NCBI GenBank assembly: GCA_016931415.1 | Contig: JAFGEW010000006.1 | Coordinates: forward strand, 28,310-92,309 | From: Verrucomicrobiota bacterium | Lineage (GTDB): Bacteria; Auribacterota; JABMQX01; JAFGEW01 | DNA: 64,000 bases | Direction: 5' to 3' | In this document: in pieces, positions 1 to 64,000 of the stretch | Layout of the letters: each line of letters opens with the position of its first letter | Position numbering within the stretch: the stretch's first letter is position 1 | Translations under genes and position numbers: made by a program | Notes under the pieces: model-generated | Database searches by the model: none | What the model was told of the DNA's origin: nothing | The model's input: only the letters and a program-made list of their open reading frames with translations

Positions 1-379
1 GGCCGCGCTCGAGGCCGTCGGGCTGGCCGACCGGATGTTCTTCCGGCCCGGCCAACTTTCAGAGGGCCAGTGCCAGCGCGTGGCCGTTGCACGCGCCATC
101 GTCAATGAGCCCAAGGTGCTGCTCGCCGATGAGCCGACAGGCAACCTCGATCCCAAGACCGCACGCCACATCATGGACCTGCTTATGCGGCTCAACAAGG
201 CGCGCGGCATCACGCTTATCATGGTCACACATGACATGACGTTGCTCGACTACGCCGACCGCGTGGTGACGCTCGATCGTGGCCACGTGCGCGAGAACTC
301 GCCCGAGGAGATTGACGCAATACGCAGGAGCCTTTCCGCCTTGCGGAGCGCAGGCGTGCACAGCGCGGGGGGGCGGTAG
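1..379 (+). CDS. ABC transporter ATP-binding protein, C-terminal part (5' end outside window)
   Basis: Frame continues from position 2 (AALEAVGLADRMFFRPGQ...). ABC signature LSEGQCQRVAVARAI, Walker B LLADEPT, H-loop VTHD. Stops 4 nt before the permease gene. Confidence 0.85.
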   Translation, partial: AALEAVGLADRMFFRPGQLSEGQCQRVAVARAIVNEPKVLLADEPTGNLDPKTARHIMDLLMRLNKARGITLIMVTHDMTLLDYADRVVTLDRGHVRENSPEEIDAIRRSLSALRSAGVHSAGGR

Positions 380-382
380 GCG

Positions 383-2071
383 ATGCGGTACGCGCTGCAG
401 AAGAACCTTACGCTCATGGCGTTGCGCGACTTGTTGAGCAAGAAGGTCCGGCTCGTGCTCAACCTGCTCGGTATCGTAATCGGCGTGAGTGCGCTGCTCT
501 TTCTGCTCTCGCTCACCGAGGGGATCCGCAAGATGATCCTGCGCCAGCTCGTTGGTTCAATCCCGGTGACCGAGATGACGGCGACGCCAGCCGAACGAGA
601 CGTTGCCGTGCCGACGCTCGGTCGGGCGATGAAGCTGTTCGGCATTCCGAAGGCCGAGTCGCTCGTGCTCCGTGAACGCTTGCGGGGCGATATCACCGAC
701 GAGACCGTCGCCGAGGTCGAGGCGTTGCCCGGTGTGCGGCGTGTCTATGGCGTGCGCACGCTGAAACAGGTGCCGACGAGTGTCCAGGGCTGGTTCTTCG
801 GAATCAAGAAGGCCGATTTCCGTCTGGAGACCGTTGTCTTCGGCTACCCGCGCGAGCTGCTCGAGGGGGACGTCGAGGATCTGTCGGACTACACGTTCCG
901 CGCCAAGGGCGTGTACCACAAGCGCCCGTTTCACACCAGGTTCATCAGTGACGTCGAGCGCCCGCTTCTTACGGCGCGCATGCGGCTGGCCGAACAGGAC
1001 CAGACGTATGTGCCGGCGGTCCTGTCGCGCCAATTGGTCAGCAACTACAACCTGGGATTCGCAGCCACCGAGGGGCTCGCGGCGCTCCAGCGAGTGAGCG
1101 AACGAAGCGTCATCGGTCAGCTCATCTACGTGCGCTTTGGGCGTGACGAGATGTTCTACACGGAACAAGACCTTGTCGAACCGCTCGGGACGGTGATCAA
1201 GGTTGTCGGCCTGTCGGATCGCGTGCCGATGCTCGGATTCGCCGTGCCGCCCGAGTACCTCGAGTTGTGGGAGAACGCGTACTTCAAAGCGCCGCAGCCG
1301 TCGGTCTACCAGCAGCTCGTCGTTCAGGCGAAGACGGTGGCCGACGTTGAGCCTTTACGCCAAGCGCTCCTGCCCGTTGGCGCGCGCCTCAAGGCGTTGC
1401 GCGAGGCGCGTAACGTGTCGCTTGAACAGGCCGCGACTGCCGCCGGGCTCAAACCCGCACAGATCGAGGCGATCGAGGCCGGCCCGGTGCGCACGATCAT
1501 GACTGACACGGAGGCCCACAGACTCATTCGTGCCTATGCGAGCGCGCTCAAAGCTGATCCCGACGAGATGGCAGCGGCATATACGCGTGGATTCGATATG
1601 GAGGTTGTCTCGAACAAGGAGACGATCGACAAGATCAACTCGGTCACCACGTTCGTGCGCTTTGCCTTCGTGCTCGTTGTCGCCATCATCCTCGGCATCA
1701 CTGCGGTGGGCATCCTCAACGTGCTCACGATGAGCGTCTACGAAGAGCGGGTCGACATCGGCATCCTGCGCTCGGTGGGCGCGCGCAAGGGCCACGTGCG
1801 GTTTATCTACCTGCTCAAGGCGTTTCTCATCGGTCTGATCGGCAGCCTGGCGGGCTTGGCCCTCGGCTGGCTTAGCATGATGGGGGCCGACGCGCTCGCC
1901 CACGCGGCACTCCGGAGACTGGCCTATGTGCCGCAGACGTTCTTCATCGCCGATTGGCAGTTCGTCGCATTCAGCATGGCGATGGGGATTGGGTTCGCGA
2001 TGCTTGCCGGGATCAGCCCCGCCAACCACGCCGCGCGGCTCAAGCCCTCGGCCGTCCTGCGCAGCGCGTAG
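383..2071 (+). CDS. ABC transporter permease, FtsX/MacB-LolCE family
   Basis: N-terminal TM helix, large extracytoplasmic domain, C-terminal FtsX 3-TM bundle (VTTFVRFAFVLVVAIILGITAVGILNVL...GARKGHVRFIYLLKAFLIGLIGSLAGL). Directly follows the ABC ATPase. Confidence 0.8.
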   Translation: MRYALQKNLTLMALRDLLSKKVRLVLNLLGIVIGVSALLFLLSLTEGIRKMILRQLVGSIPVTEMTATPAERDVAVPTLGRAMKLFGIPKAESLVLRERLRGDITDETVAEVEALPGVRRVYGVRTLKQVPTSVQGWFFGIKKADFRLETVVFGYPRELLEGDVEDLSDYTFRAKGVYHKRPFHTRFISDVERPLLTARMRLAEQDQTYVPAVLSRQLVSNYNLGFAATEGLAALQRVSERSVIGQLIYVRFGRDEMFYTEQDLVEPLGTVIKVVGLSDRVPMLGFAVPPEYLELWENAYFKAPQPSVYQQLVVQAKTVADVEPLRQALLPVGARLKALREARNVSLEQAATAAGLKPAQIEAIEAGPVRTIMTDTEAHRLIRAYASALKADPDEMAAAYTRGFDMEVVSNKETIDKINSVTTFVRFAFVLVVAIILGITAVGILNVLTMSVYEERVDIGILRSVGARKGHVRFIYLLKAFLIGLIGSLAGLALGWLSMMGADALAHAALRRLAYVPQTFFIADWQFVAFSMAMGIGFAMLAGISPANHAARLKPSAVLRSA

Positions 2072-2091
2072 GGGCGCGGCGCAAGGACGGG

Positions 2092-2697
2092 TCACGTCAG
2101 AAGCCGCATTCTCGAATCGATCTCGGCGCAGGCAACGGCGTCGTTTGCCTCTACAAACGCCGCTCTTGCCTGCATGTAGTGGTCCTGGGCGAGCTTCGGA
2201 TTCGCGGACCGGTGGAGATCGCCAAGCAGCCGCCAGGCGCATCCACGCATGGCCGGATTGTCCGTCCTCCTGCTGAGGGCGAGACAGTCTTCCGCCAACG
2301 GCAAGGCCTCTTCGCGGCGACCAAGAAGATTGCGGACAAACCCCCTCTCATATAGGTTCGCCGCTTGGGCCAGGAAGTCACCATCTTGCAGCATGGAGTG
2401 CTCTTGCTCAAACAGGGCCAGGGCCCTCTCATATTCTCCGGCTTCTCGCTCGACCATGCCGAGCTGGTGAAGATCGATGTGACTGCCCGTCTTCTCCAGC
2501 AACTCCTGACAAATCCGGCGGGCTTCGCCAAAACGCTTGAGCGCCACGAGCGCATAGCAGTAGTTTGTCCTCAGTTCGTCGCGTGCCGTCTCCGATGCCG
2601 CGGAGGCGATCAGATCCTCCCATGCTCGCGCAGCTTTCTGGAAGTCCTTCCGGTCGTACGCATCCCACGCAGCTTGTTCGGCAGTCTCGGCGGTCAT
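2092..2697 (-). CDS. TPR-repeat protein
   Basis: Helical-repeat composition with W/Y/A/L/G/E spacing typical of TPR (FQKAARAWEDL..., YERALALFEQ...). Confidence 0.6.
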   Translation of the reverse strand: MTAETAEQAAWDAYDRKDFQKAARAWEDLIASAASETARDELRTNYCYALVALKRFGEARRICQELLEKTGSHIDLHQLGMVEREAGEYERALALFEQEHSMLQDGDFLAQAANLYERGFVRNLLGRREEALPLAEDCLALSRRTDNPAMRGCAWRLLGDLHRSANPKLAQDHYMQARAAFVEANDAVACAEIDSRMRLLT

Positions 2698-2885
2698 TGG
2701 AGTCGCTCACGTCACCTGTGCCGCATCTGTGATGATTTCGGGTGCCGCCCTGAAGAGAACACAGAAACCGGCGCCGTTCAACATCCAGCTCGAAACAGCA
2801 CGCAACTCATCAAGGGTAGGGGACCCAGGCAAGATCACAAGATCAGGATACGGCAATCCCGGTGATCCTGCATCGTGCTCTCTCC

Positions 2886-3443
2886 CTAACTGCGGCCGAG
2901 ATACTCGCCGGTGCGGGTGTCCACCTTGATCCGTTCGCCGCGGTTGACGAACAGGGGTACCTGCACAACAAGGCCGGTCACGGTCTTGGCCGGCTTCGTC
3001 GCGGCGCTTACGGTGTCGCCCTTGATGCCGGGGTCGGTCTCGGCGATCTCGAGCACGACGCTCGTGGGCAAGTCGAACGAGATCGCCTGGCCCTCGTGCA
3101 TGCCGACGTCGATCACCATGCCCTCGGTGACGTAGTAGCGGGCGTCGCCGATGACGTCGGCCTCGATCGCCACGGTCTCGTAGTCGCTCTGGTCCATGAA
3201 GTGGAGGTGGGTGTCATCGGCGTAGAGGAACTGCATCCGGCGCGAGTCGAGGTAGACTTGCTCGAGGTTGTCGCTCGATCGGAAGCGCTGGCGCAAGATG
3301 CGGCCGCTCTTGAGGCTCTTCATCGCCGCCTGCATGTACGCGGGCCCTTTGCCGGGTTTGACGTGCTGGTAGTCGGTGACAACGTAGAGCTCGCCTTCGA
3401 GCTTGAGCACCATGCCGCGCCGGAGCGCCGAGCCATCAACCAT
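2886..3443 (-). CDS. efp: elongation factor P
   Basis: 185 aa; KPGKGPA motif carrying the modified Lys; OB-fold pattern GMVLKLEGELYVV...HVKPGKG...LEIAETDPGIKGDT typical of EF-P. Confidence 0.9.
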   Translation of the reverse strand: MVDGSALRRGMVLKLEGELYVVTDYQHVKPGKGPAYMQAAMKSLKSGRILRQRFRSSDNLEQVYLDSRRMQFLYADDTHLHFMDQSDYETVAIEADVIGDARYYVTEGMVIDVGMHEGQAISFDLPTSVVLEIAETDPGIKGDTVSAATKPAKTVTGLVVQVPLFVNRGERIKVDTRTGEYLGRS

Positions 3444-3707
3444 ATATCGATCTCCTCACTGCAGTTCGTCCGCGAGCGCGCGATCATGCCCGCGACCCCG
3501 CGCGAAGTCAAGCGTTCGTGCAGGTCCAAGAGGGTAAGTGCAGGTCCGACGATGGAGTGGAACCGCAACCCGCGGTGTCCCGAACCGGGCACGTACGCGT
3601 TGATCGCGGCGGGTCAGAGGGGCTGGCGATGCGCTTGCGCCGCAAGAAGATAGGGCAGGACGCGATCCGCGATAGGCCCGGCTGCAGCACGCTGTTACAG
3701 CCGACCT

Positions 3708-5189
3708 CTATTCCGGCTCCAGGTCGGCGGCCAGGACGTGGGCTCGGCCGATACGCTTCCAGCGGCCCCATCGGAAGGCGGCGACGAAGATGAGGCCCTG
3801 CAGGACGTTGGATGCTGCGAGGCCGATCCACACGCCCGTGACCTGCCACGTGAACGACAACCCCCAGGCGAGCGGGATCCGCAGCGCAAGCATCGAGACC
3901 GCCGTAATCAGCATCGGCCAGAACGTGTCGCCCGCCCCGTTCATGGCCCGGCCGAGCACGATAGAGAACGCCATGAAGGCGAACGTGGCCGAGAACCATC
4001 GGAGGAAGCTCGCGCCGGTCGCGACGACTTCGGGGTCGGCGTTGAAGGCGGCGATCAGCGGCCGGGCGAAGACCCAGAAGACAACCGACACGGCGATGGA
4101 GATCGCGCCGTACATACCCATGACCACCCAGCCGGCGTGTTCGGCCCGGTCCGGTTTGCGGGCACCGAGGTTCTGACCGATGAGGGTCGCGGCCGCGTTG
4201 CCGAAGCCGATGCCGGGCATCATGACGATCATGCGCAGCCGTATGCCAATGCCGTAGGCGGCCAGCGCCGCCGTCCCGAACCTGGCCACGATGCCGATCA
4301 GGATGATGGCCGACAGGTTGCGCATGAGCATCTGGCCCGAGCCGAATACGCCAATCCTGAACATCTTCCAGACCGTGCGTCCGTGTGGGCGGAGATCGCC
4401 AAGGCGGAGATGAAAATGCGCATGCCCGCGGACGAAGAACACGCGCGCCAGCAATACGGCCGCCAGCGCCCGGGCCGCCAGCGTTGCCCACGCCGATCCC
4501 GCAACGCCCAACGCCGGCACGCCGAGCCAGCCAAAGATCAGGATGGGATCGAGCCCGATGTTGATCAGGTTGCAGAAGCCCATGATCTTGAGAGGGGTGA
4601 TGGCGTCGCCCGCGCCACGAAGCGCGGCTACGAAGGTGACCGCCAGCAGCATGGTGAACGCCCCGCCCAGGCTCACTTGGAGGTAGGCGGCCCCTTTGAC
4701 AATCACGTCCGGCTCGGCGCCGAAGGCCATCAGCAATGGCCGGGCGAGCAGTGCGGCGCTGCCGGCGAGTGCCGAGATGACGAGCGCCATCACGAGGCTC
4801 TGACCAACCACCGTTTCGGCCCGGCGGCGATTACCGCTCCCGATCGCCTGCGCCACCAGCGCCGTGCAGCCCGTGGTGATGCCGACGCCGAGCATGTAGA
4901 GCACGCCCATGATTGTGCCCGCCACCGCGACGCCCGCGATGGCGGCCGGGCCGAGCTTGCCGACGAAGAACATGTCGGCGATTGTGAACAGATTGTCGAG
5001 CAGCGCGGCGGCCATCATCGGCAGCGACAGCCGCCACGCCGACGTGAAGAGGTGGCCGCCCGTGATCCAGGCCTTGCTGCCGTTCGGCTCGACAGCCGCC
5101 TTGATCTGCGCGAGCGGGACGCTTTCTTCTGTCGGCGAGGGGTAGTCAGACACGATCAGTTTGGCCGAAGGGCTCCTTCTCGACTGCAC
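3708..5189 (-). CDS. MATE family efflux transporter
   Basis: 493 aa polytopic membrane protein with the 12-TM MATE pattern (AAALLDNLFTIADMFFVGKLG...). 15 bp downstream of the OMF gene on the same strand. Confidence 0.8.
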   Translation of the reverse strand: MQSRRSPSAKLIVSDYPSPTEESVPLAQIKAAVEPNGSKAWITGGHLFTSAWRLSLPMMAAALLDNLFTIADMFFVGKLGPAAIAGVAVAGTIMGVLYMLGVGITTGCTALVAQAIGSGNRRRAETVVGQSLVMALVISALAGSAALLARPLLMAFGAEPDVIVKGAAYLQVSLGGAFTMLLAVTFVAALRGAGDAITPLKIMGFCNLINIGLDPILIFGWLGVPALGVAGSAWATLAARALAAVLLARVFFVRGHAHFHLRLGDLRPHGRTVWKMFRIGVFGSGQMLMRNLSAIILIGIVARFGTAALAAYGIGIRLRMIVMMPGIGFGNAAATLIGQNLGARKPDRAEHAGWVVMGMYGAISIAVSVVFWVFARPLIAAFNADPEVVATGASFLRWFSATFAFMAFSIVLGRAMNGAGDTFWPMLITAVSMLALRIPLAWGLSFTWQVTGVWIGLAASNVLQGLIFVAAFRWGRWKRIGRAHVLAADLEPE

Positions 5190-5204
5190 GGGCGGGACTT
5201 GGGG

Positions 5205-6800
5205 CTATTGGCTGCGATCGGGCTGCACGGGCTGGCGTCCCGGTGCGGACACGCCGCGCCGTTCGAGCAACGATCCTTCCTTGAGGAACAGATCCGTGCG
5301 AGCCTTCAGGTAGTTGGTCGTGGCGGCCACCTCGGAGACCTGGCTCACTACGAGGTCGCGCTGGGCCTGGGCCACCAACAGCGCGGTGGACCTGCCGACA
5401 CGGAACTTGGCCATCTCGGCGCGCAGCTTCTCCTCCTGGAACTTGCGCGTGGTGGCCGTGGCGTCCACCTGCTGCCGGGCGCGTGAAACCTCGATGTAGG
5501 CCAGCTCGACGTCCTGGCGCACGAGGTCCTCGGTGTTGCGCAGCGACTCGTCGAGCTGCTGCTGTGTCAGCACGGCGCTGCGGTGGCGGGCCCTCTCCGC
5601 GCGGTTGCCGAGCGCGTAGTCGAAGGACAGGCCGACGGAGAGGTCGTCGCCCTCGCCGAGATCGCTGACCGAGCGGCCGAACGAGTCGGCATAGCCGGTC
5701 TTGCCGAGGCTGACGAACAGGTCCATGCGCGGCAGAAGGCCGTTCTTCGTCTTGACGAGGTTCAGGGTGCCTCGCTGGACGAGCAGCCGCGCCTGGTTCA
5801 GGTCGGGCCGCATCTGGAGGCCGACGGCGATGTGCTCCTCGAGCGGTTCCAGGGATTCGGCGGAGACCGTCGGCTCGCTCTGCGGCGTCACCTGGCGGCC
5901 CGCGCTCGGTGGCGCGCTCGGGCGGATGAGGCGCGCGAGCCGGGCCGCGAGCGTATCGACTGTGCTGCGGGCGTTGATCAAAGCCTCGCGTCGCAGGGCA
6001 ACCTCAGCTTCCGCGGCCGCGAGTTCCGTCTCAGCGAGATCGCCCACACGGATTCGCTGCCTGGTCTCGTCGAACTGCTGCTGGGCAAGGTTGAGCGACT
6101 CGTTGAGGATCTCGACCTGGCGCCGTGCCAGCACGTAGTCCCAGTAGGTCTCCTCCACTTCGGCGACAAGCGCTTCGGCGAAGCCGCGTAGCTCGTACTC
6201 GGAGAACTGTGTGTCGAGCCGGGCCTGGCGCAGGTCGGCCAGATTGACCGCGACACCGCGGCCTTTGAGCAGCGCCTGGGTGACCGTCAGCGCAGCGTGC
6301 GTTGTCTGGTCCCCGGCGGCCGCAGCGGCCGACGGGGTCGGGCCGGTGGTCAGGCCGAGTTCGATCATCGTGCCCGTCGGCAGAAGCTCGCGCACGCCCG
6401 CCGCGCCGCTCGTGGAGCTGCCGCCACCTGCCGCGCCGGTGCGGTCGTCGGTGTCTGTCTCGTTCACTGAGGCATCGGCCGAGAAGACGGGGTCGAACGC
6501 GGCGCGTTCCTGCTGCTCGAAGGTGCGCTCGATGTCCGGGTTGAGGCGCTGGACGCTCAGGGCACGGTTGTTCTCCAGGGCCATCAATACGGCGTCCTCG
6601 ATCGTGATCGTCATCGGCCAAGCCGGCGGCGAGGTCTCGGGCGACGGCGCCTGCCGGCCGGAGAACGACGGCGCGCCCGCAACGGTTGAGCTGGACGAGG
6701 CCTGCGGCGGATCGGTCTGATGCCTCGCGCACGACGCCAGCAACAGCGCCAGCGCAACCGCCGCCCCCCATGCCGTCCACGACCCAGTGACGATTCTCAC
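5205..6800 (-). CDS. TolC-like outer membrane efflux protein (OMF)
   Basis: Lipoprotein-type signal (LLLASCA), duplicated alpha-helical coiled-coil/beta-barrel repeat pattern of OMF proteins. 4-bp overlap with the RND gene. Confidence 0.8.
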   Translation of the reverse strand: MRIVTGSWTAWGAAVALALLLASCARHQTDPPQASSSSTVAGAPSFSGRQAPSPETSPPAWPMTITIEDAVLMALENNRALSVQRLNPDIERTFEQQERAAFDPVFSADASVNETDTDDRTGAAGGGSSTSGAAGVRELLPTGTMIELGLTTGPTPSAAAAAGDQTTHAALTVTQALLKGRGVAVNLADLRQARLDTQFSEYELRGFAEALVAEVEETYWDYVLARRQVEILNESLNLAQQQFDETRQRIRVGDLAETELAAAEAEVALRREALINARSTVDTLAARLARLIRPSAPPSAGRQVTPQSEPTVSAESLEPLEEHIAVGLQMRPDLNQARLLVQRGTLNLVKTKNGLLPRMDLFVSLGKTGYADSFGRSVSDLGEGDDLSVGLSFDYALGNRAERARHRSAVLTQQQLDESLRNTEDLVRQDVELAYIEVSRARQQVDATATTRKFQEEKLRAEMAKFRVGRSTALLVAQAQRDLVVSQVSEVAATTNYLKARTDLFLKEGSLLERRGVSAPGRQPVQPDRSQ

Positions 6801-9800
6801 GATACTGCCTCCTCACCGCCGGGGCCAGAGACAGCGGCGGTTCCCGGGTTGGTCGTCTCCTCGCCGAGCACGTGCCCGCCGCGCAGGCCGCGCTCGAAGA
6901 TCGAGTAGACCACGGGGACGATGACCAGCGTGATGAGCGTCGAGCTGAGCAGCCCGCCGATCACGGCGCGCGCCAGAGGCGCCTGGGCCTCACCGCCCTC
7001 GCCGAGGCCAAGGGCCAGCGGCAGCAGGCCAAACGAAGTTGTGAACGCCGTCATGAGGATCGGCCGCAGCCGGCGGCGTCCTGCTTCCTCGATGGCTTCG
7101 CGCAAGCCCATGCCCTCCTTCCGGCGCAGCAGGTTGGTGTGGTCCACGAGCAGGATGGCGTTGTTGACAACGATACCGGTCAGCATGATGCAGCCGATGT
7201 AGGAGTTCATGTTGAACGTCGTGTTGGTCAGCAGCAGCATGAGCACCACGCCGATGATGGCCAGCGGCACGGAGAACATCACGACGAACGGGTCGCGCAG
7301 CGATTCGAACAGGCAGGCCATCACGATGTAGACGAGCACGATGGCCAGGACCAGTCCGAGCCCGAGTTCGCGGAACGTCTTCTGCTGTTCCTTGTAGTCG
7401 CCGCCGAAGCCGATGCTGAAGCCCTGCGGCGCCGGCAGCGAGGCAAGGCCCTCGCGGATGTCGGCGATGATGGACCCCATGTCGCGTCCCTCGATGTTGG
7501 CGCGCACGGTGACGAGCCGTTCCTGGTCCTTGCGCTCGATACTCACCGGGCCCGAGCGCGGCCCGACCGAGACGATGTTGCGCAGCACGACGGGCTGGCC
7601 GTCGGCGTTGGCCACCGTCAGGTCGAGCAGTTCGCGTAGCGAACGCTGCTCGGCGTGCTTGAGTTTGACTCGGATGGAGAACTCGTCGCCGCCCTCGCGG
7701 TAGTTGCCCGCCAGCGTCCCGGCGATCACCGTCTGCAGCACTTGGGCGACGTCTTCAACGGAGACCTTCATGTCCTCGGCCTTGGCGCGGTCCACGGTGA
7801 TGAGCCGCTCCGGCGCGCCGATATCGCGACTGATCTGAGCGTCGGTGACGCCGCGTACTTGCTCGACGATCTGCCGGACGCGGCGGGCGAGCGCGTCGGC
7901 GGTCTCCAGATCGAAACCGCGTATCTCTACCTCGACGCGTTCGGTGCCGCCGCTGATCTGGCGAAGCAGGAAGAGCCCCTGGCCGACGCGCGTTCGGATG
8001 GTCGCCCCCGGGATGCCGGCCAGCTTCGGGCGCAGCGCGGTGGCGATCTGCTCGCTCGACCGCGTGCGTTCGGACTGCGGTTTGAGCGCGATCCGCATGA
8101 AGCCTGTGCGCGAGCCTTGGCCCCGCCACGATCCCCCGCCCACGTTGATGACGAAGCTCTCGCGCTCGGGCACCTCCTTCTCCACGACGGCCTGAATCTT
8201 CTGAAAGAGACGGTCCACGACGGCGGCCCGGGTGCCGACCTCCATCTCGGCTTCGACGCGCACTTCGCCCTCGTCGCTCTGCGGCATCAACTCGACGCCG
8301 ACGAAGGGAATCAGCGCCACGCTGGCGCCCAAGAGCAGCGCGGCGACGAGCAGCACAAGCGCCCGGTGGTCCAGTGCGTAGTGAAGCAGCCGCTTGTATC
8401 TTTCCTCGATGCGCGTGAACAACGTGCCGCTGATGCGGAACAGCTTGTGCGCCAGGCCTTCGTGGGCGAACCGGTCCAGGCTGGCCGGGCGGAGGAACCG
8501 CGACGCGAGCATCGGGATGAGCGTCAGCGCCGCGCCCAGCGAGCAGAGCAGGGCGAAACTGATGACGAGCGCCAGTTGTTTGAACATGACCCCGGCCAAG
8601 CCGCGCACGAGGATCAGTGGCAGAAAGATGGCCAGCGTCGTCAGCGTGCTCGCGATGATGGCGCCCGTCACTTCCTCGGCGCCGTGCACGGCCGCCGGCT
8701 CGGCGCCGACATGGCCTTCGCGGAGGCGGTAGATGTTCTCGAGCACTACGATCGAGCTGTCCACCAGCATGCCGACGCCCAGCGCCAGTCCGCCCAGCGT
8801 CATCAGGTTCAGCGTGAAGCCGCCAAAGTAGATCATCGCGAATGTGGCGACGATCGACACCGGGATCGCCACCGCAATGATCACCGTGCTGCGCAGATTG
8901 CGCAGAAATGCCAGCAGCACAAGCACGGCGAACAGACCGCCGAACGTGGCGGCCGAGCCGACGTTGGTGATCGAGCGCTTGATGTACTTCGAGGTGTCGA
9001 TGATGGGCATCAGGCGAATCTGGGGGATCTCGGCGTTGATCTTGTCCACTTCCTGCAGCAGACGCCGCGCGACGTCTACCGTGTTGGTGCCCGACTGCTT
9101 ATTGACCGAGAGCCGAATGCCTGGCTCGCCGTTGATGCGCACGATCTGCGTGACCCGCTCCCAACTGTCCACCACGTCGGCCACTTCGCCCAGGCGAACG
9201 GCCGTGCCCTTGCGCGTGGCGATCGTGGTGTTACGCAACTGGTCGAGGTCGGTGTATTCGCCGGGCGTGCGCAGCGTGATCTCGTAGTTGCCCGATTCGA
9301 TCATACCGGCCGGAAGCGTGATGTTCGCCGCCTTGATGCGGCCCACTACTTGGTCGAGTGGAATCTCGAGCGCCTTGAGCCTATCCGGATCGAGGTCCAC
9401 GTGGATCTCTCGTTCGAGCCCGCCCCACACGTCAAGCACCGCCACGCCCGGCGTGCGCTCGATACGGTACTTGACCTCGTCGTCGATGATGCGCCGCATC
9501 TGCACGGGGTCAAGGTTGCTCGAGGCGCCGAGGATCACAACCGGGAAGTCTGCCGGGTCGAACTTGCGCAGGGCGGGCCGGTCGGCATCATCGGGCAGAC
9601 GGCCGATGACCCGGTCAAGGCGGTCGCGGATGTCGCTGGCGGCCACGTCGAGGTCCGTGCCCCACAAGAAGGTGACTCGGACGTTGCTGTGGCCCTCGCT
9701 GGAGACGGACGAGATCTCCTCGACGCCGGGCACGGCGGCCATCGCCTGCTCGATCGGGCGGGTGATCAGCTCCTCGATCTCCTCGGGGCTGGCGTTCTCG

Positions 9801-9952
9801 TACGAGGTTGAGACGCTCAGGGTCGGATACGTGATGTCGGGCATGAGGTCCACGGGCAGGCGGCTCAGGGACACGCCGCCGAGAATGATGACGGTCAGCA
9901 CCACCATGACGGTGAAGACCGGTCGGTGCACCGCGAAACGCGCGACCTTCAT
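6797..9952 (-). CDS. RND efflux pump, AcrB/CzcA family
   Basis: 1051 aa, 12 TM with two large periplasmic loops; conserved N-terminus [43 protein letters not shown]. Confidence 0.95.
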
Positions 9953-11178
9953 GGGCGACTCCCCGGATCGGCTCGCCTTGCGGCGCCGGCTTCGCTTCCG
10001 GTCATTGGCGCGCGCTGGGGCAGGGCGACGCCCGCGCCGTCCTCGATCAAGTGCTGCCCGAGCGTCACAACCAGGCCGTCGAGCTGCGGCTCGAGGATCT
10101 CGATTAGGTTGCCCTCGATGATGCCGGTTGTGACGGGCACGAAGCGCGCCTTCATCTGCTCGGTGTCCACGACGAAGACGCCCTGTTTATCGTCGCGCCG
10201 GACGAGGCACGTCGCAGGGACGACAATGGCGTTGTCGTGTTCGGCGAACTGGATTCGGACCCGGGCAAACATGCCCGGCGCGAGCAGCCGCTCGGGATTC
10301 GGGATCTCGATCTCGACGCGGGCCTGTCGCGATTCCGTCTTGAGCACCGGGGCGCGGCGCACGATCTCGCCCGTGAACTCCTTGTTCGGATAGGCATCGG
10401 TGATGATGGAGATGACTCTGCCCGAGCTGATCTGCGGGAAGTCGCGCTCGATCACGTAGAGGACGGCGATCACCGAGCTGACGTCAACGATGGAGACAAT
10501 CGGGTCGTTGGCCTTGAGCATCGCGCCCTCGTCCACGAACCGCTCGGCGACTACGCGCGGCGTGTCGCCGTCGTCCCACGAGACCTCGATCTGCGTGTAG
10601 GCCAGTCGCGCGTTGGCGGCCCTGAGCTCGGCCTCCCTTTGCTTGATCTGTGCCTCCGCCACCTGCTGTTTGGCTTGGGCGGTCCGGTAGCGCGCCTCGG
10701 CCTGGTCGAGCTCAGCCTCGGAAGCTACTTTCTGCTCACGTAGCTCTTTAACGCGTTTGAAGTCGCGGTCGGCTGCGTCGAGTTCGCTGGCGGCATCAAC
10801 CAAGTTCGCCCTGCTGACGTCGAGCTGGGCCGTCGCCTGCGCCACTTGTTGGGCGTACTCCTCGCTGTCGAGCGAGGCGATCTGAGAGTTGTCCTTCACC
10901 AGGTCGCCGATGTTGACCAGCAGCTTCTCGAGCCGGCCCGGGATCTTGGGGGCGACGATGAACTGCGACTTCGGGAGCAGGCTGCCCGTGAACTCCGCGA
11001 TGTCACGGATTGTCTGTTGACGGACGGGTGTGGCCTCGATCGGCACCGCGCGCTGGCCGCGCCCGCGGTCGGAGTCCTCGTCCGCGGTTACCTTGGAGTA
11101 GATACGCCAGCCGATCAGCCCGAGAACGGCTAGAACGATAACGGCCGTGATCGCTCTCTTCATGCGTACGCCTTTCAC
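9949..11178 (-). CDS. RND efflux periplasmic adaptor (MFP/HlyD family)
   Basis: N-terminal membrane anchor, coiled-coil hairpin (AEAQIKQREAELRAANARLAYTQIEV), beta-barrel and MP domains. 4-bp overlaps with the RND and TetR genes. Confidence 0.9.
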   Translation of the reverse strand: MKGVRMKRAITAVIVLAVLGLIGWRIYSKVTADEDSDRGRGQRAVPIEATPVRQQTIRDIAEFTGSLLPKSQFIVAPKIPGRLEKLLVNIGDLVKDNSQIASLDSEEYAQQVAQATAQLDVSRANLVDAASELDAADRDFKRVKELREQKVASEAELDQAEARYRTAQAKQQVAEAQIKQREAELRAANARLAYTQIEVSWDDGDTPRVVAERFVDEGAMLKANDPIVSIVDVSSVIAVLYVIERDFPQISSGRVISIITDAYPNKEFTGEIVRRAPVLKTESRQARVEIEIPNPERLLAPGMFARVRIQFAEHDNAIVVPATCLVRRDDKQGVFVVDTEQMKARFVPVTTGIIEGNLIEILEPQLDGLVVTLGQHLIEDGAGVALPQRAPMTGSEAGAARRADPGSRP

Positions 11179-11912
11179 GTCTGTGGAGAGTCTGTGGTGC
11201 CCGGTGTGGCTGGCGCCTTCTGTCCTGCGTCTCGCGCACCCGCGTCTCGCGGGCCCGCATCCTGCGCACCCGCGTCTCGCGCACCCGCATCGTGCGTACC
11301 CGCGTCTCGCGCACCCGCATCGTGCGCACCCGCGTCTCGCGGGCCTGCGCCTCGCATGAACAGGTCCACCAACACGTCATCTCCGATAACGTCCTTGCTT
11401 CCACCCAGATTCCTGCCCCGTGCGCGCAGCAGCCCCATCAGGAAGGTGGCCAGCGTCTGGTCGGACAGACCGCTGCGGACCAGCCCTTCGAGCTGGCCCT
11501 TGCGCAGGATCCTGCCCAACGCTTCCACCAAGAGTTGGCGCTTCTCCTGCCAGCGTTGCTGTAAGTCGCTTCGGCACAGAGACATCCTGGCGTCCTCGGT
11601 CTGGATCATGCGGAAGAGCTGGCGGCGCCGTCCGAAGAAGGCCGTGATCGCCCCGCACGCCTGGAGCAACTGTTCCTCGAACGGGGCGTCGCCGACGACC
11701 CGGCGCTCGAGCAGGTCGCACAGCTCCTCGAACCCGGCGGTAGCCACCTGGAAGAACAGGTCGTCCTTGTCCTTGAAGTAGGTGTAGATCGTCCCCTTGC
11801 CGATGTGGGCCTCGTGGGCGATATCGTCGAGCGTGATCTCATGTAAGCGCTTGCTGGTGAACAGCTTCTCGGCCGCTTGCATGATCTGTTCGCGCTTGCC
11901 GGTCCTGGCCAT
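11175..11912 (-). CDS. TetR family transcriptional regulator with C-terminal pentapeptide-repeat tail
   Basis: N-terminal TetR HTH (KREQIMQAAEKLFTSKRLHEITLDDIAHEAHIGKGTIYTYFKDKDDLF). C-terminus is about 9 tandem [R/H/Q]DAG[A/T/P] pentapeptides. First gene of the efflux operon. Confidence 0.85.
   Translation of the reverse strand: MARTGKREQIMQAAEKLFTSKRLHEITLDDIAHEAHIGKGTIYTYFKDKDDLFFQVATAGFEELCDLLERRVVGDAPFEEQLLQACGAITAFFGRRRQLFRMIQTEDARMSLCRSDLQQRWQEKRQLLVEALGRILRKGQLEGLVRSGLSDQTLATFLMGLLRARGRNLGGSKDVIGDDVLVDLFMRGAGPRDAGAHDAGARDAGTHDAGARDAGAQDAGPRDAGARDAGQKAPATPGTTDSPQT
11207..11350. repeat. 15-bp tandem repeat (about 9.5 copies), coding for the TetR C-terminal pentapeptide repeats
   Basis: Units gcgtctcgcgcaccc and gcatcgtgcgcaccc alternate with minor variants. 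In frame within the tetR-like CDS. Confidence 0.85.
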
Positions 11913-11923
11913 GGCAACCCCAG

Positions 11924-11945
11924 TAATACTGACCAGTCAGTATTA
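11924..11945. promoter_or_regulatory. AT-rich perfect palindrome, candidate TetR operator
   Basis: TAATACTGAC-ca-GTCAGTATTA (10-bp arms, 2-nt spacer), 12 bp upstream of the tetR start codon. Strongly AT-rich in a GC-rich background. Confidence 0.55.
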
Positions 11946-12098
11946 TCACCCGCCGCCAGGTCCGTCAAGTGAGCACAAGCGGGATGCAGCCAGCCGGTTC
12001 GCAGCACCGGTGGCATCTCTATGACGCGTCTGATCAACCGGAGGTTTGTGCGGAAGCAGGCGGGTGCCCTGCACGGCCATTGGCAGAGAGAAGAAAAG

Positions 12099-12145
12099 CG
12101 CGCCCGACTGGACTCGAACCAGCAACCTCCGGATTCGTAGTCCGA
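12099..12145 (-). other. partial tRNA-Arg(ACG) 3' half (anticodon arm, variable loop, T-arm, acceptor 3' strand); att-like direct repeat
   Basis: rc: TCGGACTACGAATCCGG-AGGTT-GCTGGTTCGAGTCCAGT-CGGGCGCG. Aligns with the 3' half of the intact tRNA at 24535-24608. Its 13-bp flank aaagcgcgcccga is identical at both sites. No D-arm or 5' acceptor strand is present, so it is not a functional tRNA. Confidence 0.7.
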
Positions 12146-12625
12146 AAGGGCGGCCACGACACAAGTGGCCGCCCTCCGTTCTGTTACCACGTTTCCCGAC
12201 GAGAAACGCCGCACTGCAGAATGAACTCGGATGAAGTCAGGTGAACTCTGAAAGGCGCAATGAGCTCCAGAGGATGGCACAATCATGACACACAGGGCCT
12301 TTGTAACACCCGGGTGGATCCGCTTTCCCAGCGTGCTACTGGGCAACAGCTCGTTGGGCGTTCTCCTTTGTCGTCGGCCAGAGCATCTCAGTGGGTGCCC
12401 AGGCTCAGATAAGGAGATGGGAACGACATGTACTCCGACGTGACGCTGGGCGAAGTCCGCTTTATGCGTAGCTGCGGTGTCCGGGTCGGCAGCTATGTCT
12501 ACGACGAGTAGATCAAGGACGACGATCCGCGTGTGCTGGCGCTCGCGCAGGAGCCTCCGATCGTCTTCTCGGAGGGCCATGGGTGACCTGAAGAGGATCG
12601 CCGGACAGACGGCTCAGAACGACGG

Positions 12626-14842
12626 CTAACCGGCGTGCCCCTTGGTACCACCCTCAAGCATCGCCTTCAGCCCGATCTGTCGATGGAGTAGGCAAAGGAA
12701 GCGGGCACCCAGCGCCCGAAGGCTGGCTCCCGCCACGGTGCTTGCCGGGCTGACCGCAGCGGGACTTGGTGCAGTGGGGGCAAGCATGCTGAAGCCTTGG
12801 CCCGAAAGCCATCTCTGGCGGCCTGTGATCCGCTGGGTCAGTTCAGCGGGAGGGTGGGCGCATCCACGCTCCGCCAAGTGCAGCAGATCTCCCTCCAGGC
12901 CTGCCATTTCCCTTTCGACTTGGGGCGACCAGGGCGATGGCAACGACTCCGCCTCGGGCCTTTCCGAGCCCACGACATGGCTGACCTTGGTGCCGAAGAC
13001 CTGCGCGGCGAATTTCCCCACGCGTCCCGTCGGCTGCTCGAAGTAGATGTTGCAGATCTGCCCGCCCTTGTGTGGCCGTCTGCCCAGGAGGGCCAACGGG
13101 CGGATGTGGTAACCTCTGCGGTCGAAAATGATTTGCCCAACCACGCCCCATACGCCGTGCCAACGCGGCTGAACTTGCTGCAGGGCATCTATCGCAGGCG
13201 AGGCCAGGTCGTCGTAAGGCAGGGCCAGATCGACTTGGAGGCCAGACGCATCGCCTATCGGCCAGCGGAACGTCTGCGTGAGTTCGTCGTACTCCTTTCT
13301 CCCCCAGCGCGCGGGCCTGAGCAGGACCATCCCAGCCAGAGGAACTGGCAGTTCCAGCCCGACGGGGAATGCCCGAGCGGCCCTCGCGGCCAGGGCGGAC
13401 CAATCGCTGAACGAGCAGTCTCCGAAGTCTAGCTGATTCAACTGCGAGTCTTCGATGATCTGGACGCGGCACTGGGCGCTGGACGACAGGCGGTGCTGTC
13501 GGCTGCGCCGTCCGCCCGTGAGTCGAAAGCGGCGGCGGCAGAGCGTCTCGGGCGGCTGGCCCTCCAGCCATGGCGTCGGCTGACGATAGCGCTCCGTCGG
13601 AACGAACTTCGCGCCGGCGATGTGGTCCGGCCGACTCTCCGACCAGGTGTACCAGTGTTTTTCGGCCGGGCACCACGCCAGCATTGTCAAGCCGTCATGC
13701 CCTGACTTGGTTCGCCACGGCCAGCACGCTACGCCTGTGAGGTCTAGGGTCTTGAAGTCCTCGTACTGGCTTTGGAACCGCCCCACCAACTCCGGCGACG
13801 GCTGACCGTCGCAGCCAGCGATGGCATCCACCAGCGCAAAGGTCTGTCCGAGCGAAGAGAACAGCCGTCCTTCGTCCGCCTGCGCATGCCGGTCCAGAAG
13901 GAGCTCCACTTCCTCCGCCAACGACCGCAGGGCAGACGCTAGGCGAGGCAGATCGGCCCCATGAGCAGAGACCGACAGCATGTCCAGCCGCTGCCGCATC
14001 GTCGGCGACAGGTGTGACAGGCCTATGGCCATGGCATCCACCATTGCGGACCTGGCCAAATCCAGGACCTCCGAGCCGGACGGAGACAAGGCCGTGCGTT
14101 TGGGTTTGGCTGGGCCGACGGTCTGAGCATGCACTCCATGGTGACGCTGGAAGGCAAGCACCGCCGCCGCCAGGTACTTGGACTTCGATCGCTCCGGGGC
14201 GTTAGTGATCATCCCGTCCAAGGTGGCCCCGGCGAAGTAGTGGCACTGAATGCCGACGTCCTTGAAGGTCACGACGATCGATTCGCCGTCGACGACCTCC
14301 ACGTCGGCCTCCTCTTCCAGCATGGCCGCGGCATCCCGAACGGCCTTGGTCTTGGCCCACTTGATGAGTTTTTCCGGGCTGACCGCCAGCAGCTCCTCGC
14401 GGGCCTGCCCGGGCCTGACGGGAGCAGTGCCCTGCTTTCTCGCAAAGGGATCAGGAGGACTTGGGTGTGCAGCGGTTGTGGGCTGTTCAGTCGTAGGTTC
14501 GGCCGTGTCCGTCGGTGGTTTCGCCTGCGAGCTTGGCGAGCTGACGCTAAGGTGGCGTTGGAGGAACATGGTCGCGGCGAGGATGTGCCGGCAGACTCCC
14601 TGGGCGGGGCACGTGCACTTGGCGGCGACTGGGCCCGTGTAGGGCATGGAGACCGTGACCTGTCCAAGCCGAACCGTCAGGCCCTCTTCATCTGTCCCCT
14701 CGATGGCAATAACCTCGCCGGACTCCAGGTCCTTGCGAGCGCGGCGCACCAGGCCCGGGCTGGCGAGTAGCGCCAGTGCGTCGTCGTTGATCGAGGCGAG
14801 CACGCCCCGCAACGTCGTCAGCCGATTATCTTCGCCAGCCAT
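12626..14842 (-). CDS. SWIM zinc-finger domain protein (yehQ-like), uncharacterised
   Basis: 738 aa. N-terminal SWIM motif CxCx5CxH (KCTCPAQGVCRHILAATMF). Last gene of the five-gene operon and overlaps the VWA gene by 25 bp. Confidence 0.7.
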   Translation of the reverse strand: MAGEDNRLTTLRGVLASINDDALALLASPGLVRRARKDLESGEVIAIEGTDEEGLTVRLGQVTVSMPYTGPVAAKCTCPAQGVCRHILAATMFLQRHLSVSSPSSQAKPPTDTAEPTTEQPTTAAHPSPPDPFARKQGTAPVRPGQAREELLAVSPEKLIKWAKTKAVRDAAAMLEEEADVEVVDGESIVVTFKDVGIQCHYFAGATLDGMITNAPERSKSKYLAAAVLAFQRHHGVHAQTVGPAKPKRTALSPSGSEVLDLARSAMVDAMAIGLSHLSPTMRQRLDMLSVSAHGADLPRLASALRSLAEEVELLLDRHAQADEGRLFSSLGQTFALVDAIAGCDGQPSPELVGRFQSQYEDFKTLDLTGVACWPWRTKSGHDGLTMLAWCPAEKHWYTWSESRPDHIAGAKFVPTERYRQPTPWLEGQPPETLCRRRFRLTGGRRSRQHRLSSSAQCRVQIIEDSQLNQLDFGDCSFSDWSALAARAARAFPVGLELPVPLAGMVLLRPARWGRKEYDELTQTFRWPIGDASGLQVDLALPYDDLASPAIDALQQVQPRWHGVWGVVGQIIFDRRGYHIRPLALLGRRPHKGGQICNIYFEQPTGRVGKFAAQVFGTKVSHVVGSERPEAESLPSPWSPQVEREMAGLEGDLLHLAERGCAHPPAELTQRITGRQRWLSGQGFSMLAPTAPSPAAVSPASTVAGASLRALGARFLCLLHRQIGLKAMLEGGTKGHAG

Positions 14843-15975
14843 TGGGCAAGGTGCTCCGGGGTCAGGGCCGCGATCTCCATGCCGGCGGATGCCAGACGCT
14901 GCGCCATCTTGCGGTCGTACGCTGGAGTCGCCTCCTCATCGAGGGCGGCCAGTCCGATCATCTTCACGCCCGATTCCGCCAGTTGGCGGCAGACGGCCAC
15001 AAGCCGCTGGGGACTGGCGCCCTCGCAGAAATCGGTGACCAGGACCAGCACGGTCCTTCGTGGGTTGCTGATGAGTTTTGAGCAGTACAGCACTGCCTGT
15101 CCGATGTCCGTACCGCCGCCGAGTTGCACGCCCAGGAGCACTTCGATCGGGTCGCTGACGTAGCCCGTCATGTCCACGACGGAGGTGTCGAACACGACCA
15201 GCTTGACATTGACAATCGGCAGGCCCGCCAGGATCGAGGCGGTCACGGCGCTGTGGACCAGGGAGTCAACCATGCTGCCGCTCTGATCCACACAGATCAC
15301 CACGTCCCAAGGAATGTGCCGTCGCACGCGCGAGAAAAAGAGAGGGTTGTCCGCGATGATCTTGCCGAGTTGCGGGTTGTAGTTCTTCAGGTTGCGGCGG
15401 ATGGTCCCGCGGGCGTCGAAGTTCTGCGCCACCTTAAGCGGGCTGTGCTGCGTTCGATTGGCACGGCCGGTGAGCGCCCGGCGGATCTCCTTCTCCAGAC
15501 GCTGGCGGACCTGTTCCACGACGCTGCGAATGATCCGTCTGGCCTCGTCAAGCACCCGGCCCTTCATGTGGCCTTTGAACGTCAGCATTGCCTTGAGTAG
15601 ATCCATGTTGGGTTCAAGGCGCGACAACACGTCTGGATCGGTCAGGAGCTGCGTGAGGCCGTACCGTTCGATCGCGTGCTTCTCAACCACCTCCAGCGTC
15701 TGCTTTGGGAACAGGGCCTTGGCTTCCTGGAGCCACCGCGTTGCAGTGAGCTGGCTGGGATCCAGCGAGCCCGCACGGTCGCCTCCGCCAGGGCGGACGC
15801 CGCGTCCCTGGTATTCTCTCTGGTAGAGGTAATCGAGCACCTGAGCCATTCGAGACTGTGAAGCAGACAGCGGCGAGGAAATGGCTCGCTGGGCGTACCG
15901 CCCCAGGACCAGACGCCACCGCGATAGCGCAGCCTGAGCGTTCATGAGGGTGTGCCCTCCGGCGACTGGACCCAT
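14818..15975 (-). CDS. von Willebrand factor A (VWA) domain protein with complete MIDAS
   Basis: 385 aa. MIDAS DQSGSM (DxSxS), plus GGGTDIG and LVTDFCEG. N-terminal helical region as in MoxR-associated VWA proteins. Confidence 0.8.
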   Translation of the reverse strand: MGPVAGGHTLMNAQAALSRWRLVLGRYAQRAISSPLSASQSRMAQVLDYLYQREYQGRGVRPGGGDRAGSLDPSQLTATRWLQEAKALFPKQTLEVVEKHAIERYGLTQLLTDPDVLSRLEPNMDLLKAMLTFKGHMKGRVLDEARRIIRSVVEQVRQRLEKEIRRALTGRANRTQHSPLKVAQNFDARGTIRRNLKNYNPQLGKIIADNPLFFSRVRRHIPWDVVICVDQSGSMVDSLVHSAVTASILAGLPIVNVKLVVFDTSVVDMTGYVSDPIEVLLGVQLGGGTDIGQAVLYCSKLISNPRRTVLVLVTDFCEGASPQRLVAVCRQLAESGVKMIGLAALDEEATPAYDRKMAQRLASAGMEIAALTPEHLAQWLAKIIG

Positions 15976-18440
15976 CTGCTCAGTTTCTGCTGGTTCAGGG
16001 CGGCCGCCACGGCCTGGGAAATCCGCACGTGCAGTGCCATGTCCTGTTCAGTCGTCTCGTGGTGCACCAGTTCACCCAGATCGGCCTGACCGTGCATCTG
16101 TGCAACGGCCTCGGCGACCTTGTCGATCTCGCGCGGAGTCAGGTCGGCAAACGCCAACCTGAGTTCGGGAAGCGCCAGCAGAAACTCCTCTTCATCCCAT
16201 CCATCCAGCAGCTCAGTGAGCCGCTGGAGCAGGCGGGAGGATCGCCACGCCGCCTCCCGACAGGTCGCCAGCAGTCCGCGGACAAACGCAGTCCTGCCGG
16301 TGCGGTCGGCAGTCGCAGCATTGAGCGTCCCGGCCAAGTACCGCAGAAGGTCGTCCTCCGACAACTTGTCTTGGCCATAGAGGACGCCTGCGGCGGCACC
16401 GAACACGGCCGCATGACGGTGGCGCGAAGAGACGATCTCCCGTAGGGACCGCTCGAACAACGCCGCGTCGAACTGCGCCTGGCCGGCACTGGCCACGATG
16501 TCGCGCAGGGAGGCGATGGCCCGAACTGTGGGTCCGACCTCTGATTCAGTGATGTTGGCCAAGTCCCCCAGGACGTAACAGGCCTTGGTGTAGATAGCTT
16601 GGGCTAAGTCATGGACCAGCGCAAGATCGCCCGCCTCCAGTGTTTGCCTGGCCTGCCGGAGAAGTAGTAGCTGCTCCAGACCGGTGACGAGCGAATGCAG
16701 GGCCGGGTCCTCGGCGATCTCTTCCTTCAAGAGCCGCCCGATCTGGGCCACGGAGTCCTGCAGGCCCATCTGGCAGGCTCGCATGAGGAGGGACACAATC
16801 TCCAGCGTGCAGCGTCCCCGTCCTTGCTCTTCCAGCTTCAATATCGCTTGCCGAAGCCTCGAGAGGGCTGCCTGCTCAAGCGTCTCACCATGCACGGACT
16901 CCTCGATCAGGCGCCCCTCGGCGGCAGGTGACCAGGCATAGCGCCACTGCTCCTGAATCAGTTCGACGTCGACGCCGGCCGAGAAGTCTGCGCCACGGAG
17001 GAGCGACGCGAACGGCACGCCCAGGAAGGTCAGCTGGTTGAAGAACCGGCTGGTGCGGCGGTGGGATGGTTTTCGATAAACGTCGAGGACCACTTCCTTG
17101 GCGAGCGAGTCGTCGATCTTGAGCCCCAGTCTTGCGGCTGAACGGCGAAAGTCATCGACAAGCGGCGGCACACCCGCTTCCGGGGCGACGCGACCGGCGG
17201 ACCATCCCGAGAGCACCTGCCGGGCCAGGCCCATGACTACCGTCCCCTCGGTGTCCATGGCGCCGGGCACGAAGCAGCTCCGCATGGCGTCCAGCACATC
17301 CTCGCGAGTCGGCGAGCCATGCCCTCGAACCTGAGCCAACCGCCGCGCCTGGGCCATCGCCGTTATCTCGTCGGCTGCTGAGATCGTCACCGCAAGGTTC
17401 TTGTCCCGGATGAACTGGCCGACCTCTACGACCATCTTGCCTGCCGCCTCCAGCAGCGGCGAGGGGCTGCCAGCATTCATGAGTTTCCAGACCGAGTCGT
17501 AGTATGCCGGAAGCGGCATTCCGGCCCCGTAGCCGTTCAGCGCGTCGAGTTGGTCGAAGCTGTAGGCCATCAGGCAGGTGGTTGTCTCCTCGCTGGCAAA
17601 CGTGTGCCCGTCCGCGGGTGCGGATGTGTGTCTGCCTCGGCGGTCATGCACCATGTCCGGCAGGGCCGCCGTGTGGAACCCGCCGGTGACCACGACGATC
17701 GGCGCATCGCCTTGTGCGGCCATCTCTTCGAGAACGGCCCCGGCCATCGCCCGCTCCCTCGCAATGGTCCCGTCCAGATGCAGCACACGGGCGTCCTGAC
17801 TGGCCCGGGCCAGCAGGCAGTAGGCAGCCACACGGCGGACAAACGTGTCCGTATCAAGCTCGGTACACCCCACCTCGAAGAGGTGGTCCCACAGTTCGTC
17901 CGAGTCGCGGCAGCCATTTCGTTGCGCCAAGGCCCGCACGTACTGGCTGCTGCGAAGGTAGCTCTCTTCCAGCAGGGCCGTTATCTGCACGCTGGCGGAA
18001 GGACTGCGCGTCCGTTTGTCGGCCAGGACTTGGCTCGGGAATGTCAGGTCGATAAACCGCAGCCTTGCCCCCAACTCCGTGCCGATGCGCAAAGCGACCA
18101 GTTCCGGCGAGTAGTCGCACATGGGGTAGTAACCGGCAAATCGCGGGGGCAAGTCGGATTTCTCGCTGCCCGGCAGCTTGACGCGCCGGGCCTTGTCGAT
18201 GTATGTGGAGAAGGCGGCGATGGGCGTTCGTGTCTGGGGACTCACAATGCATGGAATGAGGGCCGTCAGGTCAGAGGGCCCCTCGATCAGGACGGCACGC
18301 GGCTGCACTTGGCGCAGGAGGCGCGCCAGGTGCCAGGAGCAGGCCGGGCTGTGGTGCCGGATGGGAAAGAAATAGAGCCCCTGGAACGACAGGCGTTCCT
18401 GCAGATGGGCGATCTCCTTTTCCGGGACGAACTCCTGCAC
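15942..18440 (-). CDS. large uncharacterised protein (position-equivalent to yehM/DUF5682-type proteins)
   Basis: 832 aa, no recognisable catalytic motif. Conserved gene position between the AAA ATPase and VWA genes. Overlaps the VWA gene by 34 bp. Family assignment is from memory of this gene neighbourhood, not verified. Confidence 0.55.
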   Translation of the reverse strand: MQEFVPEKEIAHLQERLSFQGLYFFPIRHHSPACSWHLARLLRQVQPRAVLIEGPSDLTALIPCIVSPQTRTPIAAFSTYIDKARRVKLPGSEKSDLPPRFAGYYPMCDYSPELVALRIGTELGARLRFIDLTFPSQVLADKRTRSPSASVQITALLEESYLRSSQYVRALAQRNGCRDSDELWDHLFEVGCTELDTDTFVRRVAAYCLLARASQDARVLHLDGTIARERAMAGAVLEEMAAQGDAPIVVVTGGFHTAALPDMVHDRRGRHTSAPADGHTFASEETTTCLMAYSFDQLDALNGYGAGMPLPAYYDSVWKLMNAGSPSPLLEAAGKMVVEVGQFIRDKNLAVTISAADEITAMAQARRLAQVRGHGSPTREDVLDAMRSCFVPGAMDTEGTVVMGLARQVLSGWSAGRVAPEAGVPPLVDDFRRSAARLGLKIDDSLAKEVVLDVYRKPSHRRTSRFFNQLTFLGVPFASLLRGADFSAGVDVELIQEQWRYAWSPAAEGRLIEESVHGETLEQAALSRLRQAILKLEEQGRGRCTLEIVSLLMRACQMGLQDSVAQIGRLLKEEIAEDPALHSLVTGLEQLLLLRQARQTLEAGDLALVHDLAQAIYTKACYVLGDLANITESEVGPTVRAIASLRDIVASAGQAQFDAALFERSLREIVSSRHRHAAVFGAAAGVLYGQDKLSEDDLLRYLAGTLNAATADRTGRTAFVRGLLATCREAAWRSSRLLQRLTELLDGWDEEEFLLALPELRLAFADLTPREIDKVAEAVAQMHGQADLGELVHHETTEQDMALHVRISQAVAAALNQQKLSRWVQSPEGTPS

Positions 18441-18449
18441 GCTCTTGCC

Positions 18450-19583
18450 TCAGACATCCAGAAGGCCTCGGGCCTCATAGAAGCTCCTCCAGCTGCTTCC
18501 CAGGCGGAGCCTCGACTTGACAACCACGTCGAAATACTGACGCACCTTCTTGGCGTCGTCGGGGGAGTCTTTGATCACCGTGCCCAGAAGCTGCCGCACC
18601 AGGTGCTCGCTTCGTACGCGTCCGTCGCCCAGGTAACAGGCGTCCAAGGCGGCCGAGAACGCCACCGATACGGCCTCTGCCGTAGACATAGGCGTGGAAG
18701 GCCGGTCCACGACCGTCCCCTCGGCCGTGCGACCGTTGCGAAGATCCTGAAACGCCGTGACCAGCATGTCGACCACATCCTGCTCAATCCTCGCCTGCGC
18801 CCCGGCATCGGCCAGCAGGCTTTGCGCCTGCTCCATCACCAGACGCACCTCGAAGTCCTTGTCGCGGATAGGACGGACCGTCTCGAAATTGAACCGCCTC
18901 TTCAGCGCCGAGGACATCTCGTTCACGCCGCGGTCGCGGGTATTGGCCGTGGCGATGATGTTGAATCCCTTTTTGGCCAGCACCAGCGAGTGGCCGTCGC
19001 CCAGTTCCGGAACTTGCATCATCTTGTCCGACAGGATGCTCACCAGAGTGTCCTGGATCTCCTGCGGACAGCGCGTCATCTCCTCGAAGCGGACAATCAG
19101 TCCCTCCTTCAGACCTATGTATAACGGCGAAGGCACCAGGGCCCTGGGGCTGGGCCCCTCGGCCAGCAGCAGAGCGTAGTTCCACGAGTATTTGATCTGG
19201 TCTTCCGTCGTCCCGGCCGTACCTTGGATCGTGTTGGTGGATTGGCCGCAGATCGCCGCCGAGAGCAATTCCGACAGCATGGTCTTGGCAGTGCCCGGCT
19301 CGCCGATGAGGATGAGCCCGCGATTGCCCATCAGCGTGACGACGCAACGGTCCACCAGCATGTCGTCGCCGTAGAGTTTGCGAGGAATGGCGATCGGCTG
19401 CCCCGAAGGCGACGGAAGCTTCCTGCCGTCCGAACCGATGATGAACGTCCGCACGGCCTTAGGAGACAATTGCCAGCCAGGAGGCCTGGGGTCCTTGTCA
19501 GCCGCTTTCAAGGCCGCCAGTTCCTCGGCAGATCGTTGCTCCGCTGGTTCGCGGACTACGGTGCGGTCAGCTTGTAGTGCCAT
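18450..19583 (-). CDS. AAA+ ATPase, MoxR/AAA_5 (dynein-related) subfamily
   Basis: Walker A GEPGTAKT, Walker B-like LIVRFEEMTRCP (Glu in place of the usual Asp), sensor-1 NIIATANT, Arg-finger region ALKRRFNF. Confidence 0.85.
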   Translation of the reverse strand: MALQADRTVVREPAEQRSAEELAALKAADKDPRPPGWQLSPKAVRTFIIGSDGRKLPSPSGQPIAIPRKLYGDDMLVDRCVVTLMGNRGLILIGEPGTAKTMLSELLSAAICGQSTNTIQGTAGTTEDQIKYSWNYALLLAEGPSPRALVPSPLYIGLKEGLIVRFEEMTRCPQEIQDTLVSILSDKMMQVPELGDGHSLVLAKKGFNIIATANTRDRGVNEMSSALKRRFNFETVRPIRDKDFEVRLVMEQAQSLLADAGAQARIEQDVVDMLVTAFQDLRNGRTAEGTVVDRPSTPMSTAEAVSVAFSAALDACYLGDGRVRSEHLVRQLLGTVIKDSPDDAKKVRQYFDVVVKSRLRLGSSWRSFYEARGLLDV

Positions 19584-19626
19584 GCCATGAGTCCTTCATA
19601 CTACGTCGATGTCCAGATCATTCGCT

Positions 19627-22600
19627 CTACCATTGGCTGGACTTCTTCTCCCAATCCGGATCGAAACCCGTTCCCGTCTGGGCCATCTGACGAATGTCGT
19701 TGTAGCACTCGCTCAGGAGGACCGCGGGGACCTCCTCCAGCGGGATGCCGGCGCTCATGCTCCAGTAGTTGACCTTCTCGGTCGTCCGACTGAATGACAG
19801 GGCCAACAACGCCACGAGACAATTGGTCTCGGGCAGACTGTTGCCCGTGAATTCGATGTTGGCTTGGAGCCCCAGTGCGGGAAACTGCTTGGTGTAAAGA
19901 ACGAACACGCCGCCATCCTCGGCTCGCCCGCGGCTGTAGCCGAGCTTGGCGGCCGCCCCGCGCAGCTTGAATGCCTCGATCATGCAGCCTTTGAAGTCTT
20001 CAATCTGGATCCGACGTCGGGTCTCCTCGCTCAAGGCATAAGGAGATCGCCCGAACTGCTGGAAGAGCGCATCCACCTTGTAGTCGGTTAGGTGGATTGT
20101 CCACTTCTGCCCAAGGTCCGGCGACACGTTGCACGTATGCGCCACCCGAACTACGGCATCTGCGGGCACGGTCACCGCTTCATCGTTCACGCCGCTCAGG
20201 GACCTGTCCTCCAGGGGTCGGAAGGTCGTCAACAACACCCCATCCGTGAAAGCTGCCCACACCAATCGCTGGCAACAGCGGCCCACGATTGGGTGGCGGT
20301 GCAGATAGCGGTCCCAGTCGTCGAACACCCATATCCGTTGCGTACACATTGCCTCATACAGGCGGTCCTTCTGCAGACGCAGGACGGCCGCCAACTCCTT
20401 CTTAGCGGCGGAGAAGGCGGCCTTGGCCTTCTTGTACGCCTCCTCCTGCTCGTCCTGGCGCCGGGCTGGAAAGGCCCTGACCGATTTGCCATCAGCCCTG
20501 ACCAGCTCCAAGTCAAGATTGCCGGAAAGGCGCATGGTGAGCTGACGCGGCCCGGCATCAAGCACCGCCTGGCCCGTGTCATCCAGGCCCGCGGTGGGAA
20601 TCGTCCGGTCCGCGAGTTCGTCACGAGTCCAGTTCTTTCGCTGGGCCAGCGCCTGGGCCACGGCATCGGCTTCCTTGCGGATGCCTGCAGTTCGGAAGCG
20701 ATTGGCAACCGACAAGACCAACTGTGTTGCGGAGGCATGCTCCACCCAGGCGAGCATCCGGATCAACGCCTTGCATTGGGCGGCGCGGTAGCCGTACCAG
20801 GTCTTGAGATACTGCTCGACGGGCGCGGACGCACCGGGACCGCAGCAGGCGGCGGCGACCGCCAGCACGCCCCTCTCCTTGACGGCACTCCCGGCAGGTT
20901 GGCGAAGCAGGCCGGGAAGCAGTGTCTGGAAGATGTCCTCTTCCGTTTGTGTCTTGTCGTAGGAGGCCCACATCTTGGCCTGTTGGCGCGCTCTGGCGAT
21001 GGCCTGTTCTCTGGGAATCGGTATCGTGTCCTTTCCGATCCAGTTCTCCAGCACCCATTGGCCGAGACGTTCCGCCTCGTCCTTCCTGAACCATTGCGCG
21101 TACCGCCGAAGCATGGGCGATGGCTCAGGGTCGCCCACCTTGTAGGCCTTCACGATCATCCATGCCAGGATCTCTCGATCTACCATCTGGCCGCTGTCGG
21201 CCCAATGGACCGGAGGAACCAACTGCACTTGGACCCAATCGAGGCCGGCTGGCATGCCTTTGGCCAGGCCGGCCTTGGCTTCGGCGATCAGCCCGGCACG
21301 GTCCAGGAACTCGTCCACCGGGACGGCCATGGCCTCAAGGGCAGACATCATGGCCGCCTTCGCCAGCTCGCTCTTCTCCTTCTTCAGGGCCTTCTGAAGC
21401 TCAGGTACCGCTTGGCGCGCCTTCAGTTCTCCGAGCCATTCGGCGGCACCCGCACGCTCTCCCTGCCGGCCGGACGACAATTCCTGGATGATCCGCTCCT
21501 CCTTGCCGGGGCATCGCTCCAGAGCCTTCTGGGCTTCAAGACGCTCGCTCTTGCCGGCGCCCAACGCCGTTTCCCAGAGCCGCGGCGCCAACTGCGGCGG
21601 GACCTGAGGCATGGCCGCCAGCACCGCATAGGCCTTGGAGCGCCTGATGTTGTACCAGTAGTCGTACTGCCCCTTAGGTGCGAAACACTCCTCGATAAGA
21701 TGAATCCGCTCCCAGAAATACTGCCATGCTTGCGACGGGTCTCTCTGCCAGTAGTTGAGACTGCCGGACAGTGCATCGTGGCCAACCATGTCATCGGAGA
21801 CGCCAACAACGCGCAGCGCGGCCGCAACGTACCTGAGGTCCTGAGTCTGGTGGTGCGAACGGAACCACTCATCCACCAGGTCGTCACCGAGTAGGTTGAA
21901 CTGCCAGACACCGTTTTTGTCCCGGTTGATGTCGCCCGTCAGGCGCATCAACCGCAGCAAGTGAACCAACTGGATGTCAGGGTGCGCGGCGATGCTGCGA
22001 AGCGCTTGCGGATAGCGCAGGTACCTCGCCGCCTGCATCTCGTCGCCGACCCTAAGAGTCTGCATAGTCTGAACAACCCCGTCCAGCCAGCCCCAAGGGG
22101 CCGCCTTAGGCTCGTTACCGTACCATCGCTGCCTTGATTTCTTGGCCTTTTGGCAGGCGGCTATCTGCTGTTGGATTGCCTGCTCGATGGCCTCTCTGAC
22201 ATGCGCACGAAGGGAGTCCGAGACCTTCGGACAGGAATCCACCGCAGGCACCGGCGGGAGCTCGACGGCAGACGATTCCGGAGACGCCGGTGAGGCCGCC
22301 GGCGAAGCAGCGGCGGGGCTCAGGAGTCGCTCGATCGCCTTCTTGACTCTGGGAGAGGTCTCTGCCTCGAGCCGCTGTCGGAGCAGGTCTGCGGAAGGGT
22401 CGCAGCCCAGTTGGTCGGCCAGCGCTAGGGCATGTAGCCTTTCTTCCGGCTGTCCTTCCACGAACTTCCGCAGGATCAGCGGCTTGGCCGCGTCCTTGAA
22501 CTTGACGACCAGGAGATTGGCGGCCTGGCGGACCGTCTTGGCGGAGTCGACAGCGGCATCGACCAGCTCCACCGTAAACGGAGCCATGTCAAGCTGCCAT

Positions 22601-23313
22601 TTGGCCAACAGGGTCAGCGCGTGGACGCGCCGCGGCGCCTCCGCTTGCGTCATTGCCGCTCGGATGACGTCGGGATAGCGGCACACAAGCGCACTCAAAC
22701 CCGGAATCCGCTCGATGAGTGAGTTGTGGAGATACGCATTGCTGCCGTGAGGGTCCATCCACAGGGCGAATTTGGCGAGCAGCGAGGTGTCTTCGCCCGC
22801 CACGGCGAGCATCTGTTCGACCAAGTCAGCCGCCAGCGTCCTCAGCGGTGGCTGTCGATGTCCGTAGTAGTACTGGCCTCCTGTCAATTCTTGAACGTAC
22901 ACATCCAGCCAGACCGGGGCGCCGGGAATCCAATCCAGAAGCAGCTGCTTACGGTCGCGATAGCTGACTGCCTCATATATCTTCGCAAGCCGGACGTAAT
23001 GGACGGGTTCCAGTCCTTCAAGAGCAAGAAGCATGCGTTGGCGTTTTTCGAGGCGTTTGCAGGGATACCGGGGGTTGCAGCAAGCGACCTCAAAATCCAC
23101 GCCCGCGCCTGCAGGCAGCCCCGCCAAGTCCCCGAGCACCGACTCATCCTGGCCGGTTGCCAGATACTGCATCGCTCGTCTGGGCCGGTCGCGGCCGTGA
23201 CGGCTCAGAAAGGCCAGATCCTCCGCGATCTTCGCAGACGCCGAGCCCGTAAGTGGTCTGGTCCCCTGATCGCCATCACGTGGTCCCAGGATCTTTCGAA
23301 GCCAGTCTAGCAT
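19627..23313 (-). CDS. giant alpha-solenoid protein with HEAT-like repeats and C-terminal DUF4132-like domain (yehI/MolR-like)
   Basis: 1228 aa. PBS-lyase/HEAT-like repeat (ERAGAAEWLGELKARQAVPELQKALKK). C-terminal region WVFDDWDRYLHRHPIVGRCCQRLVWAAF...FKGCMIEAFKLRGAAAKLGY matches my recollection of the DUF4132 family. First gene of the operon. Confidence 0.6.
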   Translation of the reverse strand: MLDWLRKILGPRDGDQGTRPLTGSASAKIAEDLAFLSRHGRDRPRRAMQYLATGQDESVLGDLAGLPAGAGVDFEVACCNPRYPCKRLEKRQRMLLALEGLEPVHYVRLAKIYEAVSYRDRKQLLLDWIPGAPVWLDVYVQELTGGQYYYGHRQPPLRTLAADLVEQMLAVAGEDTSLLAKFALWMDPHGSNAYLHNSLIERIPGLSALVCRYPDVIRAAMTQAEAPRRVHALTLLAKWQLDMAPFTVELVDAAVDSAKTVRQAANLLVVKFKDAAKPLILRKFVEGQPEERLHALALADQLGCDPSADLLRQRLEAETSPRVKKAIERLLSPAAASPAASPASPESSAVELPPVPAVDSCPKVSDSLRAHVREAIEQAIQQQIAACQKAKKSRQRWYGNEPKAAPWGWLDGVVQTMQTLRVGDEMQAARYLRYPQALRSIAAHPDIQLVHLLRLMRLTGDINRDKNGVWQFNLLGDDLVDEWFRSHHQTQDLRYVAAALRVVGVSDDMVGHDALSGSLNYWQRDPSQAWQYFWERIHLIEECFAPKGQYDYWYNIRRSKAYAVLAAMPQVPPQLAPRLWETALGAGKSERLEAQKALERCPGKEERIIQELSSGRQGERAGAAEWLGELKARQAVPELQKALKKEKSELAKAAMMSALEAMAVPVDEFLDRAGLIAEAKAGLAKGMPAGLDWVQVQLVPPVHWADSGQMVDREILAWMIVKAYKVGDPEPSPMLRRYAQWFRKDEAERLGQWVLENWIGKDTIPIPREQAIARARQQAKMWASYDKTQTEEDIFQTLLPGLLRQPAGSAVKERGVLAVAAACCGPGASAPVEQYLKTWYGYRAAQCKALIRMLAWVEHASATQLVLSVANRFRTAGIRKEADAVAQALAQRKNWTRDELADRTIPTAGLDDTGQAVLDAGPRQLTMRLSGNLDLELVRADGKSVRAFPARRQDEQEEAYKKAKAAFSAAKKELAAVLRLQKDRLYEAMCTQRIWVFDDWDRYLHRHPIVGRCCQRLVWAAFTDGVLLTTFRPLEDRSLSGVNDEAVTVPADAVVRVAHTCNVSPDLGQKWTIHLTDYKVDALFQQFGRSPYALSEETRRRIQIEDFKGCMIEAFKLRGAAAKLGYSRGRAEDGGVFVLYTKQFPALGLQANIEFTGNSLPETNCLVALLALSFSRTTEKVNYWSMSAGIPLEEVPAVLLSECYNDIRQMAQTGTGFDPDWEKKSSQW

Positions 23314-23379
23314 CCGAATGTCTCACGGGAGCGTTCTTGGAATGCCCCAGGAAGAAGCCGATAGGGTCGCATACCAGCC

Positions 23380-24182
23380 GCTCGTCCGCGCGAGTATAGC
23401 ATGGCCAGGCGGCGTCGTCTCTAGCGCGTTTGTAGTGTGGCGAGGCTCGGGCAGAAGCAGCAGGGCGAGCATGAGGTTTTGGTGCACCGAGCGGCTCGAC
23501 GAACTCGGGCCCGTCTACTTTGTGGGCCGACGGTGTCCACGTCAAGGCCGGGCTCGAGAAAGGCAAGGCGGCCTTGCTCGTGGCGATCACCGGATGCGCC
23601 GACGGACGCAAGCGGCTTGTGGCGCTCGTGGCCGGCCCGTGTGAGTTGGAAGCGACCTGGTCGGCCGTGCTGCGCGATCTGAAGCGGCGCGCGCTTCGCT
23701 GTCCCAAGCTCGTCGAGAGCGACGGCCACTTAGGCATCTGGGCCGGGCTCCGAAACGTCTATCCCGACGCGTCCGAGCGCGGACCTCCGGTCCGATGCGC
23801 TGCTGGAACCATCGGATCCTCAACGTGCTCGACAAGGTGCCAAGCGGTTCCAGGCCCAGGCGAGGCTGCAGCTCAGGCAGATCCGTATGCCGACAGCGAG
23901 CGCGAGGCGTTGCGGCTTTGCGAGCACTTCCAGGCGTCGTGCCACACGCACGAGCTCGACGACGCGGCCGCGCTGCTCGAGCGCGACTGGGACCGTATGG
24001 TGACGTTCTGTCGCTTCCGCCGCGAGCACTGCACGCATCTGCGCACCACCAACGTTGTTGAGTCGCCGTTCGGCGCGCTGCGACTCTGCACCCCGCCTGG
24101 CGGGGCCAAGCGTTTCAAGAATGTCGAGAACGCAGCCGCCGTCATCTTCAAGATGCTCCAGGAGGCCGAGACGGAGTTCTGA
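23380..24182 (+). pseudogene. IS256/Mutator-family transposase remnant (N-terminally truncated, at least 2 frameshifts)
   Basis: Three reading frames carry consecutive transposase segments: RFWCTERLDELGPVYFVG; then HVKAGLEKGKAALLVAITGCADGRKRLVALVAG...LVESDGHLGIWAGLRNVYPDAS; then RCWNHRILNVLDKVP (frame shift); then HLRTTNVVESPFGALRL....AAAVIFKML. No intact ORF and no inverted repeats identified. Confidence 0.7.
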
Positions 24183-24534
24183 CGCTTCAACACCCCGGAG
24201 TTGCCGCGTGAAGTCGTCCTCGGCGCCCAGTTCAAAGACGGACTACGAGTGCAACGCAACCTTCAGGCGGCCGCCGCCAAGAACCTGTCTAGACACCCAT
24301 TTGCCGAGACCTTCGCATGGACCAGAAAAGATGACACATCAATGACACATGCCAAGGGGATCCGTTGCCCGCAACTGGAAGCCTGATTGGGTCGAACTCA
24401 CTTACCGAGAGGCCGCTGGTGCGAGCGGAGGAAAACGACGGCGGCCTCTGATGCCCGGACTGAGATTCCGGGAGAAGCAGGAAAGGCGAAGACAGGTGAA
24501 GCCGGAAGCCCCTATACGGCAAGGCATGGGAAAG

Positions 24535-24608
24535 CGCGCCCGAGAGGGTTCGAACCTCTAACCTTCGGATCCGTAGTCCGACGCTCTATCCATTTGGGCT
24601 ACGGGCGC
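24535..24608 (-). tRNA. tRNA-Arg (anticodon ACG)
   Basis: rc: GCGCCCGTAGCCCAAATGGATAGAGCGTCGGACTACGGATCCGAAGGTTAGAGGTTCGAACCCTCTCGGGCGCG. 7-bp acceptor stem, anticodon arm TCGGA-CTACGGA-TCCGA, T-arm AGAGG-TTCGAAC-CCTCT, discriminator G. CCA not encoded. Confidence 0.9.
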
Positions 24609-25730
24609 GCCGCTTCGCGGCGCGTTGGCAGTTCGGTGTAGCCGAACTGCAGCGCGTCCGGGGCATGGTTCGTCGAGGCCGAACCATGTTGTTGTTCTGT
24701 TGCTTCGCGGCGCGTAGAGAGTCCGGTCGTGCCAGACTCCGGTGCGCCGATAAGCGTCCCGCGCCTGCGGCCTGAGACGTGCCGCGGGCGCGGGCAAGCG
24801 GGGGATGTATACACGCTGACGGCGCGGGGCGCAAGCCCTTTTCACGGCGACCGGGGGCAGGTACAGGCGCACAGTGGGCCCCCCGCCGGTGCCGGGCGCG
24901 AGGCGGGCCTGCACCCAATGGGGCGCCTCGGGCTGGCCCGCCTATGGCCAGAGGCGCGCAGCGCTCCGTTCCGACGGGAGAACGACACCACAGCGGCAAG
25001 GGAGAAGGGATGGGTCCGCGACCGACCTCTTCCTGAATCGATGTCGGCAGGCCGATTGTCCGAGGAGCTGGCAGCAGTGGCCTGGGTGGCATACTGCGAC
25101 GTGAGCCGGTCCATGACAACGAGTTCGAGTCGGCGCCTCAAGGTGGTCGGCCGCGCGCGCCTTCGGCTTTGCGCCAACCACGTCGGATCGTCTCGATCCG
25201 CGCCGCGCGCCGGTCCCGCTCCCGGCGGGGCTCAAGGATCGTTTCGGTTTCGATCCCTCGCGCGGGGGGGGGGGGCGCATCGCTCGCATCCTGCTGCGGC
25301 TCTCTGCACGTCAAGCTGGCGAGCGGATAGTGCCCACAAGCCCTGAGAACGGCAGGCACAAAGAAGGAGCTTCCGGAGAGGGCGTTTCGTCTGCCTGTAC
25401 GACCGTATGCTGCAACAGCGCCGCCTGCGGCGTGTTACGCAATCGGCCTGAGTTGAGTTCGCGGTCCGACGGATCATGGACATGGGGATCTCATTGGCAC
25501 CTTGTCCCCGAGCTCAGGACGTTGGCCGTTGACCTTTCGCTAGCTGATCGTGCACCGATCGTGATAGAATGGCGGGTAAGGGAGGACATTCGGGGAGAGG
25601 GCATTGACCCAGAGCACACGAACGGGAGGCTTGATCCAACCCACTCGTTCTTGACCAGTGCGGTGAGAAACCCGGAGAGGTCTTTTCTGGATCACTGGGG
25701 CGTGAAGGATGATGAAGGGAGGCAGAGAAA

Positions 25731-26114
25731 ATGGAACTGATTGACACATTGACAAAGCAGCTTGGGATTACAGAGGAGCAGGCGAAAGGCGGTAGCGGTC
25801 TTCTGTTCAAGCTGGCAAAGGAGAAGCTGGGCGGCGAGGACTTCGGCAAAGTAACGAGTGCGATCCCCGATGTGGGTGCTCTCATCTCTTCCGTGCCGAA
25901 AGCCGGCGGACTCGGAGGACTCGTTGGTGGCCTCACCTCCTCGCTTGGAGGATCCGCGGGCAAGCTGGGTGATCTCGCCGGACTTGCAGGCGGCTTCTCG
26001 AAGCTCGGTCTTGACTCGGGCATGGTGGGGAAACTCGTTCCCCTCATCCTGTCCTTTGCCCAGTCGAAGGGCGGAGACGCCGTTAAACAGATCCTGGCGA
26101 AGGTGCTCAAGTAG
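25731..26114 (+). CDS. DUF2780-like small protein
   Basis: 127 aa with the pattern MELIDTLTKQLGITEEQAKGGSGLLFKLAKEKLG...LGGLVGGLTSSLGG...LGLDSGMVGKLVPLILSFAQSKGG. Strong SD GGGAGG upstream. Confidence 0.6.
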   Translation: MELIDTLTKQLGITEEQAKGGSGLLFKLAKEKLGGEDFGKVTSAIPDVGALISSVPKAGGLGGLVGGLTSSLGGSAGKLGDLAGLAGGFSKLGLDSGMVGKLVPLILSFAQSKGGDAVKQILAKVLK

Positions 26115-26500
26115 GACACGCTCGCGCAGTCATTGATGTGATTGCGGGTTCGTTGTGTTTTGACGTAGTCGCGATCCGCGTGGGAACGCGGGACGTCGTC
26201 TCCAGTTCTCGTCGTAACAGCGTGACGGCCCGGGCGCGTCGTTCAGTGTCGCACCGAGCAAGGGAATGTCCTTCCAGACGGCAGTCTTGTTGAGCTGAGT
26301 GTGTGCGGCGCCGAACGGCAGTGCGGAATGAGGGGTGCCGCCGGCTCGGTGGCAAGCAAGCTCTGTGTCTTGGTCCGGCGCGTGCGCTTCTCGTTGACGC
26401 GCGCGATGAAGTCAGTTGCGCGCAGGCGCTTCCATTGGCGGTGCTGGAAGCGACAGGAGGTCGGCCCCGCGAGGACGCGAGGCTTTCTCGGTGCAGCGGT

Positions 26501-29014
26501 TCAAGCCTGTTGGGATACTGTATAGGCGGGTTGTTGGCCACTGCCAGAGGAAGCCTGGAAGGGCAGCCATAGAAGTGCTGTTGTCTCCACCGTGATGTCC
26601 GACTTGCGTGGCCGCACCTCTATCCTCTGCAGCTTCATCTGGCTGACGTCGAGTTCATCCTGAATCCGTGCGATCTCCTGATTGAACTCGGCCTCCATCT
26701 TGCCCAACCGTTCCTGAATAGCCAGCCGTGCTTTCGTCGCTTGCTCGACATCGCGCTTCTCTTTCGAGATCTTGCCGGCACGACGCATCGTGGTCGCCGC
26801 ACGGCCGATCGTGCCCGTGCTCACGGTCTTCCGTCCAAACAAGGCGCCGAGCACCGTCGAACCGACAGAGAGGGCCGTGTCCATTTTCTGGCTTGAGACC
26901 TGCGACTGCTCGCGTTGTATCCGCTGATCCGCACGAAGCAGCCGCTCCTGCAACGATGCCAGGCGCGGCGCGTACTTCTTGCGGAGCTTCTCGATTCTTG
27001 CGTCGCGCTCCTCCCGAACCGCAAGAGACACTCGTGACCTGAAATCACCCTCGCTCTCTCCCGGATGCGAGACGGCCTTGGGGTCTCGGCATTCGATCAG
27101 ATCCAGGGCTGCTGTTCGATGGAGGAACTTCGCCAACGAACTACGCCATGAGGCAACATTGTCGCCGCGCAGCGCTCCAGCAGCAGGGGGCTGAAACTGC
27201 GCCTTAGCCATGCCGGTGCTTTCCAGATACGGTTTCAAGTCGGCATGGACGGCCGCGTCTTCCCAGAGTGCCTGAGAGCCGTCCGAAGAGAACGGTGCGC
27301 TGTAGGATCTTGTCTGCCAGACATCCAGCTTTCTCTTCGCATCGACGAAATGGAGATGAACTACGCCGAGGGCGGCGGCACGGTACGTAATCGTGCTGCC
27401 GGTCTGAAACACAGACATGCTCGGCTTGAGATAGAGCTCCTCCATCGTTGAGGGCACGATGGGTTTCTCGGCCTCTGCCTTCTGGGCAGGAGCCAACGCG
27501 GCTGGTTGCGCTGATGGGGTTGGCGCCTGTCGCGGAATGCTGTCCTTGTGCGCCTGCGTCAGAAGGGCGATCTGGGGCAACGTCATGGGGCCTCGGAGAT
27601 AGGACAACGCCCAGCGTGTCTGGAACAACACGAGTTGTTCCTCGTGGACGTTGCGCATCAGGAACACGCGGTTGCCCAGACCGGCGAGTCTTGCCTCGAT
27701 CTCGCCGCGATCGAACGCCGTTCCTTGGCTGAGAAGAGCGCCTTCGAGTCCTTCCATGACACGCGCTTTGTCGCGTTCCGTCTGCAGGCGGCCTATGAGC
27801 CACGTCCCCGCGTTGGCGAGGCCCTTGTAGTCGAGATCAACCGGGTTCTGGGTGGACAGGACAGTGCCCAAGCCGAATGCACGCGCCTGCTTCAGGAGCG
27901 TCAACATGGGGATCTTGGATGGCGGCATGGCTGTGGGAGGGAAGTAGCCGAAGATCTCGTCCATATAGAGCAGGGCGCGCAGGCTCGATGTGCCGGACTG
28001 GACCCGCATCCATGCGACCAGCTCGTTCAGGAGGATAGTCACAAAGAACATGCGCTCGGGATCTGACAGATGTGCAATCGAGAGGATGGAGATCCTTGGC
28101 TTGCCGTCCGTCGTGAAAAGCAGTCGCTGAATGTCCAGTGGCTCGCCTTCCATCCAGGCCGAGAAACCGGGAGAGGCGAGCAGGTTGTTGATCCTCATCG
28201 CCAGAGCCATGCGATCAGCGGCGGGGAAGAATGATTCAATGTCAAAAACACCGACGACATCAAAGGGCGGTTGATGTATCGCGCGAATGATGCCGGCAAT
28301 ATCAAGGCTTTCCCCCTTCTGCCAGGCATGGTGGAGGATGTTCGAGATCAGGATGTGTTCTCGGCTCTTGATGGGGTCGGCACTCAGGCCAACCAAGGCA
28401 AGGAGGCCGGATACAGCCGACATGATCCGGTCACGCAGGGCCGTGGGATCGCCGGCGACTGCTGGAGACGGTGCTGAGAACGAACGCAGCACGCTCAACT
28501 GCAGGCCGGCATTCGCGCCGGGCGTGTAGATGCTTACATCGGCCGCGGCCTTGAGTCGCGCGATTCGTGCCGGATCCTGTCCCCAGTCAGCAAGGCCTCT
28601 GCGCCACAGACCTGCCGTTGACTCGGCATAGGCATCCGGTGTTGCCCCCTTGCGCGCAGCTTCCGCCTCGTCGATCCATGGTCTGAAATCGGACGGCCGC
28701 AGTTCGGGGAATGCGAGTGCGAGATTCGTCAGATCGCCCTTCGGATCGATGCATATCGAGGGGATCCCGTCAATGGCGGCCTCCTCAAGAAGCGTCACAC
28801 ACAAGCCGGTCTTGCCGCTGCCCGTCATCCCGACGCAGACGGCATGCGTCGTGAGATCCTTCGAATCGTACAGGAGGACGTCATCAGTAGTGCGATTGGC
28901 CAGATGGTCATAGACGCGGCCAAGGTAGAACGCCCCAAGTTTCTCGATATCCTGCACAGGTAGTCCTCCATTCTTGCGGGCTGAGCGGGTGTCTGTGTTG
29001 CTCTTGGCTGCCAA
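26501..29014 (-). CDS. P-loop NTPase of the HerA/FtsK superfamily with long C-terminal coiled-coil region
   Basis: 837 aa. Walker A in the context LTTHAVCVGMTGSGKTGLCVTLLEEA...ICIDPKGDL, typical of DUF87/HerA-like ATPases. C-terminal about 250 aa are coiled-coil rich. Confidence 0.65.
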   Translation of the reverse strand: MAAKSNTDTRSARKNGGLPVQDIEKLGAFYLGRVYDHLANRTTDDVLLYDSKDLTTHAVCVGMTGSGKTGLCVTLLEEAAIDGIPSICIDPKGDLTNLALAFPELRPSDFRPWIDEAEAARKGATPDAYAESTAGLWRRGLADWGQDPARIARLKAAADVSIYTPGANAGLQLSVLRSFSAPSPAVAGDPTALRDRIMSAVSGLLALVGLSADPIKSREHILISNILHHAWQKGESLDIAGIIRAIHQPPFDVVGVFDIESFFPAADRMALAMRINNLLASPGFSAWMEGEPLDIQRLLFTTDGKPRISILSIAHLSDPERMFFVTILLNELVAWMRVQSGTSSLRALLYMDEIFGYFPPTAMPPSKIPMLTLLKQARAFGLGTVLSTQNPVDLDYKGLANAGTWLIGRLQTERDKARVMEGLEGALLSQGTAFDRGEIEARLAGLGNRVFLMRNVHEEQLVLFQTRWALSYLRGPMTLPQIALLTQAHKDSIPRQAPTPSAQPAALAPAQKAEAEKPIVPSTMEELYLKPSMSVFQTGSTITYRAAALGVVHLHFVDAKRKLDVWQTRSYSAPFSSDGSQALWEDAAVHADLKPYLESTGMAKAQFQPPAAGALRGDNVASWRSSLAKFLHRTAALDLIECRDPKAVSHPGESEGDFRSRVSLAVREERDARIEKLRKKYAPRLASLQERLLRADQRIQREQSQVSSQKMDTALSVGSTVLGALFGRKTVSTGTIGRAATTMRRAGKISKEKRDVEQATKARLAIQERLGKMEAEFNQEIARIQDELDVSQMKLQRIEVRPRKSDITVETTALLWLPFQASSGSGQQPAYTVSQQA

Positions 29015-29584
29015 GGGCAGCCTGGAAGCCTTCAGCAGAACTGGGGGTGTGGTGGCCCGGAATCAGGTTGCGGGTCTCAGCCCCGCGGTCCGTGTGCTGC
29101 GTCCCTTGTCCTTCAGCCCTCGTCCTTGCCTCGTCCGTGCCTTGAGCCGTGCACGCCTTGTGAGGATGGAGTCGCGGCGACCGAGGCACGCGTCATCCGC
29201 TGTGATGTTCGCCAACGCCCAATGATAGCACCTCTCGGCACAATGAGCCAGGGAGTCCGGGAGGTCTTTTCGACCTCGGCCACCGCTTGCAGGAAGCCTG
29301 GCTGCGCCAACCTTCAGCGCGCCGGGTGTCGGGGGCCTGTTGTGTGCTGCGGGCTTGCGGGTCGCAAGCCCTTTGCGCTGTCTTGTGGATGGCTTCGCCG
29401 CGCCGCGTCCAGCCCGGCGTTGACACCCCCTTGGCGATGTTGAAGAATCCGTGCCGACGCCGTGACGGACCACGCACCGAGAAGAGAAGGCGATATTGCG
29501 CTGGCCCATTCCGGCGGCCGCCGGGTCGTGCCGACGCGGCGAGGAGATAGCCGTGCCACGTTTCTTCGAGAGGGAGAGACTCGT

Positions 29585-29947
29585 ATGCCGGTGATCGATA
29601 GCGAGAGGAAGGACAGCATTCCGCCCGGCTGCCCGGTAAGCGCGTTCGGTGTGACCTCGTTCGGGGCGGGCGAAGAGATCACGATGCGCGACCATTTCCA
29701 CGACGCCGATGAGTTCTACTGGATCGCGTCGGGCCGCATGGTCGTGCGAGAGGAAGGTTGCGAGTTCGAAGTGCGCGCAGGCCAGGCGCTCTGGACGCCG
29801 ATGGGCGTAGAGCACGGGATTGCGCGCGTGCTCGAAGACACGACGATTGTCTGGAGCGAGATGCCCCTGCAAGGCAGGAAGCGCCCCGGCCACCTGCATC
29901 GCGGCGAGGACGGACCGAACACGGTGCCGATGGCCACGGACGACTGA
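29585..29947 (+). CDS. cupin domain protein
   Basis: Cupin_2 motifs HFHDADEFYWIASGRMVV...AGQALWTPMGVEHG. Start chosen at MPVIDSER. A longer upstream start (29462) is possible. Confidence 0.65.
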   Translation: MPVIDSERKDSIPPGCPVSAFGVTSFGAGEEITMRDHFHDADEFYWIASGRMVVREEGCEFEVRAGQALWTPMGVEHGIARVLEDTTIVWSEMPLQGRKRPGHLHRGEDGPNTVPMATDD

Positions 29948-29987
29948 CAAGGGACGCGTGGTCCGAGTCCGCGAAAGGAGGGCGGAG

Positions 29988-30632
29988 ATGATGAATGCAT
30001 ACGTACGACCGAGCGGCGGGCCGAGCGCGGCGTTCTACGTTGTCGGCGTGCTCGTGATTGTCGGGGGGATTGCCTTGGCCGTCGTGCCGTTCGTCCGGAC
30101 CATCCTCCACATTGGCGAGTGGCTCACGCCCGTGACCGTGCCCGGGACGCACGACATCGAGCTGACCGAGCCGGGCAAGTACACGATCTATCACGAGCAC
30201 CGGAGCGTTGTTGATGACAGGCCGCACTCGAGCATGGAGGGCAACCCCGGCGCGCTTGACTACCACCTGACGAGCAAGGCGACGGGCGCCGAGGTGGCGC
30301 TCTCGGTGCCGACCGCGAACGAGACGTACAGCTTCGGGCCGAGGTCGGGCGTCGCCATTCTTGTGTTCACTGTCGACACGGCCGGTGCCTACACGTTCGC
30401 CGCCACCTATCGTGAGGGACAGAGAGGACCCGACATGGTGTTCGCCTTCGGCCGGGGTGTACTGAAGCGGCTGTTCTCGGCAGTCCTCACGATGTTGGCT
30501 GTCGGGGGCGTGAGCGTGGTTGTCGGGGCAGTGATCATCGTCGTCACCGCCCTCAAGCGCAGCAAGGCCAGACGGCTGCCCGGGGCGCCTCCGCCGGTGC
30601 CATATCCGCCTTTCCAGGGCACCGGCCGGTAG
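29988..30632 (+). CDS. membrane protein, uncharacterised
   Basis: SD AAGGAGGG before ATG at 29988. N-terminal and C-terminal TM helices flank a Thr/Gly-rich soluble domain. Pro-rich tail. Confidence 0.6.
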   Translation: MMNAYVRPSGGPSAAFYVVGVLVIVGGIALAVVPFVRTILHIGEWLTPVTVPGTHDIELTEPGKYTIYHEHRSVVDDRPHSSMEGNPGALDYHLTSKATGAEVALSVPTANETYSFGPRSGVAILVFTVDTAGAYTFAATYREGQRGPDMVFAFGRGVLKRLFSAVLTMLAVGGVSVVVGAVIIVVTALKRSKARRLPGAPPPVPYPPFQGTGR

Positions 30633-30732
30633 CAGCGCGGCGCCCTGGCTGGGCGTTCAACCCGGTTGTCGATCTGATCGTTCAACAGTCGTGCCTCAAC
30701 AGCCAGCCGCATCATCGTCAAGGGAGCGCTCC

Positions 30733-32793
30733 ATGGCCGAGCCGGTTGACCGGATCGAGAACGAGGGTACCGGGGCGACGCGACGCCTCGTCCTGATCGC
30801 ACCCGTCATCTGCCTTGTGGCAATCCTCGCGCTGCACTTTGCGTTTCTGATGAGTCGGTTCGCGCCGGCGATCGCCACACCCGACGCGAACGGCTACTGG
30901 GCGCAGGGCAGCCTGCTGGCCACAACGGGCCGGACGTGGTTCGTGCCCGAGGCCGATACGCAGTACATCGGCATACACTGGCTCGTCACCGAGGACGGCC
31001 GGTACTTCAGCCGCTATCCGCCGGGGCTGGCCGTGCTTGCCGGGCTCGTCTACGGGACGCTCGGCGTCAAGGCGAGTGTGCTCATCAACCCCGTGCTGGC
31101 GACCCTGTCGCTCGTGGGTGTCTTTGTGCTCGTCAGGCGGCTCCTCGGACCGTGGTGGGCGCTTGTCGCCGTGGGCGTGCTCGCGGTCAACCCGGTCTTC
31201 AACCAGCAAGCGATCCAGTGCTTCGCGCACATGGCGGTCACTGCGCCGCTTGTGTGGGGCCTTGCGTTTCTCGCGTGGTGGTCGGATCGCGGCAAGCTAT
31301 GGCAGGTCTTCGTCGCGGGCTTGCTCTTCGGGTTCATCATCACTGTCCGGTATCCGGAGGCGCTGTTTGCGCTCGGCGTCTCCGTGTTCGTGCTCTGGCA
31401 CGCGCGCGAGCGGCCGCGGCTCTGGCTTCACGCCGCGTTGGGCGCTACCGGAGCGGCGGCGCCGATCGTGCCGCTGCTCGTGCGCAACCAGCTGGCCTTC
31501 GGCGCCTTCTACCGCACGGGGTACTCGCTGACGAACGAGCAGACCGGGTTCGGCTGGGACTACTTCCGGCAGCACTTCGTCGGCTACGTCCGCGGCCTCA
31601 ACAGCGACGGAGTCGGGCTGTTCTTCGCGCTCGGGGCGATCGGGATCGTGATGATGTGCGCCGTGCGTCGCTGGCGGCGTTACGGTGTGCTGCTCGCGCT
31701 GCTCGTCGTGCCGACGACGCTGCTCTACATGGCTTACTACTGGGGCGGCATGGGGATGGGTGGCGGCATGGGCGGCGGCATGACGATGCGCTTCCTGCTG
31801 CCCACGTTCGTCTGCTACGCCGTCGCGGGCACGTGGCTGCTCGCCTCCCTGACGCGCGAGTCGTCGACGGCGCTCAGGATTGCCGCGGTGGCCGTCGTGC
31901 TCCTGCTCCAGTTCGTCTGGGGTGCGCTCTATACGAACGACGAAGGCCGGCAGCTCCGCCACCAGAAAGAAGTGCTCGCGCGCGTGACCGATGCGCTCGA
32001 TGACAACGTCGAACGTGGCGACGTCGTCATCGCCAACGAGCAGATCCTCCAGCACCTCGATTTCGTGCGCCACTGGCGGCTTGTCGACCCGATGGCGCTC
32101 CGGCCGATCGGCGGAGCGATGAGATTCATGCCCGGCATGGGGCAGGACGCTGATTCCGACGAGCCGATGCCCATGCAGCGCGAGAAGCTCGCCGCTCGCC
32201 TCGAGAAGTACAAGGGTATGACACCGGTCGAGCAGGCGCAGGGGCTCGCCGCCGACGTAGACACGTGGGCGGGCGAGCACAAGGTCTACTTCGTCGGCCC
32301 CGAAGAGCAACTCTCCGGCCTGCGTGGGCCGTTCGCCGAGGGTACGTTCAAGATTGTCGCGCGGGTCAAGCTGCCCGGAGCGCCCGCGTTGGATCGGCCG
32401 TTCGGCGGGCCGGGGAATCCCGGTGGAATGCCCGGTGGGCCTGGTGGAATGCCCAGCGGTCCGGGCGGAATGCCCGGTGGCCCGGACGGCGTGCCCGGCC
32501 GTGCTGGCGGCGTGATGCCTCCTGATCTCGAACCCGGTGAGGTGGCAGGCGGTCCGCCGGAAGGTCGTGCCCCAGCCGACCGACCGGCCTTTCGGGACCG
32601 TGCTCCCGTCAACCGCCGGGGGAATCGCGCGTTGCGGCGAGGGGTCGGAGGAATGGGTGGCCGGGGTGGGCAGTACGGCGAGGAGATCGTCATTGCCGAG
32701 TGGGTCGGCCGCTCGCGGTCAACTGGACCAGCGGATCACAAGCCGAATGACGGACTCGAGCCCCTCGACGGCGCGCCGGGCTCAGCGCATTAG
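30733..32793 (+). CDS. GT39/ArnT-PMT-like membrane glycosyltransferase with Gly/Pro/Met-rich C-terminal tail
   Basis: Polytopic N-terminal domain resembling dolichyl-phosphate-mannose/4-amino-arabinose transferases (YPPGLAVLAGLVYGTLG...). SD AGGGAG before ATG at 30733. Internal GGMGMGGGMGGGM and C-terminal (GGMPGGP)n low-complexity repeats. Confidence 0.65.
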   Translation: MAEPVDRIENEGTGATRRLVLIAPVICLVAILALHFAFLMSRFAPAIATPDANGYWAQGSLLATTGRTWFVPEADTQYIGIHWLVTEDGRYFSRYPPGLAVLAGLVYGTLGVKASVLINPVLATLSLVGVFVLVRRLLGPWWALVAVGVLAVNPVFNQQAIQCFAHMAVTAPLVWGLAFLAWWSDRGKLWQVFVAGLLFGFIITVRYPEALFALGVSVFVLWHARERPRLWLHAALGATGAAAPIVPLLVRNQLAFGAFYRTGYSLTNEQTGFGWDYFRQHFVGYVRGLNSDGVGLFFALGAIGIVMMCAVRRWRRYGVLLALLVVPTTLLYMAYYWGGMGMGGGMGGGMTMRFLLPTFVCYAVAGTWLLASLTRESSTALRIAAVAVVLLLQFVWGALYTNDEGRQLRHQKEVLARVTDALDDNVERGDVVIANEQILQHLDFVRHWRLVDPMALRPIGGAMRFMPGMGQDADSDEPMPMQREKLAARLEKYKGMTPVEQAQGLAADVDTWAGEHKVYFVGPEEQLSGLRGPFAEGTFKIVARVKLPGAPALDRPFGGPGNPGGMPGGPGGMPSGPGGMPGGPDGVPGRAGGVMPPDLEPGEVAGGPPEGRAPADRPAFRDRAPVNRRGNRALRRGVGGMGGRGGQYGEEIVIAEWVGRSRSTGPADHKPNDGLEPLDGAPGSAH

Positions 32794-33569
32794 GGTGCAA
32801 CGAGTTCGAGTGTGGCCGACACGAAGTAGTGGTCGCTCGGGTACCGGCCTTCGTGGGAATCCCTGATGATCTCGGCGTCGAGAACTCGGACGTTGCCGCG
32901 GGTGAAGATCCAGTCGATCCTGCCCAGATCGGAGGCGTGGGCAGGCCCGAGGAACTCGTGGAGGGTGGGGCCGGGGTCGTCGGGCCCGTGGACGGCTTCG
33001 TAGGTATCGCGCCAGCCGGCCTGTCTGAGGATACCGATGGCTGGGTTCCGGGCGTCGCAGTTCATGTCGCCGGTGAGAATCTGCGGGTAGGCGTCGTCGA
33101 AGGCGCGGGCATCTTCGGCGAGGAGGCGAGCCTGGTTTTCGCGCGCGGGCTGGCTGACGTGATCGAGGTGCGTGTTGACGATGCGCAGTTCGCGGCCCGA
33201 GGCGCGTTCCTCGATCGTGACCCAGTTGGCGAGCCGGACGTCGGCGCTTGCCCACGACGAAGAGCCCGGCACGTGGGGCGTCTCGGAAAGCCAGTAGCCG
33301 CCGGACGAAGTCACAACGAAAACCTCGCGCCGGGTGAAAACGGCGTTAGGCACATCGCGGCTGCCGGGCGCGCGCATCGTGCCGTTCCAGTCGTAGCCCG
33401 GGAACGCCTCGCGCAGCTCGACGAGCTGGTCGCGCATCATTTCCTGGAAGCAGATGACATCGGGCGCGCGCGAGGCGATCGCGTCGAAGCAGAGCGCCTT
33501 GCGATGCGGCCAATCGTTCTCTCCGTCGGGTGCGGCCGAGTAGCGGATGTTGCAGGTCATCACGAGCAT
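32790..33569 (-). CDS. endonuclease/exonuclease/phosphatase (EEP) family protein
   Basis: Motifs MTCNIRY, VICFQE, IVNTHLDH, GDMNCD, DHYFVSATL characteristic of the EEP fold. Confidence 0.85.
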   Translation of the reverse strand: MLVMTCNIRYSAAPDGENDWPHRKALCFDAIASRAPDVICFQEMMRDQLVELREAFPGYDWNGTMRAPGSRDVPNAVFTRREVFVVTSSGGYWLSETPHVPGSSSWASADVRLANWVTIEERASGRELRIVNTHLDHVSQPARENQARLLAEDARAFDDAYPQILTGDMNCDARNPAIGILRQAGWRDTYEAVHGPDDPGPTLHEFLGPAHASDLGRIDWIFTRGNVRVLDAEIIRDSHEGRYPSDHYFVSATLELVAP

Positions 33570-33584
33570 GAGGGCGCCGCCTTC

Positions 33585-34655
33585 CTACTCGTACGAGCCG
33601 AGTTCCTTGGCGAGCGCGACGAGGCGGCCGAAGTCCTCGAGGCTGATGCTCGACGGCACCGAGTGGTCTGACGAGAAGATGTAGCCGCCGGACTCCTTCA
33701 GGACGGGCAGCACTTGGCGGACCTGGGCTTCGATCGCCTCGAAGTCGTCATAGAGCAGGGCGTTGATCCCGCCGTGGAGTACGAGCCGGTCACCGTAGGT
33801 GCGCTTGAGGTGGACGGGGTCCATGCCGGCCTTGACTTCGAGCGGGTTGAGGGCGTCGAGGCCGATCTCGAGCAGCTCGGGCACGAACGGATTGATGTCG
33901 CCGCAGGAGTGGAGGTGGGCCTTGATGCCGTGGGCGTGCGCCCAGTCGATGGCGCGCTTCTGCACGGGCTTGAGCACGGCGCGGTAGATGTCGGACGAGA
34001 AGAACTGCGCGTGTTTGTAGCCCATGTCGTCGGGCCACGTGACGCAGTCGAACGTGTAGCCCGCGTCCCAGACCATCTCGAGGAGCGCGAGGTTGACGTC
34101 CAGGTAGTGGTTGAACATGTCGCTCATCCACTCGGGGTCGGTGAGCAGCGCCACGAGCACTCGCTCAGTGCCGACCGTCCAGGAATGAGTCACGTCGAAG
34201 CCGAACCAGAGGCCCGCCTGGATCCAGCAGCCCTCCTTGCGCCAGCGTGTGTAGTGCTTCTTGAGATAGCTCCAGTCGATCCGGTCGCGCGTGGGCATCA
34301 TGCGCGCCTTGGCCGCGCGCCAGGAGTCGGGGTCGGTGATCGTGAAGGCGAGGAACTCGGGCGTCGAGGCGGCATGCTTCCAGTTCTTCATCGTCGCGCC
34401 CCAGCGGCTCGTTTCGATGCGGTACTCGTCGGTCTCCTCGATCACCTTCCGCTCGTAGCGAGGGCTCGTGTCGACGTGGATGCCGGCGACGCGGTCCAGG
34501 TCGAGGTAGTCGACGAAACTCACGTCACTCGGCAACCCCTCGTGCCGCCAGCGCTCGATGGTAGCCTCCCACGGGCCGTCGATGATCGGGATGCGGTCGG
34601 CCGCGCGGTGCTCGTACATGCGCTTGAAGCGCTCGTGTGACGTCAAGGCTTTCAT
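33585..34655 (-). CDS. uroporphyrinogen decarboxylase (URO-D) family protein / MtaA-like methyltransferase
   Basis: 356 aa TIM-barrel URO-D pattern (HLHSCGDINPFVPELLEIGLDALNPLE...GGYIFSSDHSVP). Confidence 0.7.
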   Translation of the reverse strand: MKALTSHERFKRMYEHRAADRIPIIDGPWEATIERWRHEGLPSDVSFVDYLDLDRVAGIHVDTSPRYERKVIEETDEYRIETSRWGATMKNWKHAASTPEFLAFTITDPDSWRAAKARMMPTRDRIDWSYLKKHYTRWRKEGCWIQAGLWFGFDVTHSWTVGTERVLVALLTDPEWMSDMFNHYLDVNLALLEMVWDAGYTFDCVTWPDDMGYKHAQFFSSDIYRAVLKPVQKRAIDWAHAHGIKAHLHSCGDINPFVPELLEIGLDALNPLEVKAGMDPVHLKRTYGDRLVLHGGINALLYDDFEAIEAQVRQVLPVLKESGGYIFSSDHSVPSSISLEDFGRLVALAKELGSYE

Positions 34656-34667
34656 GATGCTCGGCAG

Positions 34668-35615
34668 CTACTCGCGGAAGTTGAGGCGCTCCTTGGCTTT
34701 GACGAGCATGGCGATGTGCTCGTTGATGGGCGTCGGGACCTTGTGCTTCTTGCCGAGCGCGGCGACGGCGCCATTGAGGTGATCGATCTCGGTGAGATGG
34801 CCGTGGCGGATGCGCTGGAGCATCGAGGGATAATGGGCGCTCGTGACGGGGATTAGCTTCTTGAACAGGCGCTGCACGTAGCCTTGGGCTGTGGTCGGAT
34901 CGAGCTCGACTTTCTTCTTCTTGGCCACTGCGTAAATCTCCTCGACGATGGCCTTCATGAGCTCCTTCGTCTCGGGCGTGAGCAGGAGCTTGCCGTATGG
35001 GATGTCGAGCAGTGTGGCCAAGCCGTTGAGCGCGCAGTTGTAGGTGAGCTTGTCCCAGAGGTGGCGCTCGATGTCCGGCACGGCCTTTGCCTTGATGCCG
35101 CACTCGGTGAACGCGGCGGCGACTGTCTCGGCTCGTTCGAGCGACTTGGTCCTGCCGGCCTCACCAATGAGCACGTCTTCGGCACTCACGGTGACCGTGG
35201 CGACGCCGGGGGTCAGCTCGGCGCCGAAGATGACGCGGCCGGCCATGATCTGGCCAAGAGGGATCTCCGCGGCGAGCGCCTCGATGTTGCCGTAGCCGTT
35301 CTGGAGCGAGAGCACCACGGCGTGGTCCTTGGCGATGCGTTTGATCTCCTTGGCGGCCGCGACGGTCTCGTTCGCGGTGACCGTGCAGAGGATAAGGTCG
35401 TAGGGCGGCCTGCGGCCCCGCAGCGGCTTGGCCTCGGTGGAGAGCTCGAACCGGTTGAACGAATGAGTGCCCCAGATGCCGTTGACTTGTAGGCCGAGGC
35501 GCTTGATCTCCTGGAGGTGCCAGGGGCGGCCGAGTAGTGTCACGGTGTGCTTGCGAGACAGGAAACCGCCAAAGACGCTGCCGATGGCGCCGGCACCGAA
35601 AACGAGAATCTCCAT
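34668..35615 (-). CDS. panE: 2-dehydropantoate 2-reductase (ketopantoate reductase) family
   Basis: N-terminal Rossmann MEILVFGAGAIGSVFGGFLS, ApbA/PanE C-terminal helical domain. Confidence 0.8.
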   Translation of the reverse strand: MEILVFGAGAIGSVFGGFLSRKHTVTLLGRPWHLQEIKRLGLQVNGIWGTHSFNRFELSTEAKPLRGRRPPYDLILCTVTANETVAAAKEIKRIAKDHAVVLSLQNGYGNIEALAAEIPLGQIMAGRVIFGAELTPGVATVTVSAEDVLIGEAGRTKSLERAETVAAAFTECGIKAKAVPDIERHLWDKLTYNCALNGLATLLDIPYGKLLLTPETKELMKAIVEEIYAVAKKKKVELDPTTAQGYVQRLFKKLIPVTSAHYPSMLQRIRHGHLTEIDHLNGAVAALGKKHKVPTPINEHIAMLVKAKERLNFRE

Positions 35616-35652
35616 TGCTGGCCCTCTTCTGTCGGCGGACGACGGGTCCGTG

Positions 35653-37116
35653 ATGCGCGGGTCCGTATCTCAGGCGTTCGAAGCGAGCATCCCGCGTTCT
35701 GGGCGAAGGTTTGACACCTTCTCAGCCGTTGAGTATAGTGCGCGCGTTGTCCGGGGCGAAAGGAAATTCGCGTTGCGTGACCAAGTCAGGAAACTGATCC
35801 GCAGCCGGGACCTCTACGCGTTCCTTACCACGCTCGATGTGCTCCAGCGCCGCGCGGTGCCGCTCGACGATATTGTGCGCGAGGCCGCATGCGCCTTGGG
35901 CGAGGTGCTCATCCAGGACGAGTATCCGAAGGCGGTGCCGCATGGGCTGATGGGCCTGGTCGGTGCGTGGCAGGCAACGCAGTATGTTCCACACGAGGAG
36001 CGGCTCAAGCCGTTGGCGCAGGCGCTCTGGTACGCGGCGACCGAGAAGAAGCACGATCCCGTCCGGCTCGACCGGATCAAGGCGTCGGGCTACGGCAGCC
36101 CGTCGCACCGGCTCCGGAGCTTCGACCACGCGCTCGAACGCCACCATCCGCGCAAGGCGTTCTCGCTGTTCCAGGGCTTCGTGCGCAACCCGAAGCAGCG
36201 ATACATCATCCGCGATCGCGTGCTGCTCGAGGCGCTCGACGACACGAGCCACCTCGGCCACAAGCTCATCTCCTACGCCAAGGTGTGGCAGCTTGCGCTC
36301 GGGCTTGGCTTCGAACGCACGGCGCCGGCGTTCTTCCCGGCGCTGCACCTGACCATGCTCGGCGCGCCCGAACACGATGTCAGCCGGCATGTGCGCGAAC
36401 GGCTCGATGGCGCTAAGATCGACCTCAAGCCGTTCGCGCGCCAGCGCGGCGACCTCGGCCCGAAGGAGGCGGACGCGTTCGAGACGCAGATCCTGTGGGA
36501 CACCGACGACGCGAAGCTCGTCGAGACGATCGCCAAGCTGTTCGCCGAGGGATTCGGTGTGCGGAGTATCCTCGACGCCGTGCTTGTGGCGGCGGCGCGG
36601 TCGGTGGTCAACGCCGAGGCCGAGCGCTGGATGCTCGCCGTGCACGGGTTCAACTACGCGAGCGAGTGCCGGTTCGTCACGCGCTCGTCGCGCAATCCTC
36701 GGCGGCTCATGGCGGCGTTCATGGCGGCGCTGTTTGTGCGGCGCCTGGCGCGCCAGAGCACGAAGGGTGGCGAGAACCGTGACCCGCTCGCCGGGACGAA
36801 GCTGCCGGGAAGCACCGACCCGATCACGACGCTCAACCATGCCATCCTCATCTCGAATCCGCCCGAGGCGGCGCGCTGCGTCGAGGCGGCGCTCGATCGC
36901 GGACGGGCCGATGAGCTTTATGCGCAGCTCGTGCTGACGTGCGCGATGAACGACGGCACGCAGGCGTTCGGCCACGACATCAAGATGGCCGCCAACGCCA
37001 TCGATGCCTACACGTTCTCGCTTTCGCCCAACAAGACCGTGCTCCTCGAGGCGCTCGCCTGGTTCCTCGCCACGCTCACCAAAGGCCACACCGTCCACCG
37101 CGAGCTGTGGGCATAG
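35653..37116 (+). CDS. hypothetical protein (alpha-helical, no recognised motif)
   Basis: Long ORF in a consistent coding frame. Start set at the first ATG that does not overlap panE. The start is uncertain. Confidence 0.5.
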   Translation: MRGSVSQAFEASIPRSGRRFDTFSAVEYSARVVRGERKFALRDQVRKLIRSRDLYAFLTTLDVLQRRAVPLDDIVREAACALGEVLIQDEYPKAVPHGLMGLVGAWQATQYVPHEERLKPLAQALWYAATEKKHDPVRLDRIKASGYGSPSHRLRSFDHALERHHPRKAFSLFQGFVRNPKQRYIIRDRVLLEALDDTSHLGHKLISYAKVWQLALGLGFERTAPAFFPALHLTMLGAPEHDVSRHVRERLDGAKIDLKPFARQRGDLGPKEADAFETQILWDTDDAKLVETIAKLFAEGFGVRSILDAVLVAAARSVVNAEAERWMLAVHGFNYASECRFVTRSSRNPRRLMAAFMAALFVRRLARQSTKGGENRDPLAGTKLPGSTDPITTLNHAILISNPPEAARCVEAALDRGRADELYAQLVLTCAMNDGTQAFGHDIKMAANAIDAYTFSLSPNKTVLLEALAWFLATLTKGHTVHRELWA

Positions 37117-37188
37117 CAGGCACCGAGAGTACCGGTCACACGGATTGCAGGGACGCATGCAGCACCAGGCCGTGCTCGCCGGGGGGCG

Positions 37189-37216
37189 ACAACAAAAGCT
37201 TCGCCCCCGGAGGGCC
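37189..37216. terminator. 12-bp GC hairpin, likely bidirectional intrinsic terminator
   Basis: cttcgcccccgg-aggg-ccgggggcgaag between convergent genes. Preceded on the plus strand by caacaaaag, which is a U-tract for the minus-strand gene. Confidence 0.5.
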
Positions 37217-37261
37217 GGGGGCGAAGGTTCACTGCGCGCGCCGTCAGGGCGGTCGAGCGGG

Positions 37262-37858
37262 TTACTCGATATCCATCTCGATGTCGATATCCACCGGCGG
37301 GACCTCTGCGGGTCCCGTCACGCTGTAGCTGGTGAGCGCCATCGCCACGGTGGTCGTCTCTCCCTCGACGGTTGACTCGGTTATCGACTTGACCGTGCCG
37401 CCTGGAACAGTGCTGCACGTCCACACGGTCGTGGTGGCCTCGTCGCTCGTGGTCTTGGTGCACGAGACGATGAGCTCCTCATCGCCGACCTGGATGGTCT
37501 CCTTGCCTTGGGCGACGGCCTCCGGGGCCTCGGCCGGCTTCTCGATGCTGGCCGGGCACTCGATCGTCTGGGTCACCGTCTCCTCTTCGCCCTCGTCGGA
37601 GGCCGTGACGGTCTCGAGCGTGAGCACGACCTTGTCCTCGGTCGCTTCCTCGAGCGTGTAGGTCAGCGTGACTTCGGCGATGACGTCGCCGGCCGTGGTG
37701 GTGCAGGTATAGGTGGCTGAGCTGCCGGGCTCGAAGCCCGCCCAGCTCTGGTAGACGGGGTTATCCACCATCTCGGTCTCGCCGGCCATCTCGTCGCCGG
37801 CCAGGACCACGGCTGGAATCAGGGTGAGTGCGCAAAGGACCAGAATGCTCCGCAACAT
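37262..37858 (-). CDS. secreted Thr/Glu-rich protein, uncharacterised
   Basis: Signal peptide MLRSILVLCALTLIPAVVLAG. SD AAGGAG upstream. Acidic T/E/V-rich mature part with 4 Cys. Confidence 0.7.
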   Translation of the reverse strand: MLRSILVLCALTLIPAVVLAGDEMAGETEMVDNPVYQSWAGFEPGSSATYTCTTTAGDVIAEVTLTYTLEEATEDKVVLTLETVTASDEGEEETVTQTIECPASIEKPAEAPEAVAQGKETIQVGDEELIVSCTKTTSDEATTTVWTCSTVPGGTVKSITESTVEGETTTVAMALTSYSVTGPAEVPPVDIDIEMDIE

Positions 37859-38347
37859 GGATATTGCTCCTTGACTAGCGAATCGTCGTCTTGTTGTTCT
37901 GATCGGTCTGGGTCGTTCCGCCGGTCGCCGATCACGGCGGCGGACAGTAACGCAGCGCTTCCGTGTGTGCTGCCCTTCCTTCCCATGGTCTTCGACTCAT
38001 GCCCCTTCTCGGTCGAAGCCGGTTTGTGATCTGCATGGGCTTGCGCATGCGGCGTCGCCCATGAATGACCTTGGGGCCACCGCTGCAGTCAGCGGGAAAA
38101 GGGATGCGGCACGTGGGCCGTTACTTTGGCGGGGGATGAACGATGATGGTGTGTGTGCTCATAGCCATGACCCGAACTGCTTGATCGGGTCAAGCGCCTC
38201 CAGTGCGACCTGCCGACAAGACAGAAATATCACACAAGTCGCCGCGCCACACAAGTACAGAATGGACCGCGCCGCTAAGTCGGGGGGGGGTGCGGTTGCT
38301 GCGCAAGACACGTTTTACGAGGTGGTTATGCGAGGACGTCCGCCGCG

Positions 38348-38845
38348 CTATTCGAGCGCCTCGTACAGCGCGCTGGCGCGTTCTTCGTCTTTGACGACAA
38401 GGATCTGGCACTTGGCGCGGCGGAGCATCTGCTCCTTGGGGTCGAGGAAGGTCTCGCGGCGGCTGGTGAACTCCTCGATCGCGTTTACGACGAGCAGGTC
38501 GATGCCGAGTGCCTCGAGTTGTTTGCTGATCTCGTGCGCGGGCTCGCCTTTGAGCAGGATGGGGGTGATTTCGACACCCTTGGCGCGACCGAGCTGGCGG
38601 ACGTGGTTGAGGTAGCGTTTGCCGTCCTCCTCGAGATCGTACTCGTAGTCGGCGGCCTCGGCCTTGATGAAGATGCGGACGCGCATCAAGTCGTCGAGCA
38701 CCTTGGTGTCGACGACGTAGGCGGCCCAGAGGGGGGCGGCGTGGAGCTTGGCCGTGACGATGGCGTACTCGGCGGCGGTGATCGAGGTGTCGCTGCCGTC
38801 GATGTAGACGAGGATCCTGTTGACGGTCCTGAGTTGCTCAGGCAT
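38348..38845 (-). CDS. universal stress protein (UspA family)
   Basis: 165 aa. ILVYIDGSDTS...LLVVNA...CQILVV Usp alpha/beta fold pattern. Confidence 0.8.
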   Translation of the reverse strand: MPEQLRTVNRILVYIDGSDTSITAAEYAIVTAKLHAAPLWAAYVVDTKVLDDLMRVRIFIKAEAADYEYDLEEDGKRYLNHVRQLGRAKGVEITPILLKGEPAHEISKQLEALGIDLLVVNAIEEFTSRRETFLDPKEQMLRRAKCQILVVKDEERASALYEALE

Positions 38846-39479
38846 GCGTCGCGCGCCTCCTGGCTTCGAGCCGGTTCTTAATGAGCTTGAGCACGAAGAA
38901 CGCCTCGCGCTCGGCCTCCTCGAGCACCCCGCTGATGTACTTGATCGACTCCCGGAAATCGGGGAGCGCGATCTTCTCGAGCGCGTTGACGCGCCGGATC
39001 GTCTTCTTCACTTCCTCGGTGAGCCGGGCCACGGTAACATTGGTCTCGGCGTACTTGCCGAGCAGGTGGAGTATGTCGCGGAAGTTCGCCAGCGACTCGT
39101 CGAGCCAGAAGCTCGTATCCCCAAGGCTGTAGTGCGGCGGCCGCTCGACGATCTCGGTGTCGACCACGGGCACGCTGACGCCCATAATGCGTCGCGATCC
39201 GATGCGTACGGAGGTCTTGGTGTCGACCGCGTGCGCGGCGGCAGTCACGGCACGCCGTCCCATGCGCACCACGGCCCGTCGCAACGCAGCATACGCGAGC
39301 GCGAGCGCCTCGTCAACTTGGCGCTGGAGCTCTTTGGCGCGGTCCATGATGCCCATGAGCTCGGCAACGAGGATCTCGCGCTTCTGCTCGAGCAGCTCGT
39401 GGCCCTCGCGCGCGAACTGGAAATCGCGCTTGAGCCGGAGCAGATTCGTCTTTGTCGGGGCAATGCCGTATCGGGCCAT
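38838..39479 (-). CDS. V/A-type ATP synthase subunit D
   Basis: 213 aa, N-terminal TKTNLLRLKRDFQFAREGHELLEQKREIL characteristic of AtpD/NtpD. Confidence 0.85.
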   Translation of the reverse strand: MARYGIAPTKTNLLRLKRDFQFAREGHELLEQKREILVAELMGIMDRAKELQRQVDEALALAYAALRRAVVRMGRRAVTAAAHAVDTKTSVRIGSRRIMGVSVPVVDTEIVERPPHYSLGDTSFWLDESLANFRDILHLLGKYAETNVTVARLTEEVKKTIRRVNALEKIALPDFRESIKYISGVLEEAEREAFFVLKLIKNRLEARRRATHA

Positions 39480-39544
39480 AAGTCTCTATCCGTGCGGTGT
39501 CGCAGACAGACGCGCCGGGCGCGTTCGTCCGGGCAACAGGCCGA

Positions 39545-40954
39545 CTAGGCCTGTTGCCCATTCCCGTAGTACTTCTGGATCTCCTCATCGGTGATGCGCG
39601 TCAGCTCGTCCTTGGGCAGCATCGAGATGACCTCCCAGCCCAGGTCGAGCGTCTGCGCGATCGTGCGGTTCTCGTTGGTGCGCTGGCAGAGAAACCGCTT
39701 CTCGAACGCCTCGCCGAACTTGAGGTACTCGTGATCGAGCGGCGCGAGCTCTTCCTCGCCGATGACGCTGGCGAGCGCGCGCACATCCTTGACCCGCGCG
39801 TAGGCGGCGAAAAGCTGGGACGCGATATGCGCGTGGTCCTCACGCGTCATGCCGGGGCCGATGCCGTCCTTCATGAGGCGCGACAGCGACGGCAGGCCGG
39901 CGATCGGCGGGTAGATCTCCCGTTGGTGCAGATCGCGCTCCAGAACGATCTGGCCTTCGGTGATGTAGCCCGACAGGTCGGGCACGGGGTGCGAGATGTC
40001 GTCATTGGGCATGGTGAGGATCGGCATCTGAGTGATCGAGCCGTCGATGCCGAGGATCTTGCCGGCGCGCTCGTAGATCGACGCGAGGTCGCTGTAGAGG
40101 TAGCCGGGGTAGCCTTTTCTCGACGGGATCTCGCTGCGGGCCGTGGCGATCTCGCGCAGCGACTCGCAGTAGTTCGTCATGTCGGTGAGGATGACCAGGA
40201 CGTGCATGTTGGCTTTGAAGGCGAGGAACTCGGCCACGGTGAGCGCCGTGCGTGGTGTGATGAGCCGCTCGATCGACGGGTCGTCGGCCAAGTTGAGAAA
40301 GAGCACGACGTTCTCGAGGGCGCCGGTCTCCTCGAAGCTGCGCGTGAAGAAGTTGGCCACGTCGTACTTGATGCCCATGGCGGCAAAGACGACGGCGAAC
40401 TGCGTCTTCTCGCCGAGGATGGTCGCTTGGCGCGCGATCTGCGCGGCGATTATGTTGTGCGGCAGGCCGTTGCCCGAGAAGATCGGCAGCTTCTGGCCAC
40501 GCACGAGGCTGTTCATACCGTCGATGGCGCTCAGGCCGGTCTGGATGAACTCGCGCGGGTAGTCGCGCGCCGTCGGGTTGATCGGCAGGCCGTTGACGTC
40601 CTGCTTATCCTCGGCGATCGGGCGCGGCAGCCCGTCGCGCGGGCGGCCGATGCCGTCGAAAACGCGGCCGAGCACGTCGCGCGACACGGGTATCTCAAGC
40701 GGCTTCCCCTTGAAGCGCACGCGCGTGTGCGGCAGCGTCAGCCCGCTCGTGCCCTCGAAGACCTGGATGACGGCTCGATGGTCGCTCGTTTCGAGGATGA
40801 GGCCCGTGCGAACGCGGCCGTGCACATCGACGACCTCGACCATTTCGTTGTAGCCGACGTTGTGGATGTTCTCGACGACGAGCAGCGGGCCGACGACCTC
40901 GGCGATGCCGACGTATTCGCGGTCGGTGAACTTAGAGCTCTGCGGGCTGGTCAT
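39545..40954 (-). CDS. V/A-type ATP synthase subunit B
   Basis: Non-catalytic B-subunit pattern ([21 protein letters not shown]...). Start set at MTSPQSS with GGAGG SD. 23-bp overlap with the subunit A gene. Confidence 0.85.
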
Positions 40955-42716
40955 AGATCGCCTCCAGGTTGTCGAACGCGCGTTCGAGGCGGCGCTGCAG
41001 GTCGTCAAGCCGCTCGACCTGGTCGTTGGGCACGGTGAACTTCATGCGGATCATCTCGGGGTAGATCTTCATGCGTTTGACTTTGACGATCGTGGCGCCC
41101 TTGCGGATGAGCGCGTCGCCCCGCTCGTGGAACGTCAGAATGATGCGCAGCATCTTGGTCTGCTTGGCGATGACGGCGAACATGTCGACGGGATCGAACG
41201 CGCTCTGCTGCAGGAACGCGTTCTTGAAGATGTGGCACGTCTCGAGCACGAGGCGCTGGGTGTCGGGCAGCACGTCGGGCCCGACGAGTTTGACGACCTG
41301 CTGGAGGCGCGCCTCACGCTGGAGCAGGTCCATGATCTTGTTGCGGTTCGCGCGCCACTCACGGTCGACGTGCTCTTCGAACCACGGGGCGATCTCGTCG
41401 ATGTACTCGCTGTAGCTGTCGAGCCAACCGATGGCCGGGTAGTGGCGCGCGTTGGCGAGCTGGCGGTCGAGGCCCCAGAAGCAGCGCACGAAGCGCCGCG
41501 TGTGCTGCGTGACCGGTTCGGAGAAGTCGCCGCCCATGGGTGAGACGCTGCCGATGGTGGTTACCGAGCCGGTGGTCCCATTGGAGTTGTTCACCATGCC
41601 GGCGCGCTCGTAGAACTCGGCGAGCCGCGTCGGCAGATAGGCCGGGTACCCCTCGTCAGCGGGCATTTCCTCCATGCGGCCCGAAAGCTCGCGCAACGCC
41701 TCCGCCCAGCGCGAGGTCGAGTCAGCCATGATGGCCACGTGATAGCCCATGTCGCGGTAATACTCGCCGAGCGAGATGCCGGTGTAGATCGACGCCTCGC
41801 GTGCGGCCACGGGCATGTTCGAAGTGTTGGCGATGATGATCGAGCGCTCCATCATCGACTTCTGGCTGCGCGGGTCGATGAGCTTGGGGAACTCGAGCAG
41901 CAGGTCGGTGATCTCGTTGCCGCGTTCGCCGCAGCCGACGAAGATGATGATGTCGGCGTCGCACCACTTGGCGAGCGACTGCTGGATCATCGTCTTGCCG
42001 GTGCCAAACCCGCCGGGCACGGCGACCGAGCCACCCTTGGCGAGCGGGAACAGGGTGTCGATCACGCGCAGTCCCGTAACGAGCGGCATCGTGGGCGGCA
42101 GTTTCTCTTTGCACGGGCGCCGGCGCCGCACGGGCCAGCGGTGGTAGAGCTTCAGCTCGTGTGTTGTGGCGCCGTCGGTGATCCGCGCGATGACTCGCTC
42201 GATGGTGTACAGCCCCTCGGGCGCGACCCATTCGATCGTGCCGGCCACGTCGGGCGGCACGAGCACGCGGTGCTCGATCATGGCGGTCTCGGGCACGGTG
42301 CCGAGCGTTGTGCCGCTGCTGACCGTGTCGCCCGCCTTCACCGCCGGGGTGAAGAGCCATTCCTTCTGCCGGTCCAGCAGCGGGACCTGGATGCCGCGCC
42401 GGATGTACTGGTCGCCCAAGGTGCGGATGACCATGAGCGGCCGCTGCACACCGTCGAAAATGCCGCCCATGATGCCGGGGCCGAGCTCGACGCTCAGCGG
42501 CATGCCGGTGCCGAAGACGGCCTCGCCGGGGGTCAGCCCCGTCGTGTCCTCGTAGACTTGGGCGGTGGCGAGGTCGCCCTGGACTCGCATGATCTCGCCG
42601 AGGAGGTGCTCGGTGCCGACCTCGACGAGCTCGAGCATCTGCGCCTCGCGGGCGCCGGCGATCTCGACGACGGGACCGACGACACGCTTGACTGTACCTA
42701 TGATCTTCTCTGCCAC
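40932..42716 (-). CDS. V/A-type ATP synthase catalytic subunit A
   Basis: 594 aa. P-loop GGFGTGKT. Conserved N-terminal beta-barrel and the non-homologous insert region of A subunits. Confidence 0.9.
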
Positions 42717-42770
42717 GTCCTGCTTACCTTCTATTGACTGTCGACCGACGAACGGGTCTTGCCCGTTCGT

Positions 42771-43436
42771 CTAGGTCTGAGGCTCCGCCTCGGACACGAA
42801 GACCTCGTGCGAAACGATGAGTTGGAGCTCGTCGGCGAGGCGGTCCATGCGTGCGTCGATCGTGTTGTCGAAGAGCACCGAGCCGTCGGCGGCTCGCACA
42901 ACGACACCCATCACCTTCTCGTCGAGGGCGCTCGCCGGGGTGATCGTCACAGGCCGGCCGCAGTCGCGCGCGACCTCGTCGAAAAACGCCGCGTTCGCCA
43001 TGGGCTCGTCGGCCCGACTGACCGAGACGGTGACCTCGTCGCGGTCGAGCGCGCGTATGCCTTCGATGGCGAAGGCCTTGAGCATGGCGCGGTATTCGGG
43101 CGTGCCGCGCGAGCGCTCGAGTCGGGCGCGGACCTCGCCGAGCACGTCCAGGGCGAGCTCGGCGCGCGCCTTGAGCGTGGTCTTCTTGGTCTCGAGGCTC
43201 AGGTCGCTCAGGATGCGACGCTGCTCGGTGTCGGCGCGCGCCTTGGCGGCGCTGAGGATCTGCTCGACTTCGGCGGCGACCTGCCTCTGTGCCTCGTCGA
43301 GACGAGCCTGGGCGGTGCGTCTGGCGCGCGAAAGCACCTTGTCGGCTTCCTCGGCGGCGCCCCGCTGGATTTCCTCGACGAACGGTGCGGCGTCGCCGAT
43401 CGAGGTCGCTTCGTCTTCTGCTCGTTTCTTCGCCAT
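42771..43436 (-). CDS. V/A-type ATP synthase subunit E
   Basis: 221 aa, long N-terminal helix rich in A/E/R/Q followed by a globular C-terminal domain, in the canonical operon position. Confidence 0.75.
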   Translation of the reverse strand: MAKKRAEDEATSIGDAAPFVEEIQRGAAEEADKVLSRARRTAQARLDEAQRQVAAEVEQILSAAKARADTEQRRILSDLSLETKKTTLKARAELALDVLGEVRARLERSRGTPEYRAMLKAFAIEGIRALDRDEVTVSVSRADEPMANAAFFDEVARDCGRPVTITPASALDEKVMGVVVRAADGSVLFDNTIDARMDRLADELQLIVSHEVFVSEAEPQT

Positions 43437-43442
43437 GGTTGT

Positions 43443-43742
43443 CTATACCTGGAATCCGATCGCTTCGCGTATCAGGTCGGCGATCGCGCGCCGACCCGGC
43501 ATTGGGCCTTGGCCGTCGGGAATCTCGACCACGACAGGGAACGTGGCCCGCATGCGGTACGCGTCGACGAGTTGGCGGATGCCGGCCGCGAGCCGCTCGG
43601 TGATGAAGACGACCTGGACCTGCTCATCATTGACGAGCTGCCGGAACTGCTCGGCAAGTCCTTCGCCTCGCTCGGCCACCGTGCCGCGGATGCCCGCGAG
43701 CCGGAAGCCCAGCACGGTATCCTCGTCGCCCAGAACGTGCAT
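43443..43742 (-). CDS. V/A-type ATP synthase subunit F
   Basis: 99 aa. MHVLGDEDTVLGFRLAGI...VVFITE pattern of AtpF/NtpG. Confidence 0.8.
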   Translation of the reverse strand: MHVLGDEDTVLGFRLAGIRGTVAERGEGLAEQFRQLVNDEQVQVVFITERLAAGIRQLVDAYRMRATFPVVVEIPDGQGPMPGRRAIADLIREAIGFQV

Positions 43743-43754
43743 GCCTGCCCGTCC

Positions 43755-44168
43755 CTAGATTGCGAGCATTTTGTCGACGGTGCCCAGAATCATGATCGCG
43801 ATCACGAGTCCGAGCACGGCGATGCCTTCGCCGAGTGCGACGAAGATGATCGTGCGGCCGAACACCTCGGGCTTCTCGCTCACCGCGCCAACGGCGGCGG
43901 CGCCGACATAGGCTACCGCGATGCCTGCGGCGATGGCGCTTACCCCGGCGGCGATGCCGGCGGCAATCAAGCCGCTGCCGACGTTCGTGACGATCGCCTT
44001 GTGGACTTCCTTGTCGAGCGGCTTCTTCTCCGCGCTGTCGCCTTGGCCGGGCGTCTGGGCGAAGAGCGCCGTTGCCGTTACGCCGAGCACCACCACCAGC
44101 AGTGTGACGAACAGCGAGACGTGAATGAACGTCCGCAGTCGCCGAGCTGCCTGAGCTCCTGTCATCAT
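43755..44168 (-). CDS. V/A-type ATP synthase proteolipid subunit K (c)
   Basis: Hydrophobic Gly/Ala-rich helices (GIAAGVSAIAAGIAVAYVGAAAVGA), conserved acidic residue in LGEGIAVLGLV. Start at MMTGAQ with GGAGAAGG SD. Confidence 0.8.
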   Translation of the reverse strand: MMTGAQAARRLRTFIHVSLFVTLLVVVLGVTATALFAQTPGQGDSAEKKPLDKEVHKAIVTNVGSGLIAAGIAAGVSAIAAGIAVAYVGAAAVGAVSEKPEVFGRTIIFVALGEGIAVLGLVIAIMILGTVDKMLAI

Positions 44169-44211
44169 GGCCTTTTCCTTCTCCGTTCCGATCCTATGGT
44201 GTCCGTGGTTG

Positions 44212-46224
44212 TTACTCAACTGGGCGCGCATCCGGCGTGGTGCCGGACGCGTGGAGTGGTGTGAACTCCTTGCCGCCCCCGATGAAGAACTTGCTGAAAA
44301 ACTCATAGTACTCGAGACGCAGCGCCTGGATGCCGGCCACCAGTCCCTCGAGTGCGATCACCACGATGTTGCCGAGCACGATCACCATCACCTGGGTGAC
44401 GGGGGCGAGCGCGCCGGGCAGCTTGCCCAGCATGCCGCTGATCATGAAAATCGCCGAGAGAATGCCGGCGTGGGCCAACCCGTAGGCGGCAATACGAACA
44501 AACGAGACCGTGTTGGCGAGAAACCCCGTGAAGATCTCGAAGCTCTCCATGACCGTCTCGATCATGTACATCATGCAGCCTTCGTGGAGCACCTTCTCGC
44601 GGCGGTAGAACAGCTTCCAGATCGGTCCGCGCAAGGCAAACAACACGAGTGGCGCGAAGATAAAGCCGATGATCCACCACTGCATCTGGTCGATCGTGTG
44701 CCCGAACGCCATCGATTTGATCACGATCGCAACGGCGCCCCAGTACACAACGCCACCGATGAGGCCCGTGCGCGAGAAGATGGCGTGGAACAGGTCTCCC
44801 CTGCGCAATTGCAGCCCGATATTCAGTAGAACGCCGAGGGAGAGAATCCCGATGCCGAAATAGATGGTGATCTCAAGGAAACGATTGACGTTGTGAAAGG
44901 GGTTGAACGCCCATGGGAAAACCTCGTGCCCGATGAGCGCATTGATCTCCCGGCCGAAGAATTCGCCGTAGAACACGCCGAACACCATAGCCGCCAAGCC
45001 ACAGAATACCACGAGCGAGCCGACCCGCCGCATGCCGGACGAGATTGCCGGACGGCGTGCGATCAGCCAGCCGGTGAGTGCCAGCACGGCGCCTTGGCCG
45101 ATGTCGCCGAACATGAGGCCGAAGATGAGCAGGAACGTCACGCCGACGATCGGCGTCGGGTCGATGCCCTTGTAGGCGGGCGTGTCGTAGCCCTTGACCA
45201 GCATCTCGAACGGCTTGAGGAACGCGGGATTCGACAGCTCGACGGGCACCTGGACCAGGCCGTCGGCGACCCCGTCGATCTCGTCGGGCGTGCGGATCTC
45301 GATGTAGCAGCGCCCACCGGCGATCTCCCTGAGCCGCTCCGCGATGCGCCGGGCCTTCTGGCGCGCGACCCAGGCCGAGATGAGCACGGTGTTGCTCGTT
45401 CCGCGTAGCGCTTCCTGAGCGCCGAGGATGGTGCGCTCGATCTCGAGCGCGGCGCGGGCGTCGCGGAGGCGGTCGGTGTTGCGCTCGCGCAGCTCGTCGA
45501 GCTCGTGCTCGGCGTCGTGTCTCTCCTGCTGGAGCTGCTCGAGGCGCTGGGCGAACTGGGCGCGCATCGCCTCGTCCGGCGGGCCTTCGGCCTTCTCGAT
45601 GGGCGTGGCGCGCACCTTTGAGAGCGCCTCGGCGAGCACGGCGCGGTCACGCTTGAGCACCATGACGAGCACGGCGTCGGTGCCGTCAAGCGCCTTGAAC
45701 GGGATGACGATGCTCGGCACCTGGGCGAGCTCGGAGCGCACGACCTCGATGTGCGCCCGGCTCATGCGGCCCATGAAGGTCTCCATGAACGCGAAACGCG
45801 TCGAGGGGTCGATGCCCGCTGCGCCGGTTTCGATGGCGGGCATCTCGATCACCGTGCCGATGCGGCGGATCTCGTCAGCCGCCGTACGGCGCTTGGCGAG
45901 CACGGCGCTCACCTGCTCGTTGATGGCGGCGAGCGTGTTGCCGAGCGCCTCGAGGTTCGTCCGGGGCGGCTCGGTCGGCAGCGCGGTGAGGGCGGGCCGC
46001 AGCTCGAGCTTGAGCAGGAGCGTATCGAGCTCGGTGAGCCGCTGCTCGACGGCGACGAGGCGCTCGCCCACCTGCATGGCGCCAAGCGAGGCCGTCCACG
46101 GGTCAATCTCCTCGACGCGGTGCAAGTGCACGGCGCCGAGCCGGACCATCTCGAGGGTGAGCTGGTCCAGATCGCGCCGCAACGCGAGGAGGCTGATCTG
46201 ACTCATCGGCACGGGCCGAAACAT
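44212..46224 (-). CDS. V/A-type ATP synthase subunit I (a)
   Basis: 670 aa. N-terminal soluble coiled-coil half plus C-terminal polytopic half. Confidence 0.85.
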   Translation of the reverse strand: MFRPVPMSQISLLALRRDLDQLTLEMVRLGAVHLHRVEEIDPWTASLGAMQVGERLVAVEQRLTELDTLLLKLELRPALTALPTEPPRTNLEALGNTLAAINEQVSAVLAKRRTAADEIRRIGTVIEMPAIETGAAGIDPSTRFAFMETFMGRMSRAHIEVVRSELAQVPSIVIPFKALDGTDAVLVMVLKRDRAVLAEALSKVRATPIEKAEGPPDEAMRAQFAQRLEQLQQERHDAEHELDELRERNTDRLRDARAALEIERTILGAQEALRGTSNTVLISAWVARQKARRIAERLREIAGGRCYIEIRTPDEIDGVADGLVQVPVELSNPAFLKPFEMLVKGYDTPAYKGIDPTPIVGVTFLLIFGLMFGDIGQGAVLALTGWLIARRPAISSGMRRVGSLVVFCGLAAMVFGVFYGEFFGREINALIGHEVFPWAFNPFHNVNRFLEITIYFGIGILSLGVLLNIGLQLRRGDLFHAIFSRTGLIGGVVYWGAVAIVIKSMAFGHTIDQMQWWIIGFIFAPLVLFALRGPIWKLFYRREKVLHEGCMMYMIETVMESFEIFTGFLANTVSFVRIAAYGLAHAGILSAIFMISGMLGKLPGALAPVTQVMVIVLGNIVVIALEGLVAGIQALRLEYYEFFSKFFIGGGKEFTPLHASGTTPDARPVE

Positions 46225-46240
46225 CGGCGGCTGGTCCTCT

Positions 46241-47299
46241 CTAGCCGGTCATCTGCAGGATGAGGTTGCGTTCGATTTCGGCTGGCGTGAGCCCGTAGCG
46301 CTTGCCGTTCAGGACGCACACGAGGTTGCGCCGCTCAATCTCGGCCAGCTTGAGGTAGCCCATCACGGTCGTGATCGTGAACGGGTAACCATGCAAGCCT
46401 TTGCGCACCGCGCCAAGGTAGTAATGCCACAGGACGTCTTCCATCATCTCGAGCGTGGCGACCTCGGTCTCGATGGGCGTGACGTCTGGGAAATCGCTCA
46501 CGAGTTCGCCGAGGGCGGCGCCGACGACGTGCTTGAGATCGCCGCCGCCTGCGGCGCGCCGCACGAACGGCTCGCTGACGCGCGCGCCGTTGGGGATGAG
46601 CAGGGCGAGCATCTCACCGAGCGGCATCTTGTAGTAATGCTGGAGCCGCAGCATCCAGCAGATGTTCTCGATGTCGATTTCGAGCCCGACGAGCGTGCGG
46701 GCGCGTTCGCGGTCGCCGAAGCCGAGTCTGGCGATCGCGCTCCAGAGCCGGGAGTAGTAGTCCACGTCGAGGGCCGACTCGAGGTAGAAGAGGTTCCCAT
46801 GCGCGGCAAACGCGGCGGCGGCCGTCTGAAGCGGCCGGGCGTAGGGCGTGCCGTCCAGCAGGCCGATAAGCTCGTCTACACTGCGGGCGTGGCGGATCGA
46901 TTCGGCCGGCAGGGGCCGGCAGATCACGCCGGGGTAGGCGAGGTGCTCGGCGCGCGGATCCTTGGTGTGCCAGAGCCGCAGGAGCACCTTGAGTTTGTCG
47001 ACCTCGTGGCGGCTCATCATTGTCTCGACGACGAGCCGCGGCACCCCCCGGACGTGCTGGAGCACGGTCTGGTAGGTGGCAAGCTCGTCGATGAGCAGCC
47101 GGAACTCGACGCTGATCATGTCCTCGGTGTGGCTCAGCTCACGGGCCACGGCGCCGTAGCGCGTCTGGGCGAGCATGCCGTAGAGGGTCTCGAGGTCGGC
47201 GGCGGCGGCGAGCTGCCGGAACTGTGTATCGGTCAGGAACAGGCTGAGGCGGGCGCGCAGCTTCGCGTTGATGTAGGCGTATCGCGCCAACCCGCGCAT
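46241..47299 (-). CDS. V/A-type ATP synthase subunit C (d)
   Basis: 352 aa helical protein, operon position and length match AtpC/NtpC. Confidence 0.75.
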   Translation of the reverse strand: MRGLARYAYINAKLRARLSLFLTDTQFRQLAAAADLETLYGMLAQTRYGAVARELSHTEDMISVEFRLLIDELATYQTVLQHVRGVPRLVVETMMSRHEVDKLKVLLRLWHTKDPRAEHLAYPGVICRPLPAESIRHARSVDELIGLLDGTPYARPLQTAAAAFAAHGNLFYLESALDVDYYSRLWSAIARLGFGDRERARTLVGLEIDIENICWMLRLQHYYKMPLGEMLALLIPNGARVSEPFVRRAAGGGDLKHVVGAALGELVSDFPDVTPIETEVATLEMMEDVLWHYYLGAVRKGLHGYPFTITTVMGYLKLAEIERRNLVCVLNGKRYGLTPAEIERNLILQMTG

Positions 47300-47628
47300 C
47301 AGGCGCGCTCCACCTGGACGAGGCGTTCGCAGGCGCGCTGCACGGCGCGGCGCACGGCGTCGCTCTTGGCGCTCTTGAGGTCGTCGACACGCGACATCGT
47401 TTCCTCGATCCGGGCGGCGCGCTCAGCCTTGGTGCGGGCGACGGCGTCGTCGACGATCCGGCGTCCCTCTGTGTAGGCCTTCTCGCGTTCGGCCTCGACG
47501 AGGCGGCGCGCCTCGACCTCAGCGTCGGCGACGATCTTTTTCGCCTCCTCGCGCGCCGCGGCGATGCGCTGCTTGGCCTCTTCCTCGGCCTTGAGGATGG
47601 TGTCGATGACTTCCTTCATGATGGGCAA
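47299..47628 (-). CDS. V/A-type ATP synthase subunit H/G (peripheral stalk)
   Basis: 109 aa single long helix rich in E/A/R/K (MPIMKEVIDTILKAEEEAKQRIAAAREEAKK). First gene of the operon. Confidence 0.7.
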   Translation of the reverse strand: MPIMKEVIDTILKAEEEAKQRIAAAREEAKKIVADAEVEARRLVEAEREKAYTEGRRIVDDAVARTKAERAARIEETMSRVDDLKSAKSDAVRRAVQRACERLVQVERA

Positions 47629-47837
47629 TGCCTTCCCTCAGCCCGGGGCGGATAGCGGCGGATGCGGTCCTGCGTCCATCAGGCCTCAGTGATCACCGCG
47701 GATAATAAGAACCGCGTTCGAAGGTGGCAAGGAGTTTCACGGCGCCTGGAGTGGGCTTCAGGCCGGATCCCCGTTCCATGTGCGACTCCCGGTTGCCGGC
47801 GTGTGCTATACTCCACCCTGCTTGCAGCGGAGGAGAT

Positions 47838-48977
47838 ATGGACGTTCCCGACGGATTCAGAGATCGCGAAGTGGTGCAGGCGCTGGCACGTCGCATCGAC
47901 GCGACCGCGCGCCGCATCGGCGCAGGGCCGGCGGGGCGCACACTCACTTTCATGGAAGTGTGCGGCACCCATACGATGGCCATGCATCGCTTCGGGCTGC
48001 ACGCGCTGCTGCCCGATGGGGTGCGGCTGCTGAGCGGGCCGGGCTGCCCGGTGTGTGTCACTCCCAACCGGCTCGTGGATACGGCAATCGCCTACGCGCG
48101 CCTCAACGACGTGACACTCATGACGTTCGGCGACATGCTCAAGGTGCCCGGCTCGACCTCGAGCCTCTCTGCGGAGAAGAGCCGGGGTCGCGACGTGCGG
48201 CTGGTCTACTCGCCCACCGACGCGGTCGAGGTCGCGCGCGCCAACCCGGAGCGTCGCATTGTGTTCTTCGCCATCGGCTTCGAGACGACGACGCCGACGT
48301 GCGCGGCCGCCGTGCTCGCCGCGCGCGAGGCGGCGCTCGAAAACTTCTTCGTCGTGTCGGCAGGCAAGCTGCTGCCCCCGGCGCTCGAGGCGCTGGCGAC
48401 GGGCGAGGTGCGCATCGACGGCTTCGTCTGCCCTGGACACGTGAGCGTTGTGACCGGTTTCGGCATCTACCGCGACGTTGTGGAGAAACACCACATCCCG
48501 TGCGTGATTACGGGATTCGAGCCGGTCGATATGCTCAAAGCCGTGCTGATGCTGACCGAGCAGGTTGCTGCCGGCGAGGCGCGCATCGAGAACGAGTACA
48601 ACCGCGTCGTGCGGCCCGAGGGCAACCCGATCGCCCAGCAGGTTATGGCTGAGGTCTTTGTTCCGGTCGACAGCGAGTGGCGCGGCATCGGCATGATCCC
48701 GGCGAGCGGACTCGCCGTGCGCGAGGTCTTCTCAGCGCATGACGCATTGAGGCAACTACCCGTCGAGGTCGAGCCGCCGCGCGAGCACAAAGGCTGCATC
48801 TGCGGCGCCGTGCTTCGGGGCGCCAGGACGCCGCTCGAGTGCACGCTGTTCGCTACGGCCTGCACGCCGGCGTACCCGGTTGGCGCGTGTATGGTGTCGA
48901 GCGAGGGTACGTGCGCGGCCTACTACAAGTACGGAAAGGACCGGCCCCATGTCGCGCCACGAAATGTCGCGCCATAA
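47838..48977 (+). CDS. hypD: [NiFe]-hydrogenase maturation protein HypD
   Basis: Motifs CGTHT, GPGCPVC, FETTTP, CPGHVS. Start at MDVPDG with GGAGGAG SD. Confidence 0.9.
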   Translation: MDVPDGFRDREVVQALARRIDATARRIGAGPAGRTLTFMEVCGTHTMAMHRFGLHALLPDGVRLLSGPGCPVCVTPNRLVDTAIAYARLNDVTLMTFGDMLKVPGSTSSLSAEKSRGRDVRLVYSPTDAVEVARANPERRIVFFAIGFETTTPTCAAAVLAAREAALENFFVVSAGKLLPPALEALATGEVRIDGFVCPGHVSVVTGFGIYRDVVEKHHIPCVITGFEPVDMLKAVLMLTEQVAAGEARIENEYNRVVRPEGNPIAQQVMAEVFVPVDSEWRGIGMIPASGLAVREVFSAHDALRQLPVEVEPPREHKGCICGAVLRGARTPLECTLFATACTPAYPVGACMVSSEGTCAAYYKYGKDRPHVAPRNVAP

Positions 48978-49992
48978 GATAACAGGCGATGGAACCATCC
49001 AGCTCGGCCACGGCAGCGGCGGCGTGCTCACTCGCGAGCTGATCCGCGACGTGTTCCTGGCCCGGTTCGACAACCCGGCGCTCGCGCCGCTGATGGACTC
49101 GGCTCTTGTCAAGATCGGTGGCAGCGAGGTCGCGTTCACCACGGATGCCTACGTGGTCAAGCCGCTCGAATTCCCCGGCGGCGACATTGGCACGCTCGCC
49201 GTGTGCGGCACGATCAACGATCTCGCCGTCATGGGCGCGCAGCCGGTAGCGCTCTCGTGCGCCGTCATCATGCAGGAAGGGCTCGAGATTGAGCTTGTCG
49301 AGCGGATCACCCAGTCGATGCAGCGCGCGGCCGCCGGCGCGGGCGTGCCGATTGTCACGGGCGACACGAAGGTTGTCGAGCGAGCGAGCTGCGACGGGCT
49401 GTTCATCACGACGGCCGGCCTCGGTGTGTTCGACGGGCCGGATCGCCCGCGCGGTACACTGCGCGACGGCGACGCCGTGATCGTCAGCGGCGCGCTGGGC
49501 GACCACGGCACGGCCGTGCTTGTGGCGCGCGAGGGGCTGAAGATTGCCTCCTCCGTCGAGAGCGACTGCGCCGCCCTCAACGGACTCGTCGAGGCGCTGC
49601 GCCCGTTCTTTTCGGGCATCCGCATCATGCGCGACCCAACGCGCGGCGGGCTGGCCACGACGCTCAACGAGTTCGTCGAGGGCGCCGCCGGCGTGGGTAT
49701 CGTGTTGCGCGAGGGCGACGTGCCGCTCAGCGACGGCGTGGCGGCGATCTGCGAGCTGCTCGGTCTCGACCCGCTCTACATCGCCAACGAGGGCAAGCTC
49801 GTGCTTGTGTGCGACGCCGCGGTCGCCGGCAAGGTCGTGGCCGCGATGCGGGCGCATCCGCTCGGCGCGCGGGCGTGTGCCGTCGGCACGGTCACGCCCA
49901 CGTACCCGGGCAGGGTCTGCCTCGAGACGACCGTTGGCGGACTGCGCGTCGTCGACATGCTCGTGGCCGACCAGCTCCCGCGCATTTGCTAG
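48949..49992 (+). CDS. hypE: [NiFe]-hydrogenase maturation protein HypE
   Basis: AIR-synthase-like fold. N-terminal ITLAHGSGG-type motif (IQLGHGSGG), C-terminal PRIC. Overlaps hypD by 29 bp. Confidence 0.85.
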   Translation: MSRHEMSRHKITGDGTIQLGHGSGGVLTRELIRDVFLARFDNPALAPLMDSALVKIGGSEVAFTTDAYVVKPLEFPGGDIGTLAVCGTINDLAVMGAQPVALSCAVIMQEGLEIELVERITQSMQRAAAGAGVPIVTGDTKVVERASCDGLFITTAGLGVFDGPDRPRGTLRDGDAVIVSGALGDHGTAVLVAREGLKIASSVESDCAALNGLVEALRPFFSGIRIMRDPTRGGLATTLNEFVEGAAGVGIVLREGDVPLSDGVAAICELLGLDPLYIANEGKLVLVCDAAVAGKVVAAMRAHPLGARACAVGTVTPTYPGRVCLETTVGGLRVVDMLVADQLPRIC

Positions 49993-50035
49993 GCGGTCAG
50001 TGCGCGGCTTGTGTATATAGGTTGAGGAGTCTGAG

Positions 50036-50506
50036 ATGGTGCCCTGGGGAGGGCTCATGGACACCTACAGGTCACAGCTTATGCCCGGCGAGGTCGTGCG
50101 GCGCGCGTTGCATGCCGCGGGGCTTCGGTGTACGCCGCAGCGTCAGGCCGTCTTCGAGGAGCTTACCCGGCTGGGCGGCCACGTGAGCGCCGACATGCTG
50201 GCCGAACGGTTCCGCCGGCGCCGGGGCCGGGCCGCGCTCTCGCGCGCGACGGTGTACCGCACGCTGGCGCTCCTACAGCAGTGCGGCCTGGTGCGCGAGG
50301 TGTTGTTCACCGAGAGCCACAGCCACTACGAGGCGGTCACCAGCCACGAACACCACGAGCACATGGTGTGCACGGCATGCGGACGGGCCATCGAGTTCGA
50401 TGACTCCGACCTGGAGCGGGTCCTCGCTAAGGCCGCTCGGGCCAAGGACTTCTCTCTCATATCGCACCGCATCGAGATATACGGCCTCTGCGACCGCTGC
50501 CGGTAG
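50036..50506 (+). CDS. Fur-family metalloregulator (His-rich; Fur/Zur/Nur/PerR-like)
   Basis: Winged-helix N-terminus (TPQRQAVFEELTRLGGHVSADML...ATVYRTL), metal sites HSHYEAV..HEHHEHMVCTACG...CDRC. An alternative start at 50057 is possible. Confidence 0.8.
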   Translation: MVPWGGLMDTYRSQLMPGEVVRRALHAAGLRCTPQRQAVFEELTRLGGHVSADMLAERFRRRRGRAALSRATVYRTLALLQQCGLVREVLFTESHSHYEAVTSHEHHEHMVCTACGRAIEFDDSDLERVLAKAARAKDFSLISHRIEIYGLCDRCR

Positions 50507-50666
50507 CAGCCGGGCGTACCGAAACAGCCTGCCGGCATCTGCGAAGACTCGCTAAAGGCACGTCCCAGGACACCGATACCTCCTACCAGAGGCAAGGAGA
50601 GGCGTAGTCCCGACGGACATCCGCTGGGACATGGGCCTACATTGCGCAGACGAGCTGGAGGTACCG

Positions 50667-51056
50667 ATGCCGCGGATTCTCATCATCGACGACGACCCGA
50701 GCATTCGGCGCTTGATCACCAAGATTATCAGCACCGCCGACGTCGAGGTCATCGAGGCCTCTGACGGGTCTGAAGGGTACACCTTGGCCGCCGCGAATCC
50801 GCCAGACCTGATCCTGTGCGACGTGATGATGCCAAACCTTGACGGGATCGGGTTCCTGCAGAAGTGGTCGTCGCAGGCGACCGTGCCGTCCGTGCCGATT
50901 GTGATGATCACGTCAGTGACCGAGAAGTCGCGCATCATCGACGCGGTCAAGTACGGCGCCTCGGACTACATCGTCAAGCCGTTCGATCCGCTGGGGGTCC
51001 GGACCAAGATCACCAAGCTTCTCAAGGAACCGGCTACTCCGCCGCCTTCGGCCTGA
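50667..51056 (+). CDS. stand-alone response-regulator receiver (CheY-like)
   Basis: MPRILIIDDD...phospho-acceptor LILCDVMMP...conserved VKPF (Lys). SD GGAGG. Confidence 0.8.
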   Translation: MPRILIIDDDPSIRRLITKIISTADVEVIEASDGSEGYTLAAANPPDLILCDVMMPNLDGIGFLQKWSSQATVPSVPIVMITSVTEKSRIIDAVKYGASDYIVKPFDPLGVRTKITKLLKEPATPPPSA

Positions 51057-51223
51057 CCCTGCCTTGGTGCCGGGGTTCGGCTCCGCCTCGTCACTGGTGT
51101 ACACCAGCTCAAGGATCCGACTGTTTCGTCCTAACACGCGCTTGCCGGCGCGCCGATACTGGAAGCGAGGTCCTTCGTGGGGAGCGTGGCGCAATGCGAC
51201 GCACGCCAGATGGGAGAGGCGTC

Positions 51224-51604
51224 ATGACACGGGTCCTCGTCGTAGATGATGACGAACAGAGCCGCCGGCTCGTTAAGCGGGCTCTCGGCCAGATGCCGGA
51301 GGCCGAGGTGATGGAAGCCCAGGATGGAGAAGAGGGGCTTGACATCGCCCACCAGCGCCGGCCTGACGTCATCCTGCTGGACATCAAAATGCCGAACATG
51401 GACGGCATTGAGTTTCTCAAGCGTTCCTCGCGCGATGAGTCCCTGTCCAACGTTCCAGTCATGATGGTCACCGCGGTGGCCGACCGCCAGCAGGTTATCG
51501 TGTCGGTCTCCTACGGTGCACGCGACTACGTGGTCAAGCCGTTCGATCCCGTCGGGTTGATCAACAAGATCAAGCGACTCCTCGCCGACAGCACCATGCG
51601 TTAG
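51224..51604 (+). CDS. stand-alone response-regulator receiver (CheY-like), second copy
   Basis: MTRVLVVDDDE...VILLDIKMP...VVKPF. SD GGGAGAGG. Longer ORF 50864 is an out-of-frame overlap artefact. Confidence 0.8.
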   Translation: MTRVLVVDDDEQSRRLVKRALGQMPEAEVMEAQDGEEGLDIAHQRRPDVILLDIKMPNMDGIEFLKRSSRDESLSNVPVMMVTAVADRQQVIVSVSYGARDYVVKPFDPVGLINKIKRLLADSTMR

Positions 51605-51911
51605 GGTGGCACGGACACCCCACCCACGACCGCCGGCATGCACACGTCTCCTCCGCCCGCGTCAACACACGGGCAGGACGCCCATGCCACCTCCTTCCGC
51701 GCGCGAAGCGCACGTGGCGCCAAATAAGCGTTTGACACGCGCCCGCTCGTCTGCTAGTAGCTCGTGCAGTCAGCTTGGCACGGCTGTTGCATAAGGTGCG
51801 TCGGGTTTTCCGGCGGCCGGGGTGTCTGATGCGCCCCGAGCTGGTCGGCCAGACTGTTGGGAACCACGGGGCAACCTACGGCCCGGGATCTCGGTCACGG
51901 GGAGGCGGACC

Positions 51912-52655
51912 ATGGCGAAGAAAGCGGCGAAGAAGAAGACGGCCCGGCGCACACCTGCACCGGCGACCAGGCAACTACCGGAGTCCGGGGCGGCCGCGCC
52001 ACCCGTGTCCACGTCTGCAGCGGTGGAGGTCACCTCGCCGCCCACCGTGCCTGAGGGGCTCGACCCACTGCAGTTCATCAAGGAATTCGACAGCCAGCTT
52101 GACGTGTTGCTCGATGTCAAGCAGTCGCTCGAGACCGACTTGGCCGAGGCCCAAGGCGAGATCGCCCGCCAGCGCCACGCCAATGAAGACATGATGCAGC
52201 AGCTCAAGGAGCTCGAGGCCGAGGTCCAGCGCCAAGCCAGCGTGCGCAACGAGCTCGAGTTCCTCCACGGCGAAGCGATCAAGGCGACCGAAGAACTCAA
52301 GCAGCTCCGCGAGCTGCTCGAGGAGAAGCGGACCACCGCCGTGCGCAGGGACGAGCGGATCACCAAGCTCCAGGCCGATGAGCAGGAGATGCGCACCGAG
52401 ATCACCGCGCTCAAAGAGACGCAGTCGCAGATCCGCAACGAGCGGGCCGAGACGGACAGCCACCTCCAGGTAGCCAAGCTCGAGCGCAACGAGCTGCTGC
52501 TCGAGATCCGCAAGCTCCAGGACGTGCTCGCGCGCGACGAGGAGCGCGCCCAGTCGGCCGAGGCCGAGCTCGAGCAAGCGCGCATGGCGCTCTCGAAGCT
52601 CCACGGCTCGTTCGAAGTTTCCAAGCGCAAGGCAGAGCGCATCCTGAAGAAGTAG
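51912..52655 (+). CDS. coiled-coil protein with basic N-terminus (paralog of 54085-54876)
   Basis: Start MAKKAAKKK with GGAGG SD. Conserved segment GLDPLQFIKEFDSQLDVLLDVKQSLETDLAEAQ followed by about 180 aa of heptad-rich coiled coil. Confidence 0.65.
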   Translation: MAKKAAKKKTARRTPAPATRQLPESGAAAPPVSTSAAVEVTSPPTVPEGLDPLQFIKEFDSQLDVLLDVKQSLETDLAEAQGEIARQRHANEDMMQQLKELEAEVQRQASVRNELEFLHGEAIKATEELKQLRELLEEKRTTAVRRDERITKLQADEQEMRTEITALKETQSQIRNERAETDSHLQVAKLERNELLLEIRKLQDVLARDEERAQSAEAELEQARMALSKLHGSFEVSKRKAERILKK

Positions 52656-52697
52656 ACGGGGCCACGGCCGCGGCGGCAAGGCGAGCGCGAGGGTGTC

Positions 52698-53894
52698 ATG
52701 CGTTCCTCCCTTCAGCATTCGGGCGACGAGGCCGGCGAAGCGGTCACGCAGGCCGCGGCACAGGTCGCACAACTCATGCGCCAAAGACGGCGCGAGGCCA
52801 TTCACTCCCGCCAACTGATCGCACGCCTCGGCCGGATTCTCGATCGCCGGTGCGAACAACACGGGCTGACCGGTCTTCTGGGCGGTGACCTGGTACGCGA
52901 GATCACCGGAATACGCCGTCCCAGGCCCCTTCCCGTCACTGAGCCTGTCTCCAGGCCGCCGATGCCGCCACCCACGCCTGAACCGCCTCCAGAGGCCCCT
53001 GAAGCTGCCGCTGAGGAGATCGCGGAGGCTACAGAGATCGGGGCCGTAGTCGAGGCGCGTCAGCACGAAGAGCAGGCGGTCGGACTTGAGGCCCCGCAAG
53101 CTACACAAACCGAAGCCCCGACTGAAGAGGCCCAAGAAGAAGGAGCGGCGCCGGAACCGGAGCCTGCTCCGGTTTCCGAGGATCTCGACGCGGGAATTGT
53201 GAGCGACATCAGAGCGGCAGCGGCTGAAGCTGCTGCGGTCGAGGAGCTTGCCGAGGCGGCCCCGCTCGCCGAGGAAGGCGTCCGCGAGCCGGCGCGTGAA
53301 ACCGTTCGGCCGAGTCGGGCGCCTTTGCGCACCGAGGCCGATGGCGAGACGCCGTTCGAGTTTGTCATCGAGCCGCGTGCGCTCGTCCCCGGACGGATCG
53401 AGTTTGTTCGCAGCTCCGATGAGGTGTTGTTCAACAGGGCCATCGACTCGTTGGGCTCGCGCGACGCGCGCGGCATGCGTGAGGGCCTCCAGATGCTTGG
53501 CCGTATCCCGGGCGAGACCGCCGCGGCCGTATTGCGGAACCTCTACTCGATTGCGCCAGCGCGGTGGCGGTCTGAGGTGGCTCACCAGCTCGTCAATCAC
53601 GCCGCACCGGGCATCAAGGAGTTCTTCCGCGAGGTGCTCGATCGGCATGATGAGCCGGCCGTGGTGCGCGTCGCCGCGCTGCGTGCGCTCTATGCGCGCG
53701 ACAAGGCGCTTGCCACCGAGTATCTGCTCAAGGCGCTTGGCGACGAGAGTGACGATGTGCGCGCGGCGGCGGCCACGTATGTGGGCTGGCTGCGCGAGAA
53801 GCGCGCCATGCCGCTGCTCGAGCAGCTCGTGGGTGACCGCTCGTCGGTCGTGGCCACGGCCGCGTTGCGCGCGGCGGCCTCGATCCGGCTGTGA
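52698..53894 (+). CDS. HEAT/PBS-lyase repeat protein with Pro/Ala/Glu-rich linker
   Basis: C-terminal HEAT-like repeats (VRVAALRALYARDKALATEYLLKALGDESDDVRAAAATYVGWLREKRAMPLLEQL). Confidence 0.65.
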   Translation: MRSSLQHSGDEAGEAVTQAAAQVAQLMRQRRREAIHSRQLIARLGRILDRRCEQHGLTGLLGGDLVREITGIRRPRPLPVTEPVSRPPMPPPTPEPPPEAPEAAAEEIAEATEIGAVVEARQHEEQAVGLEAPQATQTEAPTEEAQEEGAAPEPEPAPVSEDLDAGIVSDIRAAAAEAAAVEELAEAAPLAEEGVREPARETVRPSRAPLRTEADGETPFEFVIEPRALVPGRIEFVRSSDEVLFNRAIDSLGSRDARGMREGLQMLGRIPGETAAAVLRNLYSIAPARWRSEVAHQLVNHAAPGIKEFFREVLDRHDEPAVVRVAALRALYARDKALATEYLLKALGDESDDVRAAAATYVGWLREKRAMPLLEQLVGDRSSVVATAALRAAASIRL

Positions 53895-53916
53895 TCGCTG
53901 CGCGTCCTTCTCGAGT

Positions 53917-53960
53917 GCGCGCCCGCATTCAATGCGCGCCCGCATTCAATGCGCGCCCGG
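53917..53960. repeat. 17-bp direct repeat x2.6 (gcgcgcccgcattcaat) immediately after the HEAT-protein stop
   Basis: Read directly: gcgcgcccgcattcaat gcgcgcccgcattcaat gcgcgcccgg. Confidence 0.8.
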
Positions 53961-54084
53961 CACGGCGCTTGCTGTCCAGTGCGGACAATGCAATACGTTC
54001 TTGTGTACGGGAGCGAGGCCGGTATAATGCAGGTGGGCGGTGCTGCCCGGGTCCGAGGTCTTGAATGCACACGGGAGAGAGCTG

Positions 54085-54876
54085 ATGTACGTTGAGCCCG
54101 AAATCGTCGGCTCGCTGGTGCCGGCAGCCGATGCAGTAAGCCCGGGCGCCGACGCGGCGGGCGACGCCGCCGCGTACGAGTTCGAGCGGACCTCGTCGCA
54201 GATCGCCCTGCGCGATCGCGAGCTGACCGTGGACGTGGATGCGCTCGTCTCGGGCGAGTTCGAGCCGCTCGAGTTCGCCAAAGAGCTCGACACGCAGTTC
54301 GAGCTCATCCTCGACATCAACAAGGCGCTCGAGGCCGACCTGCGCCAGGCGCGCGAGGATCTGCGCGATCTCAAGCGGCGCAACGCCCAGGTCGAGAAAC
54401 TGCTGCGCCAAGCCAAGAACGACATCAAGAAGGGCGGCGACCTCGACGAGAAGCTGACGCGCGAACGGACCGCCTACGAGACGCTGCTCGACCAGATCGA
54501 CGTCACCAAGCAGGACATCGAGCGCGAAGAGCTCGTTATCAGGAAGAAAGACGACAAGATCGGGCGCCTCAACGAAGTGCACGACCGGCTCACGTACGAG
54601 ATCGGCGTGCTCAAGAACAAGATCGAGGGCGTGCGCGCCGAGAAGTCTGAGATCGAGAACCGCCTCCAGACCGTCTACTTCGACCTGCGCGACCTTGAGG
54701 AGCAGAAGAAAGGCGTCGAGACGGCCATCAACGACGTGCGCCATCGCACCAAGGCGACGCGCGACCACATCCTCAAGATCAAGCGCACGCTGTCCAACGT
54801 GCTTACCGCGTTTGCCAACACGCAGAACAAGGCGCGGCTCCAGTTCAGCCGCATCAAGGCCATCGAGCAGAAGTAG
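54085..54876 (+). CDS. coiled-coil protein (paralog of 51912-52655)
   Basis: Shares EPLEFAKELDTQFELILDINKALEADLRQAREDL with the paralog's PLQFIKEFDSQLDVLLDVKQSLETDLAEAQGEI. Remainder is coiled coil. SD GGGAGAG. Confidence 0.65.
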   Translation: MYVEPEIVGSLVPAADAVSPGADAAGDAAAYEFERTSSQIALRDRELTVDVDALVSGEFEPLEFAKELDTQFELILDINKALEADLRQAREDLRDLKRRNAQVEKLLRQAKNDIKKGGDLDEKLTRERTAYETLLDQIDVTKQDIEREELVIRKKDDKIGRLNEVHDRLTYEIGVLKNKIEGVRAEKSEIENRLQTVYFDLRDLEEQKKGVETAINDVRHRTKATRDHILKIKRTLSNVLTAFANTQNKARLQFSRIKAIEQK

Positions 54877-55012
54877 CGCGCGAAGACAGCAGGAGATCGA
54901 TCACGGCCTTGTCGCCTCCGGGCGGCAAGGCCGTTCTGCCGTGGCATGCCCGCTCCAGCCAAGAGGCGCGCATTCCCGCCGGCGATCACCGACCGGACGC
55001 CCGTGCCACGTC

Positions 55013-56164
55013 CTACTGCGCCGCCTCGGCGGGCTCTTGGTCCGCCGCCTCGGCGGGCTTCTGACCCACCGTCTCGGCGGGCTTCTGACGCGTTGTCTCA
55101 GCGGGCTTGTAGCGCTGGGCCTTGCGCAGGATGCGTTCGGCGTCGCGTTCGCGGTCGAGGCGTTTGAGCGTGCTCGCCAGGTTAAGGTACGCGGTGTAGA
55201 AATCGGTGCGGTACTTGACGGCGCTGCGGAAGGCGGCTTCGGCCCTCTCGTACTCGCCCATGGCGAAGAGGACGTTGCCGAGCTCGTTCCAGACTTGGGC
55301 GTCCTTGGGCATTCTCTTGAGGTAGAAGTTGAACTGATCGATGGAGGCTTGGGGCCGGCCGATGCGCGCGAGCAGACGGGCCTTCTCGGTGTAGGCCTCG
55401 GTGTAGTTGGGTTGGAGCGTGGTGAGCCGCTCAAGCTCCAGGACGGCCTCGTACAGCCGGTCGGAGTTGGCGAGTGCCATGGCGTGCTCGAACCGCACGG
55501 GTAAGTAGCCGGGCCGTTCCTGGAGCGCGCGCTCGAAGGCATCGGCCGCCTCGACGTAGCGACCGAGCTTCATGAGCACGGCCCCCTTGTTCGACAGCAC
55601 GTCGAATGGCGGCGCCCCGAACTGGGCGGCGTTCTCGAGCGATACGAGCGCCAGGTCGTGCTTCCCCATCTGGCTGTAGGCGATGGCGATGTTGACGTGC
55701 GCGGGCGCGTAGCCCACCTCACGCTTGAGCGCGTGCTCGAAGGCGGCGATCGCCTCTTCGACGCGGCCCAGCCGCAGCAGGGCCACGCCGCGGCTGTTCT
55801 GGGCCGGGACGAACCCGGGCGAGACGGCCAATGCGGCCTCGTACGCTTCGAGCTCGCGTTTCTCGTTGCCGAGACGGGCGTAGCAGGCGCCGATTTCGAG
55901 GTAGGGGCGCGGGTTGTCCGGCTCCAGATCGAGGGCGCGTCGGAAGCTGGCTATCGCCTTGTTGTACTGGCCGGCGTCGTAGAGCTCGATGCCGCGTTCG
56001 TAATAGGCGCCGGCTTGACCGAGCGCGTTGATCTGGTCGGGGGTTGGTCCCGGATCGCTTGTCGTGCCGCGGCCGCAGCCGCTGCAGAGCGCGACAAGCG
56101 CGATGAGCATCGAGAAGCAGATCGCTGTGGTGCAGAGACGCAAACGGCGGCGCATATCAGGCAT
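55013..56164 (-). CDS. TPR-repeat lipoprotein with C-terminal 8-aa tandem repeats
   Basis: Lipobox LVALCSGCG after start MPDMRRR. At least 8 TPR units. C-terminus KPAETTRQKPAETVGQKPAEAADQEPAEAAQ. The longer upstream ORF is Arg-rich and unlikely to be coding. Confidence 0.7.
   Translation of the reverse strand: MPDMRRRLRLCTTAICFSMLIALVALCSGCGRGTTSDPGPTPDQINALGQAGAYYERGIELYDAGQYNKAIASFRRALDLEPDNPRPYLEIGACYARLGNEKRELEAYEAALAVSPGFVPAQNSRGVALLRLGRVEEAIAAFEHALKREVGYAPAHVNIAIAYSQMGKHDLALVSLENAAQFGAPPFDVLSNKGAVLMKLGRYVEAADAFERALQERPGYLPVRFEHAMALANSDRLYEAVLELERLTTLQPNYTEAYTEKARLLARIGRPQASIDQFNFYLKRMPKDAQVWNELGNVLFAMGEYERAEAAFRSAVKYRTDFYTAYLNLASTLKRLDRERDAERILRKAQRYKPAETTRQKPAETVGQKPAEAADQEPAEAAQ
55016..55113. 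repeat. about 24-bp tandem repeat x4 encoding the PAExxxQK repeats at the TPR-lipoprotein C-terminus
   Basis: cgcctcggcgggct(t)ctg... units seen four times. Confidence 0.75.
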
Positions 56165-56253
56165 TGGGGCTCGCTCCGGTCTCCGGGCTGGGCCCGGCGT
56201 CGTCCAGAATCCGTTCGCTGGTACGCCCCGCGCGACCCGGGGTCCCAGCGCGT

Positions 56254-57315
56254 CTACGCTTCTGACGAGGAGGCGGCCACGCCGCCGTCGCGCGCGTCGG
56301 CGAGCTGGTCCGCGGTAGGCTTCTCCTCTTGCTTGAGCTTGATGACCTTCTCGCTGAAGACGCCGATCTCGCGGAACCGCTGGTAGCGGCGATCGAGCAG
56401 ATCGTCGGGCCTCACGATGGAAAGCCGGTCGAGGTGCACGATGAGCCGTTCTTTGATCGCGGCGGCCATCTTCTCGGGGTCGTAGTGGCAGCCGCCGAGC
56501 GGCTCGGGCAGGATCTCGTCGACGATGTGCTGCTTGAGCAGGTCCTCGCTCGCGAGTTTCATCGTCGCCGCCGCTTTGGCCATCTGGCCCGCGTCGCGCC
56601 ACAGGATAGCCGCGCAGCCCTCGGGCGTGATGACCGAGTAGTACGCGTGTTGGAGGATGAGCACAACGTCGCCGACGCCGATGCCGATGGCACCGCCCGA
56701 GCAGCCCTCGCCGGTGATGATCACAATCATCGGTGTGCGGACGCGCATCATCTCGCGCAAGTTGTAGGCGATCGCCTGCGAGATGCCGCGCTCCTCGGCC
56801 CCGATGCCGGGGTAGGCGCCGGGCGTGTCGATAAACGCGATGGTCGGAATATGGAACTTCTCGGCCATCTGCATCAGACGCAGCGCCTTCCGGTAGCCCT
56901 CCGGGTGCGGCATGCCGAAGTTGCGCATCGTGCGCTCCTTGGTGTCGCGCCCCTTCTGCGTCGCCACGAGCATGACACGGTGGTGGCCGAGCCGCGCGAT
57001 GCCACCGACCATGGCGCGGTCGTCGGCGAACAGCCGGTCGCCGTGCAGCTCAATCCAGTCGGTCATCATCATTTGGACGAAGTCGAGGAAGTAGGGCCGC
57101 TGGGGGTGGCGGGCGATGAGCACGCGTTCCCAGGCGCCCAGGTTGCCGTAGACGGCCTGCTTTTCCTCGTCGAGCTTCTGTTCGAGCTGCCGGATCTGGT
57201 CGCGCAGGTCGACGGACTGCTCGCGCGTCCAGCCCTTGAGTTCCTCGATCTTCTTCTCGAGCTCGCGCAACGGGCGCTCGAACTCGAGCGGCGTCACTTC
57301 GCGTTGCGTGGCCAT
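56254..57315 (-). CDS. accA: acetyl-CoA carboxylase carboxyltransferase subunit alpha
   Basis: LEFERPLRELEKKIEEL..., IGMPHPEGYRKALRLMQMAEKFHIPTIAFIDTPGAYPG, GEGCSGGA. SD AAGGAGA before ATG at 57315. Confidence 0.9.
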   Translation of the reverse strand: MATQREVTPLEFERPLRELEKKIEELKGWTREQSVDLRDQIRQLEQKLDEEKQAVYGNLGAWERVLIARHPQRPYFLDFVQMMMTDWIELHGDRLFADDRAMVGGIARLGHHRVMLVATQKGRDTKERTMRNFGMPHPEGYRKALRLMQMAEKFHIPTIAFIDTPGAYPGIGAEERGISQAIAYNLREMMRVRTPMIVIITGEGCSGGAIGIGVGDVVLILQHAYYSVITPEGCAAILWRDAGQMAKAAATMKLASEDLLKQHIVDEILPEPLGGCHYDPEKMAAAIKERLIVHLDRLSIVRPDDLLDRRYQRFREIGVFSEKVIKLKQEEKPTADQLADARDGGVAASSSEA

Positions 57316-57373
57316 AGGTATCTCCTTTGTGCGCGGCGCGCGGGCGACGCGTGTCACGCGGCGGCTCCGACTC

Positions 57374-58474
57374 CTAGTCGACGATTTCTACGGGCGTGCC
57401 CTTGACGACGATCTTGTAGAGCTCCTCGACGTCCTTGTTATGCATGCGCACGCAGCCGGCGCTGCTGTGCTTGCCGATGGTCTCGGGCTCGGTTGTGCCG
57501 TGGATGCCGAAGCCCCTGAGCGTTCCGGCTTCGTCGGTGAACTGCATCCACCGCGTGCCCAGGATGTTGCGGGGGTCGCCATAGGGGATCCCGTTCCACA
57601 TCGGGTCGACCTCCTTCGACACGATGGTGAACTTGCCCACGGGCGTGTTGCTGAACTTGCCGGTGCCGACGGCGTACTCCTTCATGAAGGTGTCACCGCA
57701 GAACAGCGTCAGCGTGTTGTCCGACTTGTCAACGACGATGCGGAAGGTGTCAACGACGACCTTGAGCCGATCACCCGGCCGGATTTGGCGGGGGTCGGAG
57801 ATGCGGTTCGCTTCCTGGAGCAGCTCGGCGGTCGTCTTGCCATTGTAGGTCCTGCCAGCGATCCTGACGAGCGAATCGCCGGAGGCGACCGTGTAGTACT
57901 CGCACTTCGGCACCTCGGTCACGAACGGCGAGAACAGCACAGCGATGTTGACGTCGCCGAGCTTGGCCTTGATGAGGGCCGGATCTTTGGCCTTGGCGCG
58001 GTAGGCGTTCAGCGGTTCGAGGGCGTCTTGGGCCCTATCGGCTTTGATGCACAGGTCGGCCAGGGCCGTCATCGCCTTGTCAGCCCATGTGGTCGCGGGG
58101 GCAAGGGCGACGGCCTGCTTGAACATGGCGGTCGCGCCGGCCACATCGGGTGGACTGGGCATGGCGCGCAGCATGCCGATGCGGTACGCGGCCTCGCCGC
58201 GCGCGGCTTTGTCGAGCGTGGCATCGTTCATGACGGCCGTCCAGGCATCGAGCGCGCGGGCGTCGCCCTGCTCGGAGAGCGTGCGCGCGTGGGCCACGGC
58301 GGCGGGCACGTTGGCCGCTGCTGCCTGCGACTTGGCCGTGCCTTTGCTCTTGCCCGGGCTCCTGCCGCCCGAGGCGCGGTAGGCCGTCCAGAGACCCAGC
58401 GCCACGACGACGACAGCGAGCACCACGACGATGATCGCCAGTTCGGTGTGTTTTCTTGCGGGAAGTCGTTTCAT
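57374..58474 (-). CDS. L,D-transpeptidase (YkuD) with LysM domain and TPR-like N-terminal region
   Basis: Signal anchor; LysM YYTVASGDSLVRIAGRTY; catalytic HGT...SAGCVRM. Confidence 0.85.
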   Translation of the reverse strand: MKRLPARKHTELAIIVVVLAVVVVALGLWTAYRASGGRSPGKSKGTAKSQAAAANVPAAVAHARTLSEQGDARALDAWTAVMNDATLDKAARGEAAYRIGMLRAMPSPPDVAGATAMFKQAVALAPATTWADKAMTALADLCIKADRAQDALEPLNAYRAKAKDPALIKAKLGDVNIAVLFSPFVTEVPKCEYYTVASGDSLVRIAGRTYNGKTTAELLQEANRISDPRQIRPGDRLKVVVDTFRIVVDKSDNTLTLFCGDTFMKEYAVGTGKFSNTPVGKFTIVSKEVDPMWNGIPYGDPRNILGTRWMQFTDEAGTLRGFGIHGTTEPETIGKHSSAGCVRMHNKDVEELYKIVVKGTPVEIVD

Positions 58475-58523
58475 CGGGTGTCCATGGAGCGTTGGTTAGA
58501 CGTTGCTCGGGTACTTGCGCAGT

Positions 58524-59348
58524 CTAGCTGGACGCGCTCTGCCTGATGTCGCGGACAAACAAGCGAACGTCAGGGTAGCGCTTCTCCAGGTCTTTTTCAA
58601 GCGATAGGAATACGGCGTGCTCCAGGGCTGGGCTCACATTAGGGTTGTAGCGGCGGATCGGCTCGGGCTTGAGGCGGAAGTCAGTGTGGGCGCGCATGAT
58701 CTCCTGCTCGGTGCTGCCCGTGTACGGCAGCCGTAAGGCCAGCACTTCGTATGCCAGGATGCCGAGCGAGTAGATGTCGACGCGCTCGTCGTAGCGGCGC
58801 AGGAGCAATCGCTCGGGGGCGATGTAGCTCGGGCTGCCGCTGATGCGCCTCGAGTAGAGGAACTCGCGGTGCTTCTCGACCGCGAGACTGAAATCGGCCA
58901 GGCGCACGTCCTTGCCGTCTTCGGAGACGAGCACGTTTTCGGGTTTGACATCGCGGTGGATCATGTGTTGGGCGTGGTGCAGGTGGGCGAGCGCCTCGCC
59001 AACGGCGCGCAGGATGGGCACCGGCCGGGTGCGCAGCACCTCGCGCTTCTCGATGATGAAGCGCTTGAGGTTGTCGCCCTCGATGAGCTCGGTGGCCACG
59101 AACGGGGTGTCGCGTGCCTCGCCGATCTCGAAGACGCGGACCACGTTCGGGTGATCGCAGCGCGCCTCGAGCCGGGCGCCGCGCATGAACTGGCGCACGG
59201 CCGTCGGGTTGCCGCGCAGCTCGGGCAGGAGCAGGCGCACCGCGGCGGGCCGGCCCGACGCGGTTGAGCGCGCGCGGTAGACCTCGGAGAGGCTCCCGCG
59301 GTTGATCCGCTCAGTAAGCTCGAATCCGCCAAACGTCATGCCGTACAT
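58524..59348 (-). CDS. Ser/Thr protein kinase-like protein, atypical (possible pseudokinase)
   Basis: HRDVKPENVL catalytic loop and APE present. However the Gly-loop is degenerate (RGSLSEV), the beta3 Lys position reads AAVRLL (Arg), and DFG reads DFS. Confidence 0.75.
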   Translation of the reverse strand: MYGMTFGGFELTERINRGSLSEVYRARSTASGRPAAVRLLLPELRGNPTAVRQFMRGARLEARCDHPNVVRVFEIGEARDTPFVATELIEGDNLKRFIIEKREVLRTRPVPILRAVGEALAHLHHAQHMIHRDVKPENVLVSEDGKDVRLADFSLAVEKHREFLYSRRISGSPSYIAPERLLLRRYDERVDIYSLGILAYEVLALRLPYTGSTEQEIMRAHTDFRLKPEPIRRYNPNVSPALEHAVFLSLEKDLEKRYPDVRLFVRDIRQSASS

Positions 59349-59378
59349 GCGATCCCGGAGCGAGTCCTCGCGCGGCGG

Positions 59379-60227
59379 TTAGAGGTGGTCTGTGTCGCTC
59401 GTGGGAGCGTGGCGTGTGCGGTGGCGCCGCAGCTGCTTCCAGCGCCGGGGGCGTCGCGTGCCGGTGCGGTCGCCGGCTCGGGCCTCGGCCAGCAGGTTGA
59501 ACGGCGGTTCGATGGCGAGGCCTTTGATGTACCGGTAGTACAGGTAGCGGGCCGGGCCGAACGCGGTGTAGAAGGCGAACAGCGCGCAGAACGCCACTTC
59601 GAGAAACGCCACCAACGCGACAATAACCACGGAGGCCCCGACGAGGACGACAAACGGCTTCTTGCGGAACAGGTGCAAACTGGTGCTCGACGGATAACGG
59701 ACCCGGCTCACCATAAGGATCGAGATGGAAAGCATCATCGCCGTGGCCGCCGGCAGCGGCAACATGGCCCACGGGTGCGTATGCGCCATGAGCACATAGG
59801 TGGCCACCATCCCGCCGGCGCCGGGGCTCGGCAGCCCGGAGAACCAGCGCCGCTCCTCGCTCGTGGCCTGCACATTGTAGCGCGCGAGCCGCAGCGCGCA
59901 CGCCACGACGAACAGGAACACCACGCCGAGGCCGAACTTGAGGCTCAGCGGCCCAAGGTCGGCCCGGCGGTGGAACAGGTACATGAGCACCGCCGGCGCC
60001 ATGCCGAAGCTCAGCACGTCGGCGAGCGAGTCGAACTCCTTGCCGAACGCGGTGCCGGCGCGCTGGGCGCGGGCGATGATGCCGTCGAGGAAGTCGAAAC
60101 AGCACGCGGCGAGGATGGCCACCGCCGCCGGGGCATAGTAGCCTTCGATGGCGAACACGATCGAGAACGTGCCCGAGAACACGTTGAGCGCCGTGCAGAG
60201 GTTGGGGAGGATGTAGATCTTTTTCAT
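59379..60227 (-). CDS. pssA: CDP-diacylglycerol--serine O-phosphatidyltransferase (CDP-alcohol phosphatidyltransferase family)
   Basis: DGxxAR...G...G...D...D motif (DFLDGIIARAQRAGTAFGKEFDSLADVLSFG). Multi-TM. Confidence 0.85.
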   Translation of the reverse strand: MKKIYILPNLCTALNVFSGTFSIVFAIEGYYAPAAVAILAACCFDFLDGIIARAQRAGTAFGKEFDSLADVLSFGMAPAVLMYLFHRRADLGPLSLKFGLGVVFLFVVACALRLARYNVQATSEERRWFSGLPSPGAGGMVATYVLMAHTHPWAMLPLPAATAMMLSISILMVSRVRYPSSTSLHLFRKKPFVVLVGASVVIVALVAFLEVAFCALFAFYTAFGPARYLYYRYIKGLAIEPPFNLLAEARAGDRTGTRRPRRWKQLRRHRTRHAPTSDTDHL

Positions 60228-60973
60228 TGATTCTCCAGAGGCCCGGCATGGCCCCGTGCGATTGGACTCGAGATGGCGTGCACGCGCCGGCCTTTCTCGA
60301 CGAGCACCTCATAGCCCGGCGGCAGAAACACGTCGACGCGCGATCCGAACTTGATCAGCCCCACGCGCTCGCCGCGCCGCACCTCGTCGCCCGGCTTGAC
60401 GCGGCACACGATGCGCCGGGCAATCATGCCGGCGACCTGGCGGAACATAAGCCGTTCACCGGCTGCCCGCACGCCGATCGAGTTGGCCTCGTTGCGCTCG
60501 GAGGCTTTGGCAAAACCCGCGTTGCCGAACCGTCCCGGCCGGTGGGCGATGTGCTCGACCGTGCCGTCCATGGGCGCGTACGTCATATGAACGTCCCAGA
60601 GGCGCATGAAGATGCTTATGCGCGTGGCCGGCCCGCCCACGTACTCAGGCTCGTTGACTTGGGTGACGCCGACCACCAGCCCGTCGGCCGGCGCGAGCAC
60701 CAGGCTCGGATCCCCAGGCGGTGTGCGCGCCGGATCACGGAAAAACGAGAGCACAGCAAGCGACAGAACCAGGCAGACACCGGCGACCCAGGTCCACCCG
60801 AGGATGAAAAACACCACTGCCGCTGCGCCAAACGGAATGGCAAGAGGCAGTCCCTCTTTCGCTATGGAGAAACGCATGCCGTGATGCCCGTCCCCTAATG
60901 AAGAGCCACAGTGCAAGCTGCGTGCCCGCCGCCGCGGGTCACCCCGCGCAGGATTCTGCATTATTACCGCCAT
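60224..60973 (-). CDS. psd: phosphatidylserine decarboxylase family proenzyme
   Basis: Psd-like C-terminal motif FGSRVDVFLP, where GS would be the autocleavage site. 4-bp overlap with pssA. The true start may be the internal Met at 60877. Confidence 0.75.
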   Translation of the reverse strand: MAVIMQNPARGDPRRRARSLHCGSSLGDGHHGMRFSIAKEGLPLAIPFGAAAVVFFILGWTWVAGVCLVLSLAVLSFFRDPARTPPGDPSLVLAPADGLVVGVTQVNEPEYVGGPATRISIFMRLWDVHMTYAPMDGTVEHIAHRPGRFGNAGFAKASERNEANSIGVRAAGERLMFRQVAGMIARRIVCRVKPGDEVRRGERVGLIKFGSRVDVFLPPGYEVLVEKGRRVHAISSPIARGHAGPLENQ

Positions 60974-61120
60974 TTGGAGGCCGGGTCAAGGTACGAGTGC
61001 GGTCGCGTCCAATCGGGTGGTTCGTTGATTCGCCCGGTACCCTGTGCTACACATGAGCCGGAGCGCGAACTCCGGTCGGCGCCCGTGGTTACCGTGCGCT
61101 CTTGCCGCCACGGGACCGCG

Positions 61121-62302
61121 ATGAGACCACCCGTTCGGGGAGAGTGTGCTGTGCCCCGCATCCTTCACGTGATCAACAGCTTCGACATCGGCGGCAACGA
61201 GCGATTCCTTGTCGAGCTGCTGCGCCGGCTCGATCGTGCCGAGTTCGTGCAGGAGGTCTGCGTGCCCGACCGGGGCCGCGACTACACGTTCGACCTCAAG
61301 CAGATCTGCGAGTCGCTCGGCGTGCCGATTCACGTTGTGGAGGCGCGCGGCAATCTGGATCGTGCCGTCGGCCGGCGGCTCAGGGCGCTCATGGCGGCCG
61401 GTGCCTATGACATCGTCCACACGCATCTCGTGTTCTCGCAGTACTGGGGCCGGAGGGCGGCGAGCGCTGCGGGCATTGGGCGCATCATCTCGTCGGAGCA
61501 GAACGCATATCGGTTCAAGGTCTGGCCGCCGTTCCGCTGGATCGAGCAGCGGCTCACGCGCTCGACAGAGTGCGTCGTCGCCTGCTCGGAACACGTGCGC
61601 CAGCATCTTGTCCGGCGCGTCGGCCTGCCGCGCGAGAAGATCGCTCTCGTCTACAACGGCGTCGATACGGAGGCGTTCGCGCCGACTGAGGCCGACGATC
61701 CGGTCCGCGCGGCCGTACGCGAGGAGATGAATGTCGGACCCGGCGAGAAGTTGATCGGAACAGTCGGCCATTTGAATCGTCAGAAAGGCCATGATGTGCT
61801 TATCGCCGCGCTGGCAGACGTCGTGCGGCGCGAGCCGACGGCCCGGCTCGCTATCGCCGGACGCGGCCCACTTCGGCGGCGGCTCGAGGCGCTGGCCGCC
61901 CAACACGGTGTGGCGGGCAAAGTCATCTTCGCCGGGCTGGTGGGCGACGTGGCCCGGTTCCTCAAGGGGCTCGACGTGTTTGCGTTTCCGTCCCGCTGGG
62001 AGGGCTTTGGCATCGCGCTGATCGAGGCGATGGCCACCGGGCTGCCGGTCGTGGCGTCCCGCACGGGCGGCATCAAAGAGATCGTCGAAGATTGGGTCTC
62101 CGGGTTGCTTGTGCCGATCGGCGACCGGGTCGCACTGAGCGAGGCGCTGCTCTCGGTGGTGTGCGATACGGATCGGGCTCACCGGCTGGCGCAGGAGGGA
62201 TTGGCCCGGGTCCGCAGGCAGTTCTCGCTCGCTCGCACCGTCGAGCAGATGTCCGACATCTACCGCGGCGTGCAACCGCGTCACGAACAAAGTCTCCCGT
62301 GA
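61121..62302 (+). CDS. glycosyltransferase family 1 (GT4-type)
   Basis: N-terminal RILHVINSFDIGGNERF, C-terminal EGFGIALIEAMATGLPVVASRTGGIKEIV. Start at ATG 61121, or GTG 61150 with GGGGAGAG SD. Confidence 0.85.
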   Translation: MRPPVRGECAVPRILHVINSFDIGGNERFLVELLRRLDRAEFVQEVCVPDRGRDYTFDLKQICESLGVPIHVVEARGNLDRAVGRRLRALMAAGAYDIVHTHLVFSQYWGRRAASAAGIGRIISSEQNAYRFKVWPPFRWIEQRLTRSTECVVACSEHVRQHLVRRVGLPREKIALVYNGVDTEAFAPTEADDPVRAAVREEMNVGPGEKLIGTVGHLNRQKGHDVLIAALADVVRREPTARLAIAGRGPLRRRLEALAAQHGVAGKVIFAGLVGDVARFLKGLDVFAFPSRWEGFGIALIEAMATGLPVVASRTGGIKEIVEDWVSGLLVPIGDRVALSEALLSVVCDTDRAHRLAQEGLARVRRQFSLARTVEQMSDIYRGVQPRHEQSLP

Positions 62303-62371
62303 TCCGTACAACCGAGCGAGGGCATGCCCAAGTCAGAACGGAACGCAGGATCGAGATGGGAGGCGACGGAA

Positions 62372-62863
62372 ATGAGCTACCGGAATCCGAGAGTGACTGC
62401 CCGGCTTGTCGCCGCGGCAATGGTCGCGATGCTGGGTCTCCTTGGCGCCATGCCGGCCGGCTCGCAAGAGCACGCCGGGGCGTCGGAGGTCGTGGAGCCA
62501 CCCTTGCCCGGGGGGACGGTGGCTCTATACTTCACGGTCGAGAGCCAGGGGCAGAAGATCCTGAATCTCGAGGTCCGCTGCGCACACGGGAGCTTCTCCG
62601 TTGTGGGAAGCAGCGAGGCGCTCGACACGTCCTATTCGTTTCTGTGCCGCCTTGCCGGCGAGGTGCGCGTGGAGACCGGGGAGCAGACTCGGATCGCTGT
62701 TGAGGTTACCCAAGCGATGTTTGATCATCAGACCGAGTCTGCCCGGGTCAATATCAGTAGCCTCCGGGTCAGTGCTGTCCTGGCCAGCGGCGGCGAGAAC
62801 GTGCTATTCCGGACTGGCGATTTCACATTGAGCCTCAAGGCGGTGTTCGAGCCGACGGAGTAG
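62372..62863 (+). CDS. small secreted protein, paralog A (ends KAVFEPTE)
   Basis: Signal peptide. GTVALYFTVESQGQKILNLEVRCAHGSF...SLKAVFEPTE. SD GGGAGG. Confidence 0.7.
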   Translation: MSYRNPRVTARLVAAAMVAMLGLLGAMPAGSQEHAGASEVVEPPLPGGTVALYFTVESQGQKILNLEVRCAHGSFSVVGSSEALDTSYSFLCRLAGEVRVETGEQTRIAVEVTQAMFDHQTESARVNISSLRVSAVLASGGENVLFRTGDFTLSLKAVFEPTE

Positions 62864-63046
62864 TTGGACCGGCGCAGGCAGGACGCAGGACCGGTGCCGC
62901 GATGGGGTGCCGGACTTGTCCGTGTCTCTGAGGCTCAGGCCGGAGTCACGGATCAGGCGACGAACGAGATCTCTGGTGATCCGCACTCGGCATAGGGAGT
63001 ACGCTCCAGACTGAAAGAAACGCTTGAAGAAACGGGAGACGATACG

Positions 63047-63532
63047 ATGAGTCACTGGCATCTGTGTTCGAGTATGCGGTTTGTCGCGGTGGTCCTGGTC
63101 ACCATATTCGGCGTCACCTTAGCCACGCCGGTGGGATCACAGACGCTCTCCGTGACGGGTAGCTCGACGGGAGCCCCACCGCTGGGCGGTACGGTCGTCC
63201 TGCATTTCACCGCCGAGAGCAGTGGGGAGAAGGTCCTGGACGTCGAGTTTCGTTGCAGCCGCCCCAAGTTCAGGATAGCCGCGAGCTCGCAGGAAGCGCA
63301 GCAAGCGAGCTACTCGTGCGACCTGGAAGGTCAGGTCAGCGTGATGCCGGGCAAGCCGAGCCGGATCCAGGTAAGCTTCCGGAAGGCGACTCTCGAGCGG
63401 CGGACGGAGAGCTCGTCCATCCGATTCGATGTTGAGGTGGGGGCTGTCCTGGTCAGCGGCGAGGAGAAGATAGTGCTCAAGACGGACACGATCACGTTGT
63501 ACGTCAAAGCTGTGTTCGAGCCGGTGGAGTAA
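63047..63532 (+). CDS. small secreted protein, paralog B (ends KAVFEPVE)
   Basis: Signal peptide. GTVVLHFTAESSGEKVLDVEFRCSRPKF...YVKAVFEPVE. Clear paralog of the upstream gene. Confidence 0.7.
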   Translation: MSHWHLCSSMRFVAVVLVTIFGVTLATPVGSQTLSVTGSSTGAPPLGGTVVLHFTAESSGEKVLDVEFRCSRPKFRIAASSQEAQQASYSCDLEGQVSVMPGKPSRIQVSFRKATLERRTESSSIRFDVEVGAVLVSGEEKIVLKTDTITLYVKAVFEPVE

Positions 63533-63687
63533 TCCGGCTTGCGAGAGCGATCAGAGGACCGGCGCCGTGATGGCCGACACCGCCACAGCGCCGGCCCGGT
63601 CTGCGTTTGGGCGGCTCAGGCCCGAGTGAACAAACAACCCGGTGTGTCGTAGAACATACCGGGTGCATAAGCGGAGAAGGCTCCCGA

Positions 63688-64000
63688 ATGTACCCTTCGG
63701 ATGAGGAGCTGATCGCCGGGTGCCATCAAGGCGACACGGCGAGCTTCGACCAGCTCTTTGAAAGGTACCGGAGCAGGGTGTTCACGTTCGTCTGGCGATA
63801 CGTGCGCGACCGCGAGACGGCCGAGGACATCTTCCAGGAGACCTTCGTGCGGGTGTTCGCGCGGGCGGGTACGTACCGCAAGCGGGCCAAGGTGTCGACG
63901 TGGATCTACACCATCGCCGCGAACCTGTGCAGGGACGAGCTTCGAAGGCGCCGGCGCCGTCCGCTCGTGTCGCTCGACGGGCCGCTGCCGGGCGACGAAC
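63688..64000 (+). CDS. ECF-type RNA polymerase sigma factor (3' end outside window)
   Basis: Sigma-70 region 2: LIAGCHQGDTASFDQLFERYRSRVFTFVWRYVRDRETAEDIFQETFVRVF...TWIYTIAANLCRDELRRRRR. Confidence 0.85.
   Translation, partial: MYPSDEELIAGCHQGDTASFDQLFERYRSRVFTFVWRYVRDRETAEDIFQETFVRVFARAGTYRKRAKVSTWIYTIAANLCRDELRRRRRRPLVSLDGPLPGDE

Follow-up and report, generated by a model that had tools for sequence, protein, structure and literature searches.

The window, the whole 64 kb stretch of DNA that was analysed, carries a tetR/acrR-family gene and a set of efflux genes on its minus strand, and the following features were identified at this locus:

11939..11968, minus strand: sigma-70-like promoter TTGACG-18-AATACT (promoter scan; 1 site versus 0.2 expected)
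11924..11945, unstranded: candidate TetR operator, a perfect inverted repeat TAATACTGAC-TG-GTCAGTATTA located 12 nt upstream of the tetR ATG (repeat search; 10-nt arms, 100% complementary)
11175..11912, minus strand: tetR/acrR-family repressor gene, 245 aa, with an ATG start and a TGA stop at 11177-11175 (ORF list)
11748-11885, minus strand: helix-turn-helix (HTH), residues 10-55 (Pfam TetR_N)
11352..11912, minus strand: folded TetR core, residues 1-187, comprising the HTH and a ligand/dimerisation bundle, nine helices (AlphaFold2, Foldseek)
9949..11163, minus strand: gene of an RND periplasmic adaptor (MFP), 404 aa when counted from its ATG (Pfam HlyD_D23; NCBIfam TIGR01730 RND_mfp, 191 bits)
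6797..9952, minus strand: gene of an AcrB-family RND inner-membrane transporter, overlapping the MFP gene by 4 nt (Pfam ACR_tran, E=1.5e-260)
5205..6800, minus strand: gene of an OEP/TolC-like outer-membrane efflux protein, overlapping the RND gene by 4 nt (Pfam OEP, E=6.7e-45)
3708..5189, minus strand: MATE-family transporter gene, 15 nt after the OEP gene (Pfam MatE, E=1.9e-61)

The tetR gene opens an efflux operon (tetR-MFP-RND-OMF-MATE) in which the MATE gene probably comes last. A PADLOC search of the neighbouring five-gene cluster returned no matches. The -10 hexamer AATACT sits within the candidate operator palindrome, the core of which (ATACTGAC..GTCAGTAT) was found upstream of tetR in nine related loci; by analogy with characterised family members, TetR would be expected to bind at this 10-2-10 site.

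An initial annotation, made from the DNA letters alone, had read the ORF at 11175-11912 as a TetR regulator, and this was borne out by a Pfam match of residues 10-55 of the 245-aa product to TetR_N (PF00440; E=3.6e-13, 49.5 bits against a cut-off of 24). The deduced protein is identical to NCBI MBN1916346.1, and the full-length ORF, tail included, is already present in the NCBI annotation. The AlphaFold2 model exhibited pLDDT values of 83-98 across residues 1-190 and nine helices (H6-17 to H178-187), while Foldseek matched the core to EthR, FadR and YvdT with a probability of 1.00 and target-normalised TM-scores of 0.7-0.83. These alignments cover ~185-192 columns of targets that are 186-197 residues long, in line with the earlier statement that TetR proteins usually stop after the helical bundle. 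Scores against the NCBIfam equivalogs (AcrR, MtrR, FadR and others) were all far under their cut-offs, the highest being FadR with 48.7 bits against 200; on sequence grounds the protein is a family member without assignment to a named orthologue, and it presumably functions as a repressor.

The protein resembles the TetR/AcrR repressors of RND operons (AcrR, TtgR, MtrR and NalD) and the EthR, B. subtilis FadR and YvdT folds in its TetR_N HTH and nine-helix all-alpha fold, and it shares with the RND-operon repressors a candidate palindromic operator over the promoter and MFP-RND-OMF neighbours. Unlike in this group (AcrR, TtgR, MtrR, NalD, EthR, FadR and YvdT), the tetR gene of the window is co-directional with and first in its operon rather than divergent. 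The protein shows little sequence similarity to solved TetR members (best PDB E=4e-10; 17-24% identical residues in fold alignments) and, in contrast to these 186-197-aa relatives, extends into a 59-residue unstructured tail. A literature search for TetR proteins with a disordered C-terminal extension or tail found no paper, and broader searches returned general tandem-repeat papers only.

The tail is encoded by a tandem array and a short non-repeat end, which is followed by the junction with the MFP gene:

11220..11354, minus strand: array of nine in-frame 15-nt units, 135 nt, with a 30-nt higher-order period (TRF, unit table, Hamming matrix, 15-mer search)
11235..11339, minus strand: seven inner units with the derived Ala codon GCG (Hamming distances, Ala codon table)
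11178..11219, minus strand: non-repeat tail end of 14 residues, KAPATPGTTDSPQT, in frame and fast-evolving across orthologues
11161..11176, minus strand: tetR-MFP junction, a conserved block with a Shine-Dalgarno-like GAAAGG (11176-11171) that shares bases with the TGA stop, then 7 nt of spacer and the ATG at 11163-11161

Read in the direction of transcription, the units are RGAGP (the seed, 11354-11340), RDAGA, HDAGA, RDAGT, HDAGA, RDAGA, QDAGP, RDAGA and RDAGQ (11234-11220). The array had been described as nine copies of [R/H/Q]DAG[A/T/P] at 11207-11350; the in-register coordinates are 11220-11354, and eight units follow the x-D-A-G-x pattern, the last of these with a final Q, whereas the 5' unit is the R-G-A-G-P seed, part of which still lies in the conserved terminus of the folded domain. 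That a 15-bp tandem DNA repeat encodes the pentapeptides was confirmed by TRF (period 15: 7.7 copies, 76% matches, score 146; 11227/11234-11341), although the actual repeat unit is 30 nt long: over the same interval, period 30 gave the stronger signal (3.6 copies, 93% matches, no indels, score 188), and this super-unit consists of alternating R and H units. The exact 15-mer CGAGACGCGGGTGCG has three copies in the 64 kb, all of them within the array, and all 28 positions at which a 12-mer recurs 30 nt on lie within the array, compared with 0 in 30 Markov-simulated windows. A search for the array unit elsewhere in the window gave no excess over chance, with 12 matches at ≤3 mismatches versus 13.4 expected, each one outside the array carrying three mismatches. 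With its head-to-tail units, multiple-of-three length and high identity, the array is of the coding-minisatellite type. The ancestral Ala codon GCA is found in both edge units and in nearly all orthologue units, whereas all seven inner units carry GCG; the inner units show a mean distance of 2.6 nt among themselves versus 5.4 nt to orthologue units. The shared derived GCG is indicative of a lineage-specific amplification, and the sequence comparison thus points to the seven inner units as the part amplified in the lineage of the window. The D-A-G core is present in every x-D-A-G-x unit and in all orthologues. Alternative readings of the array were rejected, namely an alternative-frame ORF on the minus strand (11003-11404) in which it appears as ETRVR repeats and the plus-strand ORFs that span it, as it is the TetR frame that continues from the conserved core and that orthologues retain.

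The array had been taken to end at the MFP gene, from which it is in fact separated by the 14 non-repeat residues (KAPATPGTTDSPQT). Across orthologues, the post-repeat tail including the preceding Gln exhibited a mean pairwise identity of 52%, compared with 86% in the core. The tail, i.e. the last 59 residues, is roughly charge-balanced (7 K/R, 9 D/E and 2 H) and contains no hydrophobic residue (L/I/V/F/M/W/Y/C, 0/59), with A, G, D, R, P and T making up 52 of the 59 positions. A structure prediction of the tail, as the initial annotation had suggested, showed it to be unstructured, with AlphaFold pLDDT values of 53-67, no DSSP helix or strand past residue 187 and no contact with the core, and a Pfam search of the isolated tail matched no family even at E≤10, so that assignment to the pentapeptide-repeat or another known repeat family was rejected. 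From the end of helix 9 onwards, the protein is therefore modelled as a disordered low-complexity segment. When the tail was searched with phmmer against the full library, xDAGx tracts were found in 588 representative proteins at E≤1e-3, and none of the best 150 of these 588 matches fitted the TetR-core HMM at E≤10; judged from these sequences, the xDAGx unit is ordinary low-complexity sequence that is widespread in unrelated proteins.

At the junction, the conserved block TGAAAGGCG...GCATGAAGA was observed in seven orthologous loci. The MFP start ATG at 11163 lies 11 nt past the tetR stop, and the MFP gene was called at 404 aa in loci L094, L095 and L096. The 4-bp overlap between tetR and the MFP gene reported earlier corresponds to a GTGA created by ORF-finder extension, the conserved start being the ATG at 11163-11161. 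The GTG at 11178 was rejected as an MFP start, as it is out of frame in L042, where the spacer is 1 nt shorter, and no start codon is present there in L094, L095 and L097.

The initial annotation had proposed to look for variation in repeat number among orthologous genes, and such variation was found: orthologues with 73-81% protein identity encode 0, 1, 2, 3 or 5 extra units, versus 8 in the window, these counts being derived from short-read metagenome assemblies, in which a 135-nt array can be miscounted. Proteins P0007 and P0008 have no extra unit (RGAGQ only), P0011 has one, P0004, P0005 and P0006 have two, P0003 has three, and P0002 has five and also contains the 30-nt super-unit. P0004 and P0006 still read LRGAG-LRGAG-LRDAG, in which the origin of the array is visible. 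Aligned at the DNA level, the loci have conserved flanks and differ from the zero-copy locus by gaps of 30, 45, 75 and 120 nt. All orthologue reading frames are intact through the array, with length differences that are multiples of 15 nt, and they run on to a conserved stop, which supports in-frame translation of the repeat within the TetR protein. Also conserved are the post-repeat peptide Q-x-A-P-A-x-P-G...H-T and the adjoining of the stop and the MFP start.

In a neighbour-joining tree without support values, the repeat-bearing proteins form one clade, with one zero-copy protein inside and the one-copy protein outside it, suggesting that gains and losses recur. Identical alleles without variation came from several samples, with the following contig counts: P0003 (n=2), P0004 (n=2), P0008 (n=4) and P0011 (n=2); these alleles have 0-3 extra units. 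The allele of the window was found on a single contig and forms a protein cluster with one member; besides this protein itself, the protein search revealed no allele with >81% identity to the TetR of the window, a look-up of the exact protein gave no recorded contig, and a scan of genome contigs revealed none closer than 63%. Among 117 homologues, a tail up to the MFP start was always present, variable and with a median length of ~20 aa. As a variable tail is always present in the lineage, the repeat represents an expansion inside an existing tail; its description as appended in frame thus holds for the frame, which is kept in all orthologues, and not for the notion of an appended module.

The array is comparable to in-frame coding minisatellites or VNTRs, such as yeast adhesin repeats (reviewed in PMC3899988), in its multiple-of-three units, near-identical inner units and diverged edge units. 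As in coding VNTRs, copy number differs between relatives while flanks are conserved, presumably through slippage or unequal recombination. Known functional VNTRs are mostly found in surface proteins, in which length alters adhesion or antigenicity, whereas the carrier here is a cytoplasmic repressor with no phenotype tied to copy number. Phase-variable contingency loci likewise have a repeat tract within a gene and a copy number that shifts over evolutionary time, but the 15-nt unit never shifts the frame and the orthologues are all in frame, so on/off switching is impossible. The xDAGx tracts of high-GC bacteria (Archangium, Vitiosangium, Myxococcales and Streptomyces) share the five-residue period, the D-A-G core and the H-D-A-G-T and R-D-A-G-A units; unlike the TetR array, they occur in long unrelated proteins, with a lipoprotein-signal-like N-terminus in 62 of the best 150 and no TetR protein among these. 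The TetR array arose independently of these tracts, from its own R-G-A-G codons.

Taken together, these observations are best read as a near-neutral coding minisatellite in the disordered tail of an otherwise ordinary efflux-operon TetR, to which we assign a probability of roughly 0.75. On family grounds, a TetR dimer would occupy the 10-2-10 palindrome, which overlaps the operon promoter's -10 hexamer, and would be released by a ligand, with MFP translation beginning 11 nt beyond the tetR stop. The tetR frame of this lineage always overruns the last helix into a poorly constrained stretch of ~20 aa that reaches to the MFP ribosome-binding site, and within this stretch the 15 nt encoding the last folded-domain residues (L-R-G-A-G) would have been duplicated; the conserved frame, post-repeat tail and MFP junction of the orthologues argue for growth of the array from these codons. 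Copies would then have been gained by replication slippage or unequal recombination, at first as 15-nt units and later as 30-nt blocks (R-unit plus H-unit), to reach the eight extra units of the window. The expansion alters tail length only: the reading frame, the DNA-binding and ligand domains and the MFP junction are unchanged. It is most likely neutral or close to neutral. The retention of D-A-G in every unit and orthologue could reflect selection or recent common descent of the units.

No result supports the suggestion that the array modulates the regulator or its translational coupling to the efflux genes: close orthologues have the same operon without an array, no structure is predicted in the tail, and conservation is lacking for the RNA hairpin discussed below. 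At the protein level, pentapeptide copy number might act as an evolvable tuning knob that alters repressor half-life, solubility, dimer behaviour or effective repressor concentration at the operator and, in turn, basal pump expression. Copy number does vary between close orthologues, D-A-G is kept in all units, and the tail leaves from helix 9 (as assigned by AlphaFold), a helix of the dimerisation bundle in TetR proteins; moreover, variable coding repeats in other systems are known to produce functional variation (review PMC3899988). However, orthologues with zero extra units share the core (~80% identity), the MFP junction and, in those loci with recovered upstream sequence, the operator core; the tail lacks predicted structure and core contact; the unit is low-complexity sequence found in hundreds of unrelated proteins; and the 0-3-unit alleles (P0003, P0004, P0008 and P0011) are each identical across two to four contigs. 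Such tuning is consequently considered unlikely, and it appears quite improbable that the tail is a selected, length-tunable, His-containing and charge-balanced entropic tail, the copy number of which sets TetR turnover or operator occupancy; if it were, it would provide a fast mutational route to adjusting basal efflux-pump expression with the DNA- and ligand-binding domains untouched. A pentapeptide-repeat beta-helix (a Qnr/MfpA-like DNA mimic) on the repressor shares with the tail only the five-residue period and a count of nine units (~two coils). Unlike PF00805 proteins (Qnr and MfpA), the tail has no A(D/N)LXX consensus, central hydrophobic residue, Pfam match (Pentapeptide families remained unmatched even at E≤10) or predicted beta-helix; neither Leu nor Phe, nor indeed any hydrophobic residue, occurs at any unit position, and AlphaFold predicted no strand (pLDDT 53-67). 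As far as sequence and prediction show, this reading is refuted, its likelihood being negligible.

Action at the RNA or DNA level would invoke the quasi-palindromic units (CCGCG-AGA-CGCGG), which fold into a long, GC-rich hairpin of the tetR transcript shortly before the MFP start and could affect mRNA stability or the TetR:pump translation ratio. A folding energy of -114 kcal/mol was computed for the 241-nt segment (z = -2.65; 1/200 shuffles as good), and a separate ViennaRNA run gave z = -3.2 for the window. Across orthologues, however, the excess stability is not conserved (z from +0.39 to -3.66) and is unrelated to the common junction; no consistent pairing involves the ribosome-binding site or the ATG of the MFP gene; Rfam matched nothing in 10900-12300 except a tRNA-like element, and hence no known RNA motif in the array; and such a fold is the automatic outcome of repeating a self-complementary unit. 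The hairpin, being significant in the window and not conserved, is thus treated as a by-product, and a regulatory role for it seems very improbable, even if its stability in the window might have some effect on the mRNA. There is also a small chance that short-read assembly of the metagenome bin generated a false copy number, or even the array as such: the window derives from a MAG, its organism is represented by one contig only in the collections searched, and tandem repeats are known to cause assembly errors (PMC6868369). Against this, position-specific variants (ACG in unit 3, CAG..GGC CCG in unit 6) anchor the units, the array spans just 135 nt, the identical protein is found under NCBI and Logan alike, and six related organisms, assembled independently, carry this array at the same position, with unit numbers that differ from that of the window.

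With the near-neutral minisatellite as the favoured reading, the functional importance of the array as it stands is little, the protein being an efflux repressor with a low-complexity tail. If copy number changed repressor dosage or stability, the locus would be a simple case in which repeats tune a bacterial transcription factor, although no evidence points that way. Its value, which is modest, lies in a clean natural series (0, 1, 2, 3, 5 and 8 extra units) that shows a coding minisatellite arising from the final turn of a folded domain and then growing in the unconstrained stretch ahead of the ribosome-binding site of the following gene.

A tandem repeat in the 3' part of tetR, as described in the initial annotation, was recovered by Tandem Repeats Finder as one array under three descriptions, the best of which has a period of 30 nt (3.6 copies, 93% matches, no indels, score 188, 11234-11341). 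The period-15 description (7.7 copies) reaches 76% matches, so that the 15 bp previously reported corresponds to the unit length, while the real period is 30 nt. In codon register, the array runs from 11354 down to 11220 as nine 15-nt units, rather than over the previously assigned 11207-11350, and the nine copies originally counted represent eight xDAGx units plus one RGAGP seed. One exact 15-mer has three occurrences across the 64 kb, every one of them inside the array, and 12-mers recurring 30 nt on were detected at 28 positions, all within the array, compared with 0 in 30 simulated windows. This recurrence is far beyond chance, and the repeat is therefore considered real.

Units of the tetR array (minus strand, 11354 to 11220)
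Unit 0 (seed): CGA GGC GCA GGC CCG, RGAGP
Unit 1: CGA GAC GCG GGT GCG, RDAGA
Unit 2: CAC GAT GCG GGT GCG, HDAGA
Unit 3: CGA GAC GCG GGT ACG, RDAGT
Unit 4: CAC GAT GCG GGT GCG, HDAGA
Unit 5: CGA GAC GCG GGT GCG, RDAGA
Unit 6: CAG GAT GCG GGC CCG, QDAGP
Unit 7: CGA GAC GCG GGT GCG, RDAGA
Unit 8: CGA GAC GCA GGA CAG, RDAGQ
After unit 8: KAPATPGTTDSPQT, then the tetR TGA stop (11177-11175)

Tandem repeats were also observed elsewhere in the window, at 32418-32510 (period 21/42, about 3 copies, 76-81% matches), 53916-53959 (period 17, not a multiple of three; 2.6 copies, 100% identical) and 55019-55107 (period 24, 3.7 copies, 83%).

A search of 5.8 billion proteins with the window TetR identified 387 homologues, the closest at 73-81% identity, whose tails were compared from ...LVDLFL, the conserved end of helix 9.

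TetR tails following ...LVDLFL (extra units: 15-nt copies beyond the seed)
P0007/8, 205 aa: RGAGQ-AAPAVPGAASPLDK; 0 extra units
P0011, 209 aa: RGAGL-RDAGQ-ATPAV...; 1 extra unit
P0004, 220 aa: RGAGL-RGAGL-RDAGQ-TSQALPG...; 2 extra units
P0006, 220 aa: QGAGL-RGAGL-RDAGQ-MAPALPG...; 2 extra units
P0005, 215 aa: RGVGL-RDAGP-RDAGQ-RAPALPG...; 2 extra units
P0003, 220 aa: RGAGL-RDAGA-RDAGS-REAEK-TAPAP...; 3 extra units
P0002, 230 aa: RGAGL-RDAGS-HGAGL-RDAGS-PDAGL-RDAGQ-TAPASP...; 5 extra units
Window TetR, 245 aa: nine-unit array; 8 extra units

Repeat number thus varies among orthologues (0, 1, 2, 3, 5 or 8 extra units), in agreement with the variation that had been anticipated. Set against the zero-copy locus in a DNA alignment, the orthologous loci showed large differences solely as gaps of 30, 45, 75 and 120 nt, with conserved flanks on both sides of the array. 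In all aligned orthologues the reading frame stays open until a stop that either coincides with the MFP start or shortly precedes it, and a stop codon upstream of the array, which would have placed the repeat outside the CDS, was found in none of the orthologous loci aligned. As far as this comparison extends, the array is translated as part of TetR.

L-RGAG is still repeated verbatim in P0004 and P0006, indicating that the array originated when the 15 nt encoding the last residues of the folded TetR domain (R-G-A-G codons) were duplicated; of these residues, G188 is invariant and A189 nearly invariant among 49 homologues. This was followed by amplification in the window's lineage, mainly of a 30-nt block consisting of an R-unit and an H-unit. 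The Ala codon is GCA in both edge units and in nearly all orthologue units, and GCG in all seven inner units; the inner units are on average 2.6 nt apart and 5.4 nt from orthologue units; and units 1, 5 and 7 share one sequence and units 2 and 4 another, indicative of a lineage-specific amplification of most of the array. Tandem arrays of this type generally grow by replication slippage or unequal recombination, as this one probably did. P0002 carries a 30-nt super-unit of its own. Furthermore, a neighbour-joining tree of the core domain (without support values) grouped the repeat-bearing proteins in one clade, with a zero-copy protein inside and a one-copy protein outside it, which suggests repeated gain and loss of units.

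Structure prediction of the tail, proposed in the initial annotation as a check, was performed using AlphaFold2 with a 49-sequence alignment, and yielded a confident nine-helix TetR core (block-mean pLDDT 83-98 to residue 190; last helix 178-187), followed by residues 188-245 with a pLDDT of 53-67 and no secondary structure. Foldseek placed the core among EthR, Bacillus subtilis FadR, YvdT and other TetR structures, with alignments of about 185-192 columns to targets of 186-197 residues. The solved relatives therefore end where the core ends, whereas the window TetR adds a 59-residue tail. This tail contains zero hydrophobic residues (7 K/R, 9 D/E, 2 H) and had no Pfam match even at E<=10, which, together with the lack of predicted secondary structure, excludes a pentapeptide-repeat beta-helix as far as prediction goes. 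A variable tail appears to be normal for this TetR lineage (across 117 homologues, a median of about 20 residues follows ...LVDLFL), and K-A-R-A or E-A-Q-A closes many of the homologue tails, these residues being simply a translation of the MFP ribosome-binding site and spacer. In the clade that carries the repeat, mean identity over the 15 residues that follow the array is 52%, compared with 86% for the core, showing that the array sits in a weakly constrained stretch of peptide sequence.

When 1.84 billion representative proteins were scanned in full with the tail as query, 588 matched at E<=1e-3, the best being long xDAGx arrays (PDAGV, TDAGT, LDAGT, RDAGP and others) in unrelated proteins; none of the best 150 matched a TetR-core HMM even at E<=10. 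The xDAGx peptide motif is, judged from these matches, a recurrent form of low-complexity sequence, and it seems to have arisen on a TetR independently and locally. To our knowledge, no Pfam family model exists for this repeat type. Similar tracts were detected in genome and metagenome scans in Archangium, Vitiosangium, Myxococcales and Streptomyces loci. Across hundreds of unrelated public genome and metagenome proteins (P0121-P0270 among them), the arrays sometimes reach dozens of units, and genome loci carrying them (L018, L021, L023, L026, L031, L037 and others) are Myxococcales-like and Streptomyces. The arrays often lie shortly after a lipoprotein-type signal sequence; by a crude regex, the N-terminus of 62 of the 150 best matches resembles such a signal.

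The tetR gene is the first of a co-directional efflux cluster.

Features of the tetR cluster
11924-11945: perfect inverted repeat TAATACTGAC-TG-GTCAGTATTA, 12 nt upstream of the tetR ATG
11175-11912 (-): tetR, 245 aa, ATG start, TGA stop 11177-11175
Downstream of tetR (-): RND periplasmic adaptor (MFP), HlyD_D23; NCBIfam RND_mfp, 191 bits
6797-9952 (-): AcrB-family RND pump, E=1.5e-260
5205-6800 (-): outer-membrane efflux protein (OEP)
3708-5189 (-): MATE-family transporter, 15 nt after the OEP gene

Pfam TetR_N is matched at residues 10-55 of TetR (E=3.6e-13) and TetR_C_43, weakly, in a later part of the protein. An NCBI entry of identical sequence and length, MBN1916346.1, comes from a Verrucomicrobia/Verrucomicrobiota MAG and bears the annotation 'TetR/AcrR family transcriptional regulator'. 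As the MATE gene follows those of the RND tripartite pump and shares their strand, one TetR-controlled operon may encode two different efflux systems. The inverted repeat overlaps the -10 hexamer of the sole sigma-70-like promoter found in the region (TTGACG-18-AATACT), and nine related loci carry the core of this repeat ahead of tetR. The arrangement is typical of an autoregulated efflux operon under TetR control, with TetR binding presumed from the family.

The 4-bp overlap between tetR and MFP originally proposed was traced to an ORF-finder extension of MFP to GTG 11178 (GTGA). Gene calls in orthologues begin the 404-aa MFP at an ATG; in locus L042 the spacer is 1 nt shorter and the GTG frame hits a stop; and loci L094, L095 and L097 have neither the TGA nor a start codon at this point, tetR reading through to an ATGA overlap with the same conserved MFP ATG. 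The evidence thus favours ATG 11163-11161 as the MFP start in the window, 11 nt past the tetR stop and preceded by GAAAGG at a 7-nt spacing, within a junction block (TGA-AAGGCG-nnn-GC-ATG-AAG-A) conserved among orthologous loci. Across the clade (L042, L043, L047, L093-L097 and window 11161-11178), the tetR stop occupies two alternative places, either 11 nt before the MFP ATG (10 nt in L042) or at the ATGA overlap, in which case TetR gains the residues (R/G)K(A/V)(R/K)A; L047 has GTG as its downstream start, with the tetR stop overlapped by an in-frame ATG. Translational coupling of tetR and MFP is plausible in all compared loci, and any such coupling is independent of the array.

Two tRNA-Arg elements were identified upstream of tetR.

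tRNA-Arg elements and the genes between them
12098-12172 (-): tRNA-Arg(ACG) call by ARAGORN, beside the tetR promoter; 29.5 bits on Rfam tRNA, below the gathering score
12626-23313 (-): five co-directional genes, encoding DUF4132/HEAT (1228 aa), MoxR-like AAA_5 ATPase (377 aa), DUF5682 (832 aa), VWA_CoxE (385 aa) and SWIM zinc-finger (738 aa) proteins
23520-24182 (+): truncated Mutator-family transposase, adjoining the intact tRNA
24534-24608 (-): tRNA-Arg(ACG) call by ARAGORN; 61.7 bits on the Rfam tRNA model at 24535-24608

The 3' half of the 12098-12172 element aligns to the true tRNA, with paired T-stem differences, and a GC hairpin (GGGCGGCCAC-TTGTGTC-GTGGCCGCCC) replaces the 5' half. It has the appearance of a tRNA remnant at the far boundary of a ~12.4 kb insertion at tRNA-Arg. 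The five-gene cluster, which had no PADLOC matches, and the transposase gene possibly form a mobile island with a putative MoxR-VWA system.

The repeat is real, in frame and variable in copy number between species. The array itself is unlikely to be an assembly artefact, since six related assemblies, made independently, also contain it and its units differ by position-specific variants; the exact unit count is that assembled in the MAG. Action at the RNA level could be envisaged through the long hairpin of the array, which arises because each unit is self-complementary (CCGCG-AGA-CGCGG), and the window sequence indeed folds better than shuffles (z = -2.65 and z = -3.2 in two runs); however, z ranges from +0.39 to -3.66 across orthologues, and pairing of the MFP initiation region is not consistent among them. 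A length-tunable tail setting repressor dosage is improbable: nothing beyond the copy-number variation itself speaks for a tuning function, whereas close relatives maintain the same operon with zero units, and several samples yielded alleles of 0-3 extra units without any change.

TetR efflux repressors and in-frame VNTRs in disordered regions, the two kinds to which the gene and its array belong, are both known. The array is best explained as a near-neutral coding minisatellite, formed from the terminal R-G-A-G codons of a TetR/AcrR efflux repressor and then enlarged in the window's lineage, within a tail that was already unconstrained and disordered.

Follow-up and report, generated by a model that had tools for sequence, protein, structure and literature searches.

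The window, by which we mean the whole stretch of DNA analysed here (64,000 nucleotides of a Verrucomicrobiota bacterium, GCA_016931415.1, JAFGEW010000006.1:28310-92309), holds a 12.4 kb insert whose cargo consists of collinear homologues of E. coli yehI-yehLMPQ. The insert lies between an intact tRNA-Arg(ACG) gene and a partial copy of that gene. In window coordinates, the features are as follows.

11175-11912, minus strand: TetR regulator (Pfam), the first host gene past the island, adjoining a whole tRNA-Arg in the related contigs L066 and L072
12098-12145, minus strand: native 3' part of tRNA-Arg, displaced (putative attR), followed by native flank and TetR
12147-12177, no strand assigned: GC hairpin with a perfect 10-bp stem directly adjoining the tRNA fragment, terminator-like on the plus strand
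12208-12330, minus strand: region B'-C', second copy of the B module, candidate P arm
12419-12623, plus strand: sixth gene, convergent (HEAT + DUF4132), of which a frameshifted stump with the last ~70 codons is left
12626-14842, minus strand: cargo gene 5, SWIM zinc-finger protein, YehQ-like (Pfam; 28% to YehQ, N-terminus)
14818-15975, minus strand: cargo gene 4, VWA_CoxE protein, YehP-like (Pfam; 45% to YehP)
15942-18440, minus strand: cargo gene 3, DUF5682 protein, YehM-like (Pfam; 26% to YehM)
18450-19583, minus strand: cargo gene 2, MoxR-type AAA_5 ATPase, YehL-like (Pfam; 49% to YehL)
19627-23313, minus strand: cargo gene 1, HEAT/DUF4132 protein of 1228 aa, YehI-like (Pfam; 26% to YehI)
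23430-24290, plus strand: IS256-family (Transposase_mut) pseudogene (PF00872 positions 181-340 of 379; phrog_2331 transposase)
24300-24372, minus strand: region B, with a core of two direct TGTGTCAT 8-mers 11 bp apart (24330-24349)
24425-24534, minus strand: region A, conserved non-coding DNA directly 3' of the tRNA, candidate P' arm
24535-24608, minus strand: intact (regenerated) tRNA-Arg(ACG), attL side (Rfam tRNA, 61.7 bits; ARAGORN)
24572-24581, minus strand: 10-nt block TCGGACTACG (anticodon stem 5' strand and loop), identical at both ends

Both tRNA features had been reported in a preliminary description of this DNA. The intact gene is borne out by Rfam and ARAGORN, and the partial copy is real and in the same orientation, with a length of 48 nt (12098-12145) rather than 47 nt (12099-12145). 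This fragment runs from the anticodon stem 5' strand to the discriminator, plus TTT, and is separated from the intact gene by 12,436 bp. The two sequences agree at 39 of 48 positions (81%, where about 75% had been given for 12099-12145), and the nine differences include fully compensatory changes in the T stem (AGAGG/CCTCT vs GCTGG/CCAGT), which indicates that both copies derive from working tRNAs. Compared with the tRNA-Arg of related uncultured bacteria, the fragment is identical at 46 of 47 positions, which identifies it as the displaced native 3' half; against L072 it is 98% identical, with collinearity continuing into TetR. Between the intact gene and the clade tRNA there are 15 differences in 75 positions, and 10 of these lie 3' of the anticodon. 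Judging by these comparisons, the foreign 3' half resides in the intact gene and the native half in the partial copy, with index 1-28 of the intact gene presumed native and index 38-74 (24535-24571) representing the imported part. An attB rebuilt from tRNA index 1-28 and the fragment folds as a sound cloverleaf. An observation that speaks against the history proposed below concerns the 5' half of the intact gene: expected to be native if the crossover took place in the anticodon loop, it is unlike every one of the nine clade tRNAs at five positions, including a C12-A23 mismatch in the D stem.

The 13-mer AAAGCGCGCCCGA, previously described as a flank shared by the two sites, is indeed identical at both (12095-12107 and 24531-24543, with no further occurrence in the window), but it is mostly acceptor-stem 3' strand and discriminator; true flank accounts for just 3 nt. 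Alone it is weak evidence, since two or more matches at no more than one mismatch arose in 5 of 100 shuffles. ARAGORN reports 12098-12172 as a complete tRNA-Arg; the Rfam tRNA model stays below threshold on this candidate, whose acceptor stem forms 5 of 7 pairs and whose D stem forms 2. We rejected it as a full tRNA because its 5' part is the unrelated hairpin at 12147-12177, with which the inserted DNA ends. One replicon carries both the intact tDNA and its cognate fragment, correctly oriented to each other, and the fragment begins at a canonical sublocation, the anticodon stem 5' strand. Attachment sublocations fall into anticodon loop, T loop and T/acceptor junction classes, the anticodon stem being the commonest among islands; of 3919 islands, 2083 have anticodon-centred sites and 3760 have 3' fragments (PMC4383910). 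In an unrelated organism (L062), a tRNA-Arg(ACG) direct repeat begins at the identical tRNA position.

The five-gene operon described between the two copies is confirmed by Pfam, and its five families are collinear with yehI-yehLMPQ according to Pfam and blastp against E. coli K-12 proteins. Among relatives that are 77-89% identical, the operon occurs in at least four other genomic contexts, and it is also found on large plasmids in other phyla. Its relatives are 81-91% identical before a drop to 48%, and those of the host gene V-ATPase A are 84-92% identical before a drop to 72%; this resemblance implies no strong phyletic discordance and, together with a GC content equal to that of the flanks, suggests that the operon circulated within the clade and did not come from afar. 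None of the five cargo proteins matched PADLOC models of anti-phage defence. The search of the cargo for prophage or satellite genes gave PHROG matches solely to families of unknown function, which we discarded as a phage signal because their source is chromosomal flank (yehP) within the VT1-Sakai prophage record. Literature on the operon families yielded nothing informative.

Two damaged genes accompany the operon. The IS256-type transposase, correctly described as degraded, is a Transposase_mut remnant that lacks its first ~180 codons and carries a frameshift and an internal stop. Its interpretation as a scar of the island's own mobility does not hold: it is absent from L056, where 75 nt stand for window positions 23429-24424, and it is a later, secondary insertion into the island. 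A composite transposon bounded by IS256 was also considered and rejected, as the truncated copy at 23430-24290 is a lone one, with none at the other end. With the proteins of L058 and L057 as tblastn queries, the sixth-gene stump was recognised in two frames at 67-80% identity; the full gene encodes 985-988 aa in relatives and was seen in L057, in L058/59 and on the P0004 contig.

The non-coding ends of the insert are partly conserved. Region A is common to L056, L065, L068/L080 and L073 (blastn, 60-79% identity), and the repeat core of region B lies 186 nt from the tRNA 3' end, a spacing that is equal in L065 and L073. At the other end, region B'-C' is 71% identical to L073 296-381; its repeat pair TGTGTCAT / TGTGCCAT (12273-12292) lies upstream of the displaced tRNA fragment at a distance of 127 nt. 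The TGTGTCAT pair with its 11-bp spacing occurs only twice in the 64 kb, against 0.01 occurrences expected by chance, and the position of the pairs near both ends matches the layout that would be expected for arm-type sites in P and P' arms. Across the two ends, the homology of the B module is diverged and extends over ~120 nt, which exceeds the length of typical arm sites and counts against the history proposed below. Rfam and RNAalifold gave no RNA family and no covariation support for regions A-B.

The reported absence of an integrase was confirmed by tblastn and HMM searches of the 64 kb. With two clade integrases as tblastn queries, no tyrosine recombinase was found there, and a search of every ORF of 50 aa or longer with an HMM built on 53 integrases gave a best E of 2.9. 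Similarly, the window contains no remnants of the L056 integrase or excisionase, neither the island nor the rest of the 64 kb holds excisionase or transfer genes, and Pfam detected no serine recombinase among the five cargo genes and the remnant ORFs. There is thus no integrase inside the island, which counts against the history proposed below, and the integration mechanism must be read from the scars alone. A scan of viral contigs with the L056 integrase gave only distant matches (44% or less), and a scan with the tRNA 3'-half pattern gave zero. The composition check suggested earlier had a divided outcome. GC3 is 0.76-0.79 in all five cargo genes vs 0.81-0.93 in 14 of 16 flank genes (50 kb of flank sampled), and tetranucleotide usage correlates at r of 0.79-0.88 between island and remainder vs 0.95-0.98 among the other four segments (50 kb flanks). 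Overall GC, in contrast, is the same in island and flanks, an observation that speaks against the proposed history.

Comparison with related genomes, which had also been proposed, recovered uninterrupted sites in two metagenome contigs. L072 matches window positions 24843-24516 (the tRNA 5' flank and the whole tRNA-Arg) and continues directly into TetR-MFP at 82-85% identity, with the junction of 5' flank, whole tRNA and TetR lying in a single 2.2 kb contig; in L066, tRNA-Arg is followed by TetR-MFP-RND. In the window, TetR heads a TetR-MFP-RND-OMF efflux operon, the closest efflux genes being found in Planctomycetota MAGs. In a genome scan with the RND pump, the best relatives had 76% protein identity; in none of them does a tRNA-Arg adjoin the efflux operon, and they were too distant to be of use. 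The HerA-like gene of the right flank was rejected as an anchor, as its best non-self homologue is only 62% identical, so that the gene itself is accessory. An independent Logan assembly (L001) covers the window from ~24589 to ~8850, making contig chimerism at the tRNA unlikely. Exact-protein searches with the flank genes returned only Logan contigs of run SRR13394437, which confirmed the assembly and added no relatives.

Downstream of the clade tRNA-Arg, five distinct contents were seen. In L069/L079, a tyrosine integrase lies 43 nt downstream of the gene, and in L056, the closest relative, its neighbours include an integrase and an HTH_17 protein. This varied DNA, which includes a tyrosine integrase, marks the clade's tRNA-Arg(ACG) gene as an integration and recombination hot spot. 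All four combinations of upstream flank and downstream content occur across L072, L073, L065 and L066, and in L073 A-B-C are contiguous and followed by ordinary two-component genes. No group I intron match was found to account for the broken tRNA in L075. The L056 integrase stands 5' of the tRNA and outside the operon-bearing side, which is a further observation against the proposed history.

We consider it most likely, with a probability of about 0.78, that an element carrying the yeh-like operon integrated at tRNA-Arg(ACG) and then decayed to a fixed, integrase-less island. The regenerated tRNA, the displaced fragment, the empty site, the decay and the lack of an integrase are there to be seen, and integration at the tRNA 3' end, as originally proposed, is supported by the empty sites; the orientation of the copy, the starting point of the fragment, the missing integrase and the deviant GC3 and tetranucleotide usage agree with a decayed island of this type. 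The mobile element would have entered the tRNA gene by site-specific recombination of the tyrosine-integrase type, probably with a crossover within the anticodon stem-loop block TCGGACTACG at attL. Its own 3' half would have restored a working tRNA (attL, 24535-24608), and the native 3' half would have been pushed 12,436 bp away to lie beside TetR (attR, 12098-12145). An IS256-family element would then have landed between the tRNA-proximal arm and the operon, itself to be truncated later, and a deletion would have taken nearly all of the sixth gene and presumably the integrase/excisionase module. Immobilisation of the island is plausible. The ~120 nt of B-module homology and the contiguity of A-B-C in L073 could also reflect a more intricate past, for instance tandem elements that later underwent deletion.

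Among the alternatives, continued mobility in trans deserves the most weight, even if we regard it as rather unlikely. The island would then be a CIME-like cis-mobilisable element, which an integrase of a related tRNA-Arg element, encoded elsewhere in the genome or brought by an incoming element, might excise or co-mobilise by tandem accretion. The CIME concept is established (PMC6323972), both att-like ends are kept with their conserved repeat pair, the clade has related tRNA-Arg elements with tyrosine integrases, and the L056 operon and region A also adjoin tRNA-Arg. Against this stand core copies only 81% identical outside the 10-nt block, an IS remnant disrupting the tRNA-proximal arm 240 nt from the core, a distal arm abutting a deletion, and a host genome with no known integrase (64 kb searched). 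A broader form, to which we give similarly little credence, would make the island a non-autonomous CIME-like member of an undescribed tRNA-Arg(ACG)-specific element family in uncultured PVC-group bacteria, its operon moved between genomes in trans by sister-element integrases; its attP architecture, a comparably doubtful proposal, would comprise region A and paired TGTGTCAT putative arm sites flanking an anticodon-loop core.

Readings that dispense with integration of the operon fare worse. Two tRNA-Arg(ACG) loci (tRNA-A-B-operon and tRNA-TetR-efflux) might have been fused by illegitimate deletion or rearrangement, the second tRNA being cut at its anticodon stem. The four flank/content combinations do imply that there were several loci or that recombination took place at the tRNA, A-B-C run into ordinary genes in L073, and a deletion endpoint is demonstrably near, at the sixth-gene stump. 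We nevertheless find the fusion improbable, because L072 is exactly the predicted pre-insertion site, the breakpoint falls at the canonical anticodon-stem boundary as in L062 and typical islands, and it would be unusual for one genome to have two tRNAs with the same anticodon but 15 differences in 75 positions. Still harder to sustain is an ancestral operon inherited vertically beside tRNA-Arg, with the fragment as the scar of an older, unrelated and nearly deleted element. The tRNA-A-operon adjacency common to L056, the divergence mirroring that of V-ATPase A and the unchanged overall GC are in its favour; however, any stretch separating a regenerated tRNA from its displaced part came with or after the integrating element, TetR directly follows the tRNA in L072 and L066, four further relatives carry the operon at other loci, and the cargo is atypical in GC3 and tetranucleotide usage. 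The idea that the partial copy is a chance match, which the preliminary description had named as grounds for refutation, or a low-complexity one could draw on the weakness of the 13-mer by itself and is refuted by the 46/47 clade identity of an in-register, same-orientation copy collinear with L072 into TetR.

The decayed island leaves the current understanding of genomic islands unchanged. Its value lies in being a clean, fully bracketed integrase-less island from a poorly known uncultured lineage, with its pre-insertion site recovered from metagenomes. It also indicates that tRNA finders may report a displaced fragment as a full gene, as ARAGORN did here, and that island finders needing an integrase would miss such an island. 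Furthermore, it places an uncharacterised yehI-yehLMPQ-type operon among mobile cargo, a small hint at its accessory nature.

Relative to known systems, the E. coli K-12 cluster yehI-(yehK)-yehL-yehM-yehP-yehQ, of unknown function, has the five families in identical order at identities of 25-49%. The island operon is without yehK, and its relatives carry the extra sixth, convergent HEAT/DUF4132 gene that the E. coli cluster lacks; the latter is chromosomal, beside metG, with no bounding tRNA repeats. The central and C-terminal transposase region of the IS256 family is recognisable in the remnant, which, unlike intact members, is 5'-truncated, frameshifted and single-copy, and does not explain the tRNA repeat. 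CIMEs are known from Streptococcus and other genera (ICEberg 2.0, PMC6323972). The host here belongs to the PVC group and not to the Firmicutes, the att ends are putative and no parent ICE/IME was identified; like CIMEs, the island is bounded by attL and attR, has lost integration and transfer genes, none of which were found, and has relatives in which integrase-bearing elements use the same site. Islander defines tDNA-integrated genomic islands (Hudson, Lau & Williams 2015, PMC4383910; also Williams 2002). Its integrase filter would reject this one, which has no integrase gene and retains in its interior only one operon, plus an IS remnant and the stump of a gene. In the anticodon-centred 'A' class of Islander, as here, the ends are marked by a regenerated tRNA and, in direct orientation, a displaced 3' fragment. 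The likeness extends to the fragment beginning at the anticodon stem, the differing imported 3' half, the empty site and the reuse of the tRNA within the clade: this is a degraded tRNA-integrated island of the ordinary kind.

The DNA between the intact tRNA-Arg(ACG) gene and the displaced copy of its 3' part is a degraded, integrase-less genomic island whose cargo is a yehI-yehLMPQ-type operon. The reading offered in the preliminary description, an island integrated at a tRNA, is supported with some refinements, and the bracketing of the operon and a transposase remnant by the tRNA and a partial copy in the same orientation is confirmed: the two lie in register, 12,436 bp apart, and share 39 of 48 positions. 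The contents of the island are ordered here in the direction of the tRNA, from high to low coordinates.

24425-24534 and 24300-24372: regions A and B, about 235 nt of non-coding DNA directly after the tRNA
About 23430-24290, strand opposite to the tRNA: Transposase_mut/IS256 pseudogene, without its first ~180 codons and with frameshifts and a stop
Next: operon of five co-directional, tightly packed genes, for a HEAT/DUF4132 protein (1228 aa), a MoxR-type AAA_5 protein, a DUF5682 protein, a VWA_CoxE protein and a SWIM protein
12419-12623: stump of a sixth, convergent gene, 70 codons, frameshifted
12208-12330: region B'-C', followed by the hairpin and the tRNA fragment as the last parts of the island
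12147-12177: perfect 10-bp hairpin, unrelated to the tRNA, GGGCGGCCAC-ttgtgtc-GTGGCCGCCC
12098-12145, minus strand: displaced tRNA part, the 3' 48 nt (anticodon stem 5' strand, loop, variable region, T arm and acceptor 3' strand)

The full gene behind the stump, intact in relatives, encodes a HEAT/DUF4132 protein of 985-988 aa. PADLOC returned no match on the island cargo, and the PHROG matches of the cargo were traced to the chromosomal yehP flank within the VT1-Sakai prophage record. In agreement with the initial reading, no tyrosine recombinase was detected in the island or the whole 64 kb, either by tblastn with two clade integrases or by an HMM built from 53 integrases and run on all ORFs of 50 aa or more (best E = 2.9).

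Of the two minus-strand tRNA-Arg(ACG) genes called by ARAGORN, 24534-24608 and 12098-12172, only the former is genuine. The gene at about 24535-24608 scores 61.7 bits with the Rfam tRNA model; 12098-12172 fails against that model, its sole match being tRNA-Sec at 29.5 bits, below threshold. The ARAGORN model at this second position pairs 5 of 7 acceptor positions and has a D stem of 2 bp, and we rejected it as a complete tRNA, its 5' portion being the unrelated hairpin. Annotation pipelines would tally two tRNA-Arg(ACG) genes in the window through a call of this type, and displaced fragments mistaken for tRNA genes are a documented problem (PMC9897764).

The blocks identical in the intact tRNA and the fragment are TCGGACTACG, covering stem and loop, and TCGGGCGCGC plus TTT. 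The T stem accounts for five of the nine differences, with pairing kept (AGAGG/CCTCT vs GCTGG/CCAGT), which indicates that both versions come from functional tRNAs of different lineages and not from a recent duplication. Since the fragment is identical to the clade-type tRNA-Arg at 46 of 47 positions, it represents the displaced native half. The 13-bp sequence described earlier as a flank is indeed identical at both sites and occurs in only these two places in the window, but most of it is not flank, 10 of its 13 bases being acceptor stem and discriminator. At positions 12, 16 and 26-28, the 5' half of the intact tRNA departs from every clade tRNA, and one of these five differences disrupts a D-stem pair. 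Because clade members differ among themselves at up to 4 of 75 positions, lineage drift is a possible source of the five differences; a second event is another. A ccgcgaagcgg motif and an inverted repeat, cagttcggc...gccgaactg, lie just upstream of the tRNA at 24609-24660 and are conserved in the relatives L072, L073 and L075 (metagenome contigs; L numbers label the retrieved loci throughout); they probably represent the tRNA promoter or leader region.

A degenerate pattern of the 5' half of the tRNA, run against metagenomes, yielded 21 loci, nine of which carry the clade-type tRNA-Arg, with identical 5' halves and variation confined to the T arm. L072 aligns with window 24843-24516, which covers the tRNA and its 5' flank. 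The 3' half of the L072 tRNA is 98% identical to window 12144-12096, and directly after it come the TetR (84.7%) and MFP (82.6%) genes of the efflux operon beyond the fragment. Similarly, in L066 the tRNA-Arg is followed by TetR (82%) and MFP/RND (83.7%). Both are uninterrupted tRNA-Arg sites, the empty site that had been foretold for relatives. Elsewhere the tRNA is followed by regions A-B-C and two-component genes (L073), or by region A and then unknown and methyltransferase genes (L068/L080). Each of the four possible pairings between a 5' flank type and a 3' content is represented, and tRNA-Arg(ACG) is a recombination hot spot among the relatives.

Other loci show further arrangements at this tRNA. 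L069 (7832-9199) and L079 carry a 416-aa tyrosine integrase 43 nt downstream of tRNA-Arg(ACG) on the opposite strand, a classic tRNA-int island in a relative; this integrase is 26% identical to that of L056. In L062 (1633-2770), from an unrelated AT-rich organism, a direct repeat exceeding 115 nt lies 1.0 kb after tRNA-Arg(ACG). The repeat begins at tRNA position 27/28, where the window fragment also begins, and runs beyond the terminator; the locus is a mini-island, or what remains of one, at the same tRNA sublocation. In L075 (88-126; Ga0315545_1018736), a clade tRNA-Arg preceded by a 5' flank of the window type is broken right after the anticodon loop (..CTACGAA|CTCAACCC..). Rfam found no group I intron at the break, with 89 nt left to the contig end; the interruption may come from an attL in which the tRNA was not rebuilt or from a break in the assembly.

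Variability extends to the 5' side of the tRNA; the loci noted in the flanks are these.

24660-34660: 10 kb of genes, namely DUF2780, an 837-aa HerA-like ATPase, a 295-aa ORF, PMT_2, an EEP nuclease and a URO-D-like gene
383-2071, plus strand: MacB/FtsX-type permease in which HTH_25/HTH_31 DNA-binding-like domains separate the periplasmic core domain from the FtsX domain
40932-47299, 47724-48977 and about 2886-3443: core-type flank genes, V-type ATPase subunits A, I and C, hypD and efp

The HerA-like gene (GC3 0.705) has weak PADLOC mad8/HerA matches, and its best non-self homologue is 62% identical. In L068 and L075 the PanE-to-tRNA interval is just 2.1-3.6 kb of unrelated DNA. The permease has an unusual domain combination, and the gene was also called in an independent assembly.

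Six relatives of the DUF5682 protein show 81-91% identity, the next best being at most 48%, and the genomic contexts of the operon differ among them, so the operon is not bound to one locus. The contigs L057, L058/59, L055 and P0004 have other genes upstream of the operon and no tRNA; large plasmids, among them those of Streptomyces and rhizobia, carry homologous clusters. L056, 89% identical in nucleotides across window 23428-12553, carries a complete tRNA-Arg that lies 300 nt upstream of its operon, together with a homologous region A, and lacks the IS. The IS256 remnant is therefore a later insertion, not the mobility scar of the island that it had been taken for. On the 5' side of its tRNA, L056 holds an excisionase-like HTH_17 gene and a 337-aa tyrosine integrase (355-1867), divergent from the full-length tRNA-Arg and in an atypical order. 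This integrase may be part of a distinct island on the 5' side, of a class that makes up a minority (159 of 3919; PMC4383910).

The compositional check suggested at the outset gave a divided outcome: the overall GC of the island equals that of the flanks, but GC3 is 0.76-0.79 in the five cargo genes vs 0.81-0.93 in 14 of 16 other genes, and tetranucleotide usage correlates at 0.79-0.88 between the island and four other segments vs 0.95-0.98 among those four. Relatives of V-ATPase A, a host gene, show 84-92% identity, similar to the operon's; the operon has therefore probably moved inside a family-level clade and not come from afar.

Recombination by a tyrosine integrase between a tRNA attB and an attP with a tRNA-like 3' segment is the textbook route to such a pattern. 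Here, an integrase would have joined the tRNA-Arg attB to an attP of this kind, the island's segment would have regenerated the tRNA, and the native 3' half would have ended up at the far end. The fragment starts at the anticodon stem and the sole long identity there is TCGGACTACG, which would place the crossover inside the anticodon stem-loop, the 'A' class that comprises 2083 of 3919 Islander islands (PMC4383910). In such events island sequence rebuilds the split target, and the far end is recognisable by the displaced fragment (PMC4383910). When reconstructed, attB (tRNA index 1-28 plus fragment) adopts a normal cloverleaf fold. The predicted attB junction would connect window 24582-24640 with 12135-12080, and the predicted attP junction 12200-12146 with 24571-24500. 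Near each island end lies a module of about 120 nt whose invariant core is two TGTGTCAT 8-mers 11 bp apart.

24330-24349 and 12273-12292, same strand: TGTGTCAT pairs

The window has no other occurrence of the pair, and chance would give 0.01; L065 and L073 have the module at the same distance from the tRNA (+186) as the window. From their placement, we infer that the pairs are putative arm-type binding sites of the P' and P arms; RNAalifold gave no support for a structured RNA at the module. After integration, an IS inserted and was truncated, and a deletion left 70 codons of the sixth gene; the same deletion may plausibly have taken the recombination module as well.

The main rival is an illegitimate deletion that fused two tRNA-Arg loci. 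Two points count against it: in L072 the window's own 5' flank leads into a whole tRNA and then TetR, and the breakpoint lies at the canonical boundary. Tandem related elements followed by a deletion would also fit, given that A-B-C is contiguous in L073 and that L073 B-C is closer to the window's attR-side copy, at the displaced fragment (71%), than to the attL-side copy, at the intact tRNA (60%). The present arrangement itself recurs in an independent Logan assembly of SRR13394437, which runs from within the tRNA to the RND pump. That sister elements of an undescribed tRNA-Arg-specific family could mobilise the integrase-less island in trans seems improbable.

The five cargo genes have collinear homologues in E. 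coli yehI, yehL, yehM, yehP and yehQ, at 25-49% identity. The island is formally CIME-like, and its kind is already well known.

Follow-up and report, generated by a model that had tools for sequence, protein, structure and literature searches.

A predicted Mad23/Mad25-type scaffold module with stand-alone receivers in a Verrucomicrobiota contig

In Desulfovibrio magneticus RS-1, the proteins Mad23, Mad25, and Mad26 form a module for the assembly of magnetosome subchains; RS-1 genetics indicates that Mad25 keeps the subchains linear, and in BACTH two-hybrid assays Mad25 interacts strongly with both Mad23, a HEAT protein, and Mad26 (PMC12748827). In a passage of the supplement, the RS-1 authors liken Mad25 to crescentin (PMC12748827 supplement). 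Crescentin and other coiled-coil-rich, intermediate-filament-like proteins have long uninterrupted rods with conserved ends. In the Myxococcus polarity and motility proteins FrzS and AglZ, a receiver domain acts together with a long coiled coil to which it is fused; the FrzS receiver is a pseudo-receiver.

We analyzed a stretch of DNA of 64 kb (hereafter the window). Its host belongs to an uncultured Verrucomicrobiota clade, whereas the Mad system is that of deep-branching magnetotactic bacteria (RS-1). Five genes, all preceded at 5-8 nt by a ribosome-binding site of the GGAG type, occupy 50667-54876 on the forward strand:

50667..51056 (+): CheY1, single-domain response-regulator receiver, 129 aa (Pfam Response_reg, 96.9 bits)
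51224..51604 (+): CheY2, single-domain receiver and paralog of CheY1, 126 aa (Pfam Response_reg, 102.9 bits)
51912..52655 (+): CC1, Mad25-like rod, 247 aa (hhalign, AF2)
52698..53894 (+): putative HEAT adaptor, 398 aa (HEAT_2, 42.5 bits; cutoff 27.7)
54085..54876 (+): CC2, Mad25-like rod and paralog of CC1, 263 aa (hhalign)

The intergenic spacings are, in gene order, 168, 308, 42, and 190 bp, and none of the encoded proteins contains a transmembrane segment. The gene content, order, and limits agree with a first-pass annotation of this DNA, and its description of the receivers as stand-alone CheY proteins is also borne out, as both lack an output domain.

CC1 and CC2 are predicted to be rods of fixed length, with a disordered tail of ~50-60 residues followed by a single helix of ~195 residues (~29 nm), the ends of which are marked by conserved head and tail motifs. 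In the AF2 model of CC1 (pLDDT 85), a basic disordered tail (residues 1-50, MAKKAAKKK...) precedes one continuous helix (residues 52-246). This basic tail, MAKKAAKKKTARR, is kept in CC1 proteins, and a comparable tail is present on the HEAT protein of locus L005. In a BLASTP comparison, CC1 and CC2 are 21% identical across 146 aa (E=2e-10); the hhalign probability for the two families is 97.6%. The alignment of 24 CC1 and CC2 sequences has no gaps from head to tail; the paralogy therefore spans the whole rod, beyond the shared head segment from which it had originally been proposed. The CC2 family shows no variation in its head and tail motifs. The net charge of the CC1 tail is +3 to +10 and that of its rod -2 to -11 in 13/13 family members; CC2 is the inverse, with an acidic tail (-4 to -12) and a basic rod (+3 to +11) in 11/11 members, and this sign pattern is kept in all 24 sequences. 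Because the charges of rods and tails are opposite and conserved, we infer that CC1 and CC2 most likely pair or co-assemble.

No curated family in Pfam or NCBIfam matched the CC1 or CC2 rods. A search of 1.84 billion representative proteins with a joint CC1 and CC2 profile gave 68 matches, including proteins of 200-350 aa that aligned end to end. Three of the end-to-end matches occupy the Mad25 position inside magnetosome gene clusters, where the order is MamK, HEAT protein, a ~200-aa gene, the rod match, and a ~195-aa coiled-coil gene; the published order mad23-24-25-26 agrees with these reference loci (PMC9145555, PMC7951924). The MamK proteins of the clusters scored 473 and 470 bits in NCBIfam (cutoff 400). 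Locus L017 also carries a Volactin/Mad28-like gene and a ParA-like gene, L018 carries MamE-, MamB/M-, and MamQ-type genes, and in L016 a REC and then a STAS gene come after the Mad26-position gene.

In hhalign comparisons with these Mad25-position proteins, which are named from gene order in magnetosome clusters and not by comparison with a named Mad25 sequence, the CC1 family matched with a probability of 98.1% (E=7.6e-14, 194 collinear columns; reversed control 1.7%) and the CC2 family with 97.1% (E=6.5e-11, 211 columns; reversed control 10%). At each locus the rod profile selected the Mad25-position protein alone (37-102 bits), with other coiled-coil proteins below 16 bits. The joint alignment has almost no gaps over ~190 residues, although the identity of CC1 and CC2 to Mad25 proper is about 16-21%. 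A comparison of CC1 or CC2 with Mad26 was not significant. Crescentin was among the weak PDB matches of the rods (E=4e-4), with generic coiled coil alone covered; crescentin-type proteins lack the head and tail motifs of CC1 and CC2, whose rods are half as long. Judged by sequence, CC1 and CC2 belong to one family with Mad25, a relationship that is remote but statistically solid. The remote-homology search that the first-pass annotation had suggested thus placed the rods in the Mad25 family, and its statement that the module matches no named system does not stand, given this link and a weaker one to Mad23. The annotation had itself named a match to a family of defined function as counterevidence, and by that measure the strongest claim to novelty falls.

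The HEAT protein consists of an N-terminal helix (residues 10-53), a disordered Pro/Ala/Glu-rich linker (77-220), and a five-repeat solenoid (239-397) in the AF2 model; residues 76-215 are 59% Ala/Glu/Pro, in line with the linker noted earlier, and the N-terminal 60 aa are kept in relatives. The nearest folds in Foldseek were alphaRep/PBS-type HEAT proteins. The HEAT domain aligned collinearly with the Mad23-position proteins (hhalign 98%, E=1.5e-13, 163 columns), a score with no excess over generic HEAT proteins (artificial alphaRep 28-83 bits, Mad23-position proteins 33-46 bits). An 'LRG(L/I)Y' signature is common to most context partners, and an 'LGW' signature is invariant in the collinear alignment of HEAT domains from four rod-linked subfamilies. 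The HEAT protein may be distantly related to Mad23, less certainly than the rods are to Mad25.

In both the module and Mad23-Mad25-Mad26, a rod of the Mad25 family is combined with a neighboring HEAT protein and a second coiled-coil protein; the rods of the two systems share their head and tail motifs and a length of ~190 residues, and transmembrane segments occur in no component of either. The predicted long single helices of CC1 and CC2 match the description of Mad25 and Mad26, and both HEAT types combine an N-terminal helix or coiled coil with an acidic low-complexity stretch. Unlike the Mad system, the module lies outside a magnetosome cluster, with MamK, Mad28, Mad29, Mad24, and mam genes absent nearby; where the Mad system has Mad26, the module has another full-length paralog of Mad25 as its second rod, and its order is rod-HEAT-rod with receivers directly upstream.

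CheY1 and CheY2 are 46% identical (E=7e-43). Inspection of the translations showed intact phosphorylation residues in both: the acidic pocket (D8/D9 in each), the phospho-acceptor Asp (D52 and D53), the Thr (T82 and T83), and the Lys (K104 and K105). CheY1 is orthologous to the first REC in long REC-REC-X proteins of L002 and L005 (58% identity). One or more receivers lie directly upstream of CC1 in all clade members; their complement varies from one to three genes, with or without extra domains, while CC1-HEAT-CC2 is unchanged. Around the module, neither the ORFs nor the genes with a Pfam annotation include a histidine kinase, whether in the scanned parts of the window or at the syntenic loci. 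The earlier remark that no kinase is nearby holds for histidine kinases; the one kinase encountered, at 58524-59348 (-), is of the Ser/Thr type.

Several promoter-like and repeat elements lie in the spacers:

51722..51760 (+): sigma-70-like promoter box upstream of CC1, AAATAAGCGTTTGACAC (consensus match only)
51776..51790 (+): candidate sigma-54-type -24/-12 element TGGCACGGCTGTTGC, 122 nt ahead of CC1 (consensus)
53916..53959 (unstranded): perfect tandem repeat of a 17-bp unit, TGCGCGCCCGCATTCAA x2.6, between the HEAT and CC2 genes (TRF score 88, 100% matches)
53959..53972 (+): candidate sigma-54-like element GGCACGGCGCTTGC upstream of CC2 (consensus)
54001..54028 (+): sigma-70-like CC2 promoter, TTGTGT, 16-nt spacer, TATAAT (consensus and conservation)

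The CC1 sigma-70-like box comprises TTGACA (51732-51737), a 17-nt spacer, and TAGTAG (51755-51760); its AAGCGTTTGACAC is found letter for letter in the window, L001, and L006-L010, and its TTTGACAC is invariant in 8/8 lineages (alignment A9). TGGCAC-N5-TTGC occurs exactly once in the 64 kb, as TGGCACGGCTGTTGC (0.13 expected). This element is also found upstream of CC1 in L006-L010, and both before and after a P0044-like paralog in L012 and L021-L026. The looser GGCAY-N5-TTGC has four matches in the window, including GGCACGGCGCTTGC (1.35 expected), and GGCA(C/T)-N5-TTGC upstream of CC2 is kept in the window, L006, and L008-L010. The 17-bp repeat is not kept in relatives (alignment A10). CC2 is probably its own transcription unit, because TATAAT is invariant in 8/8 aligned lineages (A10).

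All occurrences of CC1-HEAT-CC2 fell within a single narrow clade (identity of at least 60%), where synteny says little about function because the whole neighborhood is syntenic. The genes might be neighbors by descent only, with the rods and HEAT protein independent generic proteins and the receivers part of an unrelated pathway. The sizeable intergenic gaps, the separate promoter-like boxes, and the variable receivers fit such a reading, as does the closest outgroup rod (P0044 type), which is solitary, HEAT and REC genes being absent over 10 kb. However, four divergent subfamilies (~20% identity) with otherwise unrelated neighbors each have a HEAT_2 gene no more than a few genes away from a Mad25-like rod: the present clade; magnetosome clusters with MamK; L019, where a ParA-like gene is present; and L020, which has PilZ and MglA genes (MglA against solved structures, E=1e-64). 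This pairing is not the scattering of homologs without conserved synteny that the first-pass annotation had named as counterevidence. The complementary charges in 24/24 sequences, the similar sigma-54-like elements at both rod genes, and the invariance of CC1-HEAT-CC2 while receivers change also argue for a module, and we regard neighborhood by descent alone as unlikely, if the strongest of the alternatives. The pairs outside recognizable magnetosome clusters (L020 and L013 with an MglA GTPase, L019 and L015 with a ParA-like ATPase) share with the module the rod family and the 'LGW' HEAT subtype. They have a second, shorter coiled-coil gene after the rod, and PilZ or histidine kinases and response regulators nearby; the module has receivers instead of an NTPase, and no actin-like, ParA-like, or MglA partner adjoins it. 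No experimental characterization of these pairs was found in the searched literature.

The remaining alternatives each appear quite improbable to us. Were the host magnetotactic, or the maker of a related mineral or organelle chain, the locus would hold dispersed magnetosome genes, with true equivalents of Mad25 and Mad23. The homology of the rods with Mad25, the resemblance of the HEAT protein to Mad23, a Fur-family regulator gene directly upstream (50036-50506), the location of some Nitrospirota mad genes outside the main cluster (PMC9840458), and the continued addition of phyla with magnetotactic bacteria by metagenomics (PMC12748827) are compatible with this. But MamK, MamE/magnetochrome, MamB/M, MamQ, and other mam-type genes were absent from the scanned parts of the window and mam-type genes from up to 37 kb of related contigs, the locus lies among conserved housekeeping genes (V-ATPase, HypDE, AccA, Pss/Psd), the distance of the rods from Mad25 proper is as great as that of the MglA- and ParA-linked non-cluster groups, and no paper in the searched library paired 'magnetosome gene cluster' with Verrucomicrobiota. 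A split FrzS/AglZ-type regulator, with receivers docking on the coiled coils to control pili or gliding, would account for the co-occurrence of receivers and coiled coils, and one rod subfamily does adjoin a true MglA and a PilZ protein; yet the receivers are separate genes and apparently phosphorylatable, pilus, gliding, MglA, and MglB genes are absent near the module in the window and in related contigs, and the rods have no Pfam or NCBIfam family in common with FrzS or AglZ. Nor do we favor a nucleoid or chromosome organizer in which the lysine-rich AKKA tail of CC1 binds DNA and the rods act like SMC-type proteins. The conserved basic tails, ParA-like partners at related loci, the JGI name 'chromosome segregation ATPase', and weak matches to SMC coiled-coil regions point that way, but those matches reach 23-31 bits, where the cutoffs are 567-729, and are limited to coiled coil, ATPase head, hinge, and Walker motif are all absent from the rods, the AF2 model is one plain helix, the CC2 tail is acidic, and acidic lipids or an acidic partner would be just as plausible targets for a basic tail.

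The reading we prefer, at even confidence, is that the module is a phospho-regulated intracellular scaffold of the Mad23/Mad25 type, in which rods and a HEAT adaptor position some cargo. The opposite charges would let CC1 and CC2 rods pair or co-assemble; the five-repeat solenoid would bind the rods, by analogy with Mad23 and Mad25 in the two-hybrid assay; and the N-terminal helix and long acidic linker of the HEAT protein may reach cargo or further rods. An unlinked histidine kinase would phosphorylate the receivers, which through protein-protein contact could then switch scaffold assembly or localization, and expression of CC1-HEAT and CC2 may additionally need sigma-54. The first-pass comparison with cytoskeletal or polarity modules, here read as a positioning role, holds up: the rods are members of the Mad25 family, and other members adjoin MglA, ParA-like, or actin-like genes. 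No sign of magnetosomes was seen in the scanned parts of the window. A Mad25-family scaffold amid housekeeping genes and away from magnetosome genes suggests a general positioning device.

The first-pass annotation had described two stand-alone CheY receivers, a coiled-coil protein, a HEAT-repeat protein and a second, paralogous coiled-coil protein at 50667-54876. This five-gene arrangement was confirmed, with every gene on the forward strand and preceded by a GGAG-type ribosome-binding site:

50667-51056, forward strand: CheY1, 129 aa, matching only the Pfam receiver family (96.9 bits)
51224-51604, forward strand: CheY2, 126 aa, matching only the Pfam receiver family (102.9 bits)
51912-52655, forward strand: CC1, coiled-coil rod protein, 247 aa, without a curated family match
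52698-53894, forward strand: HEAT protein, 398 aa, with a C-terminal HEAT_2 domain
54085-54876, forward strand: CC2, coiled-coil rod protein, 263 aa, without a curated family match

The CC1 gene ends 42 bp before the HEAT gene starts, and CC2 starts 190 bp after the HEAT gene ends. The module is flanked upstream by V-ATPase, HypD/E and Fur genes, and downstream by genes for a TPR lipoprotein, AccA, a LysM-YkuD transpeptidase, a Ser/Thr kinase and Pss/Psd. The Fur-family regulator (50036-50506) lies directly 5' of the receivers, after hypD/hypE, and keeps this position in all relatives. The TPR gene (55013-56602, reverse strand) is convergent to CC2 and adjoins it in all relatives; a 24-bp tandem repeat present in three copies (55019-55089) encodes the PAE-rich C-terminal repeat of the TPR protein.

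CC1 is identical to a protein from a Verrucomicrobia MAG, JW889_00600, annotated as "hypothetical protein", and the module is present in 4 GTDB species genomes labeled as uncultured bacterium or Verrucomicrobiota. A search of 5.8 billion clustered proteins returned 16 relatives of CC1, 20 of CC2 and 7 of the HEAT protein, all of them metagenomic; the rod relatives were all at least 60% identical. Word-indexed homolog searches reach only this narrow clade (at least 60% identity); more distant proteins were reached only with a full HMMER profile search. The order CC1-HEAT-CC2 is conserved in every close-clade contig. The entire neighborhood is conserved likewise, and synteny within the clade is therefore weak evidence.

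CC1 and CC2 are paralogs (BLASTP E=2e-10), and their family alignment is ungapped from the head motif through the tail motif. When a profile built from both was searched with HMMER against 1.84 billion representatives, 68 hits were obtained, about two dozen of which, 200-350 aa in length, match from head to tail. Rod matches occur in magnetosome clusters. In two of these (L016 and L017), a MamK-family actin comes first (473 and 470 bits; cutoff 400), followed by coiled-coil genes, a HEAT_2 gene, a gene of about 200 aa, the rod match and a coiled-coil gene of about 195 aa; L017 additionally encodes a Volactin/Mad28-like actin and a ParA-like protein. The third cluster (L018) contains MamE-type (magnetochrome-trypsin-PDZ), MamB/M-type, MamQ-type and TauE genes. 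The gene order in the three clusters is the published arrangement mamK ... mad23-mad24-mad25-mad26 (mad28, mad29) (PMC9145555, PMC7951924, PMC9840458), which places the rods at the position of Mad25 and the HEAT genes at that of Mad23.

Coiled coils draw spurious matches, and reversed-sequence controls were therefore run. Against the Mad25-position proteins, references assigned by gene position and carrying no curated name, the CC1 family scored an hhalign probability of 98.1% (E=7.6e-14, 194 collinear columns) and the CC2 family 97.1% (E=6.5e-11). The reversed-sequence controls of these comparisons gave 1.7-10%; the worst false positive among any reversed controls reached 49% (E=1.7e-4). Within each locus, the Mad25-position protein scored 37-102 bits against the profile and the other coiled-coil proteins less than 16 bits. 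Comparisons of CC1 and CC2 with the Mad26-, Mad24- and Mad20-position proteins were not significant, and the short coiled-coil genes that follow the rods in other loci showed no demonstrable likeness to Mad26. The Mad26 tail TAFKETQNR resembles the CC2 tail TAFANTQNK, a likeness that is anecdotal only.

An alignment of 33 sequences (A5) is ungapped over about 190 residues apart from a single insertion, up to about 73 residues long, that three sequences carry. CC1 and CC2 have both the head motif, h-x-x-h-I-x-x-h-E-x-Q-L...N/K-x-x-L-E-x-D-L, and the tail motif, A-h...K/Q-x-K-A, with a rod of about 180-190 residues between them. Head and tail are conserved in the alignment, as is a break about 50 residues in. 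The core of the head motif, IKSMEG, is encoded by the primer VR131-F, which served for the upstream homology arm of a mad26 deletion in Desulfovibrio magneticus RS-1; we infer that the primer site lies within mad25. Judged by these sequence comparisons, CC1 and CC2 very probably belong to a Mad25-like family. We call them Mad25-like and not Mad25 because the context of a magnetosome cluster is absent: neither the scanned parts of the window nor the related contigs (up to 37 kb) yielded any mam or mad24/26/28/29 gene.

Other readings of the rods fared less well. The first-pass annotation had raised the possibility that they match a known family, such as the bactofilins or FrzS-type proteins. 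Pfam detected no bactofilin (DUF583) domain at E<=0.1, and the receiver-coiled-coil fusion of a FrzS-type protein is absent, the receivers being separate genes. Curated libraries (Pfam, NCBIfam, PADLOC) returned only sub-threshold coiled-coil noise for the rods, for example SMC, Rad50, JetC, PUMA_CC and ATG16. JGI labels rod homologs "chromosome segregation ATPase"; the SMC model TIGR02168 (cutoff 567 bits) gave scores of 22.7 and 31.4 bits from the coiled coil alone, and AF2 predicts a single helix. For a role in anti-phage defense, PADLOC gave only weak background matches to coiled-coil and HEAT regions. A PDB profile search with the rod family recovered only generic coiled coils, none of which covered the head motif.

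In the AF2 model of CC1, a disordered tail (residues 1-50) precedes one helix (52-246) of about 29 nm. Across 24 members of the CC1/CC2 family, the charge of the CC1 tail ranges from +3 to +10 and that of its rod from -2 to -11, whereas the CC2 tail carries -4 to -12 and its rod +3 to +11. The complementary charges of tails and rods in all 24 members argue for a hetero-association of CC1 with CC2. In a database protein of 124 aa (P0045), the CC2 head (to ...LDINKAL) runs straight into the final two repeats of the HEAT protein; this is the product either of misassembly or of a natural deletion/fusion involving the CC2 and HEAT genes.

The HEAT protein matched HEAT_2 with 42.5 bits (Pfam cutoff 27.7). 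Its AF2 model comprises a helix (residues 10-53), a disordered acidic linker and a solenoid of five repeats (239-397; pLDDT 84-95), and residues 76-215 are 59% Ala/Glu/Pro. The best Foldseek matches to the model were alphaRep/PBS-type HEAT proteins. Compared with the Mad23-position proteins, it gave an hhalign probability of 98% (E=1.5e-13, 163 collinear columns, 28% identity). However, the HEAT profile scored artificial consensus alphaRep proteins at 28-83 bits and the Mad23-position proteins at 33-46 bits; since artificial HEAT proteins score as high or higher, the score alone is no proof of a specific relationship to Mad23. A HEAT gene adjoins a Mad25-like gene in the module studied here and in five other loci (L016-L020). 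The motif LGW is invariant in the HEAT domains encoded beside Mad25-like genes (7/7), LRG(L/I)Y is present in most, and all are collinear. It is this context and signature, not the score, that point to a likely, though putative, membership of the HEAT protein in a Mad23-like subfamily.

NCBI annotates only 231 aa of the HEAT protein (P0038). Relatives share its first 60 residues and two linker motifs (52698-53200); this conservation favors the 398-aa model, and the public annotation is probably truncated. In one relative (L005:4126-5211), the HEAT protein lacks the conserved N-terminal helix and instead carries a CC1-like lysine-rich MAKKAAKKKTAKKK tail; the basic tail thus seems able to move as a unit among the proteins of this system.

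Outside recognizable magnetosome clusters, rods also occur in loci with other partners. One rod subfamily is paired with a ParA-like ATPase (L019:2895-6161 and L015:784-6760). In L019, a HEAT gene, a rod gene and a ParA-like gene lie beside RuvB; the HEAT protein adjacent to the rod has the LGW motif, and 5670-6161 looks like a short second Mad25-like paralog. In L015, the pair is accompanied by two Volactin/Mad28-like actin genes and then sensor kinases. The locus L020 encodes PilZ, HEAT, a 393-aa protein, MglA, a rod and a short coiled-coil protein; its MglA matches solved M. xanthus MglA structures with E=1e-64. This set, conserved between L020:731-6487 and L013:230-3160, is the setting of another rod subfamily and includes a HEAT protein of 711 aa that has an N-terminal coiled coil and an acidic tail. 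It may constitute an uncharacterized MglA polarity module.

The closest outgroup of CC1 and CC2 is the P0044-type rod (E=4e-24), a lone gene found in seven loci (L012 and L021-L026; for example L021:9956-10852). Its neighbors are a divergent PpiC/SurA-like gene and an unknown gene of 367-471 aa, followed by DUF4912 and GH57 branching enzyme genes; no HEAT or REC gene was found within 10 kb. By eye, the gene downstream in L012 gave the impression of a ParA/MinD-like protein, for which family support was absent. Several P0044-type copies share their source, hypersaline-sediment samples, with the window clade, and this type may therefore be a third paralog of the lineage.

CheY1 and CheY2 are 46% identical to one another. 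On inspection, the Asp pocket, the phospho-acceptor Asp, Thr/Ser and Lys are intact in both, and an output domain is absent; by curated threshold and residues, both are single-domain CheY-like response regulators. Identification as chemotaxis CheY proper was rejected: the NCBIfam CheY equivalog model PRK10610 (cutoff 189 bits) gave 67.5 and 87.2 bits, and no che genes are nearby. The earlier statement that no kinase is encoded nearby is correct for histidine kinases: none turned up close to the module, whether in the window or in the contigs syntenic with it, and the cognate kinase must be encoded elsewhere.

The number and form of the receivers vary among relatives. Two single receivers occur in the window, L006 and L008, and three in L009 and L010, while long receiver proteins with two REC domains and a C-terminal domain X (REC-REC-X) are present as a pair in L002 and L004 and singly in L005 and L011. 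These proteins (L002:5690-7948, L005:1917-3044, L011:299-1462) are about 370 aa long and consist of a REC, a degenerate second REC and domain X, a conserved C-terminal domain of about 115 aa (RDKYYFYDRDD...VDL...) for which no family was detected. A likeness of domain X to STAS, seen by eye, was not sustained by hhalign against true STAS (0.5% probability), and a PDB profile search was empty. The window's spacers contain no remnants of the relatives' extra receiver domains.

Upstream of CC1, on the coding strand, lies a sigma-54-type -24/-12 element, TGGCAC-N5-TTGC (51776-51790), the only exact match in the window (0.13 expected); it is also found upstream of CC1 in L006-L010. A relaxed sigma-54-like match (53959-53972) lies upstream of CC2, and sigma-54-type elements occur before and after the P0044-type paralog in about six loci (among L012 and L021-L026). 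Conserved sigma-70-like boxes are also present upstream of rod genes; like the sigma-54 elements, they are consensus matches only. The distribution of the sigma-54-type elements suggests an enhancer-dependent regulon common to the rod genes. In the HEAT-CC2 spacer, a perfect 17-bp tandem repeat (TGCGCGCCCGCATTCAA, 2.6 copies; 53916-53959) borders the sigma-54-like element; this repeat is not shared by relatives. A simple promoter/terminator scan and Rfam gave nothing useful in the module region.

Two other regions of the window were noted. A cluster of five genes on the reverse strand (12626-23313) encodes a SWIM zinc-finger protein (738 aa), VWA/CoxE, DUF5682 (832 aa), an AAA_5 MoxR-like ATPase and a DUF4132 protein with HEAT repeats (1228 aa), and looks like one multi-gene system. 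A fragment of a Mutator-family transposase (23520-24182) and an 837-aa protein with weak HerA/DUF87 matches (26501-29014) suggest a small mobile or defense-related patch between efflux genes and the V-ATPase operon.

In RS-1, Mad23 joins crystals into subchains whose linear shape is maintained by Mad25 and Mad26, and Mad25 binds Mad23 and Mad26 strongly in two-hybrid assays; the chain-linearity role and the binding of Mad25 are known for RS-1 only (PMC12748827). The mad23-26 genes have been described as common to magnetotactic Desulfobacterota and Nitrospirota, with the first functional data in 2025, and we found no literature linking Mad23 or Mad25 with non-magnetotactic organisms or Verrucomicrobiota. 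Because of the homology and the recurring adjacency, CC1, CC2 and the HEAT protein most likely form a scaffold equivalent to Mad23/Mad25 of RS-1. We are reasonably confident in a joint function of the rods and the HEAT protein. The receivers, always adjacent yet variable, would provide the regulatory input of this scaffold; for the full mechanism, including control of the scaffold by the receivers, we consider the chances even. In contrast to the Mad23/Mad25 module, the proposed scaffold in the window lies outside a magnetosome cluster, its rods are duplicated, and it has phospho-receivers instead of an NTPase.

More tentatively, and with the balance tilting somewhat against it, a HEAT adaptor and a fixed-length Mad25-type rod could be an old, general bacterial positioning scaffold driven by lineage-specific engines. 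These engines would be MamK/Mad28/Mad29 in magnetosome chains, MglA in polarity and ParA-like ATPases elsewhere; in the window's Verrucomicrobiota clade, the engine would be a phosphorelay acting via the stand-alone receivers. The magnetosome Mad proteins would then have been recruited from a wider cytoskeletal family, and the scaffold described here would organize a non-magnetic cargo or the cell pole on signal.

Recognition of the family gives meaning to proteins labeled "hypothetical" or, wrongly, "chromosome segregation ATPase". If the pair of rod and HEAT protein operates beyond magnetosome clusters, magnetosome chain organization would be traceable to a broader scaffold family. The pair would then represent a new class of cytoskeletal adaptor, with fixed 29-nm rods, conserved ends and a HEAT reader, and its loci would offer natural experiments on one scaffold driven by a GTPase, an ATPase, actin-like filaments or a phosphorelay.
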